Shown here piece by piece: positions 1-64,000 of a stretch of 64,000 nucleotides of DNA (position 1 is its first letter; the number at the start of each line of letters is the position of its first letter). The stretch is from NCBI GenBank assembly GCA_025363455.1, contig JANYDW010000050.1, forward strand, positions 2,839 to 66,838, read 5' to 3'. A program made the position numbers and the translations under genes. Origin of the DNA: Oleiharenicola sp. GTDB taxonomy: Bacteria; Verrucomicrobiota; Verrucomicrobiia; Opitutales; Opitutaceae. Under the pieces are notes generated by a model. That model was not told where the DNA came from, did no database searches, and saw nothing but the letters and a program-made list of their open reading frames with translations.

Positions 1-76
1 GAAGCGCACCGCCTTGGGCGAAGCCCTCGGGGGCAGCCGCTAATTCTTAACACAATACTGGGAGCAAAATCATAAT

Positions 77-4207
<4,131 letters not shown>

Positions 4208-4227
4208 GGGCTGTCCAGTTCAACTTC

Positions 4228-4257
4228 AAAGCCGCGGAGCAATCCGCGGCTTTTTTT
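4228..4257 (+). terminator. intrinsic terminator after rpoC
   Basis: AAAGCCGCGGA-GCAA-TCCGCGGCTTT hairpin running into T7, about 20 nt after the rpoC stop. Confidence 0.85.
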
Positions 4258-4446
4258 GGCTGACTCAATCCCGACAATCGTAATCTCGCCTTTAGTTGGG
4301 AAGACTAGTGAGCTCGCGGAAATGGGCTTGTTTTTCCCTATGGAATTGGGATTCTGCAGGTCCTCCCGCCAAAAAGATGCCTGTAGAGCTATGCTCCGGG
4401 TGTTTTCTCGCCCGGCCCTTACCGGCCGGGCGTTCTTTTTGGTTTT
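4258..4446 (+). ncRNA. candidate small non-coding transcript (class unknown)
   Basis: About 190 nt lying between the rpoC terminator and a second + strand terminator. No credible ORF. Nested complementary segments (AATCCC/GGGATT, GGGAA/TTCCC). Weak TTGGCT-N19-TAATCT promoter-like motif at 4256-4286. Confidence 0.2.
4409..4446 (+). terminator. orphan intrinsic terminator in the rpoC-rpsL spacer
   Basis: CGCCCGGCC-cttacc-GGCCGGGCG followed by TTCTTTTTGGTTTT; the T-run is on the + strand only. Confidence 0.6.
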
Positions 4447-4837
4447 GGGTTCGCCAAAACAACCCCTGCGTAGCCCGAAGGGCAACGCAGGGTAGCGAAC
4501 AAGAAGCCATTTTAGAGCCGCGCCGAGGCTAGACAGGGGTAGGGCAGGTGTTTTTACAAATGACGTTTGAGGTCACGTATCTACTGTGAACAACTTTTCC
4601 GGGGATTTTTTGATTTAGCTCTTGAAGTGCTCTCCGCCGACCTGCTTTTCTAACCATCCCTATCGTCACTTACAGCCGCTGCAGCCAAACTGTAGAGGCA
4701 CCTGAGACGCCGCGAATTCGGGATTTTCCCTCTCGAAGCCGTGTTTTCCACCCAAGCGCGAAATAGTTCTTGCCGGAGGCTCTTGCTCCGGTAGGTTCCG
4801 CGCCTTTTCCACTTTCCAAACACTTCCATCCAACCAC

Positions 4838-5224
4838 ATGCCAACCATCAACCAACTCGTGAGAAAAGGGCGCCGCAAGGTCGTTGCGAAGTCCAAAGCT
4901 CCGGCGTTGCAGGGTAACCCCTTCCGCCGCGGCGTCTGTGAGCCGGTCATGACCCGCACCCCGAAGAAGCCGAACTCGGCCATCCGCAAGGTCGCCAAGG
5001 TTCGCCTCACGAATGGTACGGAAGTCATCTCCTACATTCCCGACGAGGGCCACAACCTCCAGGAGCACTCAATCGTGCTCGTGCGCGGCGGCCGCGTGAA
5101 GGATCTCCCCGGTGTGCGTTACCACATTGTTCGCGGCACCCTCGACGCCACCGGCGTGGAGAAGCGCCGTCGCTCCCGTTCCAAGTACGGCGTCAAACGC
5201 CCGAAAGCCGCCAAGGCCTCCTAA
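4838..5224 (+). CDS. rpsL: 30S ribosomal protein S12
   Basis: [12 protein letters not shown].. N-terminus, [11 protein letters not shown] motif, str-operon position. Confidence 0.98.
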
Positions 5225-5247
5225 CCCTCGTTCTTTCCTAAGCCGCC

Positions 5248-5721
5248 ATGTCACGCCGCCGCAGAGCCACTCATCGCCCCACCGTTCCGGATGTCCGCTA
5301 CAACAGCGCTCTGGTCACGCACCTCATCAATGTCATCATGAAGAGCGGCAAGCGCACGCTCGCCGAGCGCATCGTCTACGGCGCCTTCGAGAAGGTGAGC
5401 GAAAAGCTCCAGAAGGGCGACCCGGTCGACCTGCTGATGGGCGCGATGGAAAACGCCCGCCCGAAGCTCGAGGTCAAGAGCCGCCGCGTCGGTGGCGCCA
5501 CCTATCAGGTGCCCGTCGAGATTTCCTTTGAGCGTCAGGAGTCCCTGGCCCTCCGCTGGATCGTTAACGCCGCCACCGGCCGCAAGGGCACGCCGATGCG
5601 CGAGGCCATCGCCGCCGAGATCATCGACGCCTACAACAACACCGGCTCCGTCGTGAAGAAGAAGGAAGAAATGCACAAGATGGCCCAGGCCAACCGTGCT
5701 TTCGCCCATCTCCGTTGGTAA
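5248..5721 (+). CDS. rpsG: 30S ribosomal protein S7
   Basis: 157 aa, S7 family (GKRTLAERIVYGAF, C-terminal ANRAFAHLRW), follows rpsL. Confidence 0.97.
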   Translation: MSRRRRATHRPTVPDVRYNSALVTHLINVIMKSGKRTLAERIVYGAFEKVSEKLQKGDPVDLLMGAMENARPKLEVKSRRVGGATYQVPVEISFERQESLALRWIVNAATGRKGTPMREAIAAEIIDAYNNTGSVVKKKEEMHKMAQANRAFAHLRW

Positions 5722-5733
5722 GGAATTTTTCGC

Positions 5734-7929
5734 ATGTCCGTCGCGTCTCCCATCAATATTACTGTCGTCACCGACAAGGCCAAGATCTCAGCCGTCAACT
5801 CGAAGGACCGTCCCTTCCCGCTGGAATGGACGCGTAACATCGGCATCGCCGCGCACATCGATGCCGGCAAGACGACCACGACCGAGCGCATTCTTTTCTA
5901 CTCCGGCGCCGTCCACAAGATGGGCGAGGTCCACGAGGGCACCACGGTGACCGACTGGATGGAGCAGGAGCGCGAGCGCGGCATCACCATCACCGCCGCC
6001 GCCATTTCCTGCGCCTGGAACGCCTCTTGGGGTCCATGGAAGGGGATCAAGCAGCGCATTAACATTATCGACACCCCCGGACACGTGGATTTCACGGCCG
6101 AGGTGGAGCGCTCGCTCCGCGTGCTCGACGGCGCGGTCGCCGTGTTTGACGCCGTCGCCGGCGTGCAGCCCCAGTCCGAGACCGTCTGGCGCCAGGCCAA
6201 CAAATATCGTGTGCCGCGCATCGCTTTCATCAACAAGATGGACCGGGTCGGCGCGAACTTCTTCCGCTGCATCGACGACATCCGCAATAAGCTCAAGGCG
6301 AACGCCCACGCCCTCTACCTGCCGATCGGCGCCGAGGAGAATTTCACCGGCCTCATCGATCTCGTGCAGAACGTCGCCTATTCCTTCGAGGACAACCCGG
6401 CTGATCCGCTCGGCATGAAACCGGTTACGATGGAGGTCCCTGAGACCATGAAGGCGCAGACCAAAGAGTATCGCGACAAGCTCATCGAGGCGGTGTCCGA
6501 TTTCGACGATGTCATCGCCGAGAAGTATCTGAACGGCCAGGAAATCAGCGTCGAAGAGCTGATGCTCGGCGTTCGCAAGGCCACCATTTCCCTGCAGTTC
6601 ACTGGGGTGTTCCCCGGCTCCGCCTTCAAGAAGAAAGGCGTGCAGCGTTTGCTCGATTGCGTGGTCAACTACCTCCCGAGCCCGATCGACGTCCCGCCCA
6701 TGCAGGGCCAGGACAGCGACGGCAAGCCGGTCGAGGCGGTCGTCAGCGACAAGGCCAAGCTCGCCGGTCTGGCGTTCAAGCTCTGGAACGATCCCTTCGT
6801 GGGTCGTCTCGTGTTTTTCCGCGTCTACACCGGCCAGCTGCCGCGCGGCATGTCTCTCTACAATCCCCGCACCCGCCGCACCGAGCGCGTCTCCCGCCTC
6901 GTCCTCATGCGCGCCATCGAGCGCGAGGAAATCGAGGTCGCCTACTCGGGTGACATCTGCGCCGTCGTCGGCGTCAAGGACGTCATCACCGGCGACACCC
7001 TGTGCGACGAGGATTTCGACATCCGCCTCGAGCCGCCGTCCTTCCCGGAGCCCGTCATCTCGATGTCCATCGAGCCGAACTCCAAGGCCGATCAGGAAAA
7101 GCTCGGCGTCGCGCTCCAGCGCCTCGTCGCCGAGGACCCGACCCTGCGCGTCAAGACCGACCAGGACACCGGCCAGACCATCCTCGCCGGCATGGGCGAA
7201 CTGCATCTTGAAATCATCATCGACCGCATGAAGCGCGAGTTCAAGGTCGAGGCCACTTCCGGCAAGCCCCAGATCGCCTATCGTGAGACGATTCAGAAGG
7301 CCGCGGAAGGCGAGGGTAAGTTCATCCGTCAATCCGGCGGCAAGGGCCAGTACGGCCATGTCGTCATCAAGATGGAGCCGAACGAAAAGGGGAAGGGCGT
7401 CGAGGTCATCAACGAGACCGTCGGCGGTTCCATCCCGAAGGAATTCATCAAGCCGTCGACCGATGGCATCCTTGAGGGCGCCAACAACGGCGTCATCGCG
7501 GGCTTCCCGGTCGTGGACGTCATCGTGCGCATCGTGGACGGTTCGTTCCACGAGGTGGACTCGTCCGAAATGGCGTTCAAGATGGCCGGCATCTTCGCGT
7601 TCAAGGACGCGATGAAGCAGGCCGGTCCGATCCTGCTCGAGCCCATCATGGGCGTCGAGGTCACCACCCCGGAAGAGTACCAGGGCGACCTCATGGGCGA
7701 CATCAATCGCCGTCGCGGCCAGATCCAGGGCATGGATAACAAGACGGGCGCGTGCATCATCACCGCGCACGTCCCGCTCGAACTGCTTTTCGGATACGTC
7801 ACCGACATCCGTTCCCTCTCGAAAGGCCGCGCCAGCGCGTCCGTCACCCCCTCGCACTTCGCCCAGGTTCCGAATTCGCAGCTCGCGAAGATCGTCGAGA
7901 ACAACGCCAAGGGCCCGGCCCGCACTTAA
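5734..7929 (+). CDS. fusA: elongation factor G
   Basis: 731 aa with AHIDAGKTTTTE (G1) and DTPGHVDF (G3), full EF-G colinearity; about 20-aa N-terminal extension relative to E. coli. Confidence 0.97.
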   Translation: MSVASPINITVVTDKAKISAVNSKDRPFPLEWTRNIGIAAHIDAGKTTTTERILFYSGAVHKMGEVHEGTTVTDWMEQERERGITITAAAISCAWNASWGPWKGIKQRINIIDTPGHVDFTAEVERSLRVLDGAVAVFDAVAGVQPQSETVWRQANKYRVPRIAFINKMDRVGANFFRCIDDIRNKLKANAHALYLPIGAEENFTGLIDLVQNVAYSFEDNPADPLGMKPVTMEVPETMKAQTKEYRDKLIEAVSDFDDVIAEKYLNGQEISVEELMLGVRKATISLQFTGVFPGSAFKKKGVQRLLDCVVNYLPSPIDVPPMQGQDSDGKPVEAVVSDKAKLAGLAFKLWNDPFVGRLVFFRVYTGQLPRGMSLYNPRTRRTERVSRLVLMRAIEREEIEVAYSGDICAVVGVKDVITGDTLCDEDFDIRLEPPSFPEPVISMSIEPNSKADQEKLGVALQRLVAEDPTLRVKTDQDTGQTILAGMGELHLEIIIDRMKREFKVEATSGKPQIAYRETIQKAAEGEGKFIRQSGGKGQYGHVVIKMEPNEKGKGVEVINETVGGSIPKEFIKPSTDGILEGANNGVIAGFPVVDVIVRIVDGSFHEVDSSEMAFKMAGIFAFKDAMKQAGPILLEPIMGVEVTTPEEYQGDLMGDINRRRGQIQGMDNKTGACIITAHVPLELLFGYVTDIRSLSKGRASASVTPSHFAQVPNSQLAKIVENNAKGPART

Positions 7930-7962
7930 CTCTCTCCCTCAACCCTCGTTCTTTATACCGCC

Positions 7963-8271
7963 ATGAAAGGCCAACGCATTCGCATCAAACTCCAGGGCTT
8001 TGACTATCGGGTCATCGACCAGTCCGCTCTGGAAATCGTGGAAACCGCCAAGCGCTCCGGCGCCCGTGTCTCGGGTCCCATCCCGCTGCCCACCCACATC
8101 GTGAAGCTTTCGGTCAACCGCTCCCCGCACGTCGACAAGAAGTCCATGGAGCAGTTCGAATCCCGCACCCACAAGCGCCTCATCGACATCCTCGAGCCCA
8201 CCGCCCAAACGGTCGACGAGCTGAAGAAACTCAATCTCCCGTCCGGCGTCGACATCACCATCAACGTCTAA
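7963..8271 (+). CDS. rpsJ: 30S ribosomal protein S10
   Basis: 102 aa, [17 protein letters not shown].., head of the S10 operon. Confidence 0.97.
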
Positions 8272-8372
8272 AATTTTTAACCACATACCAGCTTAGCAGA
8301 CGCCGCTCAACCCGGCCCTGACTAAAGTAGGTCTAAACAAACGGCGCTCACCCGCCACCTACCACTTAGCCC

Positions 8373-9014
8373 ATGATCGCTACCATATTAGGCAAAAAAA
8401 TCGGCATGACCCAGGTCTACGACGCACAAAACGTCCTGATCCCGGTCACCGTGGTGGAAGCCGGCCCGTGCCCGGTCGTCCAGGTAAAAACTGTCGAGTC
8501 CGACGGCTACAACGCCGTGCAACTCGGTTTCGGCGCCCAGAAGGCGAACAACGCCTCGAAGGCCGAGACCAACCACGCCAAAAAGGCCGGTCTCGCCACC
8601 ACGCCCCGCGTGCTGAACGAAGTCCGCCTCACCGAGGCCTACTCCGGCAAGGCCGGCGACGTGATCACCGTCGCGGCATTCGCCGAGGGCCAGATCATCG
8701 ACGTGCTCGGTGTTTCCAAGGGCAAGGGCTTCCAGGGCGTCGTGAAGCGCTTCAAGGTCGGCGGTGGTCCCGCCGCTCACGGCTCGATGTTCCATCGCCG
8801 CATCGGTTCCGTCGGCATGCGCCAGACCCCCGGCCGCGTGTGGAAGAACCAGCGCATGCCCGGTCACATGGGCAGCGAGATGCGCACCGTGCAAAACCTG
8901 CGCGTGATTAAGATCATCGCCGAGAAAAACCTTATCCTCGTTAAGGGCGCCATACCCGGCGCCAACGGCGATGACGTCATCATCCGTTCCGGCAAGAAAG
9001 CCAAGAAAGCCTAA
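8373..9014 (+). CDS. rplC: 50S ribosomal protein L3
   Basis: 213 aa, GKGFQGVVKR motif, synteny. Confidence 0.96.
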   Translation: MIATILGKKIGMTQVYDAQNVLIPVTVVEAGPCPVVQVKTVESDGYNAVQLGFGAQKANNASKAETNHAKKAGLATTPRVLNEVRLTEAYSGKAGDVITVAAFAEGQIIDVLGVSKGKGFQGVVKRFKVGGGPAAHGSMFHRRIGSVGMRQTPGRVWKNQRMPGHMGSEMRTVQNLRVIKIIAEKNLILVKGAIPGANGDDVIIRSGKKAKKA

Positions 9015-9033
9015 CCCCGGAGACTGACCAAAC

Positions 9034-9669
9034 ATGAAACTCACCGTTTTCACATCCGACGCCTCGAAGAGCTCTGAGAAAGAGTTCAAGCTCCCGACCT
9101 TCGAGGGCGACCGCGGCCTCCAGGCCGTCAAGGAAGTTGTCGTCGCCCACCGCGCCAACGCCCGCCAGGGCACGCGCTCGACCAAGACCCGCGGTGAAGT
9201 CCGCGGCGGCGGCAAGAAGCCCTGGGCCCAGAAGGGCACCGGCCGCGCCCGCGCCGGCTCCAACCGCTCCCCTCTGTGGGTCGGCGGCGGCGTCGTCTTC
9301 GGCCCCAAGCCCCGCGACTTCTCCAAGAAGATCAACGGCAAGGTCAAGGCCCTCGCTTTTAACCGCGCCCTCTTCGACCGCGCCACCGCCGGTGACGTCA
9401 GTGTCATCGAGGCCTTCGCGCCCGACGCGACCAAGACCAAGGCCATGAACGCCGTCCTCGTCCGCATCGCTCCCAAGGGCAAGGTGCTGCTCGTCGACGC
9501 CCCCTTCACCGCCCAGGCCACCCGCGCCGCCCGCAATCTCGACCGCGTCACCCTGCAGGTGGCGTCCAAGCTCAACACCCTCGATCTCGTGCAATACACC
9601 AAGATCGTCGTGTCGAGCCTGGCCCTCGAGCAGATCATCGCCCGCACCAACGGAGGCCAGCAGTCATGA
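9034..9669 (+). CDS. rplD: 50S ribosomal protein L4
   Basis: 211 aa, KPWAQKGTGRARAGS motif, synteny. Confidence 0.96.
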   Translation: MKLTVFTSDASKSSEKEFKLPTFEGDRGLQAVKEVVVAHRANARQGTRSTKTRGEVRGGGKKPWAQKGTGRARAGSNRSPLWVGGGVVFGPKPRDFSKKINGKVKALAFNRALFDRATAGDVSVIEAFAPDATKTKAMNAVLVRIAPKGKVLLVDAPFTAQATRAARNLDRVTLQVASKLNTLDLVQYTKIVVSSLALEQIIARTNGGQQS

Positions 9670-9953
9670 TACAAGCCGACAAAATTCTCAAAACGATCCG
9701 CCTGACGGAGAAATCCAACAAGCTGTCGTCCAACTACGGTCAGTACACCTTCGAGGTGTACCCGGGCGCGACCAAGCACACCGTGCGCGCCGCCGTCGAG
9801 CAGACCTTCAAGGTCAGTGTCACGCGCGTGAACATCATGAACCGCAAGGGCAAGCCGAAGAAGTCCCGCCAGGGCCGCCCCATCACGATGTCCGACAGCA
9901 AGCGCGCCATCGTCACCCTCAAGCAGGGTGACAAGATCGAGCTCACCTCCTGA
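9666..9953 (+). CDS. rplW: 50S ribosomal protein L23
   Basis: 95 aa, 4-nt overlap with rplD, L23-like LTEKS.. N-terminus. Confidence 0.95.
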   Translation: MIQADKILKTIRLTEKSNKLSSNYGQYTFEVYPGATKHTVRAAVEQTFKVSVTRVNIMNRKGKPKKSRQGRPITMSDSKRAIVTLKQGDKIELTS

Positions 9954-9974
9954 GCGCACCGGAGATAACCCACC

Positions 9975-10841
9975 ATGGCCCTTAAATCCTTCCGTCCCCT
10001 CACCGCCTCACTCCGGTTCACCATCCTGAACCGCCCCGCCGGCGTGTCCAAGAAGCGCCCCGAGCGTTCGCTCGTCGAGTCGAAGAACAAGACCGGCGGC
10101 CGCAACACCTACGGCCGCATCACCTCCCGCCGTCGCGGCGGCGGGCACAAGAAGCTTTACCGCATCATCGACTTCAAGCGCAGCAAGCTCGATATGCCCG
10201 CCAAGGTGCAGTCGATCGAGTACGATCCCAACCGCAGCGCGCTTCTGGCGCTCCTCGCCTACGCCGACGGCACGAAGACCTACGTCCTCGCGCCCCAGGG
10301 CCTGCAGGCCGGTGATACGATCTACAACGCGATGAAGACCGACACGAACGACTACCGTCCGGGTAATTCCTTCCCGCTGGGCGTCATCCCGCCAGCCACC
10401 AAGATTCACGCCATCGAGATGCTCCCCGGCAAGGGTGCTCAGATCGCCCGTTCCGCCGGCACCTCGGCCGAGCTAGTGACCGTCGAGAACGGCTACGCGC
10501 AGATCCGCCTGGCTTCGGGCGAGACCCGCCTGGTCAACGCCCAGTGCCGCGCCACCATCGGCGAGGTTTCCAATCCCGACCACAACAAGCGCTCGCTCGG
10601 CAAGGCCGGCCGCAACCGCTGGCTCGGCAAGCGCCCCCGCGTCCGCGGCGTCGCCATGAACCCGGTCGACCACCCCAACGGTGGCGGTCAGGGCAAGTCC
10701 AAGGGCGGCGGTGGTCGCCAGCACCTCGTTTCGCCCTGGGGCCAGCTCGCCAAGGGCTTCCCGACGCGCAAACGCACCAAGCTCTCCAGCTCCTTCATCC
10801 TCGTTCGCGCCAACGGCCGTCCGCCGCGCGGCAAGAAGTAA
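9975..10841 (+). CDS. rplB: 50S ribosomal protein L2
   Basis: 288 aa, RGVAMNPVDHPNGGGQGKS motif. Confidence 0.97.
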   Translation: MALKSFRPLTASLRFTILNRPAGVSKKRPERSLVESKNKTGGRNTYGRITSRRRGGGHKKLYRIIDFKRSKLDMPAKVQSIEYDPNRSALLALLAYADGTKTYVLAPQGLQAGDTIYNAMKTDTNDYRPGNSFPLGVIPPATKIHAIEMLPGKGAQIARSAGTSAELVTVENGYAQIRLASGETRLVNAQCRATIGEVSNPDHNKRSLGKAGRNRWLGKRPRVRGVAMNPVDHPNGGGQGKSKGGGGRQHLVSPWGQLAKGFPTRKRTKLSSSFILVRANGRPPRGKK

Positions 10842-10859
10842 TCCCAACGCACCCGCACT

Positions 10860-11138
10860 ATGGCACGTTCCATCAAGAAAGGCTTTTTTGTCGACTACCA
10901 CCTCCTGGAAAAGATCCAGAAGGCGGCCAAGGCCGGTGGCGCCCGCAAGCCCATCCAGACCTGGTCCCGTCGCTCGACCATCACGCCCGAATTCGTCGGC
11001 CACACCATCAGCGTCCACAACGGCAAGACGCACATCGCCGTCTACATCACGGAGAACATGGTCGGCCACAAGCTCGGCGAGTTCGCCCCGACCCGCATCT
11101 TCAAGGCGCACGGTGGCATGACCCGCAAGGAAATCTAA
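10860..11138 (+). CDS. rpsS: 30S ribosomal protein S19
   Basis: 92 aa, [12 protein letters not shown].., VHNGK motif. Confidence 0.97.
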
Positions 11139-11164
11139 GGCCACGGCCCAACCGGAATACTACC

Positions 11165-11506
11165 ATGGAAATCCAAGCTCTCACCCGCAACGCGCGCATG
11201 TCGCCCCGCAAGGTCCGCGAAATCGCGAACCAGATTCAGGGTCGCCCCGTGCCCGAGGCCATCGACTTTCTCACGCTCATCCCGCGCAAGTCGGCCCGTC
11301 TCCTCGCCAAGACGCTCAAGAGCGCTGTGGCCAACGCCGAGAACAACAACAGCCTCTCGGCCAGCTCCCTCACCGTGTTCCGCGCCCTCGTGGAGCCCGG
11401 CCCGGTGCTGAAGCGCTTCAAGGCCGGCGCCCGCGGCTCGGCCAAGCCCCGCGTCAAGCGTATGTCGCACCTGCGCATCATCCTCTCCGACGGCAAATCC
11501 AACTAA
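11165..11506 (+). CDS. rplV: 50S ribosomal protein L22
   Basis: [21 protein letters not shown].. begins at the ATG at 11165, inside the longer track ORF 10544-11506 whose upstream part is out-of-frame overlap with rplB/rpsS. Confidence 0.93.
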
Positions 11507-11514
11507 CACTTACC

Positions 11515-12144
11515 ATGGGACAAAAGACCAACGCCACAGGGTTCCGCCTCGCGATCCGCCGCAACTGGCAGTCGCGCTGGTTCGCGCGCAAGAAGGATTT
11601 CGCCAAGCTCCTCCTGGAGGACCAGATCATCCGCTCCACGCTGATGGAGAAGCTCAAGCAGGCCTCCGTGCCGCGCATCTTCATCGAGCGCGCCGGCAAC
11701 CGCGTCCGCGTGAAGATCTTCACCGCCCGCCCCGGCATCGTCATCGGCAAGAAGGGCCAGGAAGTGGAGAACATGAAGCTCCAGCTGGCCAAGCTCACCG
11801 GCAAGGAGGTCCTCCTCGATATTCAGGAGGTCAAGAAGCCCGAGATCGAGGCCCAGCTCGTCGCCGAGAACGTCGCGCTCCAGCTCGAGCGCCGCATTGC
11901 CTTCCGCCGCGCCATCAAGAAGTCCATCCAGATCGCCATGTCCCTGGGCATCGACGGCATCAAGATCCAGTGCTCGGGCCGCCTCGGCGGTGCCGACATC
12001 GCCCGCCGCGAATGGCAAAAACAGGGCCGCGTTCCTCTGCATACCCTGCGCGAGAACATCGAATACGGCTTTGCCGAGGCCCAGACCGTCTGGGGCAAGA
12101 TCGGCGTCAAATGCTGGATCTGCAAAAAAGAAGAAACCAACTAA
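11515..12144 (+). CDS. rpsC: 30S ribosomal protein S3
   Basis: 209 aa, [12 protein letters not shown].. , KH + S3-C domains. Confidence 0.97.
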
Positions 12145-12190
12145 CCTGTTTACCCGGCACCGGGCTTAACGCTCACCGCCCTCCGTTCCC

Positions 12191-12616
12191 ATGTCTGCTC
12201 TCGCTCCCTCCCGCACCAAATACCGCAAGTCGATGAAAGGCTCCCGCGCTGGCAATGCCAAGCGCGGCAACACGCTCGCCTTTGGCGAATTCGGCCTGCA
12301 GTCCCTGTCCCGCGGCCCCATGACCGGCCAGCAGATCGAGGCGGCCCGCGTCACCATCGCCCGCCACCTGAAGCGCAAGGGCAAGCTCTGGATCCGCATT
12401 TTCCCGCACAAGCCCGTCACCAAGAAGCCCGCCGAGGTCCGCATGGGCCAGGGCAAAGGCCCGGTCGAATTCTACGTCGCCGTCATCAAGCCCGGCGCCG
12501 TCCTCTTCGAGCTCGCCGGCGTGCCCGCCACCATCGCCAAGGAGGCCTTCCGCCTCGCCGACGCCAAGCTGCCCTTCCGCTGCCGTTTCATCGTGCGCGA
12601 AGGCACCGCCGTCTAA
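12191..12616 (+). CDS. rplP: 50S ribosomal protein L16
   Basis: 141 aa, [11 protein letters not shown].. motif. Confidence 0.96.
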
Positions 12617-12638
12617 CATCCACCGGAGAACGACTGAC

Positions 12639-12839
12639 ATGACTTCCAAAGAAATCCGCGACCTCGCCCCCGGCGAGATCACCACCAAGCTCCGCGAGAC
12701 CCGCGAGGCCCTCCTGCAGCTCCGCCTGCGCAAGAACGCCGGCCAGGTCGAGAAGCCGCACCTCCTGCGCGAATACCGCAAGGACATCGCCCGTCTCGAG
12801 ACCATCCTGAAGCAGAAGAAAACCGCCAAGGCCGCCTGA
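12639..12839 (+). CDS. rpmC: 50S ribosomal protein L29
   Basis: 66 aa, helical L29-like sequence, synteny. Confidence 0.93.
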
Positions 12840-12862
12840 GCCCGCGCCCACCGCCCCCTCCC

Positions 12863-13219
12863 ATGTCCACTCACGTCCGCAATAATCGCCGCAAGACGCT
12901 CATCGGCTTCGTCAGCTCCAAGATGGGTGACAAGTCCGTCAAGGTCACCGTCCCGTACAAGACGCCGCACCCGCTTTACCACAAGGTCATCAACCGCAAG
13001 ACCGTCCTCCACGTCCACGACGAGAAGAACGAGACCAAGGTCGGCGACAAGATCGAGGTCATGGAGACCCGCCCGATCAGCCGCCTCAAGCGCTGGCGCG
13101 TGATTCGCGTCGTCGAGGCCTCCATCGGGCTCGATATCGTCGCCGTGTCCGAGAAGGACGTTGCCGAGGCCGTGCCGACCAAGACCACCAAGAAGACGGC
13201 CCCGGCCGCCAAGGCCTAA
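12863..13219 (+). CDS. rpsQ: 30S ribosomal protein S17
   Basis: 118 aa, S17 OB-fold core plus K/A-rich C-terminal tail. Confidence 0.94.
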   Translation: MSTHVRNNRRKTLIGFVSSKMGDKSVKVTVPYKTPHPLYHKVINRKTVLHVHDEKNETKVGDKIEVMETRPISRLKRWRVIRVVEASIGLDIVAVSEKDVAEAVPTKTTKKTAPAAKA

Positions 13220-13240
13220 CCCTCCGCCGGAGACCCTACC

Positions 13241-13606
13241 ATGATCCAGATGCGTTCCATCCTCGATATTGCCGACAACACCGGCGCGCGCCGCGCGTCG
13301 ATGATCGGCAAGATCGGCCATCCCTCCCGCTACGCTCACGTCGGTGACATCATCACCGTCAACATCAAGGAGAGCAGCACCGACGCCACCGTGAAGAAGG
13401 GCGAGGTCGTCAAGGCCGTCATCGTCCGCACGAAGGCCGCGCTCCGCCGCCCCGACGGCAGCTATCTGCGCTTCGATTCCAACGCGATCGTCATCATTGG
13501 CGAGGACGGCAACCCGAAGGGCACCCGCATCTTTGGCCCGGTCGCCCGCGAGCTCCGCGCCAAGAACTACACGAAGATCATCTCGCTCGCCCCGGAGGTC
13601 CTCTAA
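13241..13606 (+). CDS. rplN: 50S ribosomal protein L14
   Basis: 121 aa, [18 protein letters not shown].. Confidence 0.97.
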
Positions 13607-13607
13607 C

Positions 13608-13892
13608 ATGGCCCAGAAATTCCATATCAAACGCAACGACCTCGTCGTCGTCATCGCCGGTGCCCACAAGGGCAAGGCGGGCAAGGTCCTCGAGGTCCGC
13701 GCCGCCAAGAACCGCGCGGTCGTTGAGGGCGTGGCCATGATCAAGCGCCACCTCAAGAAGTCCCAGGAAAACCCGCAGGGCAAGATCGCCGAGCGCGAGG
13801 GCACGATCCACGTGTCGAACCTCATGCTCCAGGCGCGCTATGACGCGTCGAAGCGTGCCAAGAAGCCGGCCGTCGCGGCCGCCAAGGCCTGA
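13608..13892 (+). CDS. rplX: 50S ribosomal protein L24
   Basis: MAQKFHIKRNDLVVVIAGAHKGKAGKV.. (KOW motif); the ATG is 1 nt after the rplN stop. Confidence 0.93.
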   Translation: MAQKFHIKRNDLVVVIAGAHKGKAGKVLEVRAAKNRAVVEGVAMIKRHLKKSQENPQGKIAEREGTIHVSNLMLQARYDASKRAKKPAVAAAKA

Positions 13893-13955
13893 GCGGGCAG
13901 GGGACACCACTTTAAATAACCATCCAGCATCCGGGTCGGAAATCCGGTTAGCACC

Positions 13956-14537
13956 ATGAGCAAACAACCCACACCTCTTCAGAAAATTTACGCCGAGACC
14001 GTCGCCCCGGCCTTGATGGCCTCCCGCGGCTACAAGAACAAGCATCAGGTCCCGAAGCTCGAGAAAATCGTCCTCAACACCGGCATCAGCTCCGAGGCCG
14101 ACAAGAACACCATCGCCGACACCGCGCGCGACATGGGCCTCATTGCCGGCCAGAAGCCCGTGTTGAACCGCTCGAAGAAGGCCATCGCCAATTTCAAGCT
14201 GAAGCCCAACCAGGTCACCGGCTGCCACGTCACCCTCCGCGGCGAGGCCATGTGGCACTTTCTCATGCGTCTGCTCGCCGTGGCGCTGCCCACCATCCGC
14301 GACTTCCGCGGCGTGCCCAACAAACTCGACGGCCAGGGCAACTACACCATCGGCATCACCGATTTCACCATCTTCCCCGAGATCGTCGTCGAGAACAACA
14401 AGCGCTCGATGGGCCTCGACATCACCCTCGTGACCTCCGCCGAGACGGACGACGAAGGCCGCGAGCTCCTCAAACTCCTCGGGATGCCCTTCCGCCGCAT
14501 CGAGCCCGCCGTGCCCGCCAAGACTTCCGCCGCCTAA
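13956..14537 (+). CDS. rplE: 50S ribosomal protein L5
   Basis: 193 aa, L5 family, synteny. Confidence 0.96.
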
Positions 14538-14551
14538 ACCCGCCTCCGACC

Positions 14552-14857
14552 ATGCCGAAAACCTCCGCCATCGAACGCAACAAGAAGCGCATCCGCCTCG
14601 TCGAGAAGCACGCCGCCAAGCGCGCCGAGCTGAAGGCCATCCTCGCCAACCCGGCCACCACGGACGAGGAGTTCTTTGCCGCCCAGAAGAAGCTGGCCAA
14701 GCTCCCCCGCAATTCCTCCAAGATTCGCATCCGCAACCGCTGCTCCCTCAGCGGCCGGCCGCGCGGCTTCCACCGCCGCTTCGGTGTCTCCCGCATCACG
14801 CTCCGCGAACTCGCGCTCGCCGGCAAGATCCCCGGCGTCACCAAGTCCTCCTGGTAA
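14552..14857 (+). CDS. rpsN: 30S ribosomal protein S14 (long, non-zinc type)
   Basis: [13 protein letters not shown].. to ..GVTKSSW, 101 aa, no CxxC pairs. Confidence 0.93.
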
Positions 14858-14916
14858 ATCCCTTTCCCGGCGGAAGTCGGATATGATCCGACGGGCAATC
14901 CAACCAACATCCATCC

Positions 14917-15309
14917 ATGACCGATCCAATCAGTGATTTCCTGACCCACCTTCGCAATGCGTCGAAGGCCGGTCTCGCCGTGTGCGTTTCCCCGCACTCC
15001 CAGCTCAAGGAGAGCCTGGCCAACATCCTCAAGTCCGAGGGTTTCGTTCGCGACGTGACCACCGGCACCGATGAGAACGGCCACAAGACCGTCGTCGTCA
15101 CCATGAAATACGTCGACAACGCCCCGGTCCTCACCGGCCTCAAGCGTTCGTCCACCCCCGGTCGCCGCCTCTACACCGGCTACGCCGACATCCCCCGCGT
15201 CCTCAACGGCCTGGGCATCGCCATCATTTCCACTTCCAAGGGTCTCCTCAAAGACCAGGACGCCCGTCGCCAGAAGCTTGGCGGCGAACTCGTCTGCACC
15301 GTCTGGTAA
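14917..15309 (+). CDS. rpsH: 30S ribosomal protein S8
   Basis: 130 aa, MTDPISDFLTHLRNA.. Confidence 0.96.
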   Translation: MTDPISDFLTHLRNASKAGLAVCVSPHSQLKESLANILKSEGFVRDVTTGTDENGHKTVVVTMKYVDNAPVLTGLKRSSTPGRRLYTGYADIPRVLNGLGIAIISTSKGLLKDQDARRQKLGGELVCTVW

Positions 15310-15323
15310 AGGAGCACACCACC

Positions 15324-15869
15324 ATGAGCAGAATCGGCAAAAAACCCGTTCAGATCCCCGACAAGGTCAAAGTCGCCATTTCGGGCACCACCGTGTCCGT
15401 CGAAGGCCCCAAGGGCAAAGTTTCCAAGACCTTCGCGCCCGTCGTGAAGATCGAGCAGCAGGACAAGACCCTCGTCGTCTCCAAGACCGAGGAGACCCGC
15501 TTCTCCCGCGCTATGTTTGGCACGGCCCGCTCCGTCATCGCGAGCATGGTCCAGGGCGTCAGCGTCGGCTACGCCAAGGAACTCGAGATCCAGGGCGTCG
15601 GCTTCAAGGCCGCGCTCAAGGGCAACAAGCTCGACCTCGCGCTCGGCTATTCGCATCCCATTCTCCACACTATCCCCGAGGGCATCAAGGTCACGGTCAC
15701 CGACCAGACCAAGCTCAAGATCGAGGGCGTGGACAAGCAGCTCGTCGGTCAGGTGACCTCCGAGATCCGCGCCTACTACCCGCCGGAGCCTTACAAGGGC
15801 AAAGGTGTCCGTCTCGTCGGTGAACACGCCGAGCGCGTCCGTCGCAAGGAAGGCAAGACCGTCGCCTAA
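15324..15869 (+). CDS. rplF: 50S ribosomal protein L6
   Basis: 181 aa, MSRIGKKPVQIP.. Confidence 0.96.
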   Translation: MSRIGKKPVQIPDKVKVAISGTTVSVEGPKGKVSKTFAPVVKIEQQDKTLVVSKTEETRFSRAMFGTARSVIASMVQGVSVGYAKELEIQGVGFKAALKGNKLDLALGYSHPILHTIPEGIKVTVTDQTKLKIEGVDKQLVGQVTSEIRAYYPPEPYKGKGVRLVGEHAERVRRKEGKTVA

Positions 15870-15883
15870 ACGCACCACTCACC

Positions 15884-16246
15884 ATGAAGACCGTTTACAA
15901 AGCCCAGCTCCTCCAGAAGCGCAAATGGCGCATCCGCAAGAAGGTGACCGGCACCGCCGTCCGCCCGCGGCTCAGCGTCAAGTTCTCCGGCAAGCACATT
16001 TACGCGCAGGCCGTCAACGACGACGCCGGCTCGACCCTCGTGTTCCTCTCCACTCTCGACCCCGAGACCCGGAAGTCGAAAGTGAAGGGCAACGTCACCG
16101 GGGCCAAGTCCCTCGGTGCCGCCTTCGCCGCCAAGGCCAAGGCCGCCGGCATCACCGCCGTCGTGTTCGACCGCAACGGGCGCCTCTTCCACGGCCGCGT
16201 CAAAACCTTTGCCGACGCCGCCCGCGAGGGTGGTCTGCAGTTCTAA
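15884..16246 (+). CDS. rplR: 50S ribosomal protein L18
   Basis: 120 aa, L18 family, C-terminal ADAAREGGLQF. Confidence 0.95.
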   Translation: MKTVYKAQLLQKRKWRIRKKVTGTAVRPRLSVKFSGKHIYAQAVNDDAGSTLVFLSTLDPETRKSKVKGNVTGAKSLGAAFAAKAKAAGITAVVFDRNGRLFHGRVKTFADAAREGGLQF

Positions 16247-16255
16247 TCTCCGCCC

Positions 16256-16762
16256 ATGAATTATAATTCCACCAGATCCTCCCCCCGCTCGAACAATGAA
16301 TCGGCCGAGCCGGGCATGTTTGAGAAGGTCGTCTTCATCAACCGCTGCGCCAAGGTCGTGAAGGGCGGTCGTCGCTTCAGCTTCTCCGCGCTCTCCGTCG
16401 TCGGTGACGGCAAGGGCAGCGTCGGCATCGGCTACGGCAAGGCCAACGAGGTCCCCGACGCCATCAAGAAGTCCACCGAGTCGGCCAAGAAACGCATGGT
16501 CTCCGTGAAGCTCAAGGGCAGCACTATTCCGCACGAGGTGCTCGGCGAGTATGACGGGGGCAAGGTCTTCCTCCGCCCCGCCTCCAACGGCACCGGCCTC
16601 ATCGCCGGCGGCGGCGTCCGCGCCGTCCTCGAGGCGGCCGGCGTGCACAACGTGCTCACCAAGTCGATGGGTTCCAAGAACCACATCGCCGTCGTCCACG
16701 CGACCCTCAACGGCCTGCTCAAGCTGCGCCTCGAAGAGGATTTCAAGGCCCTCCGCGCCTGA
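16256..16762 (+). CDS. rpsE: 30S ribosomal protein S5
   Basis: 168 aa, [23 protein letters not shown].. Confidence 0.96.
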
Positions 16763-16834
16763 ATCATTTAAACCAACTCCGAGTCGTTCCGCGCCCAGCG
16801 TGGGGCGGCGTCCCCAAACTTAGGAATCACTAAA

Positions 16835-17281
16835 ATGCGTCTCCATACTCTCAAGAACGTCAAGGGTGCTGTGCACCGCAAGAAGCGCGTCGGCTGCGGC
16901 GAAGGCGGCGGCCACGGCAAGACCTCCACCCGCGGCGGCAAGGGCCAGAGCGCCCGCTCCGGCAGCTCCATCCGCCCCGGCTTCGAAGGCGGCCAGATGC
17001 CCCTTTACCGCAAGCTCCCGCACCGCGGCTTCAACAACTACGAGTTCCGCACGAGCTACGCCGTCGTCAACGTCGGCGATCTCGCCCGGCTCGACGCCAA
17101 GATCACCGAGGTGAACACCGAGGTGCTGGCCGCGGCCGGCCTCGTTCGCTCCGGCGTCAAGCTGCTCAAGGTCCTCGGCGACGGCGAAATCAGCCGCGCC
17201 CTCAAGGTCACGGCCCAGAAATTCACCGGCTCCGCCAAGGCCAAGCTCGAGAAAGCCGGTGGCACGGCGATCGTCGCCTAA
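16835..17281 (+). CDS. rplO: 50S ribosomal protein L15
   Basis: 148 aa, G/K/R-rich N-terminus, synteny (follows rpsE directly, with no rpmD between). Confidence 0.95.
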   Translation: MRLHTLKNVKGAVHRKKRVGCGEGGGHGKTSTRGGKGQSARSGSSIRPGFEGGQMPLYRKLPHRGFNNYEFRTSYAVVNVGDLARLDAKITEVNTEVLAAAGLVRSGVKLLKVLGDGEISRALKVTAQKFTGSAKAKLEKAGGTAIVA

Positions 17282-17338
17282 GCCGGGCAGGGCGGGCCGC
17301 GGGGCCCGGCCGGTCCAACCACTCCAGATTACCCTCTA

Positions 17339-18838
17339 ATGTTTTCCGCCTTCACGAACTCCCTGAAGATCCCCGAGCTCCGCTCGCGGATCCTCTACAC
17401 CCTGGGTTTGCTCTTCGTGGCTCGCGTGGGAGCGCATATCCCGCTACCCGGCGTCGACCCGAAGCCGCTACAGCATTTCTTCGCCGACCAGACCGCCGGC
17501 GGCGGCGGCGCGCTCGTCGGGCTTTACAACATGTTCACGGGCGGCGCGCTCCTCAAGGGCGCCGTCTGCGCGCTGGGTATTATGCCCTACATCAGCGCGT
17601 CCATCATTTTCCAGCTAATGACCGCCATCGTGCCGGCGCTCAGCCGCCTCCAGCAGGAGGGCGACGTCGGTCGCCAGAAGCTCACGCAATACACCCGTTA
17701 CGCCACTGTCTTCATCTGCATTGTTCAGGCCGTCTTGCTCGTGCTCAACATGGAGAACCCAGGCAAGCTCTTCCAGGGCTATGATGTGAACACCTACGGC
17801 CAGATCGTGGTCGTCGGCAAGTGGCAGTTCCTCGCTTACTCCACCGTCTTCCTGACCGCCGGCACCATGCTGCTCATGTGGCTCGGCGAACAGATTACCC
17901 AGCGCGGCATCGGTAACGGCGTCTCCCTGCTCATCACCGTCGGCATTTTGTCCGACATCCCCGGTGCAGCCTACTCGACGTATCAACTCTTCTTTGCGCC
18001 CGTTGGTGTCGCCAAGCTCGGCCCCATCCAGGGCGTGATGATGGCGGCGCTTTTCATCGCCGTGACCATGGGCATCATTGCCGTTACCCAGGGCCAGCGC
18101 AAAATCCCCGTCCAGTACGCCAAACGCGTTGTCGGCCAGAAGGTCTATGGCGGCCAGAGCTCCTTCCTGCCCCTCAAGGTCAACTATTCCGGCGTCATGC
18201 CTGTCATCTTCGCCACGTCCATTCTGCTGTTTCCGCAGATGATCATGTCGCAGATCGGTGCATATTTTGACCTAAAATTCCTCAGCGAGTTTGCGACTAA
18301 CTTGCTGCGCGGCCATCCCGTGTATTACATCAGCATGACGGTGCTCATCATGTTTTTCAGTTATTTCTGGGTCTCCGTCATGTTCAAGCCGATCCAGATC
18401 GCCGATGACCTGAAGAAGTACGGCGGCTACATCCCGGGCGTGCGTCCCGGCGAGCCGACAGCCGGCTTCCTCGACTTCATCATGACGCGTCTGACCTTGG
18501 CCGGCGCGATTTTCCTGACAATCATCGCCATCATTCCCGACGTGCTCCTCTTCGAGTTGTCAGTCCCACCGCGTGTCGCCTATTTCTTCGGTGGTACCGG
18601 CATGTTGATCACGGTTGGTGTCATTTTGGACACCATGCGCCAGATCGAGACCTTCCTCCTCCAGCGCCATTACGACGGCTTCCTGAAGAAGGGTCGCATC
18701 CGGGGCCGCAGCACCTCCGCCAATGTTGCCTTAGGCGAGGCCGCCAGCGACAAATCGGTTATGCAACTCACTCTGGTCATGGTGGTTATCCTCTTGGTTG
18801 GCATTGCGGCCTGGGCCATCCGGACCTTCGCTCTTTAA
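17339..18838 (+). CDS. secY: preprotein translocase subunit SecY (with about 42-aa C-terminal extension)
   Basis: 499 aa polytopic protein, SecY family colinearity. The tail after ..FLKKGRIRGR holds an extra hydrophobic helix. Confidence 0.96.
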   Translation: MFSAFTNSLKIPELRSRILYTLGLLFVARVGAHIPLPGVDPKPLQHFFADQTAGGGGALVGLYNMFTGGALLKGAVCALGIMPYISASIIFQLMTAIVPALSRLQQEGDVGRQKLTQYTRYATVFICIVQAVLLVLNMENPGKLFQGYDVNTYGQIVVVGKWQFLAYSTVFLTAGTMLLMWLGEQITQRGIGNGVSLLITVGILSDIPGAAYSTYQLFFAPVGVAKLGPIQGVMMAALFIAVTMGIIAVTQGQRKIPVQYAKRVVGQKVYGGQSSFLPLKVNYSGVMPVIFATSILLFPQMIMSQIGAYFDLKFLSEFATNLLRGHPVYYISMTVLIMFFSYFWVSVMFKPIQIADDLKKYGGYIPGVRPGEPTAGFLDFIMTRLTLAGAIFLTIIAIIPDVLLFELSVPPRVAYFFGGTGMLITVGVILDTMRQIETFLLQRHYDGFLKKGRIRGRSTSANVALGEAASDKSVMQLTLVMVVILLVGIAAWAIRTFAL

Positions 18839-18850
18839 CACTTTACTTCG

Positions 18851-19324
18851 GTGAAGAGGGCTGAACACTCCAGCGCCTTTTCCGCTCTCGCCCTGGCGAA
18901 AGCGAAAATCATTCTCCTCGGTCCCTCCGGCCTGCATTTCGCGGGTTGGATTAACCGAGGCCGTTCTTTGAATCTTGAGCACGTCTCTCCTGCGTTACTT
19001 GTGCAACAGGAGATTTCGCGACGCACGCCGGTCGGCCAGCAGGCCGCCTCGGCGATCACGCGTTCTGCTGTCCAGCAGAATGCCGACCGTTACCACCTTG
19101 CGCTCTTGCGCAAATGGTTCTGGGCGCGCAAACCCGATGCGGGATTCCTTCTCGAAGGCTTCCCGGCTACGCTGCTCCAAGCGTTGGTGTTCGACGAATG
19201 GCTCGAAGCCCGTGGTGAAACCCTCACCGCCGCGCTCGCGCCTGATCCGCTTTACGCGGATCCCGTCAGCACCTACTACCGCACCCAGGGTCTCCTCCGC
19301 GGAGACCTGACCGCCGCCGCCTGA
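18851..19324 (+). CDS. adenylate-kinase-like protein lacking the P-loop Lys, catalytic Args and LID (probable pseudoenzyme)
   Basis: Occupies the secY-adk-map slot. KIILLGPSGLHFAG aligns to Adk RIILLGAPGAGKGT and GFLLEGFPAT to GFLLDGFPRT. Intact 157-aa ORF with GTG start; its stop overlaps the map ATG (TGATG). Confidence 0.7.
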   Translation: MKRAEHSSAFSALALAKAKIILLGPSGLHFAGWINRGRSLNLEHVSPALLVQQEISRRTPVGQQAASAITRSAVQQNADRYHLALLRKWFWARKPDAGFLLEGFPATLLQALVFDEWLEARGETLTAALAPDPLYADPVSTYYRTQGLLRGDLTAAA

Positions 19325-20094
19325 TGATCCCGATCAAAAACCCGGAAGCCATCAAGCGGATGCGCGAGTCCTGTGCCATCGCCGCCACCGTCCTGGCGCG
19401 GCTGAAGGAACAGGTTCGTCCCGGTATCACGACCTACGACTTGGATCAAATCGGCCGCGATCTCATCGCCTCGTTCGGCGCCCGCAGCGCCTGCCACGGC
19501 TACCAGTTGCATTCCCGTCGCTATCCCGCCTACACCTGCCTCTCGGTTAACGACGAGGTCGTCCACGGCATCGGCTCCCTCAAGCGCATCCTCCGCGACG
19601 GTGACATCATCTCGCTCGACGTGGTCGTTGAATACAACGGCTATATCGGCGACAATGCCATGACGGTCCCGGTGGGCGCCACCGCCCCCCGCACCACCGA
19701 GCTGCTGAAAGTCACCGAGGAGGCCCTTTACCTAGGCATCAAGCAGGCGGTCGTTGGGAACCGCATCGGCGACATCTCGCACACTGTGCAGACCTACGTT
19801 GAGGCCCGCGGCTTCGGCATCGTCCGCGAAATGGTCGGCCACGGGGTCGGGCGGGAGATGCACGAGGAACCGCAGATCCCGAACTTCGGCCGCCGCAACA
19901 CCGGCGAGAAGATCAAGCCCGGGATGACGCTCGCCATCGAGCCGATGGTCAACCTCGGTGGTTACCAGGTACGCACCCTCGCCGACGGCTGGACGGTCGT
20001 CACCACTGACGGTTCGCCCTCCGCCCACTTCGAACACACCGTACTCACCGCCGATTCCGGCCCCGAGATCCTCACGATCCCGCGCGCCTCCTGA
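19324..20094 (+). CDS. map: type I methionine aminopeptidase
   Basis: 256 aa, MetAP metal ligands in conserved context (DVVVEYNGYIGDNA, HGVG, IEP). Confidence 0.96.
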   Translation: MIPIKNPEAIKRMRESCAIAATVLARLKEQVRPGITTYDLDQIGRDLIASFGARSACHGYQLHSRRYPAYTCLSVNDEVVHGIGSLKRILRDGDIISLDVVVEYNGYIGDNAMTVPVGATAPRTTELLKVTEEALYLGIKQAVVGNRIGDISHTVQTYVEARGFGIVREMVGHGVGREMHEEPQIPNFGRRNTGEKIKPGMTLAIEPMVNLGGYQVRTLADGWTVVTTDGSPSAHFEHTVLTADSGPEILTIPRAS

Positions 20095-20186
20095 TTCACC
20101 CACTTTTTTAAACTACAACATCTCGCCTCGCCGTAACTCTCCAGAGTGAAGGCGAGTCAACCACTCAACTCTAAACCACATCACCC

Positions 20187-20579
20187 ATGCCTCGTCTCCT
20201 CGGCGTAGAACTTCCCGCCAAAAAGAAGATCGGATACTCCCTCCGGTACATCTACGGTATTGGCCCCACGCGGGCCGACCAGATCATCGCGGCCGCCGGC
20301 CTCGATGCCAACATGCGCGCCTCGGACCTCACCGAGGAGCAGCTCAACAAGATTCTCCACGTCATCACCGACAACAAGTGGGTGGTGGAGGGTGATCTCC
20401 GCCGCGATATCGCCGGCAACCTGAAGCGACTTCAGGCCATCAATTGCTATCGTGGCATCCGCCACCGCCGCAGTCTGCCCGTCCGCGGTCAGCGCACCAG
20501 CACCAACGCCCGCACCCGCAAGGGCCCGCGCAAGACCGTGGGTGTCACCAAAGCCGCCGCGCCTGCCAAATCAGCTTAA
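20187..20579 (+). CDS. rpsM: 30S ribosomal protein S13
   Basis: 130 aa, [10 protein letters not shown].. , S13 family. Confidence 0.96.
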
Positions 20580-20590
20580 ACCACATCTCC

Positions 20591-21220
20591 ATGTCCGAAG
20601 AGAAATCCGCCCCCAAGAAGGAAAAGCAGCCCAAGAAGGCCGCTCCCACCGACGCTGCCGCAGCTGCGGCGCCCGCCGACAGCCGCGCCGAAGCTCCCGC
20701 GAAGGCGGGCAAGGCCCCGAAGGCCGCCAAGCCCGCCGAGGGCGAAGCTGCCCCCGCCGCCGACACCAAGCCCGTGGAACTCGTGGGCGGCGTGCCGAAG
20801 GCCGTCACCGCCGAGGACCTCCTCAAGGAGGAGCTTTCTTCCATCAAGGTCCGCAAGGCCAAGGGCTCGAAGAACATCAGTTCCGGCATCGCGAACATCG
20901 CCGCGACCTTCAACAACACCATCGTTTCCATCACGGACGCGAAGGGCAACGTCATCTCCTGGTCCTCAGCCGGCAAGTGCAACTTCCGCGGTTCGCGCAA
21001 GTCCACCGCCTACGCCGCCCAGGTCGTGGCCCAGGACGCCGCCCGCAACGCCATGGCCCACGGCCTCAAGGAGGTTCAGATCCGCGTCAGCGGCCCCGGC
21101 CTCGGTCGCGACTCTGCCATCCGCGGTCTTCAGGCCATCGGCCTTGAGATCTCCTCCATCATCGACGTGACCCCGGTGCCACACAACGGCTGCCGCCCGC
21201 GCAAGCGCCGTCGCGTCTAA
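20591..21220 (+). CDS. rpsK: 30S ribosomal protein S11 with about 80-aa A/P/K/E-rich N-terminal extension
   Basis: C-terminal 130 aa are canonical S11 ([25 protein letters not shown]). The ATG at 20591 sits in the same TAAACCACATC..CCATG context as rpsM. Confidence 0.9.
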
Positions 21221-21246
21221 CCACCAAACTTTAAAAGCATCCTCCC

Positions 21247-21858
21247 ATGGCCCGTTACACAGGACCCACCACCCGCATCAGCCGCCGCTTCGGCCAATAC
21301 ATTGTTGGCTCGGCCAAGGTGCTCGAGCGTCGCAATTTCCCGCCCGGTCAGCACGGCCCGAAGTCGCGCCGCAAGCTCTCCGAATACGCCGTCGGCCTCA
21401 ACGAGAAGCAGAAGCTCCGTTACATCTACGGCCTGCTCGAGCGCCAGTTCCGTCGCACGTTCGCCATCGCCAAGCGCGAGCGCGGCGTCACCGGCGAGCG
21501 CTTCCTTCAGCTCCTCGAGACCCGTCTCGACAGCGTCGTCTACCTCCTGGGTTTCGCCAAGAGCCGCGCCGCCGCCCGCCAGCTGGTCAACCACGGCCAT
21601 GTCCGCGTCAACGGCCGCAAGGTCGACATCGCGAGCTACACCGCCGTCCAGGGCGACGAGATCGAGATCAAGGCCGTGAACTCCTCGCGCCAGCTCGCCA
21701 CCCGCGCCATCGAGGAAAACCGCGCCCGCGTCGTCCCCGGTTGGCTCACGCGCAATGACGAGGCCTTGAAAGGCACCGTCACCCGCCTGCCCACCCGCGA
21801 CGAGATGGAACCCTCCATTAACGAGCAGCTCATCGTCGAGTACTACTCGCGCTTCTGA
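21247..21858 (+). CDS. rpsD: 30S ribosomal protein S4
   Basis: 203 aa, MARYTGPTTRISRR.. , S4 domain. Confidence 0.96.
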   Translation: MARYTGPTTRISRRFGQYIVGSAKVLERRNFPPGQHGPKSRRKLSEYAVGLNEKQKLRYIYGLLERQFRRTFAIAKRERGVTGERFLQLLETRLDSVVYLLGFAKSRAAARQLVNHGHVRVNGRKVDIASYTAVQGDEIEIKAVNSSRQLATRAIEENRARVVPGWLTRNDEALKGTVTRLPTRDEMEPSINEQLIVEYYSRF

Positions 21859-21952
21859 GCCCTCGGGGCTCATCTCGCCGTAGCCCTCTGGGCGCAGGCG
21901 GGTTTGTTAATCCACTCTTCATCATCAGTCTCACTCAAACATTATTCCTCCC

Positions 21953-22954
<1,002 letters not shown>

Positions 22955-22960
22955 TCCGGA

Positions 22961-23049
22961 AGTAGCGAGTAGCCAGTAGCGGGTAGCGAGCATCACGGCT
23001 CCGCCTGCTTTCTCTTCTACTCGCTCCTCACTACCCGCTACTCACTACT
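22961..23049. repeat. inverted repeat built from tandem GTAG-containing heptamers
   Basis: Left arm is AGTAGCG AGTAGCC AGTAGCG GGTAGCG AG. The right arm, reverse-complemented, reads GTAGTGA GTAGCGG GTAGTGA GGAGCGA GTAG. 26-nt spacer; lies in the unusually long rpoA-rplQ gap. Confidence 0.85.
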
Positions 23050-23130
23050 AATCTTCGTTCCTCGCGCCGCCTGCTGCCGCCCAACGCTGCGACCAGGTTG
23101 CCGATCGGGGACCGATAACAAAAAAACACC

Positions 23131-23631
23131 ATGCGTCACAATAAACACCACGCTTCACTCGGCGTCACCCGCGAGCACCGCAAGGCGATGCTCTCCAACA
23201 TGGGCGCCAGCCTCATCAAGCACGGTCGCATCGAGACCACGCTGACCAAGGCCAAGGCCCTCCGTCCCTTCATCGAGAAGGTCATCACCAAGGCCAAGAA
23301 CGCCGCGGCCGCGACCGAAAAGAAGGACGCCCTCCATCTCCGCCGCATGGCCCTCAAGGACATTCGCGACGAAGGCGCGGTCACCCTCCTCTTTAACGAG
23401 AAGGCGGCCCAGTTCGCCAAGCGTTCCGGCGGCTACACCCGCATCTACAAGCTCGGTCCGCAGCGCGTCGGCGATGCCGCCGAGATGGCGCTGATCGAGC
23501 TGATTCCCGCCGAGGACACGGGCTACTCCAAGTCCCGCGGTAAGAAGAAGGCCGCCACCAAGAAGGCCAAGCCCGCCGCCGAAGCCGCCCCTGCAGCCGA
23601 GGCTGCCAAGACCGACGAAGCCAAGAGCTAA
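23131..23631 (+). CDS. rplQ: 50S ribosomal protein L17
   Basis: 166 aa, MRHNKHHASLGVTREHRKAM.. , K/A-rich C-terminal tail. Confidence 0.95.
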   Translation: MRHNKHHASLGVTREHRKAMLSNMGASLIKHGRIETTLTKAKALRPFIEKVITKAKNAAAATEKKDALHLRRMALKDIRDEGAVTLLFNEKAAQFAKRSGGYTRIYKLGPQRVGDAAEMALIELIPAEDTGYSKSRGKKKAATKKAKPAAEAAPAAEAAKTDEAKS

Positions 23632-23654
23632 GCTCCGACCAACGTCTCCCTCTC

Positions 23655-23688
23655 AACGCGCCGTCCACCAGGACGGCGCGTTTTATTT
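23655..23688 (+). terminator. intrinsic terminator after rplQ
   Basis: AACGCGCCGTCC-ACCA-GGACGGCGCGTT hairpin followed by TTTATTT. Confidence 0.8.
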
Positions 23689-23730
23689 CCCCTTGGCGTC
23701 CGGGCCGGATTCGCCGAACCTGTTCGCTCC

Positions 23731-24765
23731 TTGAAGGCTCTCCTTCTCACCGCCCCCTCGCAACTCGCTCTGGTGGATTTCCCCGATCCATCGCCCGCCA
23801 AGGACGAGGTGTTGCTGCGCGTCCGCGCCTGTGGGATCTGCGGCAGTGATATTCACGGCTGGGATGGCTCGACCGGCCGGCGGCGCCCGCCGCTCATTAT
23901 GGGCCATGAGGCGTCCGGCGAGATCGTTGCTGTGGGGCCGGAGGTGGCGAATTGGCAGGTGGGTGAGCGGGTGACGTTTGACTCCACGATTTCGTGCGGA
24001 GAGTGCGGCTATTGCCGCAGCGGCCACATCAACCTCTGTGACAACCGCCGCGTGCTGGGCGTGGCCCCGGCCGAATACCGTCAGCACGGGGCCTTTGCCG
24101 AATACGTCACCCTGCCGGCGCGCATCCTCTACCGGCTGCCCGCCGGCCTGACTTTTCCGCACGCCGCGATGGTGGAACCCGTGTCGATCGCGATCCACGC
24201 GGTGCAACGCGTCCGCATCGCCCCGACGGACACGGCCGTGGTGGTCGGCAGCGGCATGATCGGTCTCTTTGTCGTGCAGGCTCTACGTTGGGCCGGGGCG
24301 AAGCGCATCATCGCGGTCGACCTGGAGCCGAAGCGGCTCGCGCTGGCCCGTGAGCTCGGTGCGACCGACACCCTGCAGTCCGATGTTTGCGACGTGCCGG
24401 CCGAGGTCGCCAAGTTCACGGGTGGGCAGGGGGCCGATCTCGCCTTCGAGGTCGTGGGCGTTTCACCGACCCTGCAGCTGGCGCTGGCCTGCCTGCGCCG
24501 CGGCGGCTCGGCCGTGCTGGTGGGCAATTTGGCGCCCAAGACGGACTTTCCTCTCCAAGCGGTAGTCACGCGCGAATTGACGCTTTACGGCACCTGCTCC
24601 TCGGCGGGTGAGTATCCGCTCTGCCTTGATCTCATCGCGCGCGGTGTAATCCGGGTGGAGCCGATGATCAGCCAGGTTGCGCCGCTGGCTGACGGAGCCG
24701 AGTGGTTCCAACGTCTCAGCGCCAAGGACGGCGGCCGGTTCATGAAGGTCATTTTGCAACCATGA
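23731..24765 (+). CDS. zinc-dependent alcohol/polyol dehydrogenase (MDR family)
   Basis: 344 aa with GICGSDIH, GHEASGE and structural-Zn CGECGYCRSGHINLC motifs; TTG start, so the exact start is uncertain. Confidence 0.85.
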   Translation: MKALLLTAPSQLALVDFPDPSPAKDEVLLRVRACGICGSDIHGWDGSTGRRRPPLIMGHEASGEIVAVGPEVANWQVGERVTFDSTISCGECGYCRSGHINLCDNRRVLGVAPAEYRQHGAFAEYVTLPARILYRLPAGLTFPHAAMVEPVSIAIHAVQRVRIAPTDTAVVVGSGMIGLFVVQALRWAGAKRIIAVDLEPKRLALARELGATDTLQSDVCDVPAEVAKFTGGQGADLAFEVVGVSPTLQLALACLRRGGSAVLVGNLAPKTDFPLQAVVTRELTLYGTCSSAGEYPLCLDLIARGVIRVEPMISQVAPLADGAEWFQRLSAKDGGRFMKVILQP

Positions 24766-25559
24766 GCACCTCGGCCCATTTCGATCTTACGGGTAAAATC
24801 GCCCTCGTCACCGGCGCGAGCCGAGGCCTCGGCCGGAATTTTGCCCTTACGCTGGCGCGGGCTGGCGCGGACGTCGCCGTTACCAGCCGCACGCTGGGCT
24901 CACTCGACGACACCAAGCGCGCCATCGAAGCCCTCGGCCGACGCTGCCTGTCCGTGGTGCTCGACGTGCGGACCGAGGCGAGCATCCAGTCCGCCGTCAC
25001 GGCGGTCCGCGCGCATTTCGGGCGGATCGACATCCTGGTGAACAATGCCGGCTGCAACATCCGCAAGCCTGCGCTCGACGTCACGTGGGAAGACTGGAAC
25101 ACCATCCTCGATACCAACCTGCGCGGACCGTTCTTCGTCGCCCAAGCGGTGGCCCGCCACATGACAGGGCAGGGGAGCGGGCGCATCATCAACATCGGCT
25201 CGGTTACCAGCGTGGCCGGCTACGCCGGACTGGGGCCCTATGGCGCGAGCCGGGGCGGCATCAAGCAACTGACGATGAGCCTTGCGGCCGACTGGGGGCC
25301 GCACGGGGTGACGGTGAACTGCCTCGCACCGGGTTGGTTCAAGACCTCGCAGAACGCCGTCATGTATGAGGATGCGGATTGGGTGAAATATTTGAGCGAC
25401 AAGATTCCTTTGCGCCGGCCTGGCTCGATGGACGATCTCGACGGTGCGCTCATTTTCCTCGCCAGTGAAGCCAGCCGCTATGTCACCGGCCAGACACTGC
25501 TGGTGGACGGGGGTATCACCGTCAACGACACCCGGGCGCTCCCGGCGCGAAAGACGTGA
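24762..25559 (+). CDS. short-chain dehydrogenase/reductase (gluconate-5-dehydrogenase-like)
   Basis: TGASRGLG cofactor motif, NNAG, Y..xxxK; ATGA overlap with the upstream ADH. Confidence 0.9.
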   Translation: MSTSAHFDLTGKIALVTGASRGLGRNFALTLARAGADVAVTSRTLGSLDDTKRAIEALGRRCLSVVLDVRTEASIQSAVTAVRAHFGRIDILVNNAGCNIRKPALDVTWEDWNTILDTNLRGPFFVAQAVARHMTGQGSGRIINIGSVTSVAGYAGLGPYGASRGGIKQLTMSLAADWGPHGVTVNCLAPGWFKTSQNAVMYEDADWVKYLSDKIPLRRPGSMDDLDGALIFLASEASRYVTGQTLLVDGGITVNDTRALPARKT

Positions 25560-25572
25560 CCAAGATCTTGCG

Positions 25573-25803
25573 ATGCCCCCAAGCTTCACTATAGACGTTA
25601 TCTTCTACGGCCTGCTGGTGCTGGGCGGATTCGGTTTCCTCTGGGTCTATTATGACCGACGGGACCGCGCTTACTACGACACGGAGCGGAGCCGGATCAC
25701 CTTTCACTGCATTCGCTGCGACCACCTCTACACGGAGAAGCACGGGACCGACGCGGCGCTGTGCCCCAAGTGCGGTCACCCAAATACCCGGCTGAAGTTT
25801 TAA
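25573..25803 (+). CDS. small membrane-anchored zinc-ribbon protein
   Basis: 76 aa with an N-terminal hydrophobic helix, then CIRC..(N17)..CPKC. Confidence 0.55.
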   Translation: MPPSFTIDVIFYGLLVLGGFGFLWVYYDRRDRAYYDTERSRITFHCIRCDHLYTEKHGTDAALCPKCGHPNTRLKF

Positions 25804-25839
25804 TTTGGAACTCCGGTGATCCGCGGGGTACCCTTTCCC

Positions 25840-27612
25840 ATGCTAAAACGCCTCCTGTCTGCCTTGGTTTGCCTTGTCCTGCTCTCCGGTCTCCGGGCCG
25901 CCGATGCCACCGCGTTTCACGCGATGCTCGACCATTATTACGAAGACTATTTGGCTCTGTTTCCCCTCGAAGCCGCGATCAACGGTGACAATGACCCACG
26001 CTACGAGGCCGTCTGGCCCAATGACATCAGTGCGGAGTACCGTGCCAAGGTCGTGGCAATGTGTGACCAGTATCTCGCGGCCCTGGCCAAGGTGGACCGG
26101 GCGACGATGTCCGAGACCGACCGTTTGAGCTACGACACACTCAAGTGGAGCCTCGAACTCCGCCGGGAAGGCACGAAGCAGATTTTTGCCCTCATTCCGG
26201 TCAACCAGTTCAGCTCGGCCCACCTGACTTTTGCCCAGATGGCTTCGGGTGCTTCCGTCCATCCCTTTAACACGGCGCAGGACTTCAGGAATTTTTTGAG
26301 CCGGGCCCGGGGCTTCGGTGTGTGGGTGGACACGGCCATCGCCAACATGCGCGAGGGTATGGCCAAGGGCGTGACGCAACCTCGCGTTCTCATGGAACGG
26401 GTACAGCAGCAGCTGGAGCCACTGATGGCAGACGACGCTGCCGCCAACATTCTTTTCGCCCCGCTGAAGAAACTGCCCGCCGGCTTGTCCGCGGCGGATC
26501 GTGACGCTCTGGCCAAGGAATACTCCGCCGGGGTGCGCACGATCATGCTGCCTGCCTTTGCCCGGCTGCACGCGTTCATCCGCGACGAGTATCTGGCCAA
26601 GTGCCGTGAGACCGCCGGCATCGGCGTTCTGCCTGGTGGCAAGGAGGCTTATGCCTATGCGGTGCGCAACCTGACCACTACGAATCTCTCCCCCGAGGAG
26701 ATTCATCAGATCGGGTTGAAGGAAGTTGCCCGCGTTCGGGCGGAGATGGACAAGGTGCAGGCCCAAGTGGGCTTCAAGGGCACACTGGCGGAGTTTCTGG
26801 CGTTTGTGGCTTCCGACCCGAAGTTCACCCCATTCAAGACGGAGGAGGAAATTCTCAATGTCTACCGCACCATCGAGGGAAGAATTATGGCGGCGGTGCC
26901 GAAATTCTTCCGCCACGTGCCGAAATCGAAGTTCGAGGTCCGGGCCACGGAAAAGTTTCGCGCCGCCACGGCTTCTGCCGAATACATTGCCGGCACCGCG
27001 GACGGCAGCCGCCCCGGCATTTTCTACGTGCCGATTCCCGAAGTGGCCAAATTCTGGACGCCCCGCATGGAAGATCTTTTCCTCCATGAGGCGATTCCCG
27101 GGCATCACTTCCAGATTTCGCTGACGATGGAGAGCACCACCCTCCCCAAGTTCCGCCGCTACGACGCCAACAATGCCTACGTCGAAGGCTGGGCGCTCTA
27201 CACGGAGAGTCTGGGCAGGGAACTCGGTCTTTACACCGATCCGTACCAGTACCTCGGCATGCTCTTCGGTGACATGCACCGGGCCATCCGCCTGGTCGTG
27301 GACACTGGCCTGCACGCCAAGGGGTGGACGCGGGAGCAAGCCCTGGCCTATGGCGCCGAGAACGAGGGAGGCAAACCCGAGGACCAGAAGCAAGTGGCCG
27401 AGATCGAACGCTACATGGCTTGGCCGGGCCAGGCGCTGGGCTACAAAGCCGGCCAATTGAAGATCCGCGAGCTTCGCGCCCGGGCCGAAAAGCAATTGGG
27501 GGCGAAATTCGATCTCCCGGCCTTTCATGACCAGATCCTCATGGAAGGCGCCCTGCCGCTGGCGGTCCTGGATGCTCATGTGCAGGCGTGGATTGACGGG
27601 AGCGGAAAGTAG
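25840..27612 (+). CDS. DUF885-family secreted protein
   Basis: Signal peptide MLKRLLSALVCLVLLSGLRA. HEAIPGHHFQ metallopeptidase-like motif typical of DUF885. Confidence 0.85.
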   Translation: MLKRLLSALVCLVLLSGLRAADATAFHAMLDHYYEDYLALFPLEAAINGDNDPRYEAVWPNDISAEYRAKVVAMCDQYLAALAKVDRATMSETDRLSYDTLKWSLELRREGTKQIFALIPVNQFSSAHLTFAQMASGASVHPFNTAQDFRNFLSRARGFGVWVDTAIANMREGMAKGVTQPRVLMERVQQQLEPLMADDAAANILFAPLKKLPAGLSAADRDALAKEYSAGVRTIMLPAFARLHAFIRDEYLAKCRETAGIGVLPGGKEAYAYAVRNLTTTNLSPEEIHQIGLKEVARVRAEMDKVQAQVGFKGTLAEFLAFVASDPKFTPFKTEEEILNVYRTIEGRIMAAVPKFFRHVPKSKFEVRATEKFRAATASAEYIAGTADGSRPGIFYVPIPEVAKFWTPRMEDLFLHEAIPGHHFQISLTMESTTLPKFRRYDANNAYVEGWALYTESLGRELGLYTDPYQYLGMLFGDMHRAIRLVVDTGLHAKGWTREQALAYGAENEGGKPEDQKQVAEIERYMAWPGQALGYKAGQLKIRELRARAEKQLGAKFDLPAFHDQILMEGALPLAVLDAHVQAWIDGSGK

Positions 27613-27615
27613 GAC

Positions 27616-27699
27616 GTAGGTGAGCGTCGGTTTCCATACCGACGCCGGTTTGGGAAACCGCGTAGTTGTCGCCGCTATGGAAAGCGGCGCCCACCTTAC
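27616..27699. repeat. GTAGGTG-headed REP-like doublet
   Basis: GTAGGTGA-GCGTCGG-TTTCCATA-CCGACGC, then a central CGGTTTGGGAAACCG palindrome, then GTCGCCGC-TATGGAAA-GCGGCGCC-CACCTTAC. Same loop, different but compensated stems. Confidence 0.85.
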
Positions 27700-27748
27700 G
27701 CCCGGAATTGGGATTGATTCGCCTGCGGCGAGTGCCTCATAACTTCTC

Positions 27749-29287
27749 ATGGCACAGACAATCGCCGTTCTCGACTTCGGTTCCCAACTCACGCAAGTCA
27801 TCGCCCGCCGCATCCGCGAGTGCCAAGTCTACTCGAAGATCTACCACTTTAGCACGCCCGCGGCCACGCTCCGGGACGAGGGCGTCGTCGGTATCATCCT
27901 ATCCGGCGGTCCGCAAAGCGTCTACGCGAAGACCGCGCCGCACCCTGATCCCGAGATCTTCAAACTCGGTGTGCCCGTCCTCGGCATCTGCTACGGCGTG
28001 CAGCTCATGGGGCATTTTCTTGGAGGCAAGGTTGCCCACAGCAAGGCCCGCGAATACGGCCACGGCCACCTGACGATCAAGAAACCCGGCAAGCTCTTCG
28101 CCGGCCTGCCGCGAAAGCTTCGCATCTGGAATTCCCACGGCGACAAGCTAACCCAGCTGCCACCCGGCTTCGCGGCGACGGCGGTTTCGGACAACTCCCC
28201 TTTTTCTGGCATTGAGGATCCGAAGCGCGGTTTCTACGGCATCCAATTTCACCCCGAGGTGTTCCACACCGAGTGTGGCGTGGATATGATCCGTAATTTC
28301 CTCGTGAAGGTTTGCCGTGCGAAGCAGGACTGGACGACCAAGGATTTCATCGCCCACGCCGTCGCCGACATCCGTACCAAGGTTGGTAAATCGCGCGTGC
28401 TGCTCGGCCTTTCTGGTGGAGTGGACTCATCGGTCGCCGCTGCGCTCCTGCATAAGGCTATCGGCAAGCAGCTCACCTGCGTCTTCGTCGACAACGGCCT
28501 ACTCAGGAAGGACGAGCGCGCCTACGTCGAGGCGCTCTACAAGCGGAATTTCAAGATAGACCTGCGGGTTGTGGATGCGACACCGCTTTTCCTGAAGCGG
28601 CTCAAGGGCGTCTCCGAGCCCGAGCAGAAGCGAAAGATCATCGGTCGCACGTTCGTCGAGGTGTTCGAGCAGTCCCTGAAATCCATAGGCGGGGCGCAAT
28701 TCCTGGGTCAAGGGACGCTCTACCCGGATGTCATCGAGAGCGTCTCGATCGCCGGCAATCCCGCTTCGCTTATCAAGACGCACCACAACGTCGGCGGGCT
28801 GCCCGAGCGAATGAAGCTCAAGCTCATCGAACCGCTCCGCGAGCTTTTCAAAGACGAGGTCCGCCGGGTCGGCGCCGCCCTCGGCCTGCCTAAGGAAGTC
28901 GTCTGGCGCCAGCCGTTCCCCGGCCCCGGTCTCGGGGTGCGCGTCATGGGCGACATCACGGCCGACAAGCTGGAAATCCTCCGCAACGCCGACGCCGTCC
29001 TACAGGAGGAGATGATGAAGACGGGTTATTACTGGAAGGTCTGGCAATCCTTCGCGGTTTTTCTCCCGGTCAAGACCGTCGGCGTGTTCGGGGATGAGCG
29101 TACTTACGACTACGTCATCGCCCTCCGGATCGTGGAGAGCATCGATGCCATGACCGCCGACTGGGCGAAAATCCCGCATGATGTCCTCCAAAAAATATCG
29201 AGTCGCATCACCAACGAGGTGCGCGGGGTCAGCCGGGTGGTTCTCGACATCAGCTCCAAACCGCCGGCCACGATCGAGTGGGAGTAG
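27749..29287 (+). CDS. guaA: glutamine-hydrolysing GMP synthase
   Basis: 512 aa, GATase + ATP-PPase (SGGVDSS) + dimerisation domain ending ..PPATIEWE. Confidence 0.97.
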
Positions 29288-29342
29288 TTTCCCGTTGCGA
29301 ATGGCGGCACGGAACGCAACTTCCCTTGTCATAACACCCCGT

Positions 29343-30104
29343 ATGACTGTCCGTTGTTTTTACGCCCTCGCCGCCTTTGCCATGGGGGCCGCGCTGTCCG
29401 CCGCCGCCGATCCGGCGGATGAGTGGCTGGCCAAAGCCCGGGCTTTTCTCGGGGCGGAAAGCGCCCTCAATGCCGTCAAAAGCCTGCATTTTGAGGGCAG
29501 CATCGACACCGTGGAGCGTGTGCCTGATCCGACTGACGCGACCAAGTTGATCGAGCGTCCGCTCCATCTGGCCATCGACATCGTTTTTCAGAAACCAATG
29601 CAGCAACGGCAAATCCTCCGCTCTGACAAGGTTGAGCGCACCACCACCCTGGATGGATTTGACGGTTGGGAGCGGTTGAGCGACCGGACCGGCCAGACCA
29701 AGCCGCGGATCGCTCTGCTCGACCTGGCCAACATCAAGCGGCTGCGGACGACCACCGTCGAGAATCTGAGCTTCTATGCGAAACAGGATCAGGATTCGCG
29801 CCAGGTGCGCCTGCTGGGTGACGACACGGTGGATGGCGTCGCCTGCGTGAAGCTCTTTTTCACGCACAGCAACGGCATCACTTTTCTCCGCACCTTCGAC
29901 AAATCCACCGGCCGGTTGATCAAGACTGAGGTCCAAAGCGGAGGGGAGATTCGCGAGGAGGGCGAAATGTTCGTCAGCGGGATACGGTTTCCCCGGAAAC
30001 TGCTCAACAAGACGGTGGACGGAAAGGTCACGGTCATTTCCTTCGACAAGGTGACAGTGGGCGAGCGGTTTCCTGCCGAGATCTTCGCCGTCCCGTCCCT
30101 TTAG
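29343..30104 (+). CDS. secreted hypothetical protein (possibly LolA-like lipoprotein-sorting fold)
   Basis: Signal peptide MTVRCFYALAAFAMGAALSAAA. The function call rests only on vague resemblance. Confidence 0.7.
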   Translation: MTVRCFYALAAFAMGAALSAAADPADEWLAKARAFLGAESALNAVKSLHFEGSIDTVERVPDPTDATKLIERPLHLAIDIVFQKPMQQRQILRSDKVERTTTLDGFDGWERLSDRTGQTKPRIALLDLANIKRLRTTTVENLSFYAKQDQDSRQVRLLGDDTVDGVACVKLFFTHSNGITFLRTFDKSTGRLIKTEVQSGGEIREEGEMFVSGIRFPRKLLNKTVDGKVTVISFDKVTVGERFPAEIFAVPSL

Positions 30105-30251
30105 TTCGTCCGCTCGCGAGGGAGGAGCCGGCCCGGTACTTTTTCTACCAGCGCTGAAACGAGGTGCTTATGACTGCCAGTCAGCCCGAACTGACCCCGG
30201 CTTTGCTTTGCAACCGGTCTAAATTCTGCTCTGCTGGCGGACAACCCCACC

Positions 30252-31547
30252 ATGCCCAACGACGCCTCCATCAAGATCGACGGTAAAGAGTATCCCTATC
30301 CGGTGATGATCGGCAGCGAAGGGGAAAAGGCGATCGATGTGCGCAACCTGCGCAAGGATTCGGGCCACATATTTTATGACCAGGGATACGGCAATACTGG
30401 CTCGTGCGAGAGCCAGGTGACCTTCCTTGACGGCGACAACGGCATCCTGCGCCACCGGGGCTATCCCATCGACCAGCTGGCCAAGCATTCCGACTACATC
30501 GAGACCGCCTATCTGGTCATCTACGGCGAACTGCCGACCGAGGCCCAGCGCAAGAAATTTGGCGACCTCCTGCGCGAGAACGCCCACATCGAGCCGCAGA
30601 TGCAGCGGCTGTTCGAGGGCTACCCCAAGAACACGCCCCCGATGGTCGTGCTGGCCTCGCTGGTCGCGTCGCTGGCGGGCTATTACCCCGACCTGGCGAC
30701 GAACAATTTCGAGAAGGACCTCCAGCAGTTCGACCTCAGCGCGGCCATGGCGATCTCCAAGATCCGCACGCTGGGCGCAATGGTCTATCGGCACGGTCGC
30801 GGCCTGCCCTTCATGCACCCGAAGGCGCTGCCGTTCTGCGACAACTTCCTGCACCTGATGTTCTCCGAGCCCTATCATGACTATGTGGCCATCCCCGAGG
30901 TCACGTCGGCGCTGAACCTGATTCTCCTGATGCACGCGGACCACGAGCAGAACTGCAGCACCTCCACGGTGCGCATGGTCGGGTCCAGCGGTGCCAATCT
31001 CTTCACATCCCTCGCGGCGGGCATCGGGGCGCTGTCCGGTCCGCTGCACGGCGGGGCCAACACTGCCGTGATGAACATGCTCCAGTCCATCCACGACGAG
31101 AATGACGATGGCACCCGCTTCATTGAGGCGGCCAAGGGCGGTTCCAAGAGCAACCGGCTGATGGGCTTTGGCCACGCGGTCTACCGCAATTTCGATCCCC
31201 GGGCCCGGGTCATCGGCGAGGCTTGCAGCGTGGTGCTGAAGAAACTCGGCAAGTCCGATCCGTTGCTCGACATTGCCCAGAATCTCGAGCAGGCCGCGCT
31301 GAAGGACGACTACTTCGTCTCGCGCAAGCTCTACCCCAATGTCGATTTCTACTCCGGTATCATTTTTCGCGCCCTCGGCATCCCGACCAACATGTTTACC
31401 GTCATGTTCGCCATCGGGCGCGCGCCGGGCTGGATCGCCAACTGGAAGGAAGTCGCTTCCAACCCCAAGGGCCGCATCTACCGTCCCCGCCAGGTTTACA
31501 CCGGTCCGGTCAAGCGCGACTACGTGCCGATGGCTCGGCGCGGGTAG
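30252..31547 (+). CDS. gltA: citrate synthase
   Basis: 431 aa, GFGHAVYRNFDPRA and HADHEQN motifs. Confidence 0.96.
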   Translation: MPNDASIKIDGKEYPYPVMIGSEGEKAIDVRNLRKDSGHIFYDQGYGNTGSCESQVTFLDGDNGILRHRGYPIDQLAKHSDYIETAYLVIYGELPTEAQRKKFGDLLRENAHIEPQMQRLFEGYPKNTPPMVVLASLVASLAGYYPDLATNNFEKDLQQFDLSAAMAISKIRTLGAMVYRHGRGLPFMHPKALPFCDNFLHLMFSEPYHDYVAIPEVTSALNLILLMHADHEQNCSTSTVRMVGSSGANLFTSLAAGIGALSGPLHGGANTAVMNMLQSIHDENDDGTRFIEAAKGGSKSNRLMGFGHAVYRNFDPRARVIGEACSVVLKKLGKSDPLLDIAQNLEQAALKDDYFVSRKLYPNVDFYSGIIFRALGIPTNMFTVMFAIGRAPGWIANWKEVASNPKGRIYRPRQVYTGPVKRDYVPMARRG

Positions 31548-31607
31548 GTGGTGGAACCCGGCCTCTGGACGGGCTCTGAACGCGTCCGGAGGCCGCGTTC
31601 CACCTAC
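31544..31607. terminator. long GTAGGTG-headed hairpin between convergent genes (bidirectional terminator / REP-like)
   Basis: GTAGGTGGTGGAACCCGGCCTCTGGACG-N9-CGCGTCCGGAGGCCGCGTTCCACCTAC. Both flanking stop codons lie inside the GTAG/CTAC heads. Confidence 0.75.
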
Positions 31608-32365
31608 TTGGGGTCGCTTGTGGCCGTGCTGGCCGGCGTCTGAGTTTTCTCCCCCGATTCCACCCGCAGGATCTCGTCCAAGGTCAGGCCGCTGAGTTCG
31701 CCGACGCCCTTCAGCAGCCGCCATAACGCATAGAACATCATCGCCATGGTTGGGATAGAGAGACCGAGGAGGCTGACCCAGTGCATCTTGGCCAGTTCCT
31801 TGTTGAAGGCCTCCGTGCCGGCAGGACTGGTGATGATGGCGCGGGCGAATCCATAGTTCAGCACGGCGCTCAGGAACATCGCGGCGGCGATCAGGTAACT
31901 GGACGTGCGCATCAGCCGCGTAAAGCCTTCCTGCGTCCCGCGCTGAATGAGCGCAGCGTCGATGCGCTCCACATCGATAATCTGGGGATTGTAGAGAATC
32001 TCGTGGATCAGGGGTTCCTGGGCCCGGATGGAGACGAGCACCGCCACACCAATCAGGCAGGGCAAAGCACCGTCTTTCACGGCGAACCAGAAGCCATCCA
32101 GCTTCATCAGGCCGAATCCGCCGGTGAACAGTACGCTCACAAACCCGATGCCCGAGATGAAATTGAAGCGCCGGCGCTGGATGAAGTCGTGGATGCCATA
32201 GCTCAGCGGGAACAGCAGGGCGACGATGAGCCCCCACTTGGGACCCAGCGCCCGTTCTCCGCTGCCCCAGGACATGATGGCGGTGGGCAAGGCAACGTTG
32301 CAGACTAGGTTGAGAAACAGATTCTCAGCTTTTGGCTTGGACGCTGGAGGGGTAGGCTCGGTCAT
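31604..32365 (-). CDS. polytopic inner-membrane protein (septation-protein-A / VC0807-like)
   Basis: Start taken at MTEPTPP (ATG at 32365); about 6 hydrophobic helices. The family assignment is tentative. Confidence 0.75.
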   Translation of the reverse strand: MTEPTPPASKPKAENLFLNLVCNVALPTAIMSWGSGERALGPKWGLIVALLFPLSYGIHDFIQRRRFNFISGIGFVSVLFTGGFGLMKLDGFWFAVKDGALPCLIGVAVLVSIRAQEPLIHEILYNPQIIDVERIDAALIQRGTQEGFTRLMRTSSYLIAAAMFLSAVLNYGFARAIITSPAGTEAFNKELAKMHWVSLLGLSIPTMAMMFYALWRLLKGVGELSGLTLDEILRVESGEKTQTPASTATSDPK

Positions 32366-32417
32366 TTCGCTTTTGCCAAGGAGAGAGGCCGGGGCCTTAC
32401 TGGTCAACCTTCCCCTT

Positions 32418-33161
32418 ATGATCCTTCTAGGCGTCAACATCGACCATGCCGCGACCCTGCGCCAGGCCCGTTACCGGCAGGTGGAAGCCGGATTTGGCGG
32501 GCTGGTGGAGCCTGATCCCGTGGCGTTGGCTGGTTTGTGCGAAAAGGCCGGCGCCGACGGGATTACCGTCCATTTGCGGGAGGACCGGCGTCATATCCAG
32601 GATGAGGATGTCCAGCTGCTGGCCGCCTCGAAGTCCACCCGGTTGAACCTTGAGATGGCGTGCACCCCGGCCATGACGGTTTTGGCCCTGAAACTGAAGC
32701 CGCATTCCGTTTGCCTCGTGCCGGAGAGCCGGGAGGAGATCACGACCGAGGGCGGGTTGGATGTAATGAAGCACCGCGACAAGGTCGCCCGGGTGACCGA
32801 CGCCATGAATGCCGCCGGCATCAAGACCAGCCTCTTCATCGACCCCGACGCCGACCAGATTGAGATGGCGGTGAAGTTGAAGGCCCCATGGATCGAACTG
32901 CATACCGGCGCCTATGCCAACGCGTACCACAATGCCGGCCGGGCGACGGAATTCGCGCGACTCGTGGGCGGGGCAAAACAGGCGCACGCCTCCGGGCTGG
33001 TGGTCAACGCCGGCCATGGTATCAACTACGTGAACATCGCGGAAGTTCGCACCATCCCCCACCTGCACGAACTGAATATTGGCCACAGCATCATCGCTCG
33101 CGCCCTTTTCACGGGCATTGATGAGGCCGTGCGCACGATGAAGAAATTAATGAATCCCTGA
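32418..33161 (+). CDS. pdxJ: pyridoxine 5'-phosphate synthase
   Basis: MILLGVNIDHAATLRQAR.. , EGGLDV, NAGHG(I/L)NY motifs. The upstream part of track ORF 32226 overlaps the divergent gene. Confidence 0.93.
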   Translation: MILLGVNIDHAATLRQARYRQVEAGFGGLVEPDPVALAGLCEKAGADGITVHLREDRRHIQDEDVQLLAASKSTRLNLEMACTPAMTVLALKLKPHSVCLVPESREEITTEGGLDVMKHRDKVARVTDAMNAAGIKTSLFIDPDADQIEMAVKLKAPWIELHTGAYANAYHNAGRATEFARLVGGAKQAHASGLVVNAGHGINYVNIAEVRTIPHLHELNIGHSIIARALFTGIDEAVRTMKKLMNP

Positions 33162-33249
33162 GTCAGGGCCTGCGAATCACGCCAATGCACACGAATAAGA
33201 CGGGTTGCTTCATTTGCGTCGATTCGCGTTATTCGCGGGAACTTCTGCC

Positions 33250-33657
33250 ATGATCATTCTTCCTCCCGGCGGCATCCTGATCGGCCTTGGCTGCGATCTC
33301 ATCGAGACCGAGCGCATCCGCAGCGTGCTCAAGAAGCACGGGGATCGCTTCCTCAAGCGCGTGTTCACCGAGGAGGAGCAGGCCTACTGCAGCACCCTGA
33401 AATACCCCCACAAGCACTACGCCGCCCGCTGGGCCGCGAAGGAGGCGGTGTCCAAGGCCTTCACCACGGGCATCGGCGAGCACCTCGGCTGGACCTCGAT
33501 CTCTGTCTACCACGGCTCGCGCAAGGAGCCGCTCGTGCACCTCGATGACAAGGCTGCCGCCTTGCTGAAGGAAGTCGGCGCCACGCATGTCTGGCTCACC
33601 CTCTCGCACATCGACAGCCACGCGATGGCCGTGGCCGCCCTCGTGAAGCAGGTTTAG
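33250..33657 (+). CDS. acpS: holo-ACP synthase
   Basis: GLGCDLIETERI.. , WAAKEAVSKA motifs; classic pdxJ-acpS adjacency. Confidence 0.88.
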   Translation: MIILPPGGILIGLGCDLIETERIRSVLKKHGDRFLKRVFTEEEQAYCSTLKYPHKHYAARWAAKEAVSKAFTTGIGEHLGWTSISVYHGSRKEPLVHLDDKAAALLKEVGATHVWLTLSHIDSHAMAVAALVKQV

Positions 33658-33660
33658 CTT

Positions 33661-34116
33661 ATGGACCCGGCGGCCAACCAGCGCGTCGCACCCAACCGGG
33701 TGTTGCTAATTCTGGCCCTGCTCTTGGCCGTGTGGTCGGTCTTCCAATTCTGGCCCCAGCCGCGCAAACCGGTTCCAGCGCTGCCGCCGGTGGCGGCCGA
33801 ATCCAAACTTCAGAGCGTGGGCCTCGCCAATAACCCGGACTGGGAGGGCCTGCCGCAGTTTTTCGCCATTGTCGCGGATCAAGCTGAGTGGAACGACGGC
33901 AAGACCAGATTCGCCTACTGGCATCCGGTGATGAAGACCTACGCCTACTATTTCGAGGCCACCCGGGAGAACGGTCGGGTGCGTTTCCGGGAAATTGCCG
34001 AACCGCATGACCCGGATCACTACTGGGACGAGAACTTGGGAGAGGACAGTCGGATCCGTTTCTATTATGCGTTCCCAAGCCCCGTTCAGCCTCTGCCCGT
34101 GATCAAATCGCCCTAA
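33661..34116 (+). CDS. membrane-anchored hypothetical protein
   Basis: 151 aa with an N-terminal TM helix; 3-nt gaps to acpS and nnr. Confidence 0.7.
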   Translation: MDPAANQRVAPNRVLLILALLLAVWSVFQFWPQPRKPVPALPPVAAESKLQSVGLANNPDWEGLPQFFAIVADQAEWNDGKTRFAYWHPVMKTYAYYFEATRENGRVRFREIAEPHDPDHYWDENLGEDSRIRFYYAFPSPVQPLPVIKSP

Positions 34117-34119
34117 GAT

Positions 34120-35769
34120 ATGATATCAATTTCCTCGTATCCCATCCTGACGTGCGCAGAGGCGAAAGCCTGGGAGGCACGCTTGGTGCAAGACGAGGCG
34201 GCCGAGTGGACAGCCATGCAGCTGGCCGGGCAGGCAGTGGCGCAGGCCATCCTGGAGGATTTCAAGGAAGTGGGCGGGCTGCCAGTGAAGGCCCGGGTGC
34301 TCGTTCTCGCCGGGAAGGGTCACAATGGCGGCGATGCGTTGCTGGCAGCGAAAACCATCATGGAAAAATTCCCGCAAGCCAGGGCCGATGTAGTACTCTG
34401 CTTCGGTGACGCCACGCTGCGACCACTGGCCCGTCGAGCGCTCAATGAACTGAGGCATATCGTCGGCCAGCGGATTAACGTCGCTGAAACACACCCCGGC
34501 GCTTCGCGCCACCCCTCTCTAGAGGGGATTTTCGACAGACCATCTGCCAGGTCCCCTCTGGAGAGGGGTGCCCGACAGGGCGGGGTGTGTTGGGATCTTT
34601 GTCTGGACGGAATCTTCGGTTTCCAATTTCGGGCGCCGATGGACGCGGACATCGCTGCCTTGATCGACACAGTCAATGCCCATGCCGGCATCAAGTTTCG
34701 CGCCGCAATCGATCTGCCCAGTGGGCTGGGGGAAACGAACGCGTCGACGATCTTCCGGGCGGATTTCACCTATGCGACGGGCATCGTTAAAAAGCCGGTG
34801 CTGTCTCACGGGGCGGCGAACTCGGTCGGTCGCCTGCGCTACCTGGATCTTGGATTTTTCGGGTCTGCTTGTAGGAGCCTGCTTGCAGGCGATGCCACGG
34901 GAGAATCGCCTGCAAGCAGGCTCCTACAACTTCAGAACGACAGTGCGGAGATGATTCTGCTCCCGTCACTCCTGGCTCCGCTGGCTGAGCTGCGCGCCTC
35001 ACAGACGGACAAGCGTACCTTCGGTCATCTATTCGTCGTCGGAGGTTCCCGCAGTTATCCGGGTGCGGTGGTACTGGCGGTGCGCGCGGCGCTCCGCAGT
35101 GGAGCGGGCTTGGTTACGGCCTTCGTGCCGGAGCGGCTGGCTCCGGAGTACGCCGCGCGCCACCCCGAGGGCATGTGGGTGGGTTGCCCGGAATCGGCCG
35201 GTGGCGGACTGAGCTCCGGGACCGTGGATTTGGTTCGGGAGCGAGTGAGCCGGGCCACCGCCATGTTGATCGGGCCGGGAATGGGGGCGGAAAACGAGAC
35301 CCTCGCAATGATGCAAGGGATTGTTCGTGAGACGAACATTCCGCTTGTGCTGGATGCCGATGCCTTGCGGCCGGAATTAATGGCGCGAGTCAAAGGCAGG
35401 CCCTTCATCGGCACGCCGCACGCTGGCGAATTGCAGCGCATCGCCCCGGAGCTTTATACCGCCGATCAGTTCACCGCTCAGCTGGGTGTACTGGTGCTGA
35501 AGGGGCCCATGACGCGGGTAACAGATGGGAAAACAACTTATTACAGCCCGTTTGGCGGGCCCGTGTTGGCGCGAGGCGGGAGCGGCGATATCCTGGCGGG
35601 GTTGATCGGTGGCCTGCTGGCGCAGAAGCCGGACGACTTGGTGCTGGCCGCGTGCCGGGGCGTGGTGTGGCATGGGCGAGCGGCTGATTTACTGGCTCGC
35701 GCTCGAGGTCAGGTTGCCATAGAGATTTCTGAAATCCTCGAGCAGCTTGGGCCGGCGCTCACTCCCTGA
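34120..35769 (+). CDS. nnr: bifunctional NAD(P)H-hydrate epimerase / ADP-dependent dehydratase
   Basis: YjeF_N (AGKGHNGGDAL, DGIFGFQFRAP) and carbohydrate-kinase-like C-domain (VVGGSRSYPGA, GSGDILAGLIGG). 549 aa, including two palindrome-derived in-frame inserts. Confidence 0.9.
   Translation: MISISSYPILTCAEAKAWEARLVQDEAAEWTAMQLAGQAVAQAILEDFKEVGGLPVKARVLVLAGKGHNGGDALLAAKTIMEKFPQARADVVLCFGDATLRPLARRALNELRHIVGQRINVAETHPGASRHPSLEGIFDRPSARSPLERGARQGGVCWDLCLDGIFGFQFRAPMDADIAALIDTVNAHAGIKFRAAIDLPSGLGETNASTIFRADFTYATGIVKKPVLSHGAANSVGRLRYLDLGFFGSACRSLLAGDATGESPASRLLQLQNDSAEMILLPSLLAPLAELRASQTDKRTFGHLFVVGGSRSYPGAVVLAVRAALRSGAGLVTAFVPERLAPEYAARHPEGMWVGCPESAGGGLSSGTVDLVRERVSRATAMLIGPGMGAENETLAMMQGIVRETNIPLVLDADALRPELMARVKGRPFIGTPHAGELQRIAPELYTADQFTAQLGVLVLKGPMTRVTDGKTTYYSPFGGPVLARGGSGDILAGLIGGLLAQKPDDLVLAACRGVVWHGRAADLLARARGQVAIEISEILEQLGPALTP
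34512..34590. repeat. pair of CCCCTCT..AGAGGGG hairpins plus G-rich tail, embedded in nnr
   Basis: CCCCTCTCTAGAGGGG (34512-34527) and CCCCTCTGGAGAGGGG (34553-34568), then TGCCCGACAGGGCGGGGTGTGT. Translated in frame as HPSLEGIF..SPLERGARQGGVC. Confidence 0.8.
34871..34927. repeat. REP doublet (REPIN), family A, inside the nnr coding sequence
   Basis: Perfect 23-bp inverted repeat GTAGGAGCCTGCTTGCAGGCGAT / ATCGCCTGCAAGCAGGCTCCTAC with an 11-nt spacer; same family as the REPs flanking the RAYT. Confidence 0.92.
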
Positions 35770-35770
35770 C

Positions 35771-36901
35771 ATGCCAGACCCACTCACCGAGCGACAGGCG
35801 TTCATGATCCTGAACGACCTGCCCAACATCGGGCCCATCACCCTCAATCGGCTGTTGCAGGAACTTGGCGGCGATCCGCGCGATATTCTCACAGCGGACA
35901 AACGCCGTCTGGAATCCGTGCGCGGGGTCGGTCCGGAGACGAGCACGGCCCTGTTCACCTGGCACACGCACTTCGACCTGGCCCGCGAGGAAGAGCGACT
36001 GATGCAGGCCGGGGCGGCGTTCATCACGACGCGGGACGAGGGATATCCGAAAATGCTGAAGGAAATCCACGACCCACCCATCGGCCTTTACCGGAAAGGG
36101 GGTTATCTCTTCGGCCAACCCTGCATCGCCGTCGTCGGCAGCCGGCGCACCACGCTCTATGGACAGTCCGTGGCGAAGAAACTTGGCGCCGAGCTGGCCC
36201 AGATGGGGTTCTGCGTCGTGAGCGGGCTGGCCCGGGGCATCGACACCGCCGCGCACGAAGGCGCCCTGTCAGTCGGAGGCAAGACCGTCGCCGTGCTCGG
36301 TTGTGGCCTCGATATCGTCTATCCACCGGAAAATCTCGGGCTCTACCGACGCATCGCCGAAACTGGCGCGGTGCTCTCGGAATTCCCCTTCGGCCGGAAG
36401 GCAGATAAGCAAACCTTTCCCATGCGCAACCGCGTGGTCTCCGGCATCAGCGAAGGCGTGGTGGTGGTGGAGAGCGACGTGTCGGGCGGGGCGATGATCA
36501 CGGCTCGGTTTGCCGGGGAGCAGGGCCGGCTGATCTTTGCCGTGCCCGGGCGCATCGACCAAGCGACGAGCGCGGGTTGTCACCAACTCATCCGTGACGG
36601 GGCGACCCTGCTGACGAGCGTAGACGATATTCTGAACGAGCTCAGTTATCTCGACGGGCTGCGGCCCAAGGCGATTACGACGGAGGGCGAGCCCAGCGTG
36701 CTGGAACAATTGCTGCCGCAGCTCGACGAAAAGGAACGCCGGGTGTTCGACTCTTTCAAGGGCGGGGCCATGCTCGGCATCGATGCCCTGACGACGGCCA
36801 CGGCGCTGGCTCCGGCGGAGGTTTCCGCCGCCTTGATGATGCTCGAGTTGAAGAAGCTGGTGACAAAGCGCGTGGACGGAACCTTCGAGGCCCGGAGTTG
36901 A
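35771..36901 (+). CDS. dprA: DNA-processing protein DprA
   Basis: SGLARGIDTAAHEGAL Rossmann-like core and C-terminal winged-helix; the ATG is 1 nt after the nnr stop. Confidence 0.92.
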   Translation: MPDPLTERQAFMILNDLPNIGPITLNRLLQELGGDPRDILTADKRRLESVRGVGPETSTALFTWHTHFDLAREEERLMQAGAAFITTRDEGYPKMLKEIHDPPIGLYRKGGYLFGQPCIAVVGSRRTTLYGQSVAKKLGAELAQMGFCVVSGLARGIDTAAHEGALSVGGKTVAVLGCGLDIVYPPENLGLYRRIAETGAVLSEFPFGRKADKQTFPMRNRVVSGISEGVVVVESDVSGGAMITARFAGEQGRLIFAVPGRIDQATSAGCHQLIRDGATLLTSVDDILNELSYLDGLRPKAITTEGEPSVLEQLLPQLDEKERRVFDSFKGGAMLGIDALTTATALAPAEVSAALMMLELKKLVTKRVDGTFEARS

Positions 36902-36918
36902 GTCCAAGTACCTTTCAA

Positions 36919-36984
36919 GGTAGGGCGCGACCTCCGGGCGCGCCACAGGGATTTTCGCGGACGGCCCGGCGGTCCGTCCCTACC
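36919..36984. repeat. GTAGGG-headed REP-like doublet
   Basis: GTAG-GGCGCG-ACCTCCGGG-CGCGCC facing (reverse-complemented) GTAG-GGACGG-ACCGCCGGG-CCGTCC. The loop is conserved and three stem base pairs are fully compensated. Confidence 0.85.
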
Positions 36985-37052
36985 GGCGCTATTGCGCCAA
37001 AACAAAAAAGCTCCAGCTTTCGGCTGGAGCTAGGTGAGAGAGCGAAGGTCGC

Positions 37053-37586
37053 TTAGTTGCCGTTGCGGATGCGATCGGCTTCGGCCTTGGCGGCTGCTTC
37101 GCGGGCTTTGTATTCATCGAGCTGCTTGGCCTTCTTGATTGCCAGGGCTTCTTCGGCCCGCAGCCGGGCGACCTCGGCCTCGGCGGCCTCGGCCTTCTGG
37201 CGCGCGGCGAGGATTTCCTGGTCCTCGACGCTCTTGCCCACCGCAATGTTGTGCTGGCGCCGGGCATTTTCCTCCGCGTGTTCGCGGGCGGAAGTTTCCT
37301 CGGCGATGCGTCGCTCATATTGAATCTCGGACAAACGCCGGTCCTGTTCATTGCCAGCCATGGCGCCGAAGATGGCGCCAGTAGCGGCGCCCGCGGCCAT
37401 ACCCTTGTCCGTCTCACCTGACTGGTGGCCGATAATGCCGCCGATGACGGCCCCGGCTATGGCACCAGCCACGGCACCTTGCTGCGTGTTGGGACTGGTG
37501 TCGGAGGCACAGCCAGAGTTGAGTAAGGTGCTGATGAGCAATACGGAGCCCGCGCACAGTGAAAAAAGCTGACGATTTTTATTCAT
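37053..37586 (-). CDS. lipoprotein with glycine-zipper and coiled-coil tail
   Basis: Lipobox LLNSG-C after MNKNRQLFSLCAGSVLLIS; GAVAGAIAGAVIGGIIG glycine zipper; A/E/R-rich helical C-terminus. Confidence 0.8.
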   Translation of the reverse strand: MNKNRQLFSLCAGSVLLISTLLNSGCASDTSPNTQQGAVAGAIAGAVIGGIIGHQSGETDKGMAAGAATGAIFGAMAGNEQDRRLSEIQYERRIAEETSAREHAEENARRQHNIAVGKSVEDQEILAARQKAEAAEAEVARLRAEEALAIKKAKQLDEYKAREAAAKAEADRIRNGN

Positions 37587-37641
37587 GATTGGTAGGTCTG
37601 TTTCGTAGACTTGACCGAACCGGCTTTGTTCCGGTCCCCTC

Positions 37642-37983
37642 TCAGCCCGGGGGCCATCCCAAGGGGCGCTGACCCAGCAGGTGGACATGTAGATGAGGCA
37701 CGGTCTCTCCGCCGTCCTGGCCGTTGTTGATGACGATCCGGAACCCTGACTCGGCGACGCCAAGTTTTTTGGCGAGAGCGGCAGCCGTGAGCAACAAATG
37801 TCCCAAGGTGGCTCGGTCGGCGATGGTGGCTTCGGCGACCCGTGCAATGAGCTTTTTCGGAATCACCAGCACGTGCATCGGCGCCTGTGGGTTGATGTCG
37901 TGGATCGCGATGCAAAGATCGTCCTCGTGGACGAGCTTGGCGGGGATCTCACGGTCGATGATCTTTTGAAAGAGGGTTTTCAT
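37642..37983 (-). CDS. HIT-family nucleotide hydrolase (HinT-like)
   Basis: 113 aa, histidine triad HLHVHLL. Confidence 0.93.
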   Translation of the reverse strand: MKTLFQKIIDREIPAKLVHEDDLCIAIHDINPQAPMHVLVIPKKLIARVAEATIADRATLGHLLLTAAALAKKLGVAESGFRIVINNGQDGGETVPHLHVHLLGQRPLGWPPG

Positions 37984-38045
37984 GGGGTTGGGCTGGAGGG
38001 CCCGCGTCCCCGTGGGCTGCGGCCCGGCGGGAGCCGGGCCTTCCC

Positions 38046-38522
38046 TCAGAGAAACAGCAGATTCAAGTTGGCGCTGCGGCGCGAACGGGCGGCGGCGAGA
38101 TTGCGGATGAGCGAGAGGGAATCGACGTAGTCACGCTGGCGCCGCTCCGTCCAGCGCTTGTCCGGTGGGCAGTGCGCGTTGCGCAGGTTGGTGACGAGGA
38201 GCGTGGACTCGGGATAGGTGGCGAGGCTTTTGAGTCCCGCCATGACCCCCGCCCGCGTGAAAAGCGGCGAAGCGGCGTGATCATCGGCTCTGGCGTCCCA
38301 ATGAAAGAAGCCGTGGCTCGGTTGGCGGGAGCAGAGACGCTCGAAGAGGCGGGCGGCGGCGGCGACAAAGGCCGGGTCCCCTGGTTGGCGTTCCTCGGCC
38401 TCGCCAATGCTGGTGGCGATGGCATCGTCGATCTGTTGCGCCAGATAAAGGTCGTGCCCGGTGAGCGGGGCCAAGAGCGCGTTGAGAAAGTGCAGCCGGC
38501 GTAGTTTTGAGGAACGCGTCAT
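38046..38522 (-). CDS. hypothetical protein, translationally coupled to nrdR
   Basis: 158 aa, ATGA overlap with the nrdR stop (38519-38522); no family recognised. Confidence 0.7.
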   Translation of the reverse strand: MTRSSKLRRLHFLNALLAPLTGHDLYLAQQIDDAIATSIGEAEERQPGDPAFVAAAARLFERLCSRQPSHGFFHWDARADDHAASPLFTRAGVMAGLKSLATYPESTLLVTNLRNAHCPPDKRWTERRQRDYVDSLSLIRNLAAARSRRSANLNLLFL

Positions 38523-39001
38523 TTCTTATGCTTCGGTGTAGCACCGGGCGCGCCGGGGGCAAGACTGCTGATTTCGTGGACGAACTCGGAGACGTCGCGG
38601 AATTCCTTATAAACGGAGGCGAAACGGACGTAGGCGACCTGGTCCATCTTGCGGAGGCGCTGCATGACGTGCTCGCCGATGGCCTGGGTGGGAACCTGGC
38701 TGTCGTAGCGGGCCTCGACGGCATCGATGACATCTTCGACCAGCATGGAGATCTGCTCGGTGTCGATCGGGCGCTTGTGGCAAGCGGCGCGGACGGCGCC
38801 GATGAGTTTCTCGCGCAGGAAGGGTTCCTGGCGGCCATCGCGCTTGACCACGACGAGGGTATCGCGGACGAACTCCTCGTTGGTGGTGTAGCGGTGGCCG
38901 CACTCGAGACACTCGCGGCGGCGGCGGATGGAATTGCCGTCCCGGGCGATGCGGGAGTCGATCACCTTATCTTCAATGGAGGTGCACTTGGGGCAGCGCA
39001 T
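38519..39001 (-). CDS. nrdR: transcriptional repressor NrdR
   Basis: MRCPKCTS..CLECGHRYTTNE zinc ribbon + ATP-cone. Confidence 0.95.
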   Translation of the reverse strand: MRCPKCTSIEDKVIDSRIARDGNSIRRRRECLECGHRYTTNEEFVRDTLVVVKRDGRQEPFLREKLIGAVRAACHKRPIDTEQISMLVEDVIDAVEARYDSQVPTQAIGEHVMQRLRKMDQVAYVRFASVYKEFRDVSEFVHEISSLAPGAPGATPKHKK

Positions 39002-39009
39002 GGGGTCGA

Positions 39010-39585
39010 TCAGTTAAGGGTGAGGAAATTTTGGAGAATCCGCATGCCGCCTTCGGTGGCGATGGATTCCGGGTGAAATTGGACTCCGTGGACGGAAAAT
39101 TGTTTGTGTTGGAGCCCCATAATTTCGCCCTCGGGTGACTCGGCGGTAATCTCAAGGCAGTCAGGCAGGCTGGAGCGTTCGACCAGCAGGGAGTGATAGC
39201 GGGTGGCGATAAAGGGTGAGGGCAGGTCGCGGAACAAGCCCTTGCCGTTGTGCGTGATGGGCGAGAGTTTGCCGTGCATCTGGCGAGGGGCGCGGATGAC
39301 CTTGCCGCCGAAGAGCTGGCCGATGGACTGGTGGCCGAGGCAGACGCCCAGCACGGGTTTCTTGCCGGCGAACGTCCTTATGATGTCGAGGCTCACACCG
39401 GCATCGGAGGGGGTGCATGGCCCGGGGGAGATCAAAATGCGGGAGGGATTGAGGCGCTCAGCCTCGGCCGGCGTCAGCTCGTCATTGCGAAAAACCCGCA
39501 TGCTGACGCCCAACTGGCCAAAATACTGGACCAGGTTGAAGGTGAACGAATCGTAGTTGTCGATGACGAGCAGCACTTTTGACAA
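39010..39585 (-). CDS. glutamine amidotransferase component II of anthranilate / aminodeoxychorismate synthase (TrpG/PabA)
   Basis: 191 aa, [24 protein letters not shown] motifs. Confidence 0.93.
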
Positions 39586-39639
39586 ACTTACCGGGTAATT
39601 GACAGGGGGTCAAGACTGCGGGCAGCTTGGAAACAGTGA

Positions 39640-40779
39640 ATGAGTGACACTTTCCACCTGATAAAGACAGACACTGCCACGGCCGCACGGCGCGGGCGGC
39701 TGCGGACGCTCCATGGTATCATTGAGACGCCCATTTTCATGCCGGTCGGCACCCAGGGGACGGTGAAATCACTGACTCCTGCCCAAATCAAGGAAACGGG
39801 CGCGCAGATCATCCTTGGTAACACCTACCACCTCAACCTCCGACCCGGGTCGGAACTCGTGCGCGACCTGGGCGGCTTGCACAAGTTTATGGGCTGGGAT
39901 GGACCGATCCTGACTGACAGCGGTGGTTTTCAGGTTTTCAGCCTGGCGAAGCTGCGCGACATTAGGGACGACGGCATTGCATTCTCGTCACACCTCGACG
40001 GGGCAAAACTTTTCCTCGGTCCGCGTGAGGTGATGGCCATCCAAGCCAATCTCGGTTCCGACATCGCGATGGTGATCGATGAATGCCCGCCGTGGCCTTG
40101 CACGCGGGAGGAATGTCGCCAAGCCGTGGACCGCAGCCAACGCTGGGCGGGGCAGTGCAAGCAGATCGCCACGGACAACGGCTTCCTTGCCGGGGGGCAC
40201 CATGTCTTTGCCATCGTGCAGGGCTCAACCTTCGACGACCTGCGGCGCGAGGCGGCCGAGTCTCTGGCGGCGCTGGATTTCCCGGGCTATGCCGTCGGCG
40301 GCGTAAGTGTGGGCGAACCCGAGCCCGAGATGCTCAAGCAGGTGGGAGCCACGACGCCATACCTGCCGGCGGGCAAACCGCGCTACACGATGGGCCTCGG
40401 TACACCACCGCAGATCCTGAAGATGATCGCGCTGGGCGTGGATATGTTCGACTGCGTGCATCCGACGCGGGTGGCGCGAAATGGTGCAGCCTTCACCCCT
40501 GATGGGTTGATCAACCTGCGCAACGAGCGCTACCGGGCCGACCCGCAGCCGTTGGTCGAAGGCTTGGACAACTACACGTGCAGGAATTTCTCCCGGGCCT
40601 ACCTGAGGCATCTAGTCATGGCGAACGAGATCCTCGCCTGCACGCTGCTGACGCTGCACAATCTCCATTTCTATCTCGATCTCGTTGCGCAGGCTCGGAC
40701 GCACATCGAGGCCGGCGACTACGCCGCTTGGCATCGCGCGTGGATCGAACGCTACGAGGCGGGGGAGCGGTCGGGTTGA
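39640..40779 (+). CDS. tgt: queuine tRNA-ribosyltransferase
   Basis: 379 aa, TPIFMPVGTQGTVK, LTDSGGFQVFS, Zn site CxCxxC..H region. Confidence 0.96.
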   Translation: MSDTFHLIKTDTATAARRGRLRTLHGIIETPIFMPVGTQGTVKSLTPAQIKETGAQIILGNTYHLNLRPGSELVRDLGGLHKFMGWDGPILTDSGGFQVFSLAKLRDIRDDGIAFSSHLDGAKLFLGPREVMAIQANLGSDIAMVIDECPPWPCTREECRQAVDRSQRWAGQCKQIATDNGFLAGGHHVFAIVQGSTFDDLRREAAESLAALDFPGYAVGGVSVGEPEPEMLKQVGATTPYLPAGKPRYTMGLGTPPQILKMIALGVDMFDCVHPTRVARNGAAFTPDGLINLRNERYRADPQPLVEGLDNYTCRNFSRAYLRHLVMANEILACTLLTLHNLHFYLDLVAQARTHIEAGDYAAWHRAWIERYEAGERSG

Positions 40780-40825
40780 ACGAGCCATCGGAGCCGATGG
40801 CCCCAGCGGATCGCTGCGGAAGTGA

Positions 40826-41686
40826 TTATGGTCGTGGCCCGGGCCGCATGGCGTCGTAGAGCTTGCGCTGCTCGGGAGTGAGTGAGGCGAGCAATTGTTC
40901 CAATTTTGAACCGGCTTGGCTGTTTTTGGCCGCGAGGGCCTCCTGCCCGGCCGGCGGGGCCCCCATCCGGACAAGTCCTTGCGCACTTCCTTTGAAAAGC
41001 TCCCACTGTTCCGGGGTCAAACTGGCGCGAAACGCCTTCATGCGTTCTTGGCTTCGTTGCGTCATCTGCCTTTCGAAGAGTTGGGCAATTGACGTTTCGC
41101 CGGGAGGATTCGAGAGGCTGACGACCAGTCCCCGTTGCAGGTAGAAAAGCAGAATGGCCTCCTTGGCTTCGCGGTTGAGTTCACCCCAGGTAAACACCAA
41201 TTCGGAAGGCACACCTTCCCGGCGGAGGCGAACATAGTCCGGCATCCTCATCATTCTCTCCTGGAGTTCAGGTTGATCGGTGACACTGGGGAATTTCACC
41301 GGTCGCGGCTCCGTGAGCGTGAAGACCCGCAGCGAGCCATCCCGAGCACTCACGGTCACCTGTGCTTTTGCCACGTCGATCTCGGCCACCTGGCCGACAA
41401 GTCCGCTGTACAGCGTCACGAGTTTCGGCTCGTCGTTGACGTCAAACATCGCCACGGGCGCCCCGCCAACGGTGCCAACGGCGCGGAGCACTACCTTGGC
41501 GTTGTCGTCCCTTTCCAACAGTTCCGCCATGTACGCTTCGCGGGCCGCCTTGCGGTCGGCGGGTAACCTCACCGGCTGGGCCGCTGGCGGCGGTTCAGCA
41601 GAAGAGCACAGGAGGGCAGAGGCAAAAAGCAGGGCAATCCCGTCGAGGGTGTGCCGCCGCGCCGGGGAACGAAATTTCGTCTTCAT
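40826..41686 (-). CDS. secreted hypothetical protein
   Basis: 286 aa with a signal-peptide-like N-terminus; no family recognised. Confidence 0.7.
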
Positions 41687-41843
41687 GCGGATGGTAATGA
41701 AAAACCAACGTTCGGCCCTGAAGGACAGGTTGCGGGTCCCGCGATTTTGGGCAAGTGATTATCTCGAGGGGAGGCGCCGAGGGAAATTACTGGAGGCTCG
41801 CCAAAACGGCTCGCCTCACTATCACTTTCCCACCCATTCCAAT

Positions 41844-42770
41844 ATGCGTATTCTTGTTACTGGCGGTGCCGGTTTCCTCGGTTCTCATCTTTGCGACCGG
41901 CTACTCGCCGACGGCAACGAGGTTGTGTGCCTCGACAACCTGTTCACTGGCTCCAAGGCCAATATCGCTCATCTGGCCACCAACACCAATTTCGAATTTG
42001 TCCGTCATGACATCATCGATCCGTTCAAGTATGAAGTAGATCAGATCTACAACCTCGCCTGTCCGGCCTCGCCGCCCCATTACCAGTACAATCCCATCAA
42101 GACCACGAAGACGTCGGTCATGGGTGCGATCAATTGCCTGGGCTTGGCGAAACGCGTCCGGGCCCGGGTGTTCCAAGCCAGCACCTCCGAGGTCTACGGT
42201 GATCCGGCCGTCCATCCGCAGCCCGAAAGCTATTGGGGCAACGTCAATCCCATCGGGAAGCGTTCGTGTTACGACGAAGGCAAGCGCTGCGCCGAGACGC
42301 TCTTCTTCGACTACCATCGCGAGAACAAGGTCGATATCCGCGTGGTTCGCATTTTCAACACCTATGGTCCGCGCATGCATCCCAACGACGGCCGTGTCGT
42401 CTCCAACTTTATCGTGCAGGCCCTGAAGGGGGAAAACATCACGATTTATGGCGATGGGCAACAGACCCGCTCCTTTTGTTACGTGGACGACCTGATCGAG
42501 GGCTTCATCCGTCTGATGGACCAGACCGAGACGGTCGGTCCCATCAACATCGGCAACCCGGGCGAATTCACGATGCTCGAGCTGGCCGAAAACGTACTAA
42601 AAATCACCAAGAGCAAGTCGAAGATCGTGCACAAGCCGCTCCCCTCCGATGACCCGCGGCAGCGCAAACCCGACATCACGCTCGCCAAGAAATACCTGAA
42701 GTGGGAGCCGAAGGTGCCGCTCGCCGAGGGGCTCAAGCGAACCATCACCTACTTCAAGACGAAGGTGTGA
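41844..42770 (+). CDS. UDP-glucuronate decarboxylase (UDP-xylose synthase)
   Basis: [16 protein letters not shown].. , YDEGKR catalytic motif. The ORF track's upstream 41280-41843 portion is antisense to the neighbouring gene. Confidence 0.93.
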
Positions 42771-42776
42771 GGTGGT

Positions 42777-42853
42777 GTAGGGCGGGATCGCTGATCCCGC
42801 CACGAGAATGAATGCACATTCGCAGCAAGGCGGGATCAGCGATCCCGCCCTAC
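42777..42853. repeat. GTAGGG-headed REP doublet, perfect 25-bp arms
   Basis: GTAGGGCGGGATCGCTGATCCCGCC ...27 nt... GGCGGGATCAGCGATCCCGCCCTAC. Each arm is itself a 9-bp-stem hairpin. Confidence 0.92.
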
Positions 42854-42893
42854 AGTTTCCACCCGCTGGCACATCGGCTGCTGACAGCTTGCC

Positions 42894-43934
42894 ATGAGAT
42901 TACTCCGCTACCTGTTCCTGATCACACTCGCCACCTCGGTGCTTCATGCCGCCGACCTGATCCGGCCCAAGGTCATTGTCGTCGCGACGTTTGAAGTCGG
43001 CGCCGACTCCGGGGACAAACCGGGTGAATTCCAATACTGGGTCGAACGTGAGAGGCTCGTTCATTCGCTGATCGTGCCGGGTCTTGACCATCCGGTGCGC
43101 TACAATGACGAGGGCGTTTACGGGGTGGTGTCGGGCACAACGGTACGGGCCGGGCTGCAGATGATGGCCCTGGGCCTCGATCCTCGCTTTGACCTGGGGC
43201 ATTCCTACTGGCTCATCAACGGCATCGCGGGCGTCAGCCCGCACGTCGCCACCGAAGGCAGCGCAGCCTGGGCCCGGCACGTGATCGACGGCGACATCGC
43301 CTACGAGATTGATCCCCGGGAGGCGCCGGCGGCCTGGCCCTATGGGATCATGGGGCTGGGCAACAAAACGCCGCTGACCGCACCGGTCATTCCTGACTGG
43401 GCGCCCAAGCCCATGCAATGGACACTCAATCCCGCGCTGGTGAAATGGGCTTATGAGTTGACGAAGAACGTCGAGTTGCACGATGCGTCCGAGGCGAAAG
43501 CGCACCGCGCGCTCTACACCGGATTTCCCGCCGCGCTGGCGCCGCCGAAGGTATTCATCGGAGACAGCTTCGCCTCGTGTCGCTACTGGCACGGCGCGCG
43601 CATGCAGCAGTGGGCGGACGACTGGACGAAGCTCTATACCAAAGGTGAGGGAATCTGTGCGATGACCAACATGGAGGACCACGGTATCGCCAACGCGCTT
43701 ACCCGGCTGGCGGCACTCGGCAAGGTGGATTTCCAGCGGGTGCTTTTCCTGCGCACCGGCTCGAACTTCTCGATGCCGCCTGCGGGGCAATCCGCCGCGG
43801 AGAGCATGGTGGCCGAATACGCCGGGATGATTCCCGCACTGGAGGCCGCGTACCGGGCAGGCAGCCCCGTGGTGCATGCCCTCGTGACCGATTGGTCGCA
43901 CTACGCGACGGAGCCGCCCGCGGCTCAGAAATAG
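42894..43934 (+). CDS. purine nucleoside permease (NUP) family protein, secreted
   Basis: 346 aa, signal peptide, colinear with my recollection of the NUP family (PF06516-like). Confidence 0.8.
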   Translation: MRLLRYLFLITLATSVLHAADLIRPKVIVVATFEVGADSGDKPGEFQYWVERERLVHSLIVPGLDHPVRYNDEGVYGVVSGTTVRAGLQMMALGLDPRFDLGHSYWLINGIAGVSPHVATEGSAAWARHVIDGDIAYEIDPREAPAAWPYGIMGLGNKTPLTAPVIPDWAPKPMQWTLNPALVKWAYELTKNVELHDASEAKAHRALYTGFPAALAPPKVFIGDSFASCRYWHGARMQQWADDWTKLYTKGEGICAMTNMEDHGIANALTRLAALGKVDFQRVLFLRTGSNFSMPPAGQSAAESMVAEYAGMIPALEAAYRAGSPVVHALVTDWSHYATEPPAAQK

Positions 43935-45121
43935 CCCAGCCAGGTCAGGTCGCGCCGACGTTGCTTAAAACCGACAAACCAACGGCAGGCGGGATAGAGG
44001 CCGATGACGATGGTGGCCCAGATCGCGTACGTCACCAGCAGGCTGAAACCGGCCGCCGGTGGCGGGGTGCCGTGCACCGGAGTGAAATCCGCCTGGCCGA
44101 AGCGGACCATGTTGGTCAGCCAGGCCAGCCCGTGAATCAGCGGGATATGCAAGATGTAGTAGAAAAAGGGTACGCGACCATAGGCCAGCAACGGCTGGAT
44201 CCAGCGGGGGCTCCAGCGCTCAAACACTGCGAGCATGACCAGTCCCGTGCCGAGCGTTAGCAGCAGGTAACAAAGCGAGGGCGGATACTTGGTGATGTCG
44301 ATAAATGACAACAGGGTGAAGCCCGGTCGCGGCTGGCTGGCCCACAGGGTCAGGTTGCCATAGGTGTTGCTGGCCCGGAGCAGCACGAATGCGGCAATCG
44401 CTCCGAACCCGGAGCGCAACAGCCAGGATTGGCGCTGGGGAGCTTCGAAGTCATAGAGCCGCCCGAAGCAATAGCCGGCAGACATGACCCCAAGCCAGGG
44501 AACCAGCGGGTAGAAGGCAAAGAGGGTGAACCCCGACTTCGTTTGGATAACGCTGCTCACATGCAGAAACTGCCAGAGCCAGCTCCAAGTGCCCCAGCTC
44601 TCGGGCTTGACGCCGTCGAAGGCGTTGTGGCCGAGAATCAGGACGGTGGAAAAAATCGCGACGGCCCGGAAAGGCAGGTGGATCAGGCCGGCGAGCAGGA
44701 TCATCGACCAGCCCAGTGCCCACAGCGTTGCGAAGAAAAAGAGGTGCAGGTTGATCTGAAAGTCCCAGCCGAACCACATCAGCACTGTCAGCTCGAGAAA
44801 GATGAGCCAGAGCCCGCGTTTGATAAGAAAACCGGATAGCTGGCTCTTCGGCTTGCCCCGCTTGACGGCCAGATAAACGGAGACGCCGGCGAGGAATGAG
44901 AAGATTGGCGCACAAAAATGTGTGATAAAACGCGTCAGAAAAATTGCCGGGGTGGTCCGGGCGAGATCCAGCGGGTCGACGCCCTGCACCGCGCTGAAGT
45001 GAAAATAGTCGCGGACATGATCGAGCGCCATCACCACCATGATCAGGCCGCGCAGGAGGTCGATCGAATCGAGCCGGGCGGTGGGCGTTGCGGTGGGGGC
45101 GGGTGTTGCGGGGGTGGACAT
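43925..45121 (-). CDS. DUF1624 / heparan-alpha-glucosaminide N-acetyltransferase-like membrane protein
   Basis: 398 aa polytopic; RLDSIDLLRGLIMVVMALDHVRDYF signature. Confidence 0.85.
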   Translation of the reverse strand: MSTPATPAPTATPTARLDSIDLLRGLIMVVMALDHVRDYFHFSAVQGVDPLDLARTTPAIFLTRFITHFCAPIFSFLAGVSVYLAVKRGKPKSQLSGFLIKRGLWLIFLELTVLMWFGWDFQINLHLFFFATLWALGWSMILLAGLIHLPFRAVAIFSTVLILGHNAFDGVKPESWGTWSWLWQFLHVSSVIQTKSGFTLFAFYPLVPWLGVMSAGYCFGRLYDFEAPQRQSWLLRSGFGAIAAFVLLRASNTYGNLTLWASQPRPGFTLLSFIDITKYPPSLCYLLLTLGTGLVMLAVFERWSPRWIQPLLAYGRVPFFYYILHIPLIHGLAWLTNMVRFGQADFTPVHGTPPPAAGFSLLVTYAIWATIVIGLYPACRWFVGFKQRRRDLTWLGYF

Positions 45122-45125
45122 GGGT

Positions 45126-46319
45126 TTAGAAATAGCTCAGCCACGCGACATCGCGGTGCCGGCGCTTGTACTCGGCGAACCAGCGGCAGACGGGATAAAG
45201 CGCGACCACGACGGCGATCCACACCAGATAGACCACGGGCAGGCTGAAACCGGCATCGGCGGGCGGTTGTCCTGGAGCCATCGGGCCAAGAAAATCAGCG
45301 CGGCCATACTGCCAATGGAAACAGGCCGACGCCAACCCGTGGATGAGCGGGAGGTGGAGCATGTAATAGAGGAACGGCACGCGGCCGAAGACGAGCGCAG
45401 GCTTAAGCCAGGCCGGCGTGCCGCGTTCGAACCACGCCAGCAGGAGCAACCCCGGCCCGAGCGTCATCAGCAAGTAGCACAGGGACGGAGGATATTTCGT
45501 GCAGTCGAGCGTGGCCAGAATCGTGCGCAAAAAGGTGGGTTGCGTTGGTCGCGGCCAGAGGTTGCCATAGACGTTTGTCGCGCGGAGAAAGATGAAAAGT
45601 ACAACCGCGCCGAGGCCAACTCGCCCCAGCCACTTTCGCCGCACGGCGGCGTCCCATTGGTAGACCGCACCGAACGCGTAACCGGTGGCCATGACGCCGA
45701 TCCACGGCATGAATGAATAGCCGGCGCGCAGGGTGAGGGTTGGCGTGATCGCGACAGGGCCGCGAATATGGAGGACGCGCCACAGTCCGCTCCAGCTGCC
45801 GAAAGCCTCTGGTTTCACGCTGTCGAAGGCATTGTGCAGGCCGATCATGGTGAGTCCGAAGGTGGCGACCGCCCACAGCGGCAGGTGGATCAGCGCGGCC
45901 AGCGCGATCATCGACCAGCCCAGAACCCAGATCACCTGACCGATGAAGAAGTGGGGGTCATACGCGAAGGTCCACGCCCATTTGACGAAGGTGAGCTCAA
46001 GCAGTACGAGCCAGGCACCGCGCGTCAGCAGGAACCACGACATCTCGCGCCGCGACTTGCCGCGCACCATCGCGAGGAAGACGCCGGTGCCGGCGAGAAA
46101 GGAAAAGATCGGGGCGCAGAAGTGCGTGATCCACCGAGTGAAAAACAGCCAGGGGGAGGCGTGCTCCAGGTCCAGGGGGTCGCTGCCGTGCAGCGCGCCC
46201 CAATGGAAATAGTCGCGCGTGTGGTCGAGTGCCATGACGACCATGATGATGCCGCGCAGCAGGTCGACGGACTCGAGGCGCGGCGAGGGGGGATTCGCAA
46301 CGACAGGAGCGGACGACAT
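45126..46319 (-). CDS. DUF1624 membrane acyltransferase-like protein (tandem paralogue)
   Basis: 397 aa, colinear with 43925-45121 (RLESVDLLRGIIMVVMALDHTRDYF); 4-nt gap. Confidence 0.85.
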   Translation of the reverse strand: MSSAPVVANPPSPRLESVDLLRGIIMVVMALDHTRDYFHWGALHGSDPLDLEHASPWLFFTRWITHFCAPIFSFLAGTGVFLAMVRGKSRREMSWFLLTRGAWLVLLELTFVKWAWTFAYDPHFFIGQVIWVLGWSMIALAALIHLPLWAVATFGLTMIGLHNAFDSVKPEAFGSWSGLWRVLHIRGPVAITPTLTLRAGYSFMPWIGVMATGYAFGAVYQWDAAVRRKWLGRVGLGAVVLFIFLRATNVYGNLWPRPTQPTFLRTILATLDCTKYPPSLCYLLMTLGPGLLLLAWFERGTPAWLKPALVFGRVPFLYYMLHLPLIHGLASACFHWQYGRADFLGPMAPGQPPADAGFSLPVVYLVWIAVVVALYPVCRWFAEYKRRHRDVAWLSYF

Positions 46320-46420
46320 GGGCAGAACTGATGTCCGGTTGGTGTCGGGCTAGCGAGACCCAAGTGGGTGTAGCGGGAGGGGATATGGCGAACTGTGGGG
46401 CGGCGGGTGCTTCCCGATAT

Positions 46421-46508
46421 GGAGGGCTCAGCTCCCGCTGAGCCGTTTCGACAAGCTCGAGGCCCTTAGCCTGTCGAGGGCCGCGGCCCAGCGGGAGCTG
46501 GGCCCTCC
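46421..46508. repeat. composite palindromic element with FDKL-type core
   Basis: GGAGGGCTCAGC-TCCC-GCTGAGCC, then core TTTCGACAAGCTCGAGGCCCTTAGCCTGTCGAGGG, then GGCCCAGC-GGGA-GCTGGGCCCTCC. The outer hairpins differ by a compensated pair. Confidence 0.85.
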
Positions 46509-46532
46509 CAAGACGCGAGCCCTCCAGATCCG

Positions 46533-47429
46533 CTACCGCGGTTCGCCGGCCAGCGTGACGCCGGCCGGGGTGGTCTCGCTTTCTTCCAGCCGCGAGACGA
46601 GTACATCCACGGATAGCTCGCGCTTGGCCGTGCCACGGTAGGTCCCCTTGACCGGGGAGACGTCGGCGAAGTCGCGACCGGTGGCGACCTTCACGTGGTG
46701 ACCCTGCACGCGGCAGTTATTCGTCGGGTCGAGCCCGCACCAGCCGTGGCCCAGCACATAGACCTCGACCCACGCGTGGCTGGCCTGCGCGCCCTTCAGC
46801 TGGTCGGCCGGGCCGTTGTAAAGGTAGCCGCTGACGTAGCGGGCGGGAATCTTCAGGGCGCGGCACAGTCCGATCATCACGTGGGCGAAATCCTGGCAAA
46901 CCCCCGTGTGGGTCGCGAGCACCTCACGCATGTGGGTGTGGGCGTGGGTGACAGCGGACTGGTAACGGAATTCCCGGTGAATATAGCGCATCACGGCTTG
47001 GGCGGCCTGCCAGGCGTCGGTTTGGCCATCCGTGGCGTCGAGCGCGAGTTTCCACAGGTCCACGTTGACCTCGATGTAGGTGCTCGACTGCACAAAATCA
47101 TAGCAGCGCTCCATCCGTGCGCACTCGTCGATGCGGTCGAGGGGGGCGGGGCGGGCGTCGGCCGACAGCGCGGGCGTGCTGCCGGTGGTGACAACGGAGT
47201 TGGCCTCGACGATCAGTTCGGTGTGCGGCTGGTTGACCTCGAAAAGGTGGACGCAATTGCGATGGAAATCCATATAGTGCTTCAGCCGGGACGAAGGCAG
47301 CACCTTGAGCACAAAGCTGTGGCAGGTCTGCGGGCCAGTGCTGACCGGCTGCAGGCGAGCCTCATTAAAGCTTTCATGGACCGGGGTCGCGTATTTGAAG
47401 CGGGTGCGGTGGAGGACGTGGAGTTTCAT
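46533..47429 (-). CDS. transglutaminase-family protein (Bact_transglu_N + TGase core)
   Basis: Cys-His-Asp triad in context: GVCQDFAH, HAWVEVY, DPTN. Confidence 0.9.
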   Translation of the reverse strand: MKLHVLHRTRFKYATPVHESFNEARLQPVSTGPQTCHSFVLKVLPSSRLKHYMDFHRNCVHLFEVNQPHTELIVEANSVVTTGSTPALSADARPAPLDRIDECARMERCYDFVQSSTYIEVNVDLWKLALDATDGQTDAWQAAQAVMRYIHREFRYQSAVTHAHTHMREVLATHTGVCQDFAHVMIGLCRALKIPARYVSGYLYNGPADQLKGAQASHAWVEVYVLGHGWCGLDPTNNCRVQGHHVKVATGRDFADVSPVKGTYRGTAKRELSVDVLVSRLEESETTPAGVTLAGEPR

Positions 47430-47471
47430 GCGGGCGGCATCGAGGGCGGGAAGAAAAGCCCTTCGACGGGC

Positions 47472-48512
47472 TCAGGGCAGTTCGGCCTTCGGGCCGAACT
47501 GCTGCTGTTGTTCTTCCTGTTGGCGGAGCTCGTTGTCGTCGGGGGTTTGGAAGGGTTGAAAAATATAGGCTTGGAAGAGGGCTTCGCCGATCGCGTTCAA
47601 CTTGCCTTGGAGTACGTCGATGTACTGGTGCAGGCCGATATCAAAGATGTCCTCCGCCGTGCTAAACTGGAGTTCGGCCAGGAGCCGGCCGGCGAGTTTT
47701 TCGGCTTCGTTACTGAAGCGACCCTCATGTACCCCGGAAATGCGGCGCAGGACGGTGTTGAGGTGGCGAACGGAGAAACGCACGGAGCGGGGAAAGTCAT
47801 CGGAGAGCAGGAGGAATTCGGCGACCAGCGCCGGTTGGATTTCGGCGCCGTTCAGGGCCTTGTAGGCATCCCAGGCGCTGCAGGAGCGGAGCACGGCGGA
47901 CCAGCCGAGCGCATCGGCCTGGCTGGGGGTGGCCGGGGTGCCATGCGCGGGGAGCGAGTCGTGGCGCACGTCCAGGATGCGCGACGTCTTGTCGGCGCGC
48001 TCAAGGTAGCGGCCGCACTGGATAAAGAACCAGCCCTCGTTCCGGACAATGGTGGCGTCGGTCAGGCCCTGGAGCAGTAACGAGCCGTTGCGAATCGTCT
48101 GGAAGAAATCGGACGGACTATCTCGCCACAGCTTGGGGGCGCGCGGCGAGTTGAGGAAGAGATAGAGGCGGTTGATCTCCTCCCACAGTTCGGTGGTGAT
48201 CTGGTCGCGCACCATGCGGGCGTTCTCGCGGGCCTGGCTGACCGAGGAGACAATGGAGTTACTGTTGGCCGGATTGAAAACCATGAACTCGGTCACGTTC
48301 TTCCCCGTGGTGCGCGGGTAGAGCTTGCGGAACAGCTCCTCGTCGCCGGAGCTTTGGACGATGGGCATCCAATGGGCATTCAGCGTGGCATCGTCGAGAT
48401 TGCGGAAATCGAGGAGGAGCTGGAGGTTCACGTCCACGAGGCGCGCGATGCTTTCGGCGCGCTCGATATAGCGGCTCATCCAGTAGAGGGAGTTGGCGAC
48501 ACGGCTCAGCAT
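47472..48512 (-). CDS. alpha-E domain protein
   Basis: MLSRVANSLYWMSRYIERAE.. hallmark N-terminus of the alpha-E (DUF403) family. Confidence 0.9.
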   Translation of the reverse strand: MLSRVANSLYWMSRYIERAESIARLVDVNLQLLLDFRNLDDATLNAHWMPIVQSSGDEELFRKLYPRTTGKNVTEFMVFNPANSNSIVSSVSQARENARMVRDQITTELWEEINRLYLFLNSPRAPKLWRDSPSDFFQTIRNGSLLLQGLTDATIVRNEGWFFIQCGRYLERADKTSRILDVRHDSLPAHGTPATPSQADALGWSAVLRSCSAWDAYKALNGAEIQPALVAEFLLLSDDFPRSVRFSVRHLNTVLRRISGVHEGRFSNEAEKLAGRLLAELQFSTAEDIFDIGLHQYIDVLQGKLNAIGEALFQAYIFQPFQTPDDNELRQQEEQQQQFGPKAELP

Positions 48513-48517
48513 GGGGA

Positions 48518-48659
48518 AAATTTACGATGGACGATTTACGATGTACGATTTCCAGGCACAGCCAGGCGGTGCATGCTCTGGTTGCGTGACCAGCAACAGG
48601 GTCGCCCGCTTTGGTTCCCGCGGTTCGGCAAATCGTAAATCGTGAATCATAAATCGTAC
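48518..48659. repeat. inverted repeat built from tandem ACGATTT-type heptamers
   Basis: Left arm TTTACGA TGGACGA TTTACGA TGTACGA TTT; right arm AAATCGT AAATCGT GAATCAT AAATCGT AC; 78-nt spacer. Fills the ATP-grasp / alpha-E intergenic gap. Confidence 0.85.
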
Positions 48660-48662
48660 TTC

Positions 48663-50147
48663 CTATTTATTTCCGTACAGCACCCAGGATTCCTTGCTGC
48701 CTCCGCCTTGGGAGGAGTTGACGACGAGGGAGCCCTTGCGGAGCGCGACGCGGGTGAGGCCGCCGGGGATGATGGTGGTTTTCTCGCCGTAGAGGATGAA
48801 GGGGCGCAGGTCGATGTGGCGGCCGGCGAAGCCCTCGCCGTCACAGTAGGTGGGGTGGCGGGAGAGGGAGATCATGGGCTGGCCGATGTAGTTGCGCGGG
48901 TCGGCCAGGATCAGCTTCCGAAAGTCATCGCGCTCGGCCTTGGTCGCGTGCGGGCCCATGAGCATGCCGTAGCCGCCGGCCTCATTGGCGGCCTTGACGA
49001 CGAGTTTGTCCAGGTTTTCGACCATGTATTTCTTGTCGGCGTCCTCGCTGGCGAGGTAGGTCTGCACGTTTGGCAGGAGCGGCTCCTGGTCGAGGTAGTA
49101 CTTGATGATGCGCGGGACGAAATAATACATGACCTTGTCGTCCGCGACGCCTGTGCCGATGGAGTTGGCCAGCGAGACATTGCCAGCACGATAAGCGTTG
49201 ACAAGGCCGGGCACGCCGAGTGCGGAGTCGCGGCGGAAGACCGTCGGGTCGAGGAAGTCATCATCGATGCGCCGGTAGATGACGTGGACGGGTTGGAGAC
49301 CCTTGGTGGTTCGCATGAAAACGTGCTGGTCGCGCACGAGCAGGTCGCGACCCTCGACGATTTCGATGCCCATCTGGCGGGCGAGGTAGGTGTGTTCGAA
49401 GTAGGCGGAGTTGTAGGCGCCGGGCGTGAGCAGCACGACGGTGGGCTCGGCCACTCCGGCCGGGGCGGTGTGCTGGAGGACCTTGAGCAGCTCCTGCGAG
49501 TAGTTCTCGACCGGGCGCACGCCGCCGGCCTCGAAGATCTCGGGAAAGGTGCGTTTCAGGGCGCGGCGGTTTTCCAACACATAGCTGACGCCGGAGGGGC
49601 AACGGGCGTTGTCCTCCAGGACGAGATACTGGCCCTTATCGTCGCGGATGATGTCCGTGCCGCAGACGTGGATGTAAATGTCGCGTGGCACATCCACGTT
49701 CATGAACTCCCGCCGGAAATGCTTCGCCGACATCACATAGTGGGCGGGAATGGTGCCGTCCTTGATGATGTTCTGCTCGTGGTAGATGTCGTGGAGGAAC
49801 AAGTTCAGCGCGGTGATGCGCTGCACGAGGCCGGCCTCAAGGTGCTCCCATTCGTGGGCTGGGATGATGCGAGGTACGAGGTCGAAGGGGAAGATGCGCT
49901 CGGCTCCTTTGGAGTCGCCATAGACGTTAAAAGTCACGCCCTGCCGGAGGAACGAAAGATCCACGGCGATGCGCTTGGCGTCGAATTCCTCGGGGGTGAC
50001 CGCGCCGAAATGCTTGAGAAAATGCTGGTAGTGGGGCCGCACGTTGCCGTTGGCCTCCAGCATCTCGTCGTAGAACCCACCAGTGTCGTATTGTTGGAAG
50101 GGAGAAGGAAGGTCAGGGCCGGGGACGGCTGGCTTGCTGGTGGACAT
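48663..50147 (-). CDS. circularly permuted type-2 ATP-grasp protein
   Basis: Start taken at MSTSKPAV (ATG at 50147); colinear with the COG2308 / DUF404-DUF407 family; operon with alpha-E and transglutaminase. Confidence 0.9.
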
Positions 50148-50296
50148 GAGGGGAATGGCGCTCGGATAGCAGGCGGCATGCAAACTTTGAATATATTTCT
50201 GACATCCGCTGTGGCCCAACTATTTAGGCAATTCGGGCGGGCTATATTTTTGCCATTTGCCAAGCCTGCCCGCGTTGCTTTCATTCGTCCCCTTCA

Positions 50297-53251
50297 ATGC
50301 TCAGCTTCATCCTTAAGAAATTCGCCGGCAGGCATCATCGCAAGTACATCGAAAAATGCCGCCCCATCGTCACGCGCATCAACGAGTTTGAGCTGAAATA
50401 CCAGCCCCTGACTGATGACCAGCTCCGGGCCAAGACCGACGAGTTTCGCGCCCGCCTGAAACAGGGCGAGACCCTCGACCAGATCCTTCCCGAGGCCTTT
50501 GCCGTGGTGAAGAACGCTGCCCGCCGCCTCGTCGGCCGCAAGATTTCGGTCTGTGACCACGAGCTGACCTGGGACATGGTGCATTTCGACGTCCAACTCA
50601 TCGGTGGTATGACGCTCCATGAGGGTCGCATCGCCGAAATGGCCACGGGCGAGGGCAAGACCCTGGTCGCCACGCTCCCCCTTTACCTCAATGCCCTCAC
50701 CGGCAAGAACGCCCAGCTCGTCACCGTCAACGACTACCTCGCCCGCCGCGACTCCGAGTGGATGGGGCACCTTTACAATTTCCTCGGCATCACGGTGGGG
50801 TGCATCCAGCAGTCGATGCATTCCGAGCAGCGCCGCGAGATGTACAACCGTGACATCACCTACGGCACCGCCTCGGAGTTCGGCTTCGACTACCTCCGCG
50901 ACAACGGCATGGCCACGCGCAAGGAGAACCAGGTCCAGCGCGACCACTTCTACTGTATCGTGGATGAGATCGACTCCATCCTTGTGGACGAGGCGCGCAC
51001 TCCGCTGATCATCTCCGGTCCGGCCCCGATCGAGCGCGAACAGCCCTTTACCCGCCTCAAGCCCGGCGTCGAGCAACTCGTCGCCGTCCAGCTCCGCCTG
51101 ATCAACAATCTCGTGAAGGAGGCGTCCGATATACTCGAGAAACCAGAGGTCACGCCGGAGGAACGGCAGACGGCCGCGATGAAGATGCTGCAGGTGAAAC
51201 TCGGCATGCCGAAGAACAAGCAGTTGCTTCGCCTCCAGGAGAACCCGGAATGGCGCAAGCTTCTCGACAAGACCGATGTCGAGATGCACAGCGACTTCAA
51301 CAAGGACGAAATGTACCGGTACAAGGAGGAGCTCTTCTTCACCATCGACGAGAAGAGTCATTCGGCCGATCTCACGGAAGTCGGCCGGAAGAAACTCCGG
51401 CCCGACGATCCTGACGCCTTCATGCTGCCCGATCTCGCCACGATGTTCATCGACATCGAGAAGGACACCGCCAAGACGCCCGAGGAGAAGGAGCAGGCCA
51501 AACGCGACGCCCAGGCGCGCTATGAGGTCATCTCGGAGGACATCCACGCATTGTCCCAGCTGCTGCGCGCCTACTCGATCTACGAGCGCGACGTCGAATA
51601 CGTCGTGCAGGATGGCAAAGTTGTCATCGTCGACGAGAACACGGGCCGCATCATGTCGGGCCGACGCTGGTCCGATGGCCTGCACCAGGCGGTCGAGGCC
51701 AAGGAGAATGTCGCCATCGAGCGCGAGACCCGCACCTATGCCACCGTCACGATCCAGAATTACTTCCGCATGTATGAGAAGCTGGCGGGCATGACCGGCA
51801 CCGCCGAGACCGAGGCCACCGAGTTCAATGAAATCTATCGGCTGTCGGTCACCCAGATTCCGACCAACCAGCCCTGCATCCGCGTTGACCAGAACGACTC
51901 CATCTTCAAAACCCGCCGCGACAAGTACAACGCGGTCGTCAAGCACGTACAGGATGCCCAACTGCGTGGCCAGCCGGTGCTCGTCGGCACGGTTACGGTC
52001 GAACAGTCCGAGGTGGTCAGCCGCCTCTTGAAGCGGGCCAATGTCATTCACACCGTACTCAACGCCAAGTTCCACCAGCAGGAGGCCGAGATCGTGACCC
52101 GGGCCGGCCAGCGCGGTTCCGTTACCATCGCCACCAACATGGCTGGCCGCGGCACCGACATCAAGCTGGGTGAGGGCGTCCGCGAACTGGGCGGGCTACT
52201 GGTCGTCGGCACCGAGCGCCACGAATCACGCCGCATCGACCGCCAGTTGCGCGGCCGCTGCTCGCGTCAGGGCGACCCGGGTATGACCAAGTTCTTCCTC
52301 TCGCTTGAGGACGACCTGATGCGCCTCTTCCTCCAGGGCAACCTGGCGTCCAAGATCATGGAGGGCTCGATGAAAGAGGGCGAGGAGCTGGAGCACAAGT
52401 GGCTCAACTACTCGATCGAGTCCGCCCAGAAGAAGGTCGAGCAGCAGAACTTCGCCACGCGCAAGCGCCTCCTGCAATACGACGATGTGCTCAATAAGCA
52501 GCGCGAGGTCATCTACGGCATCCGCAATTCCGCCCTGCACAGCGACCGCCCCAAGGACATCATCTTCGAGATGATCGAGGAGGAGATCGCCACCCGGCTC
52601 GAGAGCGCGGGCTACGGCGAGAAGAATGTCTCGTCCGCGTCCAATCTTGAGAGCCTGGTCGGCTGGCTGAATTCCCATTTTCCCATCAGCGCCAAAATGG
52701 AGGAACTCACCGGCGATGCCGAGACGTTGCTCAAGAGCCTGGTCGAGCGCGTCAAGCAAGCCTATGCCCTGAAGGAATCCGTCGAGGACCAGGAGGCGCT
52801 GGGCGGGCTTGAGCGCTACATCGTCATCAACGCCATCGACCACCACTGGCAGGAGCACCTGACCGAGATGGAGGAACTGAAGAAAGGCATCATGCTCCGT
52901 AGCTACGGCCAAAAGGACCCGCTTTCCGAATACAAAGGCGAAGGTTATCGCTTCTTCGAAGAGCTGATGAACAACGTCCGGTTGCAAATCTGCACGAGCC
53001 TCTTCCGCTCGGCGACAAACCGCGACGCCTTCGAGAATTTATTCGCCATCCTGTCGCGGTCCGCCCGCATGCAGGGTCCGACGGCCCTGGCCGCTGCCAC
53101 GCAGGCCGCCGCCCCCGCTAGCGAGGCTCCGGCCGAGCAGGAAATCAAGCTGCCGTCCGTGACCATCCGCCGGGAGACGCCCAAGGTCGGGCGCAACGAT
53201 CCCTGCCATTGCGGATCTGGCAAGAAGTTCAAGAACTGCCATGGGGCGTGA
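50297..53251 (+). CDS. secA: preprotein translocase ATPase SecA
   Basis: 984 aa, Walker [13 protein letters not shown]-like [12 protein letters not shown]-terminal Zn finger [14 protein letters not shown]. Confidence 0.98.
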
Positions 53252-53278
53252 CGCGAGCTTGTGGTCTTCCTGCCTTAT

Positions 53279-53331
53279 GTAGGAGCTTGCTTGCAAGCGA
53301 TTGCCTTGGTCGCCTGTAAACAGGCTCCTAC
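53279..53331. repeat. REP doublet (REPIN), family A
   Basis: GTAGGAGCTTGCTTGCAAGCGAT-N8-TCGCCTGTAAACAGGCTCCTAC; nearly identical to 54647-54698. Confidence 0.92.
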
Positions 53332-53343
53332 CGTCTTTTCCTT

Positions 53344-54036
53344 ATGATCAAGATCATCGGTTTCGATGCCGACGACACGCTCTGGCACAATGAGAACATC
53401 TTCGAGCGGGCGCATGAGGGCTACCGGCTGCTGCTGGCCCGGCACCATCCGGCCATAGAGGTTGACCGGGTCTTGTTTACGACCGAGATGCGCAATCTGC
53501 CGCTTTATGGCTACGGTATCAAGGGGTTCACCCTGAGCTGCGTCGAGGCGGCCATCGAGCTGACCCAAGGCCAGGTTAGCGCGCAAGAGATTCGTGAGAT
53601 CATCGCGACCGGGCGGGAAATGCTGGCGCATCCGGTTGAGTTGTTGGCCGGGGTAGCGGATGTACTGCCCGCGTTGGCGCGAGACTACCGTTTGCTGCTC
53701 ATCACCAAGGGCGACCTGCACCACCAAGAGCGCAAGGTGGCTGCTTCCGGCCTGGCCGCGCATTTCCAGGCCGTGGAAATTCTCAGCGAAAAGGATGGAC
53801 CGGCCTATGAACGCGTATTGCGGCGTCACGGGGTGGCGCTGGACGAGTTTGTCATGGTCGGCAACTCGCTTAAATCCGACATCCTGCCTGTGCTCGAGCT
53901 GGGCGGCGCGGGCGTGCACATTCCCTATCACATCACCTGGCAGCACGAAAACGTTGAGGCCATGCCCGCAGACCAGCCACGCTTCCGCCGCATCGAGTCC
54001 CTCGCCGAGCTGCCGGCGGTGTTACCCTCGCTGTAG
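53344..54036 (+). CDS. HAD-superfamily hydrolase
   Basis: 230 aa, motif I FDADDTLW, motif IV GNSLKSD. Confidence 0.85.
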   Translation: MIKIIGFDADDTLWHNENIFERAHEGYRLLLARHHPAIEVDRVLFTTEMRNLPLYGYGIKGFTLSCVEAAIELTQGQVSAQEIREIIATGREMLAHPVELLAGVADVLPALARDYRLLLITKGDLHHQERKVAASGLAAHFQAVEILSEKDGPAYERVLRRHGVALDEFVMVGNSLKSDILPVLELGGAGVHIPYHITWQHENVEAMPADQPRFRRIESLAELPAVLPSL

Positions 54037-54046
54037 GTCAGTCCCT

Positions 54047-54133
54047 GTAGGAGCCTGTTTACAGGCGATTTTTCGGCCTGCGACTACGATTGCGCCTTGG
54101 CAGTCTCCAGATCGCCTGCGAGCAGGCTCCTAC
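54047..54133. repeat. REP doublet, family A (wide spacer)
   Basis: GTAGGAGCCTGTTTACAGGCGAT ...41 nt... ATCGCCTGCGAGCAGGCTCCTAC; ends 1 nt before the RAYT ATG. Confidence 0.9.
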
Positions 54134-54134
54134 A

Positions 54135-54650
54135 ATGGCAATCAATCCAGCGAAGGGCCACGCAGCGTTGCGTCGTGGGTGTTTTTCCCAACCGTCGACG
54201 GAGTATTTCCTGACGATTTGTACCGAGGCCAAGCAGGCGGGCCTCACCACCAAGCACATCGCCGATGCGATATTAAATGAGATGAAAGCAATGTCAGGTG
54301 ACGGCACTTGGTCATTGCTCTGTGCGATAGTGATGCCGGACCACGTGCATTTTCTTGCGGTGCTTGGAGAGCGGCTATCGCTGGGCAAGACCGTGCAAAG
54401 ATTGAAAGCCAAAACCTCTGCGGTGCTTGGTGCGGGCGGCATCGCTTGGGAGAGAGGCTTCTTTGATCGGCAATTGCGACCCAAGGATGATCGGCTGGCC
54501 GTTTTTCAGTATATCTATCTGAATCCGTATCGAGCCGGGTTGGTGGAGGTATCGGATCTTTGGCCGCACTACTACTGTGAGACGGAAGAGTGGAAGTGGT
54601 TTGGCGAGTTGTTAGAGCTTGGTCGGCCGTCTCCGGAGTGGCTGTTGTAG
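54135..54650 (+). CDS. REP-associated tyrosine transposase (IS200/IS605 TnpA-like, Y1 HUH)
   Basis: 171 aa with HUH motif MPDHVHFL and catalytic-Tyr motif YIYLNPYRAGLV. Single-copy gene flanked by REPs rather than IS ends. Confidence 0.88.
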   Translation: MAINPAKGHAALRRGCFSQPSTEYFLTICTEAKQAGLTTKHIADAILNEMKAMSGDGTWSLLCAIVMPDHVHFLAVLGERLSLGKTVQRLKAKTSAVLGAGGIAWERGFFDRQLRPKDDRLAVFQYIYLNPYRAGLVEVSDLWPHYYCETEEWKWFGELLELGRPSPEWLL

Positions 54651-54698
54651 GAGCTTGCTTGCAAGCGATTGTCTGGTCGCCTGTAAACAGGCTCCTAC
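54647..54698. repeat. REP doublet (REPIN), family A
   Basis: GTAGGAGCTTGCTTGCAAGCGAT-N7-TCGCCTGTAAACAGGCTCCTAC. The left GTAG supplies the RAYT stop codon; ends 4 nt before the lnt ATG. Confidence 0.92.
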
Positions 54699-54702
54699 AT
54701 CA

Positions 54703-56364
54703 ATGCTCACACCTCCGACCGACATCCCCGATCCCTACGCGCCGGTGCCGACGCTCTGGCAGCGGCATCCGTCGCTGGGGTGGATGCTGGCGGTCTTCGC
54801 CCTCACCGTGGGGTTGACCGTCATGTCGTTTCCGCCGATCAACAAGGGCGAAGCCGCCTATGTGCTGGCGCTGCCGGCGATTCTCTGGATTTATCGCCGG
54901 CCAGCTTTTCGGATTTTTGCCTGGACGGTGCTCGGCGCCCAAGCGGTCGTGTGGACGGCCCTGCTGTGGTGGCTGCACTACGTCACTTGGGCCGGGCTGT
55001 TTCTCCTGGGGCTGTTCCTCGGCCTGCTGACCGGTCTGTGGTTCCTGGCGGCCTGGTGGGTCATTCCCCGGCTGAAGGGGCACCACGCGATCATCCGCAT
55101 CACGGGAATGTTTGGGCTCGCCGGCCTGTGGGTGGTGCTGGAGTGGGTGCGCAGCGTGGTGTTTGGCGGTATCCCCTGGCTGCCGCTGGCCGCCAGTCAG
55201 TGGCAGCGGCCGTTCATCTTGCAGGTGGCCGCCTATGGCGGGGCGTGGGTGACCACGTTCATCCTTGTCGTCTTCAACCTGGGGGCCGCGGCCTACGTGC
55301 ACCGGGCCTTTTTCGAAGGCGTGACCGGCTTCAAGAAACGCACGCCGGAATTTTCTATCGCCTTGTTGGTGCTCATGGCGGGTTCGTTTCCGTTCCTGGG
55401 CGACACCTTCAACCAACGGCGCCAGCAACTGGTCCGTGCGGCGCTAGTCCAGCCCTACATCCCGCAGGATCAGAAATGGGACGCCGCCTTTGCCAAGAAG
55501 GTGCTTGAGACCCTCGAGCAGGTGACGCTGGCGGCCAACAAACGGGGCACACCCGACCTGATTATCTGGCCCGAGGCGGTGACGCCGTGGCCGCTCTACC
55601 GGGATGCGAACGTCCAGGCTTGGCTCGAATACATCGCCAAGAAGACCGGTAAGCCATTATTGCTGGGCTCGGTGGCGACGGAAATGCCCGGTCAGGATCC
55701 GTCGCTCTGGCGCAACGGCGCCTTCGTGGTTGATCCCGTGACTGGATTGGCCGCGGAAAACTACGCCAAGCGCAAGCTCGTGCCCTTCGGCGAATACATA
55801 CCGTTGCGCCCGGTGCTGGGCTGGCTGGAGAAAGTGACGCCGATCGGCGGCGACTTTACCCCGGGCGCCTCTGCCGAGCCCCTGCTCGTGCCGGTGGGCC
55901 GGAATCGCGTGCCGATCGGCGTGTTGATCTGCTACGAGGATATTTTTCCAGCTCTCGCCCGGGACAGCGTGCAGTCCGGCGCCGAGGTGCTGGCGGTGCT
56001 GACGAACAATGGCTGGTTCGGCGAGGGTGGGGCGGCCTACCAGCACGCGACGCATTCAGTATTGCGGGCCATCGAGAACCGCCGGCCGGTCATCCGCTGT
56101 GGCAACGGTGGCTGGAGTGGCTGGATCGATGAATACGGCAACATCCGCGCGACGGTGCTCAATGACGCGGACAGCGTGTATTTTCGCGGGGCGCAGACGG
56201 TGACCATCACCCGCGATGCCCGTTGGTCGCAACGCCTGAGTTTCTACACGGAGCACGGCGACTGGTTTGTGGCCGTCTGTGTCGTCTTGAGCCTGGTCAC
56301 CTACTATCTCGCGTTGACGCTGCGTCCGCCGGTGACGAAGCCGGACGGCGGGACGACGTTCTAG
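54703..56364 (+). CDS. lnt: apolipoprotein N-acyltransferase
   Basis: N-terminal polytopic domain + CN-hydrolase domain (IWPE, ICYEDIFP). Start taken at MLTPPTD, just after the REP. Confidence 0.92.
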   Translation: MLTPPTDIPDPYAPVPTLWQRHPSLGWMLAVFALTVGLTVMSFPPINKGEAAYVLALPAILWIYRRPAFRIFAWTVLGAQAVVWTALLWWLHYVTWAGLFLLGLFLGLLTGLWFLAAWWVIPRLKGHHAIIRITGMFGLAGLWVVLEWVRSVVFGGIPWLPLAASQWQRPFILQVAAYGGAWVTTFILVVFNLGAAAYVHRAFFEGVTGFKKRTPEFSIALLVLMAGSFPFLGDTFNQRRQQLVRAALVQPYIPQDQKWDAAFAKKVLETLEQVTLAANKRGTPDLIIWPEAVTPWPLYRDANVQAWLEYIAKKTGKPLLLGSVATEMPGQDPSLWRNGAFVVDPVTGLAAENYAKRKLVPFGEYIPLRPVLGWLEKVTPIGGDFTPGASAEPLLVPVGRNRVPIGVLICYEDIFPALARDSVQSGAEVLAVLTNNGWFGEGGAAYQHATHSVLRAIENRRPVIRCGNGGWSGWIDEYGNIRATVLNDADSVYFRGAQTVTITRDARWSQRLSFYTEHGDWFVAVCVVLSLVTYYLALTLRPPVTKPDGGTTF

Positions 56365-56376
56365 ATCGGCATTCTT

Positions 56377-56453
56377 GTAGGAGCCTGTTTACAGGCGATT
56401 CTGGATTCTCGCTGACGGACCGGAGCCAGCCTCGTTTGTAAACAAGCTCCTCC
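56377..56453. repeat. REP doublet, family A, one arm degenerate
   Basis: GTAGGAGCCTGTTTACAGGCGAT plus a decayed inverted partner TCGTTTGTAAACAAGCTCCTCC (head GTAG changed to GGAG). Confidence 0.8.
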
Positions 56454-56470
56454 ATCTCGAACCGTGCATC

Positions 56471-57325
56471 TCACTTCCCGTCGGGCAGGGGGCGGTTGAA
56501 GAAGAGCGCGGGAGGATGTTGGGTGCGCTGGGCCACACGCCACTGCTTGATGAGTTCCTTGCGGTCGGCCTGGGGGGCGTCGCCAGCCAGCAATTTGCCA
56601 TTCTTCGCTTGCTCGAACCGGTCGTCGATCCCGTTGGCATTGGCGTCTTCGTAGAGTGGATTTTCGTCGGCCTGCACGAGGCCGTTGAGCATGGCGCCGG
56701 CTGCCCCTGAGTGAACGATGAACTGCGCATGCTTGACCGCGGGATCGAGCGGAAGGTCTTCGGCAAGGAGTCGGGCGCCATCATAAAGGTCCCACACGCC
56801 CTTGGTCGGATCGAGCCGGACGATGAGCACGATGAACGGGGCCAGGAGCTGACCCTCGTGCTTTTCGAGGGGAACGTGCAATGCGAGCAGCCGCCACTTG
56901 GGTTTGGCGCCGGAGGAAGCTTCGTCCACGGCCAGTTGGGCGTAGTGGTCGATTTCGCTTTCCACCACGCCGAGGCGGGCGCCGGCGATTTCAACTATCG
57001 TGCCGGTGGAGGCATAGACGGAGAAGGACACAAACAGGAGGCCAGTCCCGCGCAAGGGCTGGGACCAGTTTTTGCCTGCATCGAGCGCGAGGAAGGCAGC
57101 CCCGCCTTTCTCGCCGAGGCGGGCGCCGGCGACACCTTGGGTCGCAAGGGTGTCATTGGAGAACTTGGTAGGGTCGAGCGGTGACGCTTCATCGGTTTGG
57201 ACCTGCGCTTTGAGCCGGGGCAGTCCGAGCGGGGCTGGAGCGGGAGTCTGCGCCGCGCACATTCCAACCAGCAGAAGCGACGACGCAACGGTGATCAGGT
57301 AATTAGTAATGGATAATATTTTCAT
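56471..57325 (-). CDS. secreted hypothetical protein (last gene of the accessory operon)
   Basis: Start at MKILSITNYLITVASSLLLVGMCAA (signal peptide); acidic DANANGIDD loop near the C-terminus; no family recognised. Confidence 0.7.
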   Translation of the reverse strand: MKILSITNYLITVASSLLLVGMCAAQTPAPAPLGLPRLKAQVQTDEASPLDPTKFSNDTLATQGVAGARLGEKGGAAFLALDAGKNWSQPLRGTGLLFVSFSVYASTGTIVEIAGARLGVVESEIDHYAQLAVDEASSGAKPKWRLLALHVPLEKHEGQLLAPFIVLIVRLDPTKGVWDLYDGARLLAEDLPLDPAVKHAQFIVHSGAAGAMLNGLVQADENPLYEDANANGIDDRFEQAKNGKLLAGDAPQADRKELIKQWRVAQRTQHPPALFFNRPLPDGK

Positions 57326-57365
57326 GGTGCAGTTGCCCGCCATAAGGGCGCGCCTGTTATTGGAG

Positions 57366-58661
57366 CTATGGCTTTTTCGCCGATAGCGGAGGGACGACGG
57401 AGACGGGAACGTGGATCAAATTCGCACCCCATTTTTCCGGCGGGCGCCCCTCCACGCGATTGAGAGAATATTCGTAGGACAGGGCCATGGGGCCGAACAC
57501 CATGGCTACTGAATCGATTTCTGGCGTGCGCCTTGATGCGGCGATGTCCATCAATAAATCGCCATCGACGCCAGGTCCGCGATATTGCTTTCGCAGATAC
57601 TCCAACGCCCGCTGGTTTACGAAGGCATCATCTTTATGGATGTAAAATAATGCGCCAAAAGCCCGACGAAAATCGACACTGTTCCCATTCGGGGATTGTG
57701 CTATGAAGTCGACTATTTCCTCCAGCGCCTTGGTCACTCGCGGTTCTACTGTGATAGCGAGGAAATCAAAGGCCAGCGGACGCGTTCCGCCCGAATAATT
57801 GTTCTTTTCCTCCCGTGGTTCCATGCCCGCGAACTGGCGCGCCGTGGAGATGACATAGTCCAAATCGGCCGGTTGCCGGAGTGCTTGATATAGCGCCCAA
57901 TGCCCAAGCAGTTGCGCTTCGGGGTAGGCATTCAGCAGATTTTTGTATTGTTCGACGGACTCAGCATCCTTCATCCCGAGATAAGCTGCGATCCACTCCG
58001 TATCATAGCCTAGTTCCCGGTTCGCCCGTTTCCGCCGCACCAGATCATACATCTCCGGCACCTGTTGCATCGTCGCAACCGTCAGCAGGTCGGAGGTCTG
58101 GAAGCGCTGATAAGCCTGAAAAAGGTCGTGGGGATCAATGATCTGGCGAAAACGATGCAGCGTTTCGGCCGCTTGCTCGGCAAAATCCACCGGCAGCTCA
58201 CCAGCAGAGGCGGCGTGCAACGCCGCCTGCAGCACCGGTACACCGGCGTAGGAGCCCAGTTCAAGCAAAAGCCATGAGGCGGTCACCCGCACGTCCCAAT
58301 CGGGATTTTCCAAGAGCCGGGCGAAGATAGCAATAGCCTCTTCGCGCTTGTAGTGCTGATTGAGCAATTCCCCGAGTGACGGTTTCCATTTCAGGGGATC
58401 GCCCGTGGCGATCAATTCATCGAGGCGCTTGTGGTTCCATTCCTTCAACGACCAGGTCGAAAGATTCCCCAGTGGAGACCCGGAGGCAGGAATAGTTGCG
58501 GGAACCGTCGGAACGACAGGACCCACATGCCCTCCTGGCTTCTGTATCGATGCGCCTGCCAATCCCGGTTGGGATGGAGCGCGGCCGAACTTGAGCCAGA
58601 CCCACGCCCCGAGGATCACTACCAGGACCATAACCAGCAGAATGCGTCTTTTTATGATCAT
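57366..58661 (-). CDS. membrane-anchored HEAT-like repeat protein
   Basis: N-terminal TM helix RILLVMVLVVILGAWVWL; ENPDWDVRVTASWLLLELGSYAGVPVL resembles a HEAT/PBS-lyase repeat. The start overlaps the upstream stop (ATGA). Confidence 0.75.
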   Translation of the reverse strand: MIIKRRILLVMVLVVILGAWVWLKFGRAPSQPGLAGASIQKPGGHVGPVVPTVPATIPASGSPLGNLSTWSLKEWNHKRLDELIATGDPLKWKPSLGELLNQHYKREEAIAIFARLLENPDWDVRVTASWLLLELGSYAGVPVLQAALHAASAGELPVDFAEQAAETLHRFRQIIDPHDLFQAYQRFQTSDLLTVATMQQVPEMYDLVRRKRANRELGYDTEWIAAYLGMKDAESVEQYKNLLNAYPEAQLLGHWALYQALRQPADLDYVISTARQFAGMEPREEKNNYSGGTRPLAFDFLAITVEPRVTKALEEIVDFIAQSPNGNSVDFRRAFGALFYIHKDDAFVNQRALEYLRKQYRGPGVDGDLLMDIAASRRTPEIDSVAMVFGPMALSYEYSLNRVEGRPPEKWGANLIHVPVSVVPPLSAKKP

Positions 58662-61600
58662 TGGGTGTCCTGCACGGTCGGCGCAGGCTCACTGGTAGGG
58701 AATTGTCCCAGAGGCGTATGATATATGAATGGACGGAGCATGCCAGCTTGCTGGTTTAGGCTATACTTTTTGAGTAAATCATAGGCGCCTGAACCATTAC
58801 GCCTGCTGTAGATCCTTATCTCGTTGAAATAGATCAAGCCGCTTTCTGTTCCAGCGGCATTCCATGTTTTATTGATGCTCAACTGAACCTGGTTTTGATT
58901 GTCGCGCCCGGACGCATCGAGGCCAAAAATAATTTCATTGAAGATGTACGGGACATCGCGTTCGAACAGGGCATAGTTACCCCGGGAGGCCTCCCACCCG
59001 ATCCGGCCCGACGTGTAGAGGGAAACCCGGCCACCGGTGATATCTTTGCGCTGCTGGCCATTGCGGGTGTTCTCCAAGGACGGAATGAGCAGATTATTGG
59101 CCGTATCGGTGGCGCCGCTGAGCCCGATCAGCGGCAGGACCCACAGCGTCCCAGCATTGGCAAACACGCTGATAAAACCCGTAATCTGCATTTTCGTTGG
59201 TCCCATCAGACTCGAAGGGGATCCCACCGACACGAGGCTGTCGTCCTGGATTTTCCCGTCTTCCCGCAACAAATATTTGATCTCATACTCCCCGAGCATC
59301 CGGTAGGACTGAAGCTGAAAAAGGTTGAGAAGGGTCTGCACTGGTAACGGGTCTAGATCAGCAAGATCAACGGTATCCGGGCTCCCGTTTAACAGCTCTT
59401 GCGCCAGCCAGAATTTTTCGTCTTCGCCCACGTGCGGAAGCGACGCCACGCTCTTGGGCGGCGACGCTCTCAGCCCAAGCCACATTTTACCGACCTCCTC
59501 AACCGGGGTAGAGGGTAAACTTACATATGTCATAATGGCAGTCGCTGCGGTAGACGATATGGGATTGACCAACCAAAGCACGCGTGTCCCAAGGTCTGCT
59601 ATAATGTCAGCTTTGAGTGCATCTTTTTGAGTCTGGCTTATGACAAAATCCGCAATGGGCCGCACTTGCCCGACGACAAGGTAGCGCGCCGTCCGCCAGC
59701 CGATTCGCTGTTCATATTGAACATCGAAGCTGTTCCCCCAAGACGGGGTCACGTGACACTTGATTTGGTACCTGCCGGGCCTCCAATCGATCCAGTCATG
59801 GGTGGAATCGTCATCTCCTCGGACGATTTTCCATTCACTGACATTGTTGCCGGATGGACCTTGGATGGTCTGTGGCAACGAAACTTGGTCGTCGAAATAG
59901 GGTCCCGTAGCGGTCCAAGTATACGTCCCGGGCAACAGGTCATCGAGCGACCAACTCACCATGTCGCCGTTTTTGGTGCCGGCATACAGAGGTTGAGCCA
60001 GCCCTTGTTCAACTGCACTGCTCCAAGCAATTGTCGCTATATCGCCATTTGCTACCTTTTTGATTATTCTATGCTGCGCCGACTCCACATTGACCGGGAT
60101 CCAAACTGTTTGGCCATCGCTTTGCCCGCCTTGCTTGACACCGATCTGCCACTGGCCGCTCAGGTCGATGCCGACGTTTAGGATGTCCAGCAGGCCGTTC
60201 TTTGGCACGGAGATCACCTGGCCAAGGGTATTCTTCACCGAAAACACCACCTTGTTGTTTGCGACATTGAGCAATGTGCCGGCGGTATCCGCCGCCTGCG
60301 CCAGAATTGACGGAGTGCCGGATGGCAAGGTAAGGCCGAGCGTTCCGGTGCTGCTCACAGTCACGGCGGTGCCGTTGGAGAAAGTGATGGTCGCGTTGCC
60401 GCTGCCATCCACTTGGACCACGATCCCGCCGGAGAGCGTAAGGCTGTTGCCCGGACTTACCGTGCCGCTGCCACTGACGGTCACACTGCCACCACTCGCG
60501 GTGATGGTCGTGCCTCCCGACAGGGTGATGCCCCCGAAACTGCCGTTGGTGGCCACTTTCAAGGTCGCATTGCCTGGCAAGCCGAGCTGCACGCTTCCGA
60601 CCGGCCGGCCGGTCTGGACGGCGTAATACCTTGTGCGGTCCATTTCGCCAGGATCATTGATGGAAAGATGCGCGTTCTGGTGGGTATTGATAGAGAAGCT
60701 TGGTACAGTCAGCACATACTCCCAGTTGCCGGGATTGACCACGTCAGGATTCGCCAAGGCCGTGCGGTCGCGCCAGATCTGCGTCTGGCGGTCGGCGTCG
60801 GTCGCGACATCGAAGATGACGTCAAAATAAGTAGTGGAGGTGGTCCAGAAAGCCCACACTGGAATCCACACCCAGGAAAAGTCCGGCTGGCCGAGATCCC
60901 CGTAGAGGCTGCCCCACGATTCGAACCAACCGTTTATGTTGTAGGTAGCGTAAGAGGTGTTGGTCGTGGTCCAACTGTTGACCCAGAAATGGAAGGCGTC
61001 GGTATTGCTCCCGCTGACCCGATCGAGGATGCCGTCGTTATTTGTATCCAACCAGAACGCTTTGGCAAAATCGGAAACAGGTTTGTTGGCGGTCGTGCCG
61101 TTGACCCCACTGCTCCAGCCCGACCAGTTGCCGGCGGCGTCCCGGGCCCGGACGCTGAAGCTGTAGCTTGTACTGGGAGTAAGGCCAGCGACGGTAAGGG
61201 TGGTATAAGGCGTGGTGGCATAGGGACTGCCCCCGACGGAAACCTCATAACCAGTTACTCCGACATTGTCGGACGCTGCGCTCCAAGCGAGCGTGAGGTA
61301 GGTGGGATTCGGGGCACTAGTGGTCACACTGCCCGGCACGGAGGGAGCCTGCGTGTCGGCGCCGCCGGTGGTCGTGCCGTTGACCCCTGTGCTCCAGCCC
61401 GACCAGTTGCCGGCGGCATCGCGGGCGCGTACATTGAAACTGTACGTGGAACCGGGTGTAAGGCCGGTGACCAATATCGATGTGCCAGTGACGGTGCCAT
61501 AAAAGACGCCTCCTACGGAAACTTGATAGCTGGTGACGCCCACGTTGTCGGATGCGGCGCTCCAACTGAAGGTGAGGGAGGTGGGACCGGCCGCACTGGT

Positions 61601-61888
61601 GGCAGGGCTGCCGGGCACGGAGGGTGCCTGGGTATCGGTTCCGATAAGGGCGGAAAAAGAGCCGCCGGAACTGGCGGTGAAATCCGGCCCGAGGCTGATG
61701 CTGTCGGTGGCCAGATAGGTGACATCGGCAGTGCTGGCGACGGTGACGGTGGCGCCGCTGGCGATCTCAATGGTGTCGGGACCGGCCACGGTGGTCGTGC
61801 CCGTGTAAGTGGTCGTCGGCACCACTGTCCCGGCCCAGGCGGCGGGGGCGTAGAGGAGCCCGAGGAGAAGCAGCCGGAGCAGGGTCAT
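58658..61888 (-). CDS. 1076-aa secreted giant protein: 2 x FN3, G/S/T-rich beta-helix-like stretch, large unassigned C-terminal region
   Basis: Signal peptide MTLLRLLLLGLLYAPAAWA; tandem DTQAPSVPGS..WSAASDNVGVT.Y.VSVGG..RARDAAGNWSGWS repeats; no stop over 3.2 kb. Confidence 0.85.
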   Translation of the reverse strand: MTLLRLLLLGLLYAPAAWAGTVVPTTTYTGTTTVAGPDTIEIASGATVTVASTADVTYLATDSISLGPDFTASSGGSFSALIGTDTQAPSVPGSPATSAAGPTSLTFSWSAASDNVGVTSYQVSVGGVFYGTVTGTSILVTGLTPGSTYSFNVRARDAAGNWSGWSTGVNGTTTGGADTQAPSVPGSVTTSAPNPTYLTLAWSAASDNVGVTGYEVSVGGSPYATTPYTTLTVAGLTPSTSYSFSVRARDAAGNWSGWSSGVNGTTANKPVSDFAKAFWLDTNNDGILDRVSGSNTDAFHFWVNSWTTTNTSYATYNINGWFESWGSLYGDLGQPDFSWVWIPVWAFWTTSTTYFDVIFDVATDADRQTQIWRDRTALANPDVVNPGNWEYVLTVPSFSINTHQNAHLSINDPGEMDRTRYYAVQTGRPVGSVQLGLPGNATLKVATNGSFGGITLSGGTTITASGGSVTVSGSGTVSPGNSLTLSGGIVVQVDGSGNATITFSNGTAVTVSSTGTLGLTLPSGTPSILAQAADTAGTLLNVANNKVVFSVKNTLGQVISVPKNGLLDILNVGIDLSGQWQIGVKQGGQSDGQTVWIPVNVESAQHRIIKKVANGDIATIAWSSAVEQGLAQPLYAGTKNGDMVSWSLDDLLPGTYTWTATGPYFDDQVSLPQTIQGPSGNNVSEWKIVRGDDDSTHDWIDWRPGRYQIKCHVTPSWGNSFDVQYEQRIGWRTARYLVVGQVRPIADFVISQTQKDALKADIIADLGTRVLWLVNPISSTAATAIMTYVSLPSTPVEEVGKMWLGLRASPPKSVASLPHVGEDEKFWLAQELLNGSPDTVDLADLDPLPVQTLLNLFQLQSYRMLGEYEIKYLLREDGKIQDDSLVSVGSPSSLMGPTKMQITGFISVFANAGTLWVLPLIGLSGATDTANNLLIPSLENTRNGQQRKDITGGRVSLYTSGRIGWEASRGNYALFERDVPYIFNEIIFGLDASGRDNQNQVQLSINKTWNAAGTESGLIYFNEIRIYSRRNGSGAYDLLKKYSLNQQAGMLRPFIYHTPLGQFPTSEPAPTVQDTQ
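61088..61636 (-). repeat. tandem duplication (period about 279 bp) encoding two FN3 domains
   Basis: aa 85-177 and aa 178-267 of the giant protein are colinear. DNA blocks such as CCAGCCCGACCAGTTGCCGGCGGC recur at 61116 and 61395. Confidence 0.85.
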
Positions 61889-61902
61889 GGCTTTCGTTGC
61901 GA

Positions 61903-61925
61903 ATCGCCTGCAAGCAGGCTCCTAC
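61903..61925 (-). repeat. single REP, family A, in the 5' leader of the giant gene
   Basis: ATCGCCTGCAAGCAGGCTCCTAC on the + strand, which is GTAGGAGCCTGCTTGCAGGCGAT on the coding strand; 15-37 nt upstream of the ATG at 61888. Confidence 0.9.
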
Positions 61926-61994
61926 AAATGGTGATGCGGTTGGTGCCCATGGTGTTTTTTTCAAATACCCGGAGCTTACTCCGGGACCGTTACG

Positions 61995-63017
61995 TTAACG
62001 GCCCTTTTTGAGCAGCTCGACTTCATGTCGCAGTGCGACGTTCTCTTTGTCCAATCGAATCAGGTGTAGCGTTAGTTCCTCCACCTTGGCGAGGAGCCGG
62101 GCCTGCATGTCCCCCAGGTTGACGCCGTCTTGGGCGATCTCGGCGGCGGAAGGGATGCCGGGGAGATGTTTCTTTTCCTTGATGAACTGCGCTACATCGC
62201 TGAGCGCTGACAGCTGATAGCATTCTTCAAACACATAGTCCGACCAGCCTGTCTGGTTTACCACCACGCCTCTGGCATGGATGTTGCCATTGACGCCCAG
62301 CTTGTAACTGCCGGGGTCTGTCGTGCCGATGCCGACGTTGCCGGAGGGGAAAACAACATTTTTCACTGAGTAGCTCCCGGTGTTACGAGTCACGAGCAGC
62401 CAATTGTCAGCCGCAGTGTAGGCGCTGTTCACAAATCGGCCGGTGAGCTGTCCGTTCCATTGAATCAACTCGGAAATCCTTTGATCGATGGTATCTCCGT
62501 CGTTGATGAGTTGGACTTGGATCTGTCCCGATCCGCGGCCAACGAGGGTTAGCGCCTGCAGAGATCCCCCCACCTCGACATTGCCGCTTTGTCTTATCCT
62601 CATTCGCTCGGTCAAGGTCGTGTCGCTCGCGGCATTCCGGGTATAGAAGGCCAGATCGCCCGTTGTGTTAGTGCTGCCATTGTTGATCAGGCCCTTGATG
62701 CCGGCCCAGTACCCTTGGAACGCGCCAAAGAGCAGCGAACCACCGTTGTTCACCGCTCCGCCGCTGTCCTGGAGGTACAATGCACCCGCGCCCACGGCCG
62801 GAGCGGACGCTCCCGCCGCCCCAAAGAGGTGGAGTTGGCTCGACGGACCCGGCGTGCCGATGCCGACATTGGTGTTGGAAGAAGAGCCGATGCCGCTAGT
62901 GCCGCTTGGCACGTAGAGGGTGGTCTGGGCAGAGGCGAGGCGGGCAGACGACAGATATCCGAGAACAGATAGCAGCAGAAGGAATCGGTGGAGAAAAACG
63001 GTGGATGGGTATTTCAT
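61995..63017 (-). CDS. secreted tail-fibre-like protein
   Basis: Start at MKYPSTVFLHRFLLLLSVLGYLSSARLASA. NVGIGT motifs near both ends. C-terminal GWSDYVFEE..KHLPGIPSA..LGDMQARLLAKVEELTL module. Confidence 0.8.
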   Translation of the reverse strand: MKYPSTVFLHRFLLLLSVLGYLSSARLASAQTTLYVPSGTSGIGSSSNTNVGIGTPGPSSQLHLFGAAGASAPAVGAGALYLQDSGGAVNNGGSLLFGAFQGYWAGIKGLINNGSTNTTGDLAFYTRNAASDTTLTERMRIRQSGNVEVGGSLQALTLVGRGSGQIQVQLINDGDTIDQRISELIQWNGQLTGRFVNSAYTAADNWLLVTRNTGSYSVKNVVFPSGNVGIGTTDPGSYKLGVNGNIHARGVVVNQTGWSDYVFEECYQLSALSDVAQFIKEKKHLPGIPSAAEIAQDGVNLGDMQARLLAKVEELTLHLIRLDKENVALRHEVELLKKGR

Positions 63018-63278
63018 GGGGGAAAGGACATCCCGGCCCAAGCTCCGCTTTGTCCGGAAAGGACCGAAGGGCGGTGTGGCCAGACGGGGGTGCATATCGC
63101 TAGGCGATTATGAGGGGGAGCGGCGACGTGGCCCCGGCGCGGCTCAGGAAAGTATCTTGATAAAGGCGCGCAGTATTTAGGCGGTCAAGCCGCAGTTGTT
63201 CACAATACCGACATCATAGCATAACAAGCCGGGCGGTCTTCCTTCAGGCAGGTGGTGCAAATTGTCATCGCAGGAGTC

Positions 63279-63385
63279 CCGCCCCGGGGGCGGCGTAGCA
63301 ATCCAGCCATTTCGACAAGCTCAAGGCCCCGAGCCTGTCGAGGGGCTGGATCGCCACGGCCCGAAGCTGCGGGGCTCGAGATGAC
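63279..63385. repeat. composite palindromic element with FDKL-type core
   Basis: CCGCCCCGGGGGCGG hairpin; GCAATCCAGCC / GGCTGGATCGC stem enclosing the core TTTCGACAAGCTCAAGGCCCCGAGCCTGTCGAGGG (32 of 35 identical to 46446-46480). Confidence 0.8.
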
Positions 63386-63418
63386 AAAACAGCTTAGTGA
63401 CGTTCCCTGTGCCGCATT

Positions 63419-64000
63419 TCAGCCAGGCTGGATAATGCGGGCCACGGCGGCGTGAAATTCGCGCAGGGCGAAGGGCTTGGGCAGGCAGGTACGGGCGTGC
63501 TGCTTCAGGAAATTCTGGAAGCTGTCCTTGATGACGTCACCGGTCATGAAAAGCATGCGCCGGGCGGCCTCCGGTTTGCGGGTGAGCAGTTCCTGATAGA
63601 GGTTCATCCCGTCCAACCCGGGCATCTTCCAGTCGGAGACAATGACATCGAAGTCGTGCTGCAGGATGAGCTCGAGCGCGGCTTGGCCGCTGCCAGCCGC
63701 GTCGACGTGGTGACCTTCGGAGCGGAGAATATCCTGAATCAGGGTGAGGATGGATTCCTCGTCGTCGATGACGAGCATGCGCAGGCTGCGGGGCTTGGGC
63801 GGGAGGGGAGGCACGGAATTGGACCGGAAGAGCACGGGGACCGGAGGCACCTCGGCGATGGGGAACTCCAGGATGAATTCGGTGCCCACCCCGGGCTGGC
63901 TTTCGGCCTGAATGCTGCCGCGGTGCTCCTGCACGATGCCGTAGGAGAGACTGAGCCCAAGCCCGGTGCCTTTGCCCTGTGGCTTGGTGGTGAAGAAGGG
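63419..64000 (-). CDS. hybrid sensor histidine kinase, C-terminal part (HATPase end + receiver); truncated by the window edge
   Basis: The reading frame continues to the window end (..[29 protein letters not shown]..). Receiver domain [27 protein letters not shown]. Confidence 0.85.

Follow-up and report, generated by a model that had tools for sequence, protein, structure and literature searches.

In Pseudomonas, E. coli, and Neisseria, REPIN-RAYT systems pair two REPs in inverted orientation around a spacer that is less well conserved (Nunvar et al., 2010; Bertels and Rainey, 2011; PMC3116915). Such systems further have a single RAYT (REP-associated tyrosine transposase) with REPs on either side; their master sequence is conserved, changes in the inner stem compensate one another, and REPINs are reported to lie almost only outside genes (PMC3116915). 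Within the Opitutaceae, on the other hand, approximately 70 in-frame GTAG REPs have been catalogued in Opitutus terrae, and neutrality through placement in flexible linkers or loops has been proposed for these intragenic copies (Di Nocera, De Gregorio and Rocco, 2013, BMC Genomics 14:522; PMC3733652). In Rickettsia, the mobile palindromes called RPE likewise sit in frame within housekeeping genes that are unrelated to one another, where they are translated and compatible with the protein fold; RPE-1 is about 100–150 bp long and has no known cognate transposase (Ogata et al., 2000; PMC10969869). According to the account of Delihas (2007; PMC2759123), as relayed in PMC10969869, ERIC and other enterobacterial MITEs are also small mobile palindromes that occasionally lie in ORFs and add peptides; they belong to other element families and hosts, and many of those cases fall at the ends of ORFs and may reflect misannotation.

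Here we describe a REP doublet inside nnr of an uncultured Opitutaceae bacterium, found in a 64-kb stretch of its genome that was analysed as a whole and is referred to below as the window. It resembles the intragenic REPs of O. terrae in being GTAG-headed, in its host family, and in adding a dimer of about 20 residues in frame to a conserved housekeeping protein; it differs in belonging to another REP family, GTAGGAGCCTGCTTGCAGGCGAT, and nnr/YjeF is not in the published O. terrae list of intragenic REPs (PMC3733652). It shares with the REPIN-RAYT systems the paired inverted REPs, the single REP-flanked RAYT, the master sequence, and the compensatory stem changes. In contrast to them, the doublet is short, its spacer varies widely in length and sequence within the family, and this copy is, as its reading frame indicates, intragenic and in frame. 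Compared with RPE-1 it is a smaller element, a doublet of 57–61 nt, and has a RAYT in the same window. An earlier note on this DNA regarded an intact doublet within a gene as unusual on the ground that REPs are extragenic, which is overstated given the O. terrae catalogue. The nnr REPIN is a further example of a phenomenon already described for Opitutaceae, and the current picture is unchanged because the phenomenon has been known since 2000 from Rickettsia and since 2013 from Opitutus. Its value lies in being a clean and well-anchored RAYT-associated doublet in an essential-type metabolite-repair enzyme, an example strengthened by the cognate RAYT in the same window and by the insert-free state in close relatives.

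The REPIN and the gene that carries it

The gene, its domains, and the two palindromic elements within it are positioned in the window as follows.

34120–35769, + strand: nnr, bifunctional NAD(P)H-hydrate epimerase/dehydratase, 549 aa
34216–34857, + strand: epimerase domain YjeF_N (Pfam, aa 33–225; TIGR00197 match to aa 246), with the site-A element within it
34488–34591, + strand: site-A palindromic element, about 104 nt long, a composite hairpin resembling a MITE and read in frame within YjeF_N
34869–34929, + strand: REPIN, a tail-to-tail REP doublet; arms 34869–34893 and 34905–34929, 100% complementary
35032–35736, + strand: dehydratase domain Carb_kinase (Pfam, aa 305–539)

The perfect 23-bp inverted repeat with an 11-nt centre reported by the earlier note is exactly where it was placed: the core occupies 34871–34893 on the + strand, its exact reverse complement 34905–34927, and the spacer between them (34894–34904) reads GCCACGGGAGA. 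Flanking TT/AA dinucleotides extend the perfect arms from 23 to 25 nt. Each REP unit has the layout GTAG-GA-GCCTGC-TT-GCAGGC-GAT, a GTAG head with an imperfect palindrome behind it; this head and stem may resemble Pseudomonas-type GTAG-1. Four of the six combinations of frame and orientation are open, and the nnr ORF crosses the element without a stop, reading ...GFFGSACRSLLAGDATGESPASRLLQLQNDSAEMIL..., so that CRSLLAGDATGESPASRLLQ forms aa 251–270 of the product and about 20 residues are added. Since aa 251–270 falls between the boundaries of YjeF_N and Carb_kinase (in NCBIfam, yjeF_nterm ends by aa 246 and yjeF_cterm begins at aa 289), the REPIN lies in the interdomain linker, in agreement with the proposal of an in-frame, stop-free insertion between the two domains. 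The hairpin proposed for the middle of the mRNA is also predicted by RNA folding, with −59.3 kcal/mol and a z of −8.4 for 34850–34950 and a 25-bp stem at the domain boundary.

Both domains are found in one polypeptide (PF03853, 2.1e-23; PF01256, 5.6e-38), whose length of 549 aa compares with a modal 505 aa among relatives. TIGR00196 scores 156 bits, above its cutoff of 130, whereas TIGR00197 (63 bits, cutoff 88.6) and the full-length equivalog PRK10565 (140 bits, cutoff 703) stay below theirs, as expected because the orthologue is divergent and insert-bearing. All columns invariant across 30 relatives are retained in the alignment. Against the closest relative, three blocks of the nnr domains gave dN/dS of 0.14, 0.09, and 0.10 with dS of 0.6–0.9, and both domains are therefore under strong purifying selection (dN/dS ~0.1). 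A pseudogene, or a division of nnr into two separately translated genes, is ruled out by the continuous ORF together with this selection on either side of the insert. An internal start at the ATG at 34948 is not credible, as GGAG directly precedes the ATG without spacing. Judging from the conserved coding sequence, the insert-bearing Nnr most likely remains a functional enzyme. In an AlphaFold2 model made from a 30-sequence alignment (mean pLDDT 68.9), the N-terminal domain was modelled poorly, and aa 199–275, which include part of that domain, have pLDDT below 50, around 30; this is compatible with a disordered insert and is no proof of it.

A REP family with a RAYT in the window

The 23-mer has ten matches with at most three mismatches in the 64-kb window, against an expectation of 0.00 from 100 shuffles. 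Eight other units of the family are all intergenic, as are all palindromic repeats of the window outside nnr.

53279–53331, no strand: intergenic REP doublet of the nnr REPIN family, with secA on one side and a HAD-type ORF on the other
54047–54133, no strand: REP doublet of the family, directly 5' of the RAYT, spacer 41 nt
54135–54650, + strand: RAYT, 171 aa (NF047646 REP_Tyr_transpos, 86.1 bits, cutoff 80)
54647–54698, no strand: REP doublet of the family, directly 3' of the RAYT, spacer 6 nt
56377–56399, + strand: intergenic REP singlet of the family
61903–61925, − strand: intergenic REP singlet, identical to the master sequence

The shared 23-mer and the RAYT score bear out the view that the nnr REPIN and the REPs flanking the RAYT at 54 kb are one family. 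The inner stem stays paired in family variants (GCTTGC/GCAAGC, GCCTGT/ACAGGC, GCGTGC/GCACGC). Rfam families had no match anywhere in the window.

A scan of metagenomes for REP doublets yielded at least 120, and among the 120 listed the nnr 23-mer is the commonest, or "master", sequence, accounting for 169 of 240 arms (~70%). Both arms are identical to it in 67 of these 120, and a perfect doublet is thus typical of the family rather than unusual, as had been suggested. Spacers in the listed doublets vary from 7 to more than 31 nt, and just five of the 120 have the 11-nt spacer that gives the 57-nt form; yet all four credible in-frame copies have it, namely nnr here, nnr of the genome L025, a UvrA-like gene (L099), and SCO1/SenC (L199). 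In a mod-3 test on the arm-plus-spacer length of ORF-spanning doublets, most of the long ORFs were without coding signal or Pfam support; of the doublets in the scan, L099 and L199 alone could be accepted as intragenic, and L118 and L105 stayed ambiguous. T is enriched next to the doublets at −1 (75%) and −2 (43%), probably as part of the element, and no target-site consensus was found at the doublets beyond these two positions.

The interdomain linker and a second palindrome across relatives

Of 112 scorable homologues, 85 have an Nnr linker of 27–30 aa; the linker here is 48 aa long. Aligned with TM0922 (PDB 2AX3), aa 280–540 of Nnr correspond to residues 223–493, and 35 residues in Nnr stand opposite 14 in the solved protein. 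When close relatives were compared for the empty site that the earlier note had called for, the closest one (L201/P0002, 82% nucleotide identity) was found to lack this REPIN and to carry, within a few nucleotides of its position, a different GTAG dimer. The peptide type in the nnr linker of the closest relatives is that of the O. terrae GTAG-17 dimer, VAGVADPGPGSASPA (PMC3733652).

New here is that about one quarter (~24%) of the Opitutaceae Nnr orthologues carry REP-type inserts in this linker, of at least five kinds, which differ between lineages in sequence, position, and length (+9 to +22 aa); PMC3733652 does not report that several REP families have repeatedly occupied a single orthologous linker in this way. 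Most orthologues, the nearest clades included, have an empty linker. Also new is the same master REPIN in a distant lineage, L025 (61% amino acid identity), with identical 25-nt arms, the same codon offset and frame, and an unrelated spacer. The presence of the insert in a distant lineage and its absence from the closest relative are indirect evidence for its putative mobilisation by the RAYT. The shared codon offset and the five or more insert types are, separately, hints of targeting or selection over chance and tolerance.

The second, independent palindromic insertion claimed for this gene is confirmed by repeats, fold, and homologues, and spans 34488–34591. This site-A element encodes ...ETHPGASRHPSLEGIFDRPSARSPLERGARQGGVCW and has a predicted RNA fold of −79.3 kcal/mol (z −7.8); its words reach about 60 times genome depth. 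L201, L001, and several proteins have it at the identical site. Its arms are near-invariant in three genomes, while the middle of the element and the coding sequence around it have diverged; dS is 0.09 in the element against 0.6–0.9 across the rest of nnr.

Origin and retention of the insert

We consider it likely, at a probability of roughly 0.7, that the nnr REPIN is a young, RAYT-mobilised, near-neutral copy kept in a tolerant linker, and that Nnr is read through and functional. The GTAG-headed doublet would most likely have been mobilised in trans by the single RAYT of the genome, 19 kb downstream, and would have landed in the variable part, about nine residues long, of the epimerase-dehydratase linker. 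It may have been retained because its 57-nt form amounts to whole codons (about 20) with no stop in the reading frame concerned, and because the segment tolerates length. The ribosome would then translate straight through the element and the enzyme would stay functional, with the insert probably a near-neutral passenger rather than a new functional module. The nnr locus was found in no RNA run.

The identical arms, offset, and frame of the L025 copy, combined with unrelated spacers, could alternatively reflect an ancient REP occupancy of the linker that predates the split of the Opitutaceae, with gene conversion or replacement by RAYTs keeping the arms at the current master sequence, and with the element swapped for other REP families or precisely excised elsewhere. 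Such a history would also suit the sister lineages of both carriers, which hold a different REP dimer at nearly the same place, and it has a parallel in the near-invariant arms and low dS of site A. It is nevertheless unlikely: in an NJ tree the two carriers fall in distant clades with dozens of empty-linker lineages between them, and identical arms are expected anyway when the master sequence makes up 70% of the listed arms. With about 18 admissible positions in a nine-codon linker, the chance of a shared offset is near 5%, and the offset is therefore no compelling sign of common origin. A single ancient origin of the two REPINs is accordingly the less likely account. A related proposal, to which we assign a similarly low probability, treats the linker as a landing pad at which RAYTs repeatedly insert REP dimers of several families, exchange them, and perhaps remove them by precise excision, with arms kept at the master sequence while the gene diverges. 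It sees in-gene REPINs as active, reversible linker variation or as a selected mRNA hairpin at a domain boundary, and not as rare accidents that are tolerated. Exaptation, in which a hairpin of about −59 kcal/mol acts through ribosome slowing or as an RNase III site to adjust expression or co-translational folding, or in which a longer linker is itself beneficial, would fit the location of a very stable stem precisely at the domain boundary and the frequency and variety of REP-type linker inserts. We find it quite improbable, as those inserts vary by lineage in sequence, length, and position, most orthologues do without one, and the same REP families occur in many unrelated proteins of O. terrae (PMC3733652).

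That the structure is instead a repeat mis-assembly in a metagenome-assembled genome, or a broken gene in the form of a pseudogene or two cistrons, is extremely unlikely. Its metagenomic source and the depth of REP words, about 50 times that of the genome, would speak for mis-assembly. However, in each of four metagenome runs a single 2420-nt Logan contig covers 34564–35900 through both junctions with no differences and no gaps, although the four runs are of one study and two look identical. Because the REPIN-nnr junctions are reproduced in these per-run assemblies, they did not arise as an artefact in the deposited assembly, and because the 11-nt spacer and the flanks are unique, the assembly path is unambiguous; the independent genome L025 has a matching architecture, and the gene is intact by the reading frame and selection described above. 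An assembly artefact, which the earlier note had named as a ground for rejecting the insertion, is thus ruled out. The empty-site allele of nnr was not seen in the population, as judged from contigs, which drop rare variants.

With its recurrent linker inserts, a master REPIN found in parallel, and arms conserved beyond synonymous divergence, the nnr gene of Opitutaceae could be a useful natural system for studying possible targeting of REP insertion, the precision of RAYT-type excision, and the part that mobile palindromes play in linker evolution. The tryptic peptide SLLAGDATGESPASR would be diagnostic of read-through translation of the Nnr insert.

A perfect REPIN in the Nnr linker

The 23-bp inverted repeat with an 11-nt spacer, which the earlier note had reported within the open reading frame (ORF) at 34120-35769, was found there in open frame and is composed of the following elements:

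34871-34893, + strand: left core of the REPIN, 23-mer GTAGGAGCCTGCTTGCAGGCGAT (direct sequence match)
34905-34927: right core, exact reverse complement of GTAGGAGCCTGCTTGCAGGCGAT
Between the two 23-nt cores: spacer of 11 nt, GCCACGGGAGA

The perfect arms reach 25 nt once the flanking TT/AA is counted (34869-34929), and the RNA of 34850-34950 folds at -59.3 kcal/mol against a shuffle mean of -30.9 (z = -8.4). The 549-aa ORF contains the REPIN as ...GFFGSA-CRSLLAGDATGESPASRLLQ-LQNDSAEMIL..., and four of the six combinations of frame and orientation lack a stop. By its domain matches the ORF is a bifunctional Nnr: Pfam assigns aa 33-225 to YjeF_N and aa 305-539 to Carb_kinase, and NCBIfam ends yjeF_nterm at aa 246 and begins yjeF_cterm at aa 289. 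The REPIN encodes aa 251-270 and therefore lies within the interdomain linker, so that both sets of boundaries agree with its earlier placement between the epimerase and dehydratase domains. Modal Nnr length among the best 120 homologues is 505 aa, and the linker (GFF to (S/T)DKR) of the window Nnr measures 48 aa, against 27-30 aa in 85 of the 112 proteins that could be scored. Comparison with Thermotoga maritima Nnr (PDB 2AX3) gives, over the linker, 14 residues in the crystal protein and 35 in the query. The AlphaFold2 model is confident over the dehydratase domain, and its pLDDT of about 30 over aa 199-275 is compatible with a disordered insert, though no proof of one.

The window derives from a metagenome-assembled Opitutaceae genome (Verrucomicrobiota) with nearest named homologues in Lacunisphaera, Oleiharenicola, and Opitutus. 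The nnr locus is present in four sediment or rock metagenome runs of one study, two of which look identical. In each run one 2420-nt Logan contig spans 34564-35900 with no differences and no gaps, and thus crosses the REPIN and both junctions unbroken. An assembly artefact, which the earlier note had considered, is therefore countered by junctions reproduced in the contigs of four runs, all from one study; no empty-site joint was seen in these contigs, which lose rare variants. Nei-Gojobori comparison with the closest relative (P0002/L201; 82% nucleotide and 85% amino acid identity) yields dS of 0.6-0.9 and a low dN/dS in each of three blocks (aa 1-122, 0.14; aa 159-247, 0.09; aa 280-549, 0.10), and therefore both domains are under strong purifying selection. 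The window Nnr also keeps every column invariant in a 30-sequence alignment, and an artefact or a pseudogene is highly improbable.

The REP family and its transposase

The window contains ten matches to the 23-mer (up to three mismatches), where 0.00 would be expected. Those outside nnr include:

53279-53331: REP doublet, intergenic
54047-54133: REP doublet on one side of the RAYT, intergenic, ending 1 nt before the RAYT ATG
54647-54698: REP doublet 3' of the RAYT, intergenic, overlapping the RAYT stop codon
56377: REP singlet, intergenic
61903: REP singlet, intergenic

The ORF at 54135-54650 (171 aa) matches NCBIfam NF047646 (REP-associated tyrosine transposase, RAYT) at 86.1 bits against a cutoff of 80, and since 23-mer matches flank it, the nnr REPIN belongs, as proposed earlier, to the family around the 54-kb RAYT. 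The segment 54047-54698 is a complete "REPtron", a RAYT gene bracketed by REP doublets. Downstream of the RAYT (54619-54703), the longest ORF of an apolipoprotein N-acyltransferase-like gene begins at a TTG in the RAYT 3' end and translates the REP doublet as CRSLLASDCLVACKQAPT; translation more probably begins at the ATG that directly follows the doublet, and the case illustrates REPs mis-annotated as N-terminal coding sequence.

A doublet scan of JGI metagenome contigs returned at least 120 loci. Among the 120 doublets listed, the exact nnr 23-mer accounts for 169 of 240 arms and forms both arms in 67, so the nnr copy is "mutation class 0" of the family master sequence. Perfect doublets are thus the rule in this family. 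Minor arm variants retain inner-stem pairing (GCTTGC/GCAAGC, GCCTGT/ACAGGC, GCGTGC/GCACGC), and spacer length varies between 7 nt and 31 nt or more, with 11 nt in only 5 of the 120 listed. The exact 23-nt master REP was also observed in four other genomes (L025 3663-3723, L033 4771, L047 7385, L057 7014); their Nnr proteins are only 49-61% identical to that of the window, so that conservation of the master sequence extends over much of the Opitutaceae.

Four further inverted-repeat pairs of other families, all intergenic, lie at 42776-42854, 46421-46508, 22968-23049, and 48520-48654, one being a GTAG-type doublet with perfect 26-nt arms, TGTAGGGCGGGATCGCTGATCCCGCC. The genome therefore hosts multiple families of palindromic repeats, a situation also reported for O. 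terrae.

Recurrent insertion into the linker

The REPIN literature places these elements "almost exclusively in extragenic space", and the nnr copy had understandably been read as an exception. The exception is already documented for Opitutaceae by Di Nocera, De Gregorio & Rocco (2013; PMC3733652), who divided REPs into GTAG- and CGTC-tagged superfamilies, listed about 70 intragenic cases in O. terrae (Additional file 3; hosts include uvrA, DNA ligase, dihydropteroate synthase, 2-oxoglutarate dehydrogenase E2 subunit, and release factor 3), and proposed that insertions may be neutral given their location in flexible linkers or loops. nnr/YjeF is absent from that O. terrae list, and Rickettsia RPEs are an older precedent for in-frame palindromic inserts. 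The observation is confirmed and its earlier interpretation partly supported.

Linker inserts occur in 27 of 112 homologous proteins and in about 16 of 78 species-representative genomes; they are of at least five kinds, and most are GTAG dimers at the DNA level.

Kinds of insert in the Nnr linker
CRSLLAGD..SPASRLLQ: +20 aa
VAGLGEPGPGSATPA: +9 or +10 aa
VAGLGEPGPSFAKAxDGKPGSATPA: +19 aa
KTAHPEDSPYPVGRVVPDEP: +14 aa
GGALVAPRCAASA: +16 aa
GTAGGAAGC-type, a further doublet: in L035, L039, and L044

The VAGLGEPGPGSATPA inserts of this gene's relatives are of the same type as the GTAG-17 dimer peptide VAGVADPGPGSASPA of O. terrae (PMC3733652). This repeated colonisation of the Nnr linker goes beyond the published picture, and so do the shared REPIN of L025, the common form of the in-frame copies, and the behaviour of site A, all described below.

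We favor, at a probability of roughly 0.7, a recent RAYT-made insertion into a permissive linker. A RAYT acting in trans would recently have duplicated the master REPIN, the copy would have entered the linker, and it would have been kept because its 20 added codons are free of stops, with a near-neutral effect on the enzyme. IS200/IS605-type HUH transposases use a single-strand "peel and paste" mechanism, and this RAYT would work in the same way. An ancient occupancy of the linker, in which REP copies evolved in concert and one REP family was exchanged for another, is a distinctly weaker candidate. The closest relative is without the nnr REPIN and carries another GTAG dimer, GTAGCCGGGCTCGGTGAGCCCGG-T-CCGGGGTCAGCGACCCCGGCTAC, 4 nt upstream of the equivalent position, and carriers of linker inserts of the various kinds are dispersed among empty-linker clades on the neighbor-joining tree. 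The distant L025 (P0119; 61% amino acid identity), whose sister lineages have a GGALVAPRC dimer, holds in its nnr linker a REPIN with identical 25-nt arms at the same codon offset and frame, with an unrelated 11-nt spacer, GGTTTAAAGGA. The identical arms are no sign of common descent because both copies are the master sequence, and in a linker of 9 codons the two offsets would coincide by chance about once in 18. Less probable still is exaptation of the hairpin or of the linker length.

Only two of the 120 listed doublets are convincingly intragenic. The one in L099 (10732-10788, ORF 6024-11507) is a 57-nt master REPIN that keeps the frame of a UvrA-like protein longer than 1800 aa and is flanked on either side by ATPase and zinc-finger matches. 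That in L199 (1311-1367, ORF 721-1590, minus strand) is a 57-nt REPIN in frame in a copper chaperone, where it separates the N-terminal signal anchor (MKTKFTLALLVLIAVAS) from the SCO1/SenC domain. Both are in the CRSLLAGD/SPASRLL frame, and the uniform 57-nt form of in-frame copies is compatible with a filter that passes the shortest form able to keep the frame. In O. terrae uvrA (Oter_2709) a different REP dimer occupies aa 1601-1623, about as far into the protein, and the UvrA-like insertion point may be another recurrently hit site.

Other inserts within nnr

Beyond the single REPIN, the analysis points to the recurrent-linker pattern and to an unexplained DNA-level conservation of intragenic elements. 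The second palindrome insertion claimed for nnr (near 34512) was indeed found:

34488-34591: site A, in-frame palindrome of about 104 nt within YjeF_N, fold -79.3 kcal/mol

Site A occupies the same site in the window, L201, and L001, where its arms are almost invariant, in contrast to divergence in the central 18 nt or so and in the coding sequence on its flanks. For site A, dS is 0.09 and dN/dS 1.24, against 0.6-0.9 and about 0.1 elsewhere in nnr, so that it is the DNA or RNA, rather than the peptide, that is constrained or homogenised; in this respect site A resembles DNA with a constraint of its own. Its word depth is about 60 times genome depth in the metagenome runs, and Logan contigs break there. 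In the Nnr tree the site-A carriers do not form one clade; they comprise P0001-6, P0010, P0013, and P0017, together with P0100, whose copy is partial. A third, lineage-specific class of inserts lies within Carb_kinase (alignment A1, columns 467-534; e.g., GGRAGLRP..., CGKAGLRPADAGQSKTGP) in P0004, P0024, P0071, P0085, P0010, P0061, P0100, and P0013, and the 37-aa insert of P0013 resembles a site-A-type element in another frame or orientation.

Follow-up and report, generated by a model that had tools for sequence, protein, structure and literature searches.

In the Sec/signal-peptide class of polymorphic toxins, the N terminus of a large secreted protein is conserved and its C-terminal domains recombine, and a cognate gene directly downstream covaries with these domains. 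Also characteristic are multiple modules in one genome, orphan cassettes, and cassettes of atypical composition, and Imm-HEAT and Tox-ABhydrolase are recognized classes among these toxin-immunity systems (Zhang et al. 2012, PMC3482391). In Pseudomonas aeruginosa, the PGAP1-like T6SS effector TplE/Tle4 and its partner Tli4 form an established periplasm-acting effector-immunity pair (PMC6099711). Further points of comparison are the orphan arrays of CdiA/CdiI and Rhs loci; Lif foldase and AprA-AprI operons, in which a membrane-anchored or periplasmic alpha-helical specific partner directly follows a secreted hydrolase; and ConA/LamG lectins with TSP3 loops, such as the COMP/TSP signature domain. 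The Pfam domains Laminin_G_3 and TSP3_bac occur in Verrucomicrobial and Planctomycete giant proteins.

How does the present locus compare? It lies in a window of 64,000 nucleotides, the whole stretch of Oleiharenicola DNA that was analyzed, and three of its minus-strand genes, g2, g3, and g4, probably form a polymorphic effector-immunity module of a type that recurs in the Opitutaceae/Opitutales (Verrucomicrobiota) and includes a lectin-like accessory subunit. Every feature of polymorphic toxins listed above is seen in the module, as are HEAT-repeat partners and alpha/beta-hydrolase payloads. Unlike the known families, its scaffold, its junction, the C-terminal domain of the window copy, and g4 have no Pfam or NCBIfam match; a conserved lectin-like gene lies 3' of each cassette, where it appears to provide the other arm for recombination; the Pfam-annotated gene tables show no trafficking module of the RHS, TPS, T6SS, or T7SS kind; and the immunity candidates are large (290 to 430 aa) and membrane anchored. 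Like Tle/Tli pairs, two related loci (L004 and L007) encode a DUF676/PGAP1-type esterase and, after it, a specific partner located in the envelope, which fits an effector acting in the periplasm. Unlike those pairs, the module shows no VgrG, Hcp, or PAAR, either in the Pfam-annotated tables of related loci or in the ten scanned neighbors in the window, its putative effector forms one protein with a Sec-exported adhesion scaffold, and the window copy lacks a lipase motif. L005 and L013 resemble CdiA/CdiI and Rhs orphan arrays in carrying 5'-truncated C-terminal-domain/immunity pairs downstream of the main gene, with a conserved junction sequence that permits recombination, but the module has no TPS or FHA repeats, CdiB, or YD/RHS repeats, and copies of the lectin-like gene separate its cassettes. 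Unlike Lif and AprA-AprI, its partners come from several unrelated folds, none matching the Lif family, and its domains are swapped by recombination, with orphan cassettes present.

The centerpiece is g2 (58658 to 61888, minus strand), a 1,076-aa Sec-exported multidomain protein (signal peptide, MTLLRLLLLGLLYAPAAWA) that joins a scaffold to an exchangeable C-terminal domain. Adhesion-type modules occupy its N-terminal part (61103 to 61753, minus strand), namely, a GCX_COOH-like stack (aa 46 to 83) and the two FN3 domains (aa ~88 to 262) that had been read from the sequence and that Pfam recovers in two stretches (fn3, E value of 1.4e-18). The “SISLGPDFTASSGGSF” stretch falls inside the GCX_COOH “3-coathanger stack” match (NCBIfam NF045639, 33.7 bits against a cutoff of 26). 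The conserved mid-scaffold (aa 270 to 602; 60083 to 61081, minus strand) contains a Ca-loop-like motif, WLDTNNDGILD, a G/S/T-rich segment, and, at aa ~530 to 602, a junction (“pre-toxin”) domain that ends in the motif WIPVNVE. Scaffold homologues are found at L004, L005, and L007, with 48% identity to L004/P0003 over aa 190 to 602 and 56% to L005/P0004 over aa 497 to 603; similarity of the scaffold to its relatives ends at aa 602-603. A large part of g2 had been called unassignable, and about 470 to 800 aa indeed have no Pfam or NCBIfam match.

Beyond the breakpoint lies the C-terminal cassette, a putative effector domain made up of an Ig-like subdomain and a conserved core (aa 603 to 1076, the last ~470 aa; 58661 to 60082, minus strand). 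It has no Pfam, NCBIfam, or PDB sequence match and no invariant His, Cys, or Ser, and its AF2 model is poor (pLDDT of 63) and gave no significant Foldseek match. Motif, Pfam, PDB, and AF2 analyses thus assign no toxic activity to the window copy's domain, which counts against the effector-immunity reading. The family comprises 154 representative clusters, and in all near-full-length matches the domain is C terminal, at the extreme end of proteins of up to 2,945 aa with diverse N termini. Those N termini include Beta_helix, Pectinesterase-like, and Laminin_G_3 modules. The first two are typical of secreted polysaccharide-degrading enzymes and are also counted against the effector-immunity reading. 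In L031, the gene ahead of a giant protein bearing this domain gives a weak YadA_head match.

Scaffold and cassette behave as separate modules. Amino acids 190 to 602 of g2 are shared with L004, whose own C terminus is an esterase, while aa 603 to 1076 are shared with L013, L014, and L017, the scaffolds of these three being similar to ones in other cassette clusters; further C-terminal homologues occur in L030 and L034. What fills the slot in sister loci? Some carry DUF676/PGAP1 (28.7 bits; gathering threshold, 20.3) or DUF900 (28.3 versus 20.5 bits) esterases, and two sister cassette clusters have HExxH-motif domains. The earlier note's statement that no enzymatic domain is visible therefore holds for the window copy but not for sister loci. 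Composition follows the same boundary. GC3 is 0.61 to 0.62 in the g2 cassette versus 0.73 to 0.77 in the rest of g2, and a GC3 dip at the C terminus of the large protein and the coupled gene was present at all 15 loci measured. In the window, positions 57366 to 60082 (54.9% GC versus 62% for the window) are the lowest-GC 2.7-kb stretch, the next lowest elsewhere having 59.7%. A GC dip thus exists, as had been proposed, but it is smaller than claimed and coincides with the cassette (the g2 C terminus and g3) rather than with all four genes of the supposed operon.

The coupled gene, g3 (57366 to 58661, minus strand), overlaps the g2 stop codon by 4 nt (ATGA). Its 431-aa product, a putative cognate immunity protein, has a membrane anchor at the N terminus and contains HEAT repeats. 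Its HEAT-like nature was suspected from the sequence; the single sequence scores below threshold against Pfam HEAT_2 (23.2 bits; threshold, 27.7), and the family profile matches HEAT-type alphaRep proteins in PDB at 2e-13. Homologues of g3 were found only downstream of C termini of the g2 type (L013, L014, L017, L030, and, weakly, L034), and in L030 and L034 the domain is followed by HEAT partners. Coupled partners as a whole are not mutually homologous: of 18, 6 have HEAT_2 and 4 have CarboxypepD_reg. A leader or anchor stands at the N terminus of 17 of the 18; one locus has instead an 83-aa, leaderless, cytoplasmic-type Zn-ribbon-like protein.

At the level of sequence, the C-terminal domain and the coupled gene covary one to one. 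Among pairs of 22 loci, which are not phylogenetically independent, 23 share both C terminus and coupled protein, 203 share neither, none share the coupled protein alone, and 5 share the C terminus alone, all involving the remote L034, where the partner is still HEAT-like. The coupled proteins diverge faster than the C termini (e.g., 52 versus 35%). This recombining cassette with its cognate partner, the main organizing feature of the locus, escaped the first reading altogether, and on this basis the system belongs with polymorphic effector-immunity systems, not with fibers or adhesins.

The third component, g4 (56471 to 57325, minus strand), is a conserved, putative accessory subunit, secreted and ~284 aa long when counted from the family-conserved Met7; from the first ATG, the open reading frame spans 56471 to 57343. 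The gap to g3 is 40 nt or 22 nt, respectively. At least 179 homologues were collected, none with a Pfam match. The DANANGIDD motif, likened earlier to a calcium loop, proves in the family alignment to sit within a nearly invariant block, DENPLYEDANANGIDDxFE, forming a TSP3-like loop. The predicted fold is lectin-like: a ConA/LamG-like jelly roll, then the TSP3-like loop and two C-terminal helices (AF2 pLDDT of 83.8, pTM of 0.78), with Foldseek matches to BoNT Hcn/NTNH, galectins, pentraxin, and the COMP signature domain at E values of ~1e-4. The jelly-roll beta-sandwich followed by a DxNxNGxDD loop recalls ConA/LamG lectins with TSP3 loops, as does the occurrence of g4-type units in giant proteins. 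The large proteins of two remote loci contain a fused g4-like segment (L030, 38 bits; L034, 32 bits), and the L030 protein also matches Laminin_G_3. Unlike those lectin domains, g4 is free-standing (~290 aa), has a leader of its own, and is marked by a conserved N-terminal motif, LGLPRLK, and by the two C-terminal helices; it scores below Pfam thresholds.

Co-occurrence across genomes, set beforehand as a refuting test, was strongly positive for g2-g3-g4. The order common to relatives is a large Sec-exported multidomain protein, an anchored protein of 290 to 430 aa overlapping it by 4 nt, and a g4-family protein of ~290 aa; it is kept in 14 of 21 genome-contig loci (L007 to L019 and L021), as well as in L005 and L035 to L037, while flanking genes vary. 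In g4-anchored loci with enough upstream sequence, the g4 homologue lies downstream of a coupled gene. L005, orthologous to L007 (94% nucleotide identity downstream), has an extra unit in which two g4 copies enclose a large gene truncated at its 5' end and then a HEAT gene, with 88% nucleotide identity at the junction and 91% in g4. A similar orphan cassette occurs in L013, and L019 has tandem modules. Several MAGs hold 2 to at least 4 module copies, with contig breaks inside g4; such numbers are approximate, since the related loci come mostly from Opitutaceae/Opitutales MAGs. The window itself has a single module copy and no orphan cassette that was found, which is counted against the effector-immunity reading.

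How might such a module work? We propose that g2 would be exported by Sec and possibly cross the outer membrane by type II secretion; the Pfam-annotated gene tables of the loci that have them hold no T5SS/TPS, T6SS VgrG/PAAR/Hcp, RHS, or LXG matches and no other recognized trafficking module or apparatus, a point against the effector-immunity reading. Its N-terminal two-thirds (coathanger-stack-like segment, two FN3 domains, Ca-loop region, G/S/T-rich segment, and junction) would be a presentation or adhesion scaffold, and the last ~470 aa an exchangeable, probably toxic effector domain with a target in the envelope. Translated from the overlapping ATGA, g3 would sit in the inner membrane by its anchor and expose its HEAT repeats to the periplasm, neutralizing the effector domain and so shielding the producer while the effector transits or reenters the envelope. 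As a secreted, cassette-independent accessory partner with a ConA/LamG fold and a TSP3-type calcium loop, g4 would most likely bind carbohydrate or a surface, cooperating with the scaffold in trans. Homologous recombination may bring in new effector/immunity pairs, with junction-domain sequence and g4 as the arms and with orphan cassettes stored behind a g4 copy as donors.

Could the module serve nutrition or matrix remodeling instead? Secreted or surface hydrolases might each come with a membrane-anchored steric chaperone or zymogen inhibitor, on the model of lipase and Lif foldase or of the protease AprA and its inhibitor AprI, g3 folding or holding the C-terminal enzyme of g2 during export and g4 tethering it to substrate as a carbohydrate-binding helper. 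We consider this unlikely, though it is the strongest competitor. The esterase and peptidase-like domains in C-terminal slots would suit it, as would the membrane-anchored, periplasm-facing partners, the Beta_helix, Pectinesterase, and Laminin_G_3 modules, the lectin-like fold of g4, and the lack of a dedicated antibacterial delivery apparatus encoded nearby. However, no coupled protein matches the lipase-chaperone family, partner folds are unrelated, one partner is the leaderless 83-aa protein, and the enzymes evolve more slowly than their partners. Orphan 5'-truncated cassettes, tandem arrays, single-junction breakpoints, and low-GC cassettes are, moreover, marks of conflict systems, not of metabolic enzymes.

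The earlier note saw a four-gene operon, which could build a surface fiber, adhesin, or phage-receptor-like structure with g1 as the fiber and g2 as the FN3 giant. Four minus-strand open reading frames are indeed present at close spacing (106 nt between g1 and g2), and all four products begin with a hydrophobic leader or anchor. The neighbor g1 (61995 to 63017, minus strand) encodes a secreted protein of 340 aa (366 aa if started at 63095) with a C-terminal coiled coil and a center whose tail-fiber likeness is detectable but weak (PHROG 9942, 1.4e-10; Burkholderia phage ST79 tail fiber, 30% identity, 6e-4 by tblastn); it also matches two viral contigs at 33%. These points, the adhesion-type modules of g2, and the YadA_head-like gene of L031 speak for a fiber, but no g1 homologue was found in the related loci searched (L004 to L027 and L030 to L034), and a hairpin followed by TATTTG lies directly 3' of the g1 stop codon. 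The REP copies reported earlier are real, the window holding 8 against 0 expected, and two of them bracket g2-g4 with g1 outside: one at 56376 to 56401 (plus strand, two mismatches to the query copy), just 3' of the g4 stop codon, and one at 61901 to 61926 (minus strand, no mismatches), in the g1-g2 spacer 13 nt upstream of the g2 start. The unit is g2-g3-g4, and g1 is an adjoining gene outside the conserved module. Nor would a structural fiber be expected to swap esterase or peptidase-like C termini together with the next gene, and we regard this explanation as improbable. Its premise of envelope or secreted proteins stands, and of the three functions proposed, a delivery device comes closest. 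That unrelated hypothetical genes merely adjoin by chance in a slightly AT-richer patch, as the lack of curated family matches for most products might suggest, is refuted by conserved synteny, with order, 4-nt overlap, and one-to-one covariation recurring in more than 20 loci with different flanks, and is hardly credible.

As had been anticipated, no curated family covers the locus, and neither g4 nor the g2 C terminus matches Pfam, NCBIfam, or PADLOC. Overall, the locus is probably a new Verrucomicrobial form of a known kind of system, polymorphic effector-immunity, with a conserved lectin-like accessory gene, the roles of its components being putative.

Four open reading frames on the minus strand are at issue here, and all are present as the earlier note gave them. 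g1 (61995-63017) encodes a weakly tail-fibre-like protein of 340 aa, or of 366 aa if an alternative longer frame from 63095 is used; g2 (58658-61888) encodes an FN3-containing giant of 1076 aa, g3 (57366-58661) a HEAT-like protein of 431 aa, and g4 (56471-57343) a secreted, putatively lectin-like protein of 290 aa. The stop of g2 and the start of g3 overlap in an ATGA, and family alignment puts the true start of g4 at Met7 (57325); measured from there, the gap is the 40 nt previously quoted. A hydrophobic leader or anchor is found at the N terminus of all four proteins, and the two FN3 domains proposed for g2 are confirmed by Pfam (fn3, E 1.4e-18). NCBIfam adds a GCX_COOH "3-coathanger stack" segment at g2 aa 46-83. 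g1 and g4 have no match in Pfam or NCBIfam, PADLOC gave no match for any of the four, and the PHROGs matches of g2 are all FN3-driven. Rfam and tRNA scans over the window found nothing, while promoter and terminator scans gave counts not above those of shuffled controls.

The observation in the earlier note was largely right overall, but its four-gene operon is better described as a unit of three genes, g2-g3-g4. g1 is treated as a neighbour rather than a member for three reasons. (i) No homologue of g1 was found in related loci from other genomes (L004-L027 and L030-L034). (ii) It lies outside a pair of REP elements that brackets g2-g4, with a hairpin followed by TATTTG directly past its stop codon. 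(iii) Its similarities are weak and confined to phage tail fibres, namely PHROG 9942 (g1 aa 113-248, 1.4e-10) and the tail fibre of phage ST79 (tblastn, 30 %, E 6e-4, coverage 45 %), and no Pfam or PDB match was found. In L031 (GCA_014201715.1), a protein of 2945 aa closes with the same C-terminal domain as g2. The gene directly upstream (4529-5761) encodes 410 aa and matches YadA_head weakly. This pair resembles the g1-then-g2 layout, but phmmer detects no homology to g1 there.

The bracketing elements belong to a 26-nt REP family, TGTAGGAGCCTGCTTGCAGGCGATTC, with eight copies in the window where none is expected (34870-34928, 53278-53303, 54046-54134, 54646-54671, 56376-56401, and 61901-61926). 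Both copies singled out in the earlier note are real, and they are oppositely oriented: the one at 61901-61926 (minus) sits 13 nt upstream of the g2 start and the one at 56376-56401 (plus) directly past the g4 stop. An IS200-like, RAYT-type Y1_Tnp frame at 54090-54650 has its ends flanked or overlapped by three REP copies. The neighbours within the window include SecA, Lnt, a HAD hydrolase, this RAYT-like Y1 transposase, and a response-regulator receiver domain.

Is the three-gene arrangement found elsewhere? When the g4 alignment was scanned against one genome per species, 21 loci were obtained, nearly all in Opitutaceae or Opitutales MAGs and one in a Horticoccus isolate. Gene order was compared by ORF maps and phmmer, together with three further contigs and the contigs of g2 relatives. 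The order that recurs is a secreted protein of 650-2500 aa, a protein of 290-430 aa whose gene usually overlaps the large gene by 4 nt, and a g4 homologue. The flanking genes vary between loci, and no second copy of the module lies within the window. g4-family loci were also seen in MAGs labelled Pirellulales (L010) and Chloroflexota (L026, a 2.5-kb contig); these occurrences outside Verrucomicrobiota could be due to misbinning or lateral transfer.

Several loci carry additional genes upstream of the large one. One accessory family consists of leader-bearing proteins of ~340-385 aa, and their genes often overlap the large-gene start (L007:4442-5593, L009:2683-3807, L011:2816-3973, L012:2813-3961, L036:5767-6834, and L037:2423-3445). 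The family is present in loci without an upstream g4 paralogue and has no Pfam match where annotated; the upstream genes of ~380 aa were tested as relatives of g1 or g4 and are unrelated to both. Another scaffold type starts with many Trp-rich repeats (WVEGYWDxxWVDG...; L016:5137-9537, L018:5604-8816, L019:5286-8216, and L021:4450-8751), and in them the large gene is preceded by a distinct g4 paralogue.

The large proteins are built from a scaffold and an exchangeable C-terminal cassette. Residues 190-602 of g2 are 48 % identical to the L004 protein and the two are unrelated after that. The similarity ends exactly past WIPVNVE, the close of a conserved segment of g2 at aa ~530-602 (the junction), beyond which L004 goes on as a DUF676/PGAP1 esterase. 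The C-terminal cassette of g2 (g2_C, aa ~603-1076), a putative effector domain, recurs at 36-60 % identity in L013, L014, and L017 on different scaffolds, which resemble those of other cassette types. Among the sister cassettes are two types of alpha/beta-hydrolase that exceed Pfam thresholds, DUF676/PGAP1 and DUF900, as well as a third domain that is GxSxG-like and two that bear an HExxH motif. Base composition follows the same boundary. The GC dip reported earlier is real, though shallower than had been stated: 57366-60082, at 54.9 % GC, is the lowest-GC 2.7-kb stretch of the window (62 % GC). In all 15 loci measured, a dip in GC3 coincides with the C terminus of the large protein plus the coupled gene; in the window it spans g2 residue ~603 through g3, which accounts for the "57.4-60.1 kb" of the earlier note.

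Each type of C terminus travels with its own type of partner. The large proteins, grouped by their last 450 aa, and the coupled proteins fall into identical clusters. Among pairs of loci drawn from 22, both parts are held in common in 23, the C terminus only in 5, the coupled protein only in 0, and neither in 203; the 5 all involve L034, the most remote locus, which nonetheless has a HEAT-like partner. Divergence is faster in the partners than in the C-terminal domains preceding them, and the partner folds are unrelated, with HEAT in 6 of 18, CarboxypepD_reg-like in 4 of 18, and one Zn-ribbon-like protein of 83 aa. An N-terminal leader or anchor is present in 17 of the 18, the exception being that 83-aa protein. 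It is encoded at L016:9534-9785 and is a leaderless CxxC...CxxC protein, which implies that the 1466-aa L016 protein has a C-terminal domain, itself unassigned, that acts in the cytoplasm, unlike other cassettes.

What can be said of the cassette in the window? An exhaustive HMMER profile search found g2_C in 154 representative clusters at 50 % identity, as against the 4-5 proteins returned by a word-indexed search for the g2 C terminus, so that rarity is no argument here and indexed counts do not measure it. The domain occupies the extreme C terminus in all near-full-length matches, in proteins of up to 2945 aa whose N termini vary (TSP3_bac, Beta_helix, Pectinesterase-like, Laminin_G_3, and fn3). 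No relatives were found in Pfam, NCBIfam, or PDB, and a Pfam scan of all g2_C homologues with E values up to 5 gave no consistent weak family. An AF2 model of g2 aa 600-1076, built from a 7-sequence alignment, reached a pLDDT of 63 and is poor past an Ig-like subdomain and a helical block. Foldseek found nothing for it at E <=1e-3, the Ig-like subdomain alone matching PmoD, CopC, and PKD-like structures. The polar residues conserved in the domain, whose core spans aa ~741-1076, are of the types Arg, Asp, Lys, Thr, and Asn, with R732, D838, R863, K899, R962, and D978 among them; invariant His, Cys, and Ser are absent, as is a Ser-hydrolase motif. An autotransporter-like C-terminal translocator was considered for g2_C and rejected, since the sister slots hold soluble hydrolases, g2 lacks a terminal aromatic residue, and the model contains a helical block.

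The partner, g3, scores 23.2 bits against HEAT_2 as a single sequence, under the 27.7 threshold, but its family profile matches HEAT-type alphaRep structures at 2e-13 (profile positions 81-148). Only ~2 HEAT repeats are detected, which leaves the remainder of g3 without an assignment. In L030 and L034, g2_C is again followed by a HEAT gene, flagged HEAT_2 in both, and the L030 partner matches g3 at 2e-52. Because g3 is membrane anchored and faces the periplasm, we infer that the target of g2_C lies in the envelope.

The third component, g4, belongs to a family of at least 179 clusters at 90 % identity, all ~290 aa and with no Pfam match; the few clusters with a source name are labelled Opitutaceae. 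A DENPLYEDANANGIDDxFE block near the C terminus is nearly invariant. The AF2 model is confident (pLDDT 83.8, pTM 0.78) and predicts a beta-sandwich at aa 60-225, then two C-terminal helices. Its best Foldseek matches are BoNT Hcn/NTNH, galectins, pentraxin, and the COMP signature domain (E ~1e-4, TM 0.3-0.5), which supports a predicted jelly roll of the ConA/LamG type at the level of fold similarity only; sequence-profile searches of PDB gave no match for g1, g2_C, or g4. The g4 proteins of the window and L007, whose cassettes differ, are 60 % identical, versus ~45 % for the window and L013, which share a cassette. Identity thus does not track the cassette, which makes g4 a general rather than a cassette-specific component. 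The g4 profile also matches within the large proteins of L030 (38 bits, aa 792-877) and L034 (32 bits), covering the last sandwich strands and an NPLxxDxNxDGIDDAxE loop, and the L030 protein has a Laminin_G_3 match as well. Such fusions support the idea that g4 works with the scaffold, putatively as a lectin-like binding subunit.

How might cassettes be exchanged? L005 and L007 are orthologous, with 94 % nt identity downstream, but L005 has an extra unit: a g4 copy, a 5'-truncated and leaderless large gene, a HEAT partner, and a second g4 (91 % nt identity). The truncated gene retains the junction (88 % nt identity) and has a different C terminus. L013 shows the same orphan-cassette layout, and L019 has a further large gene after g4, giving tandem modules. 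Copies of g4 number from 2 to at least 4 in three MAGs, and five contigs end inside g4. No orphan cassette occurs in the window. Taken together, the orphans, arrays, and contig breaks suggest that cassettes are exchanged through recombination between the junction and g4.

This architecture fits polymorphic toxin-immunity systems, which include Imm-HEAT immunity proteins and Tox-ABhydrolase toxins (PMC3482391), and the PGAP1-like TplE/Tle4 with Tli4 (PMC6099711) offers a parallel to the esterase cassettes. g2-g3-g4 is probably a polymorphic effector-immunity module whose accessory subunit is lectin-like. The main rival, an exported enzyme served by its own chaperone or inhibitor, is unlikely, although even then the loci would delimit a set of periplasmic chaperones or inhibitors, each specific to an enzyme. 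Lif pairs differ in that Lipase_chap matches none of the 18 coupled proteins and the partner folds are heterogeneous. The T6SS Tle/Tli pairs differ in that linkage to VgrG, Hcp, or PAAR is absent from the annotated gene tables and g2_C has no lipase motif; CDI differs in that a TPS domain, FHA repeats, and CdiB are absent from g2, its relatives, and their annotated neighbours.

The annotated gene tables likewise hold no RHS, TPS, T5, T6SS, T7SS, or LXG elements. The trafficking features are a Sec leader and adhesion-type modules only, and a leader-only ("T2SS") trafficking class was recognised by Zhang et al. (PMC3482391). In L036, a type II secretion pseudopilin cluster (798-4006; T2SSG, GspH, N_methyl x4, and T2SSK) lies upstream of the module (5767-10855), with two unannotated genes intervening; in L037, a T2SS E ATPase gene (12681-14396) lies a few kb from the module, and in L009, frames at 17625-20360 look GspE/F-like by eye. 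These genes may hint at an export route, or their proximity may be chance.

As for the earlier interpretation, the idea of a system outside the curated families stands, whereas the four genes become three and the fibre is dropped. A fuller reading, held only tentatively, is that g2-g3-g4 is an undescribed Sec-dependent, lectin-assisted system of Verrucomicrobia for delivering antibacterial (or anti-eukaryote) toxins. A free, LamG-like g4 would dock onto the surface-presented scaffold via calcium loops and supply target recognition, the two forming a two-component, A-B-like toxin, and g4 would double as the 3' recombination arm in cassette exchange. In this reading g2_C would have a new toxin fold aimed at the envelope, and the membrane-anchored HEAT protein would neutralise it.

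Searches of full-text literature gave no description of an effector-immunity system for Opitutaceae, whose phylum is common in soil, freshwater, and gut habitats; the module gives that phylum a defined, testable system. Three of its families fall outside Pfam and NCBIfam: the lectin-like g4, the junction/scaffold region, and g2_C. Each locus supplies one matched pair of putative effector and partner, and a conserved accessory gene flanking the cassettes is an unusual layout for exchange, one that may show how an effector repertoire diversifies without RHS, CDI, or T6SS machinery.
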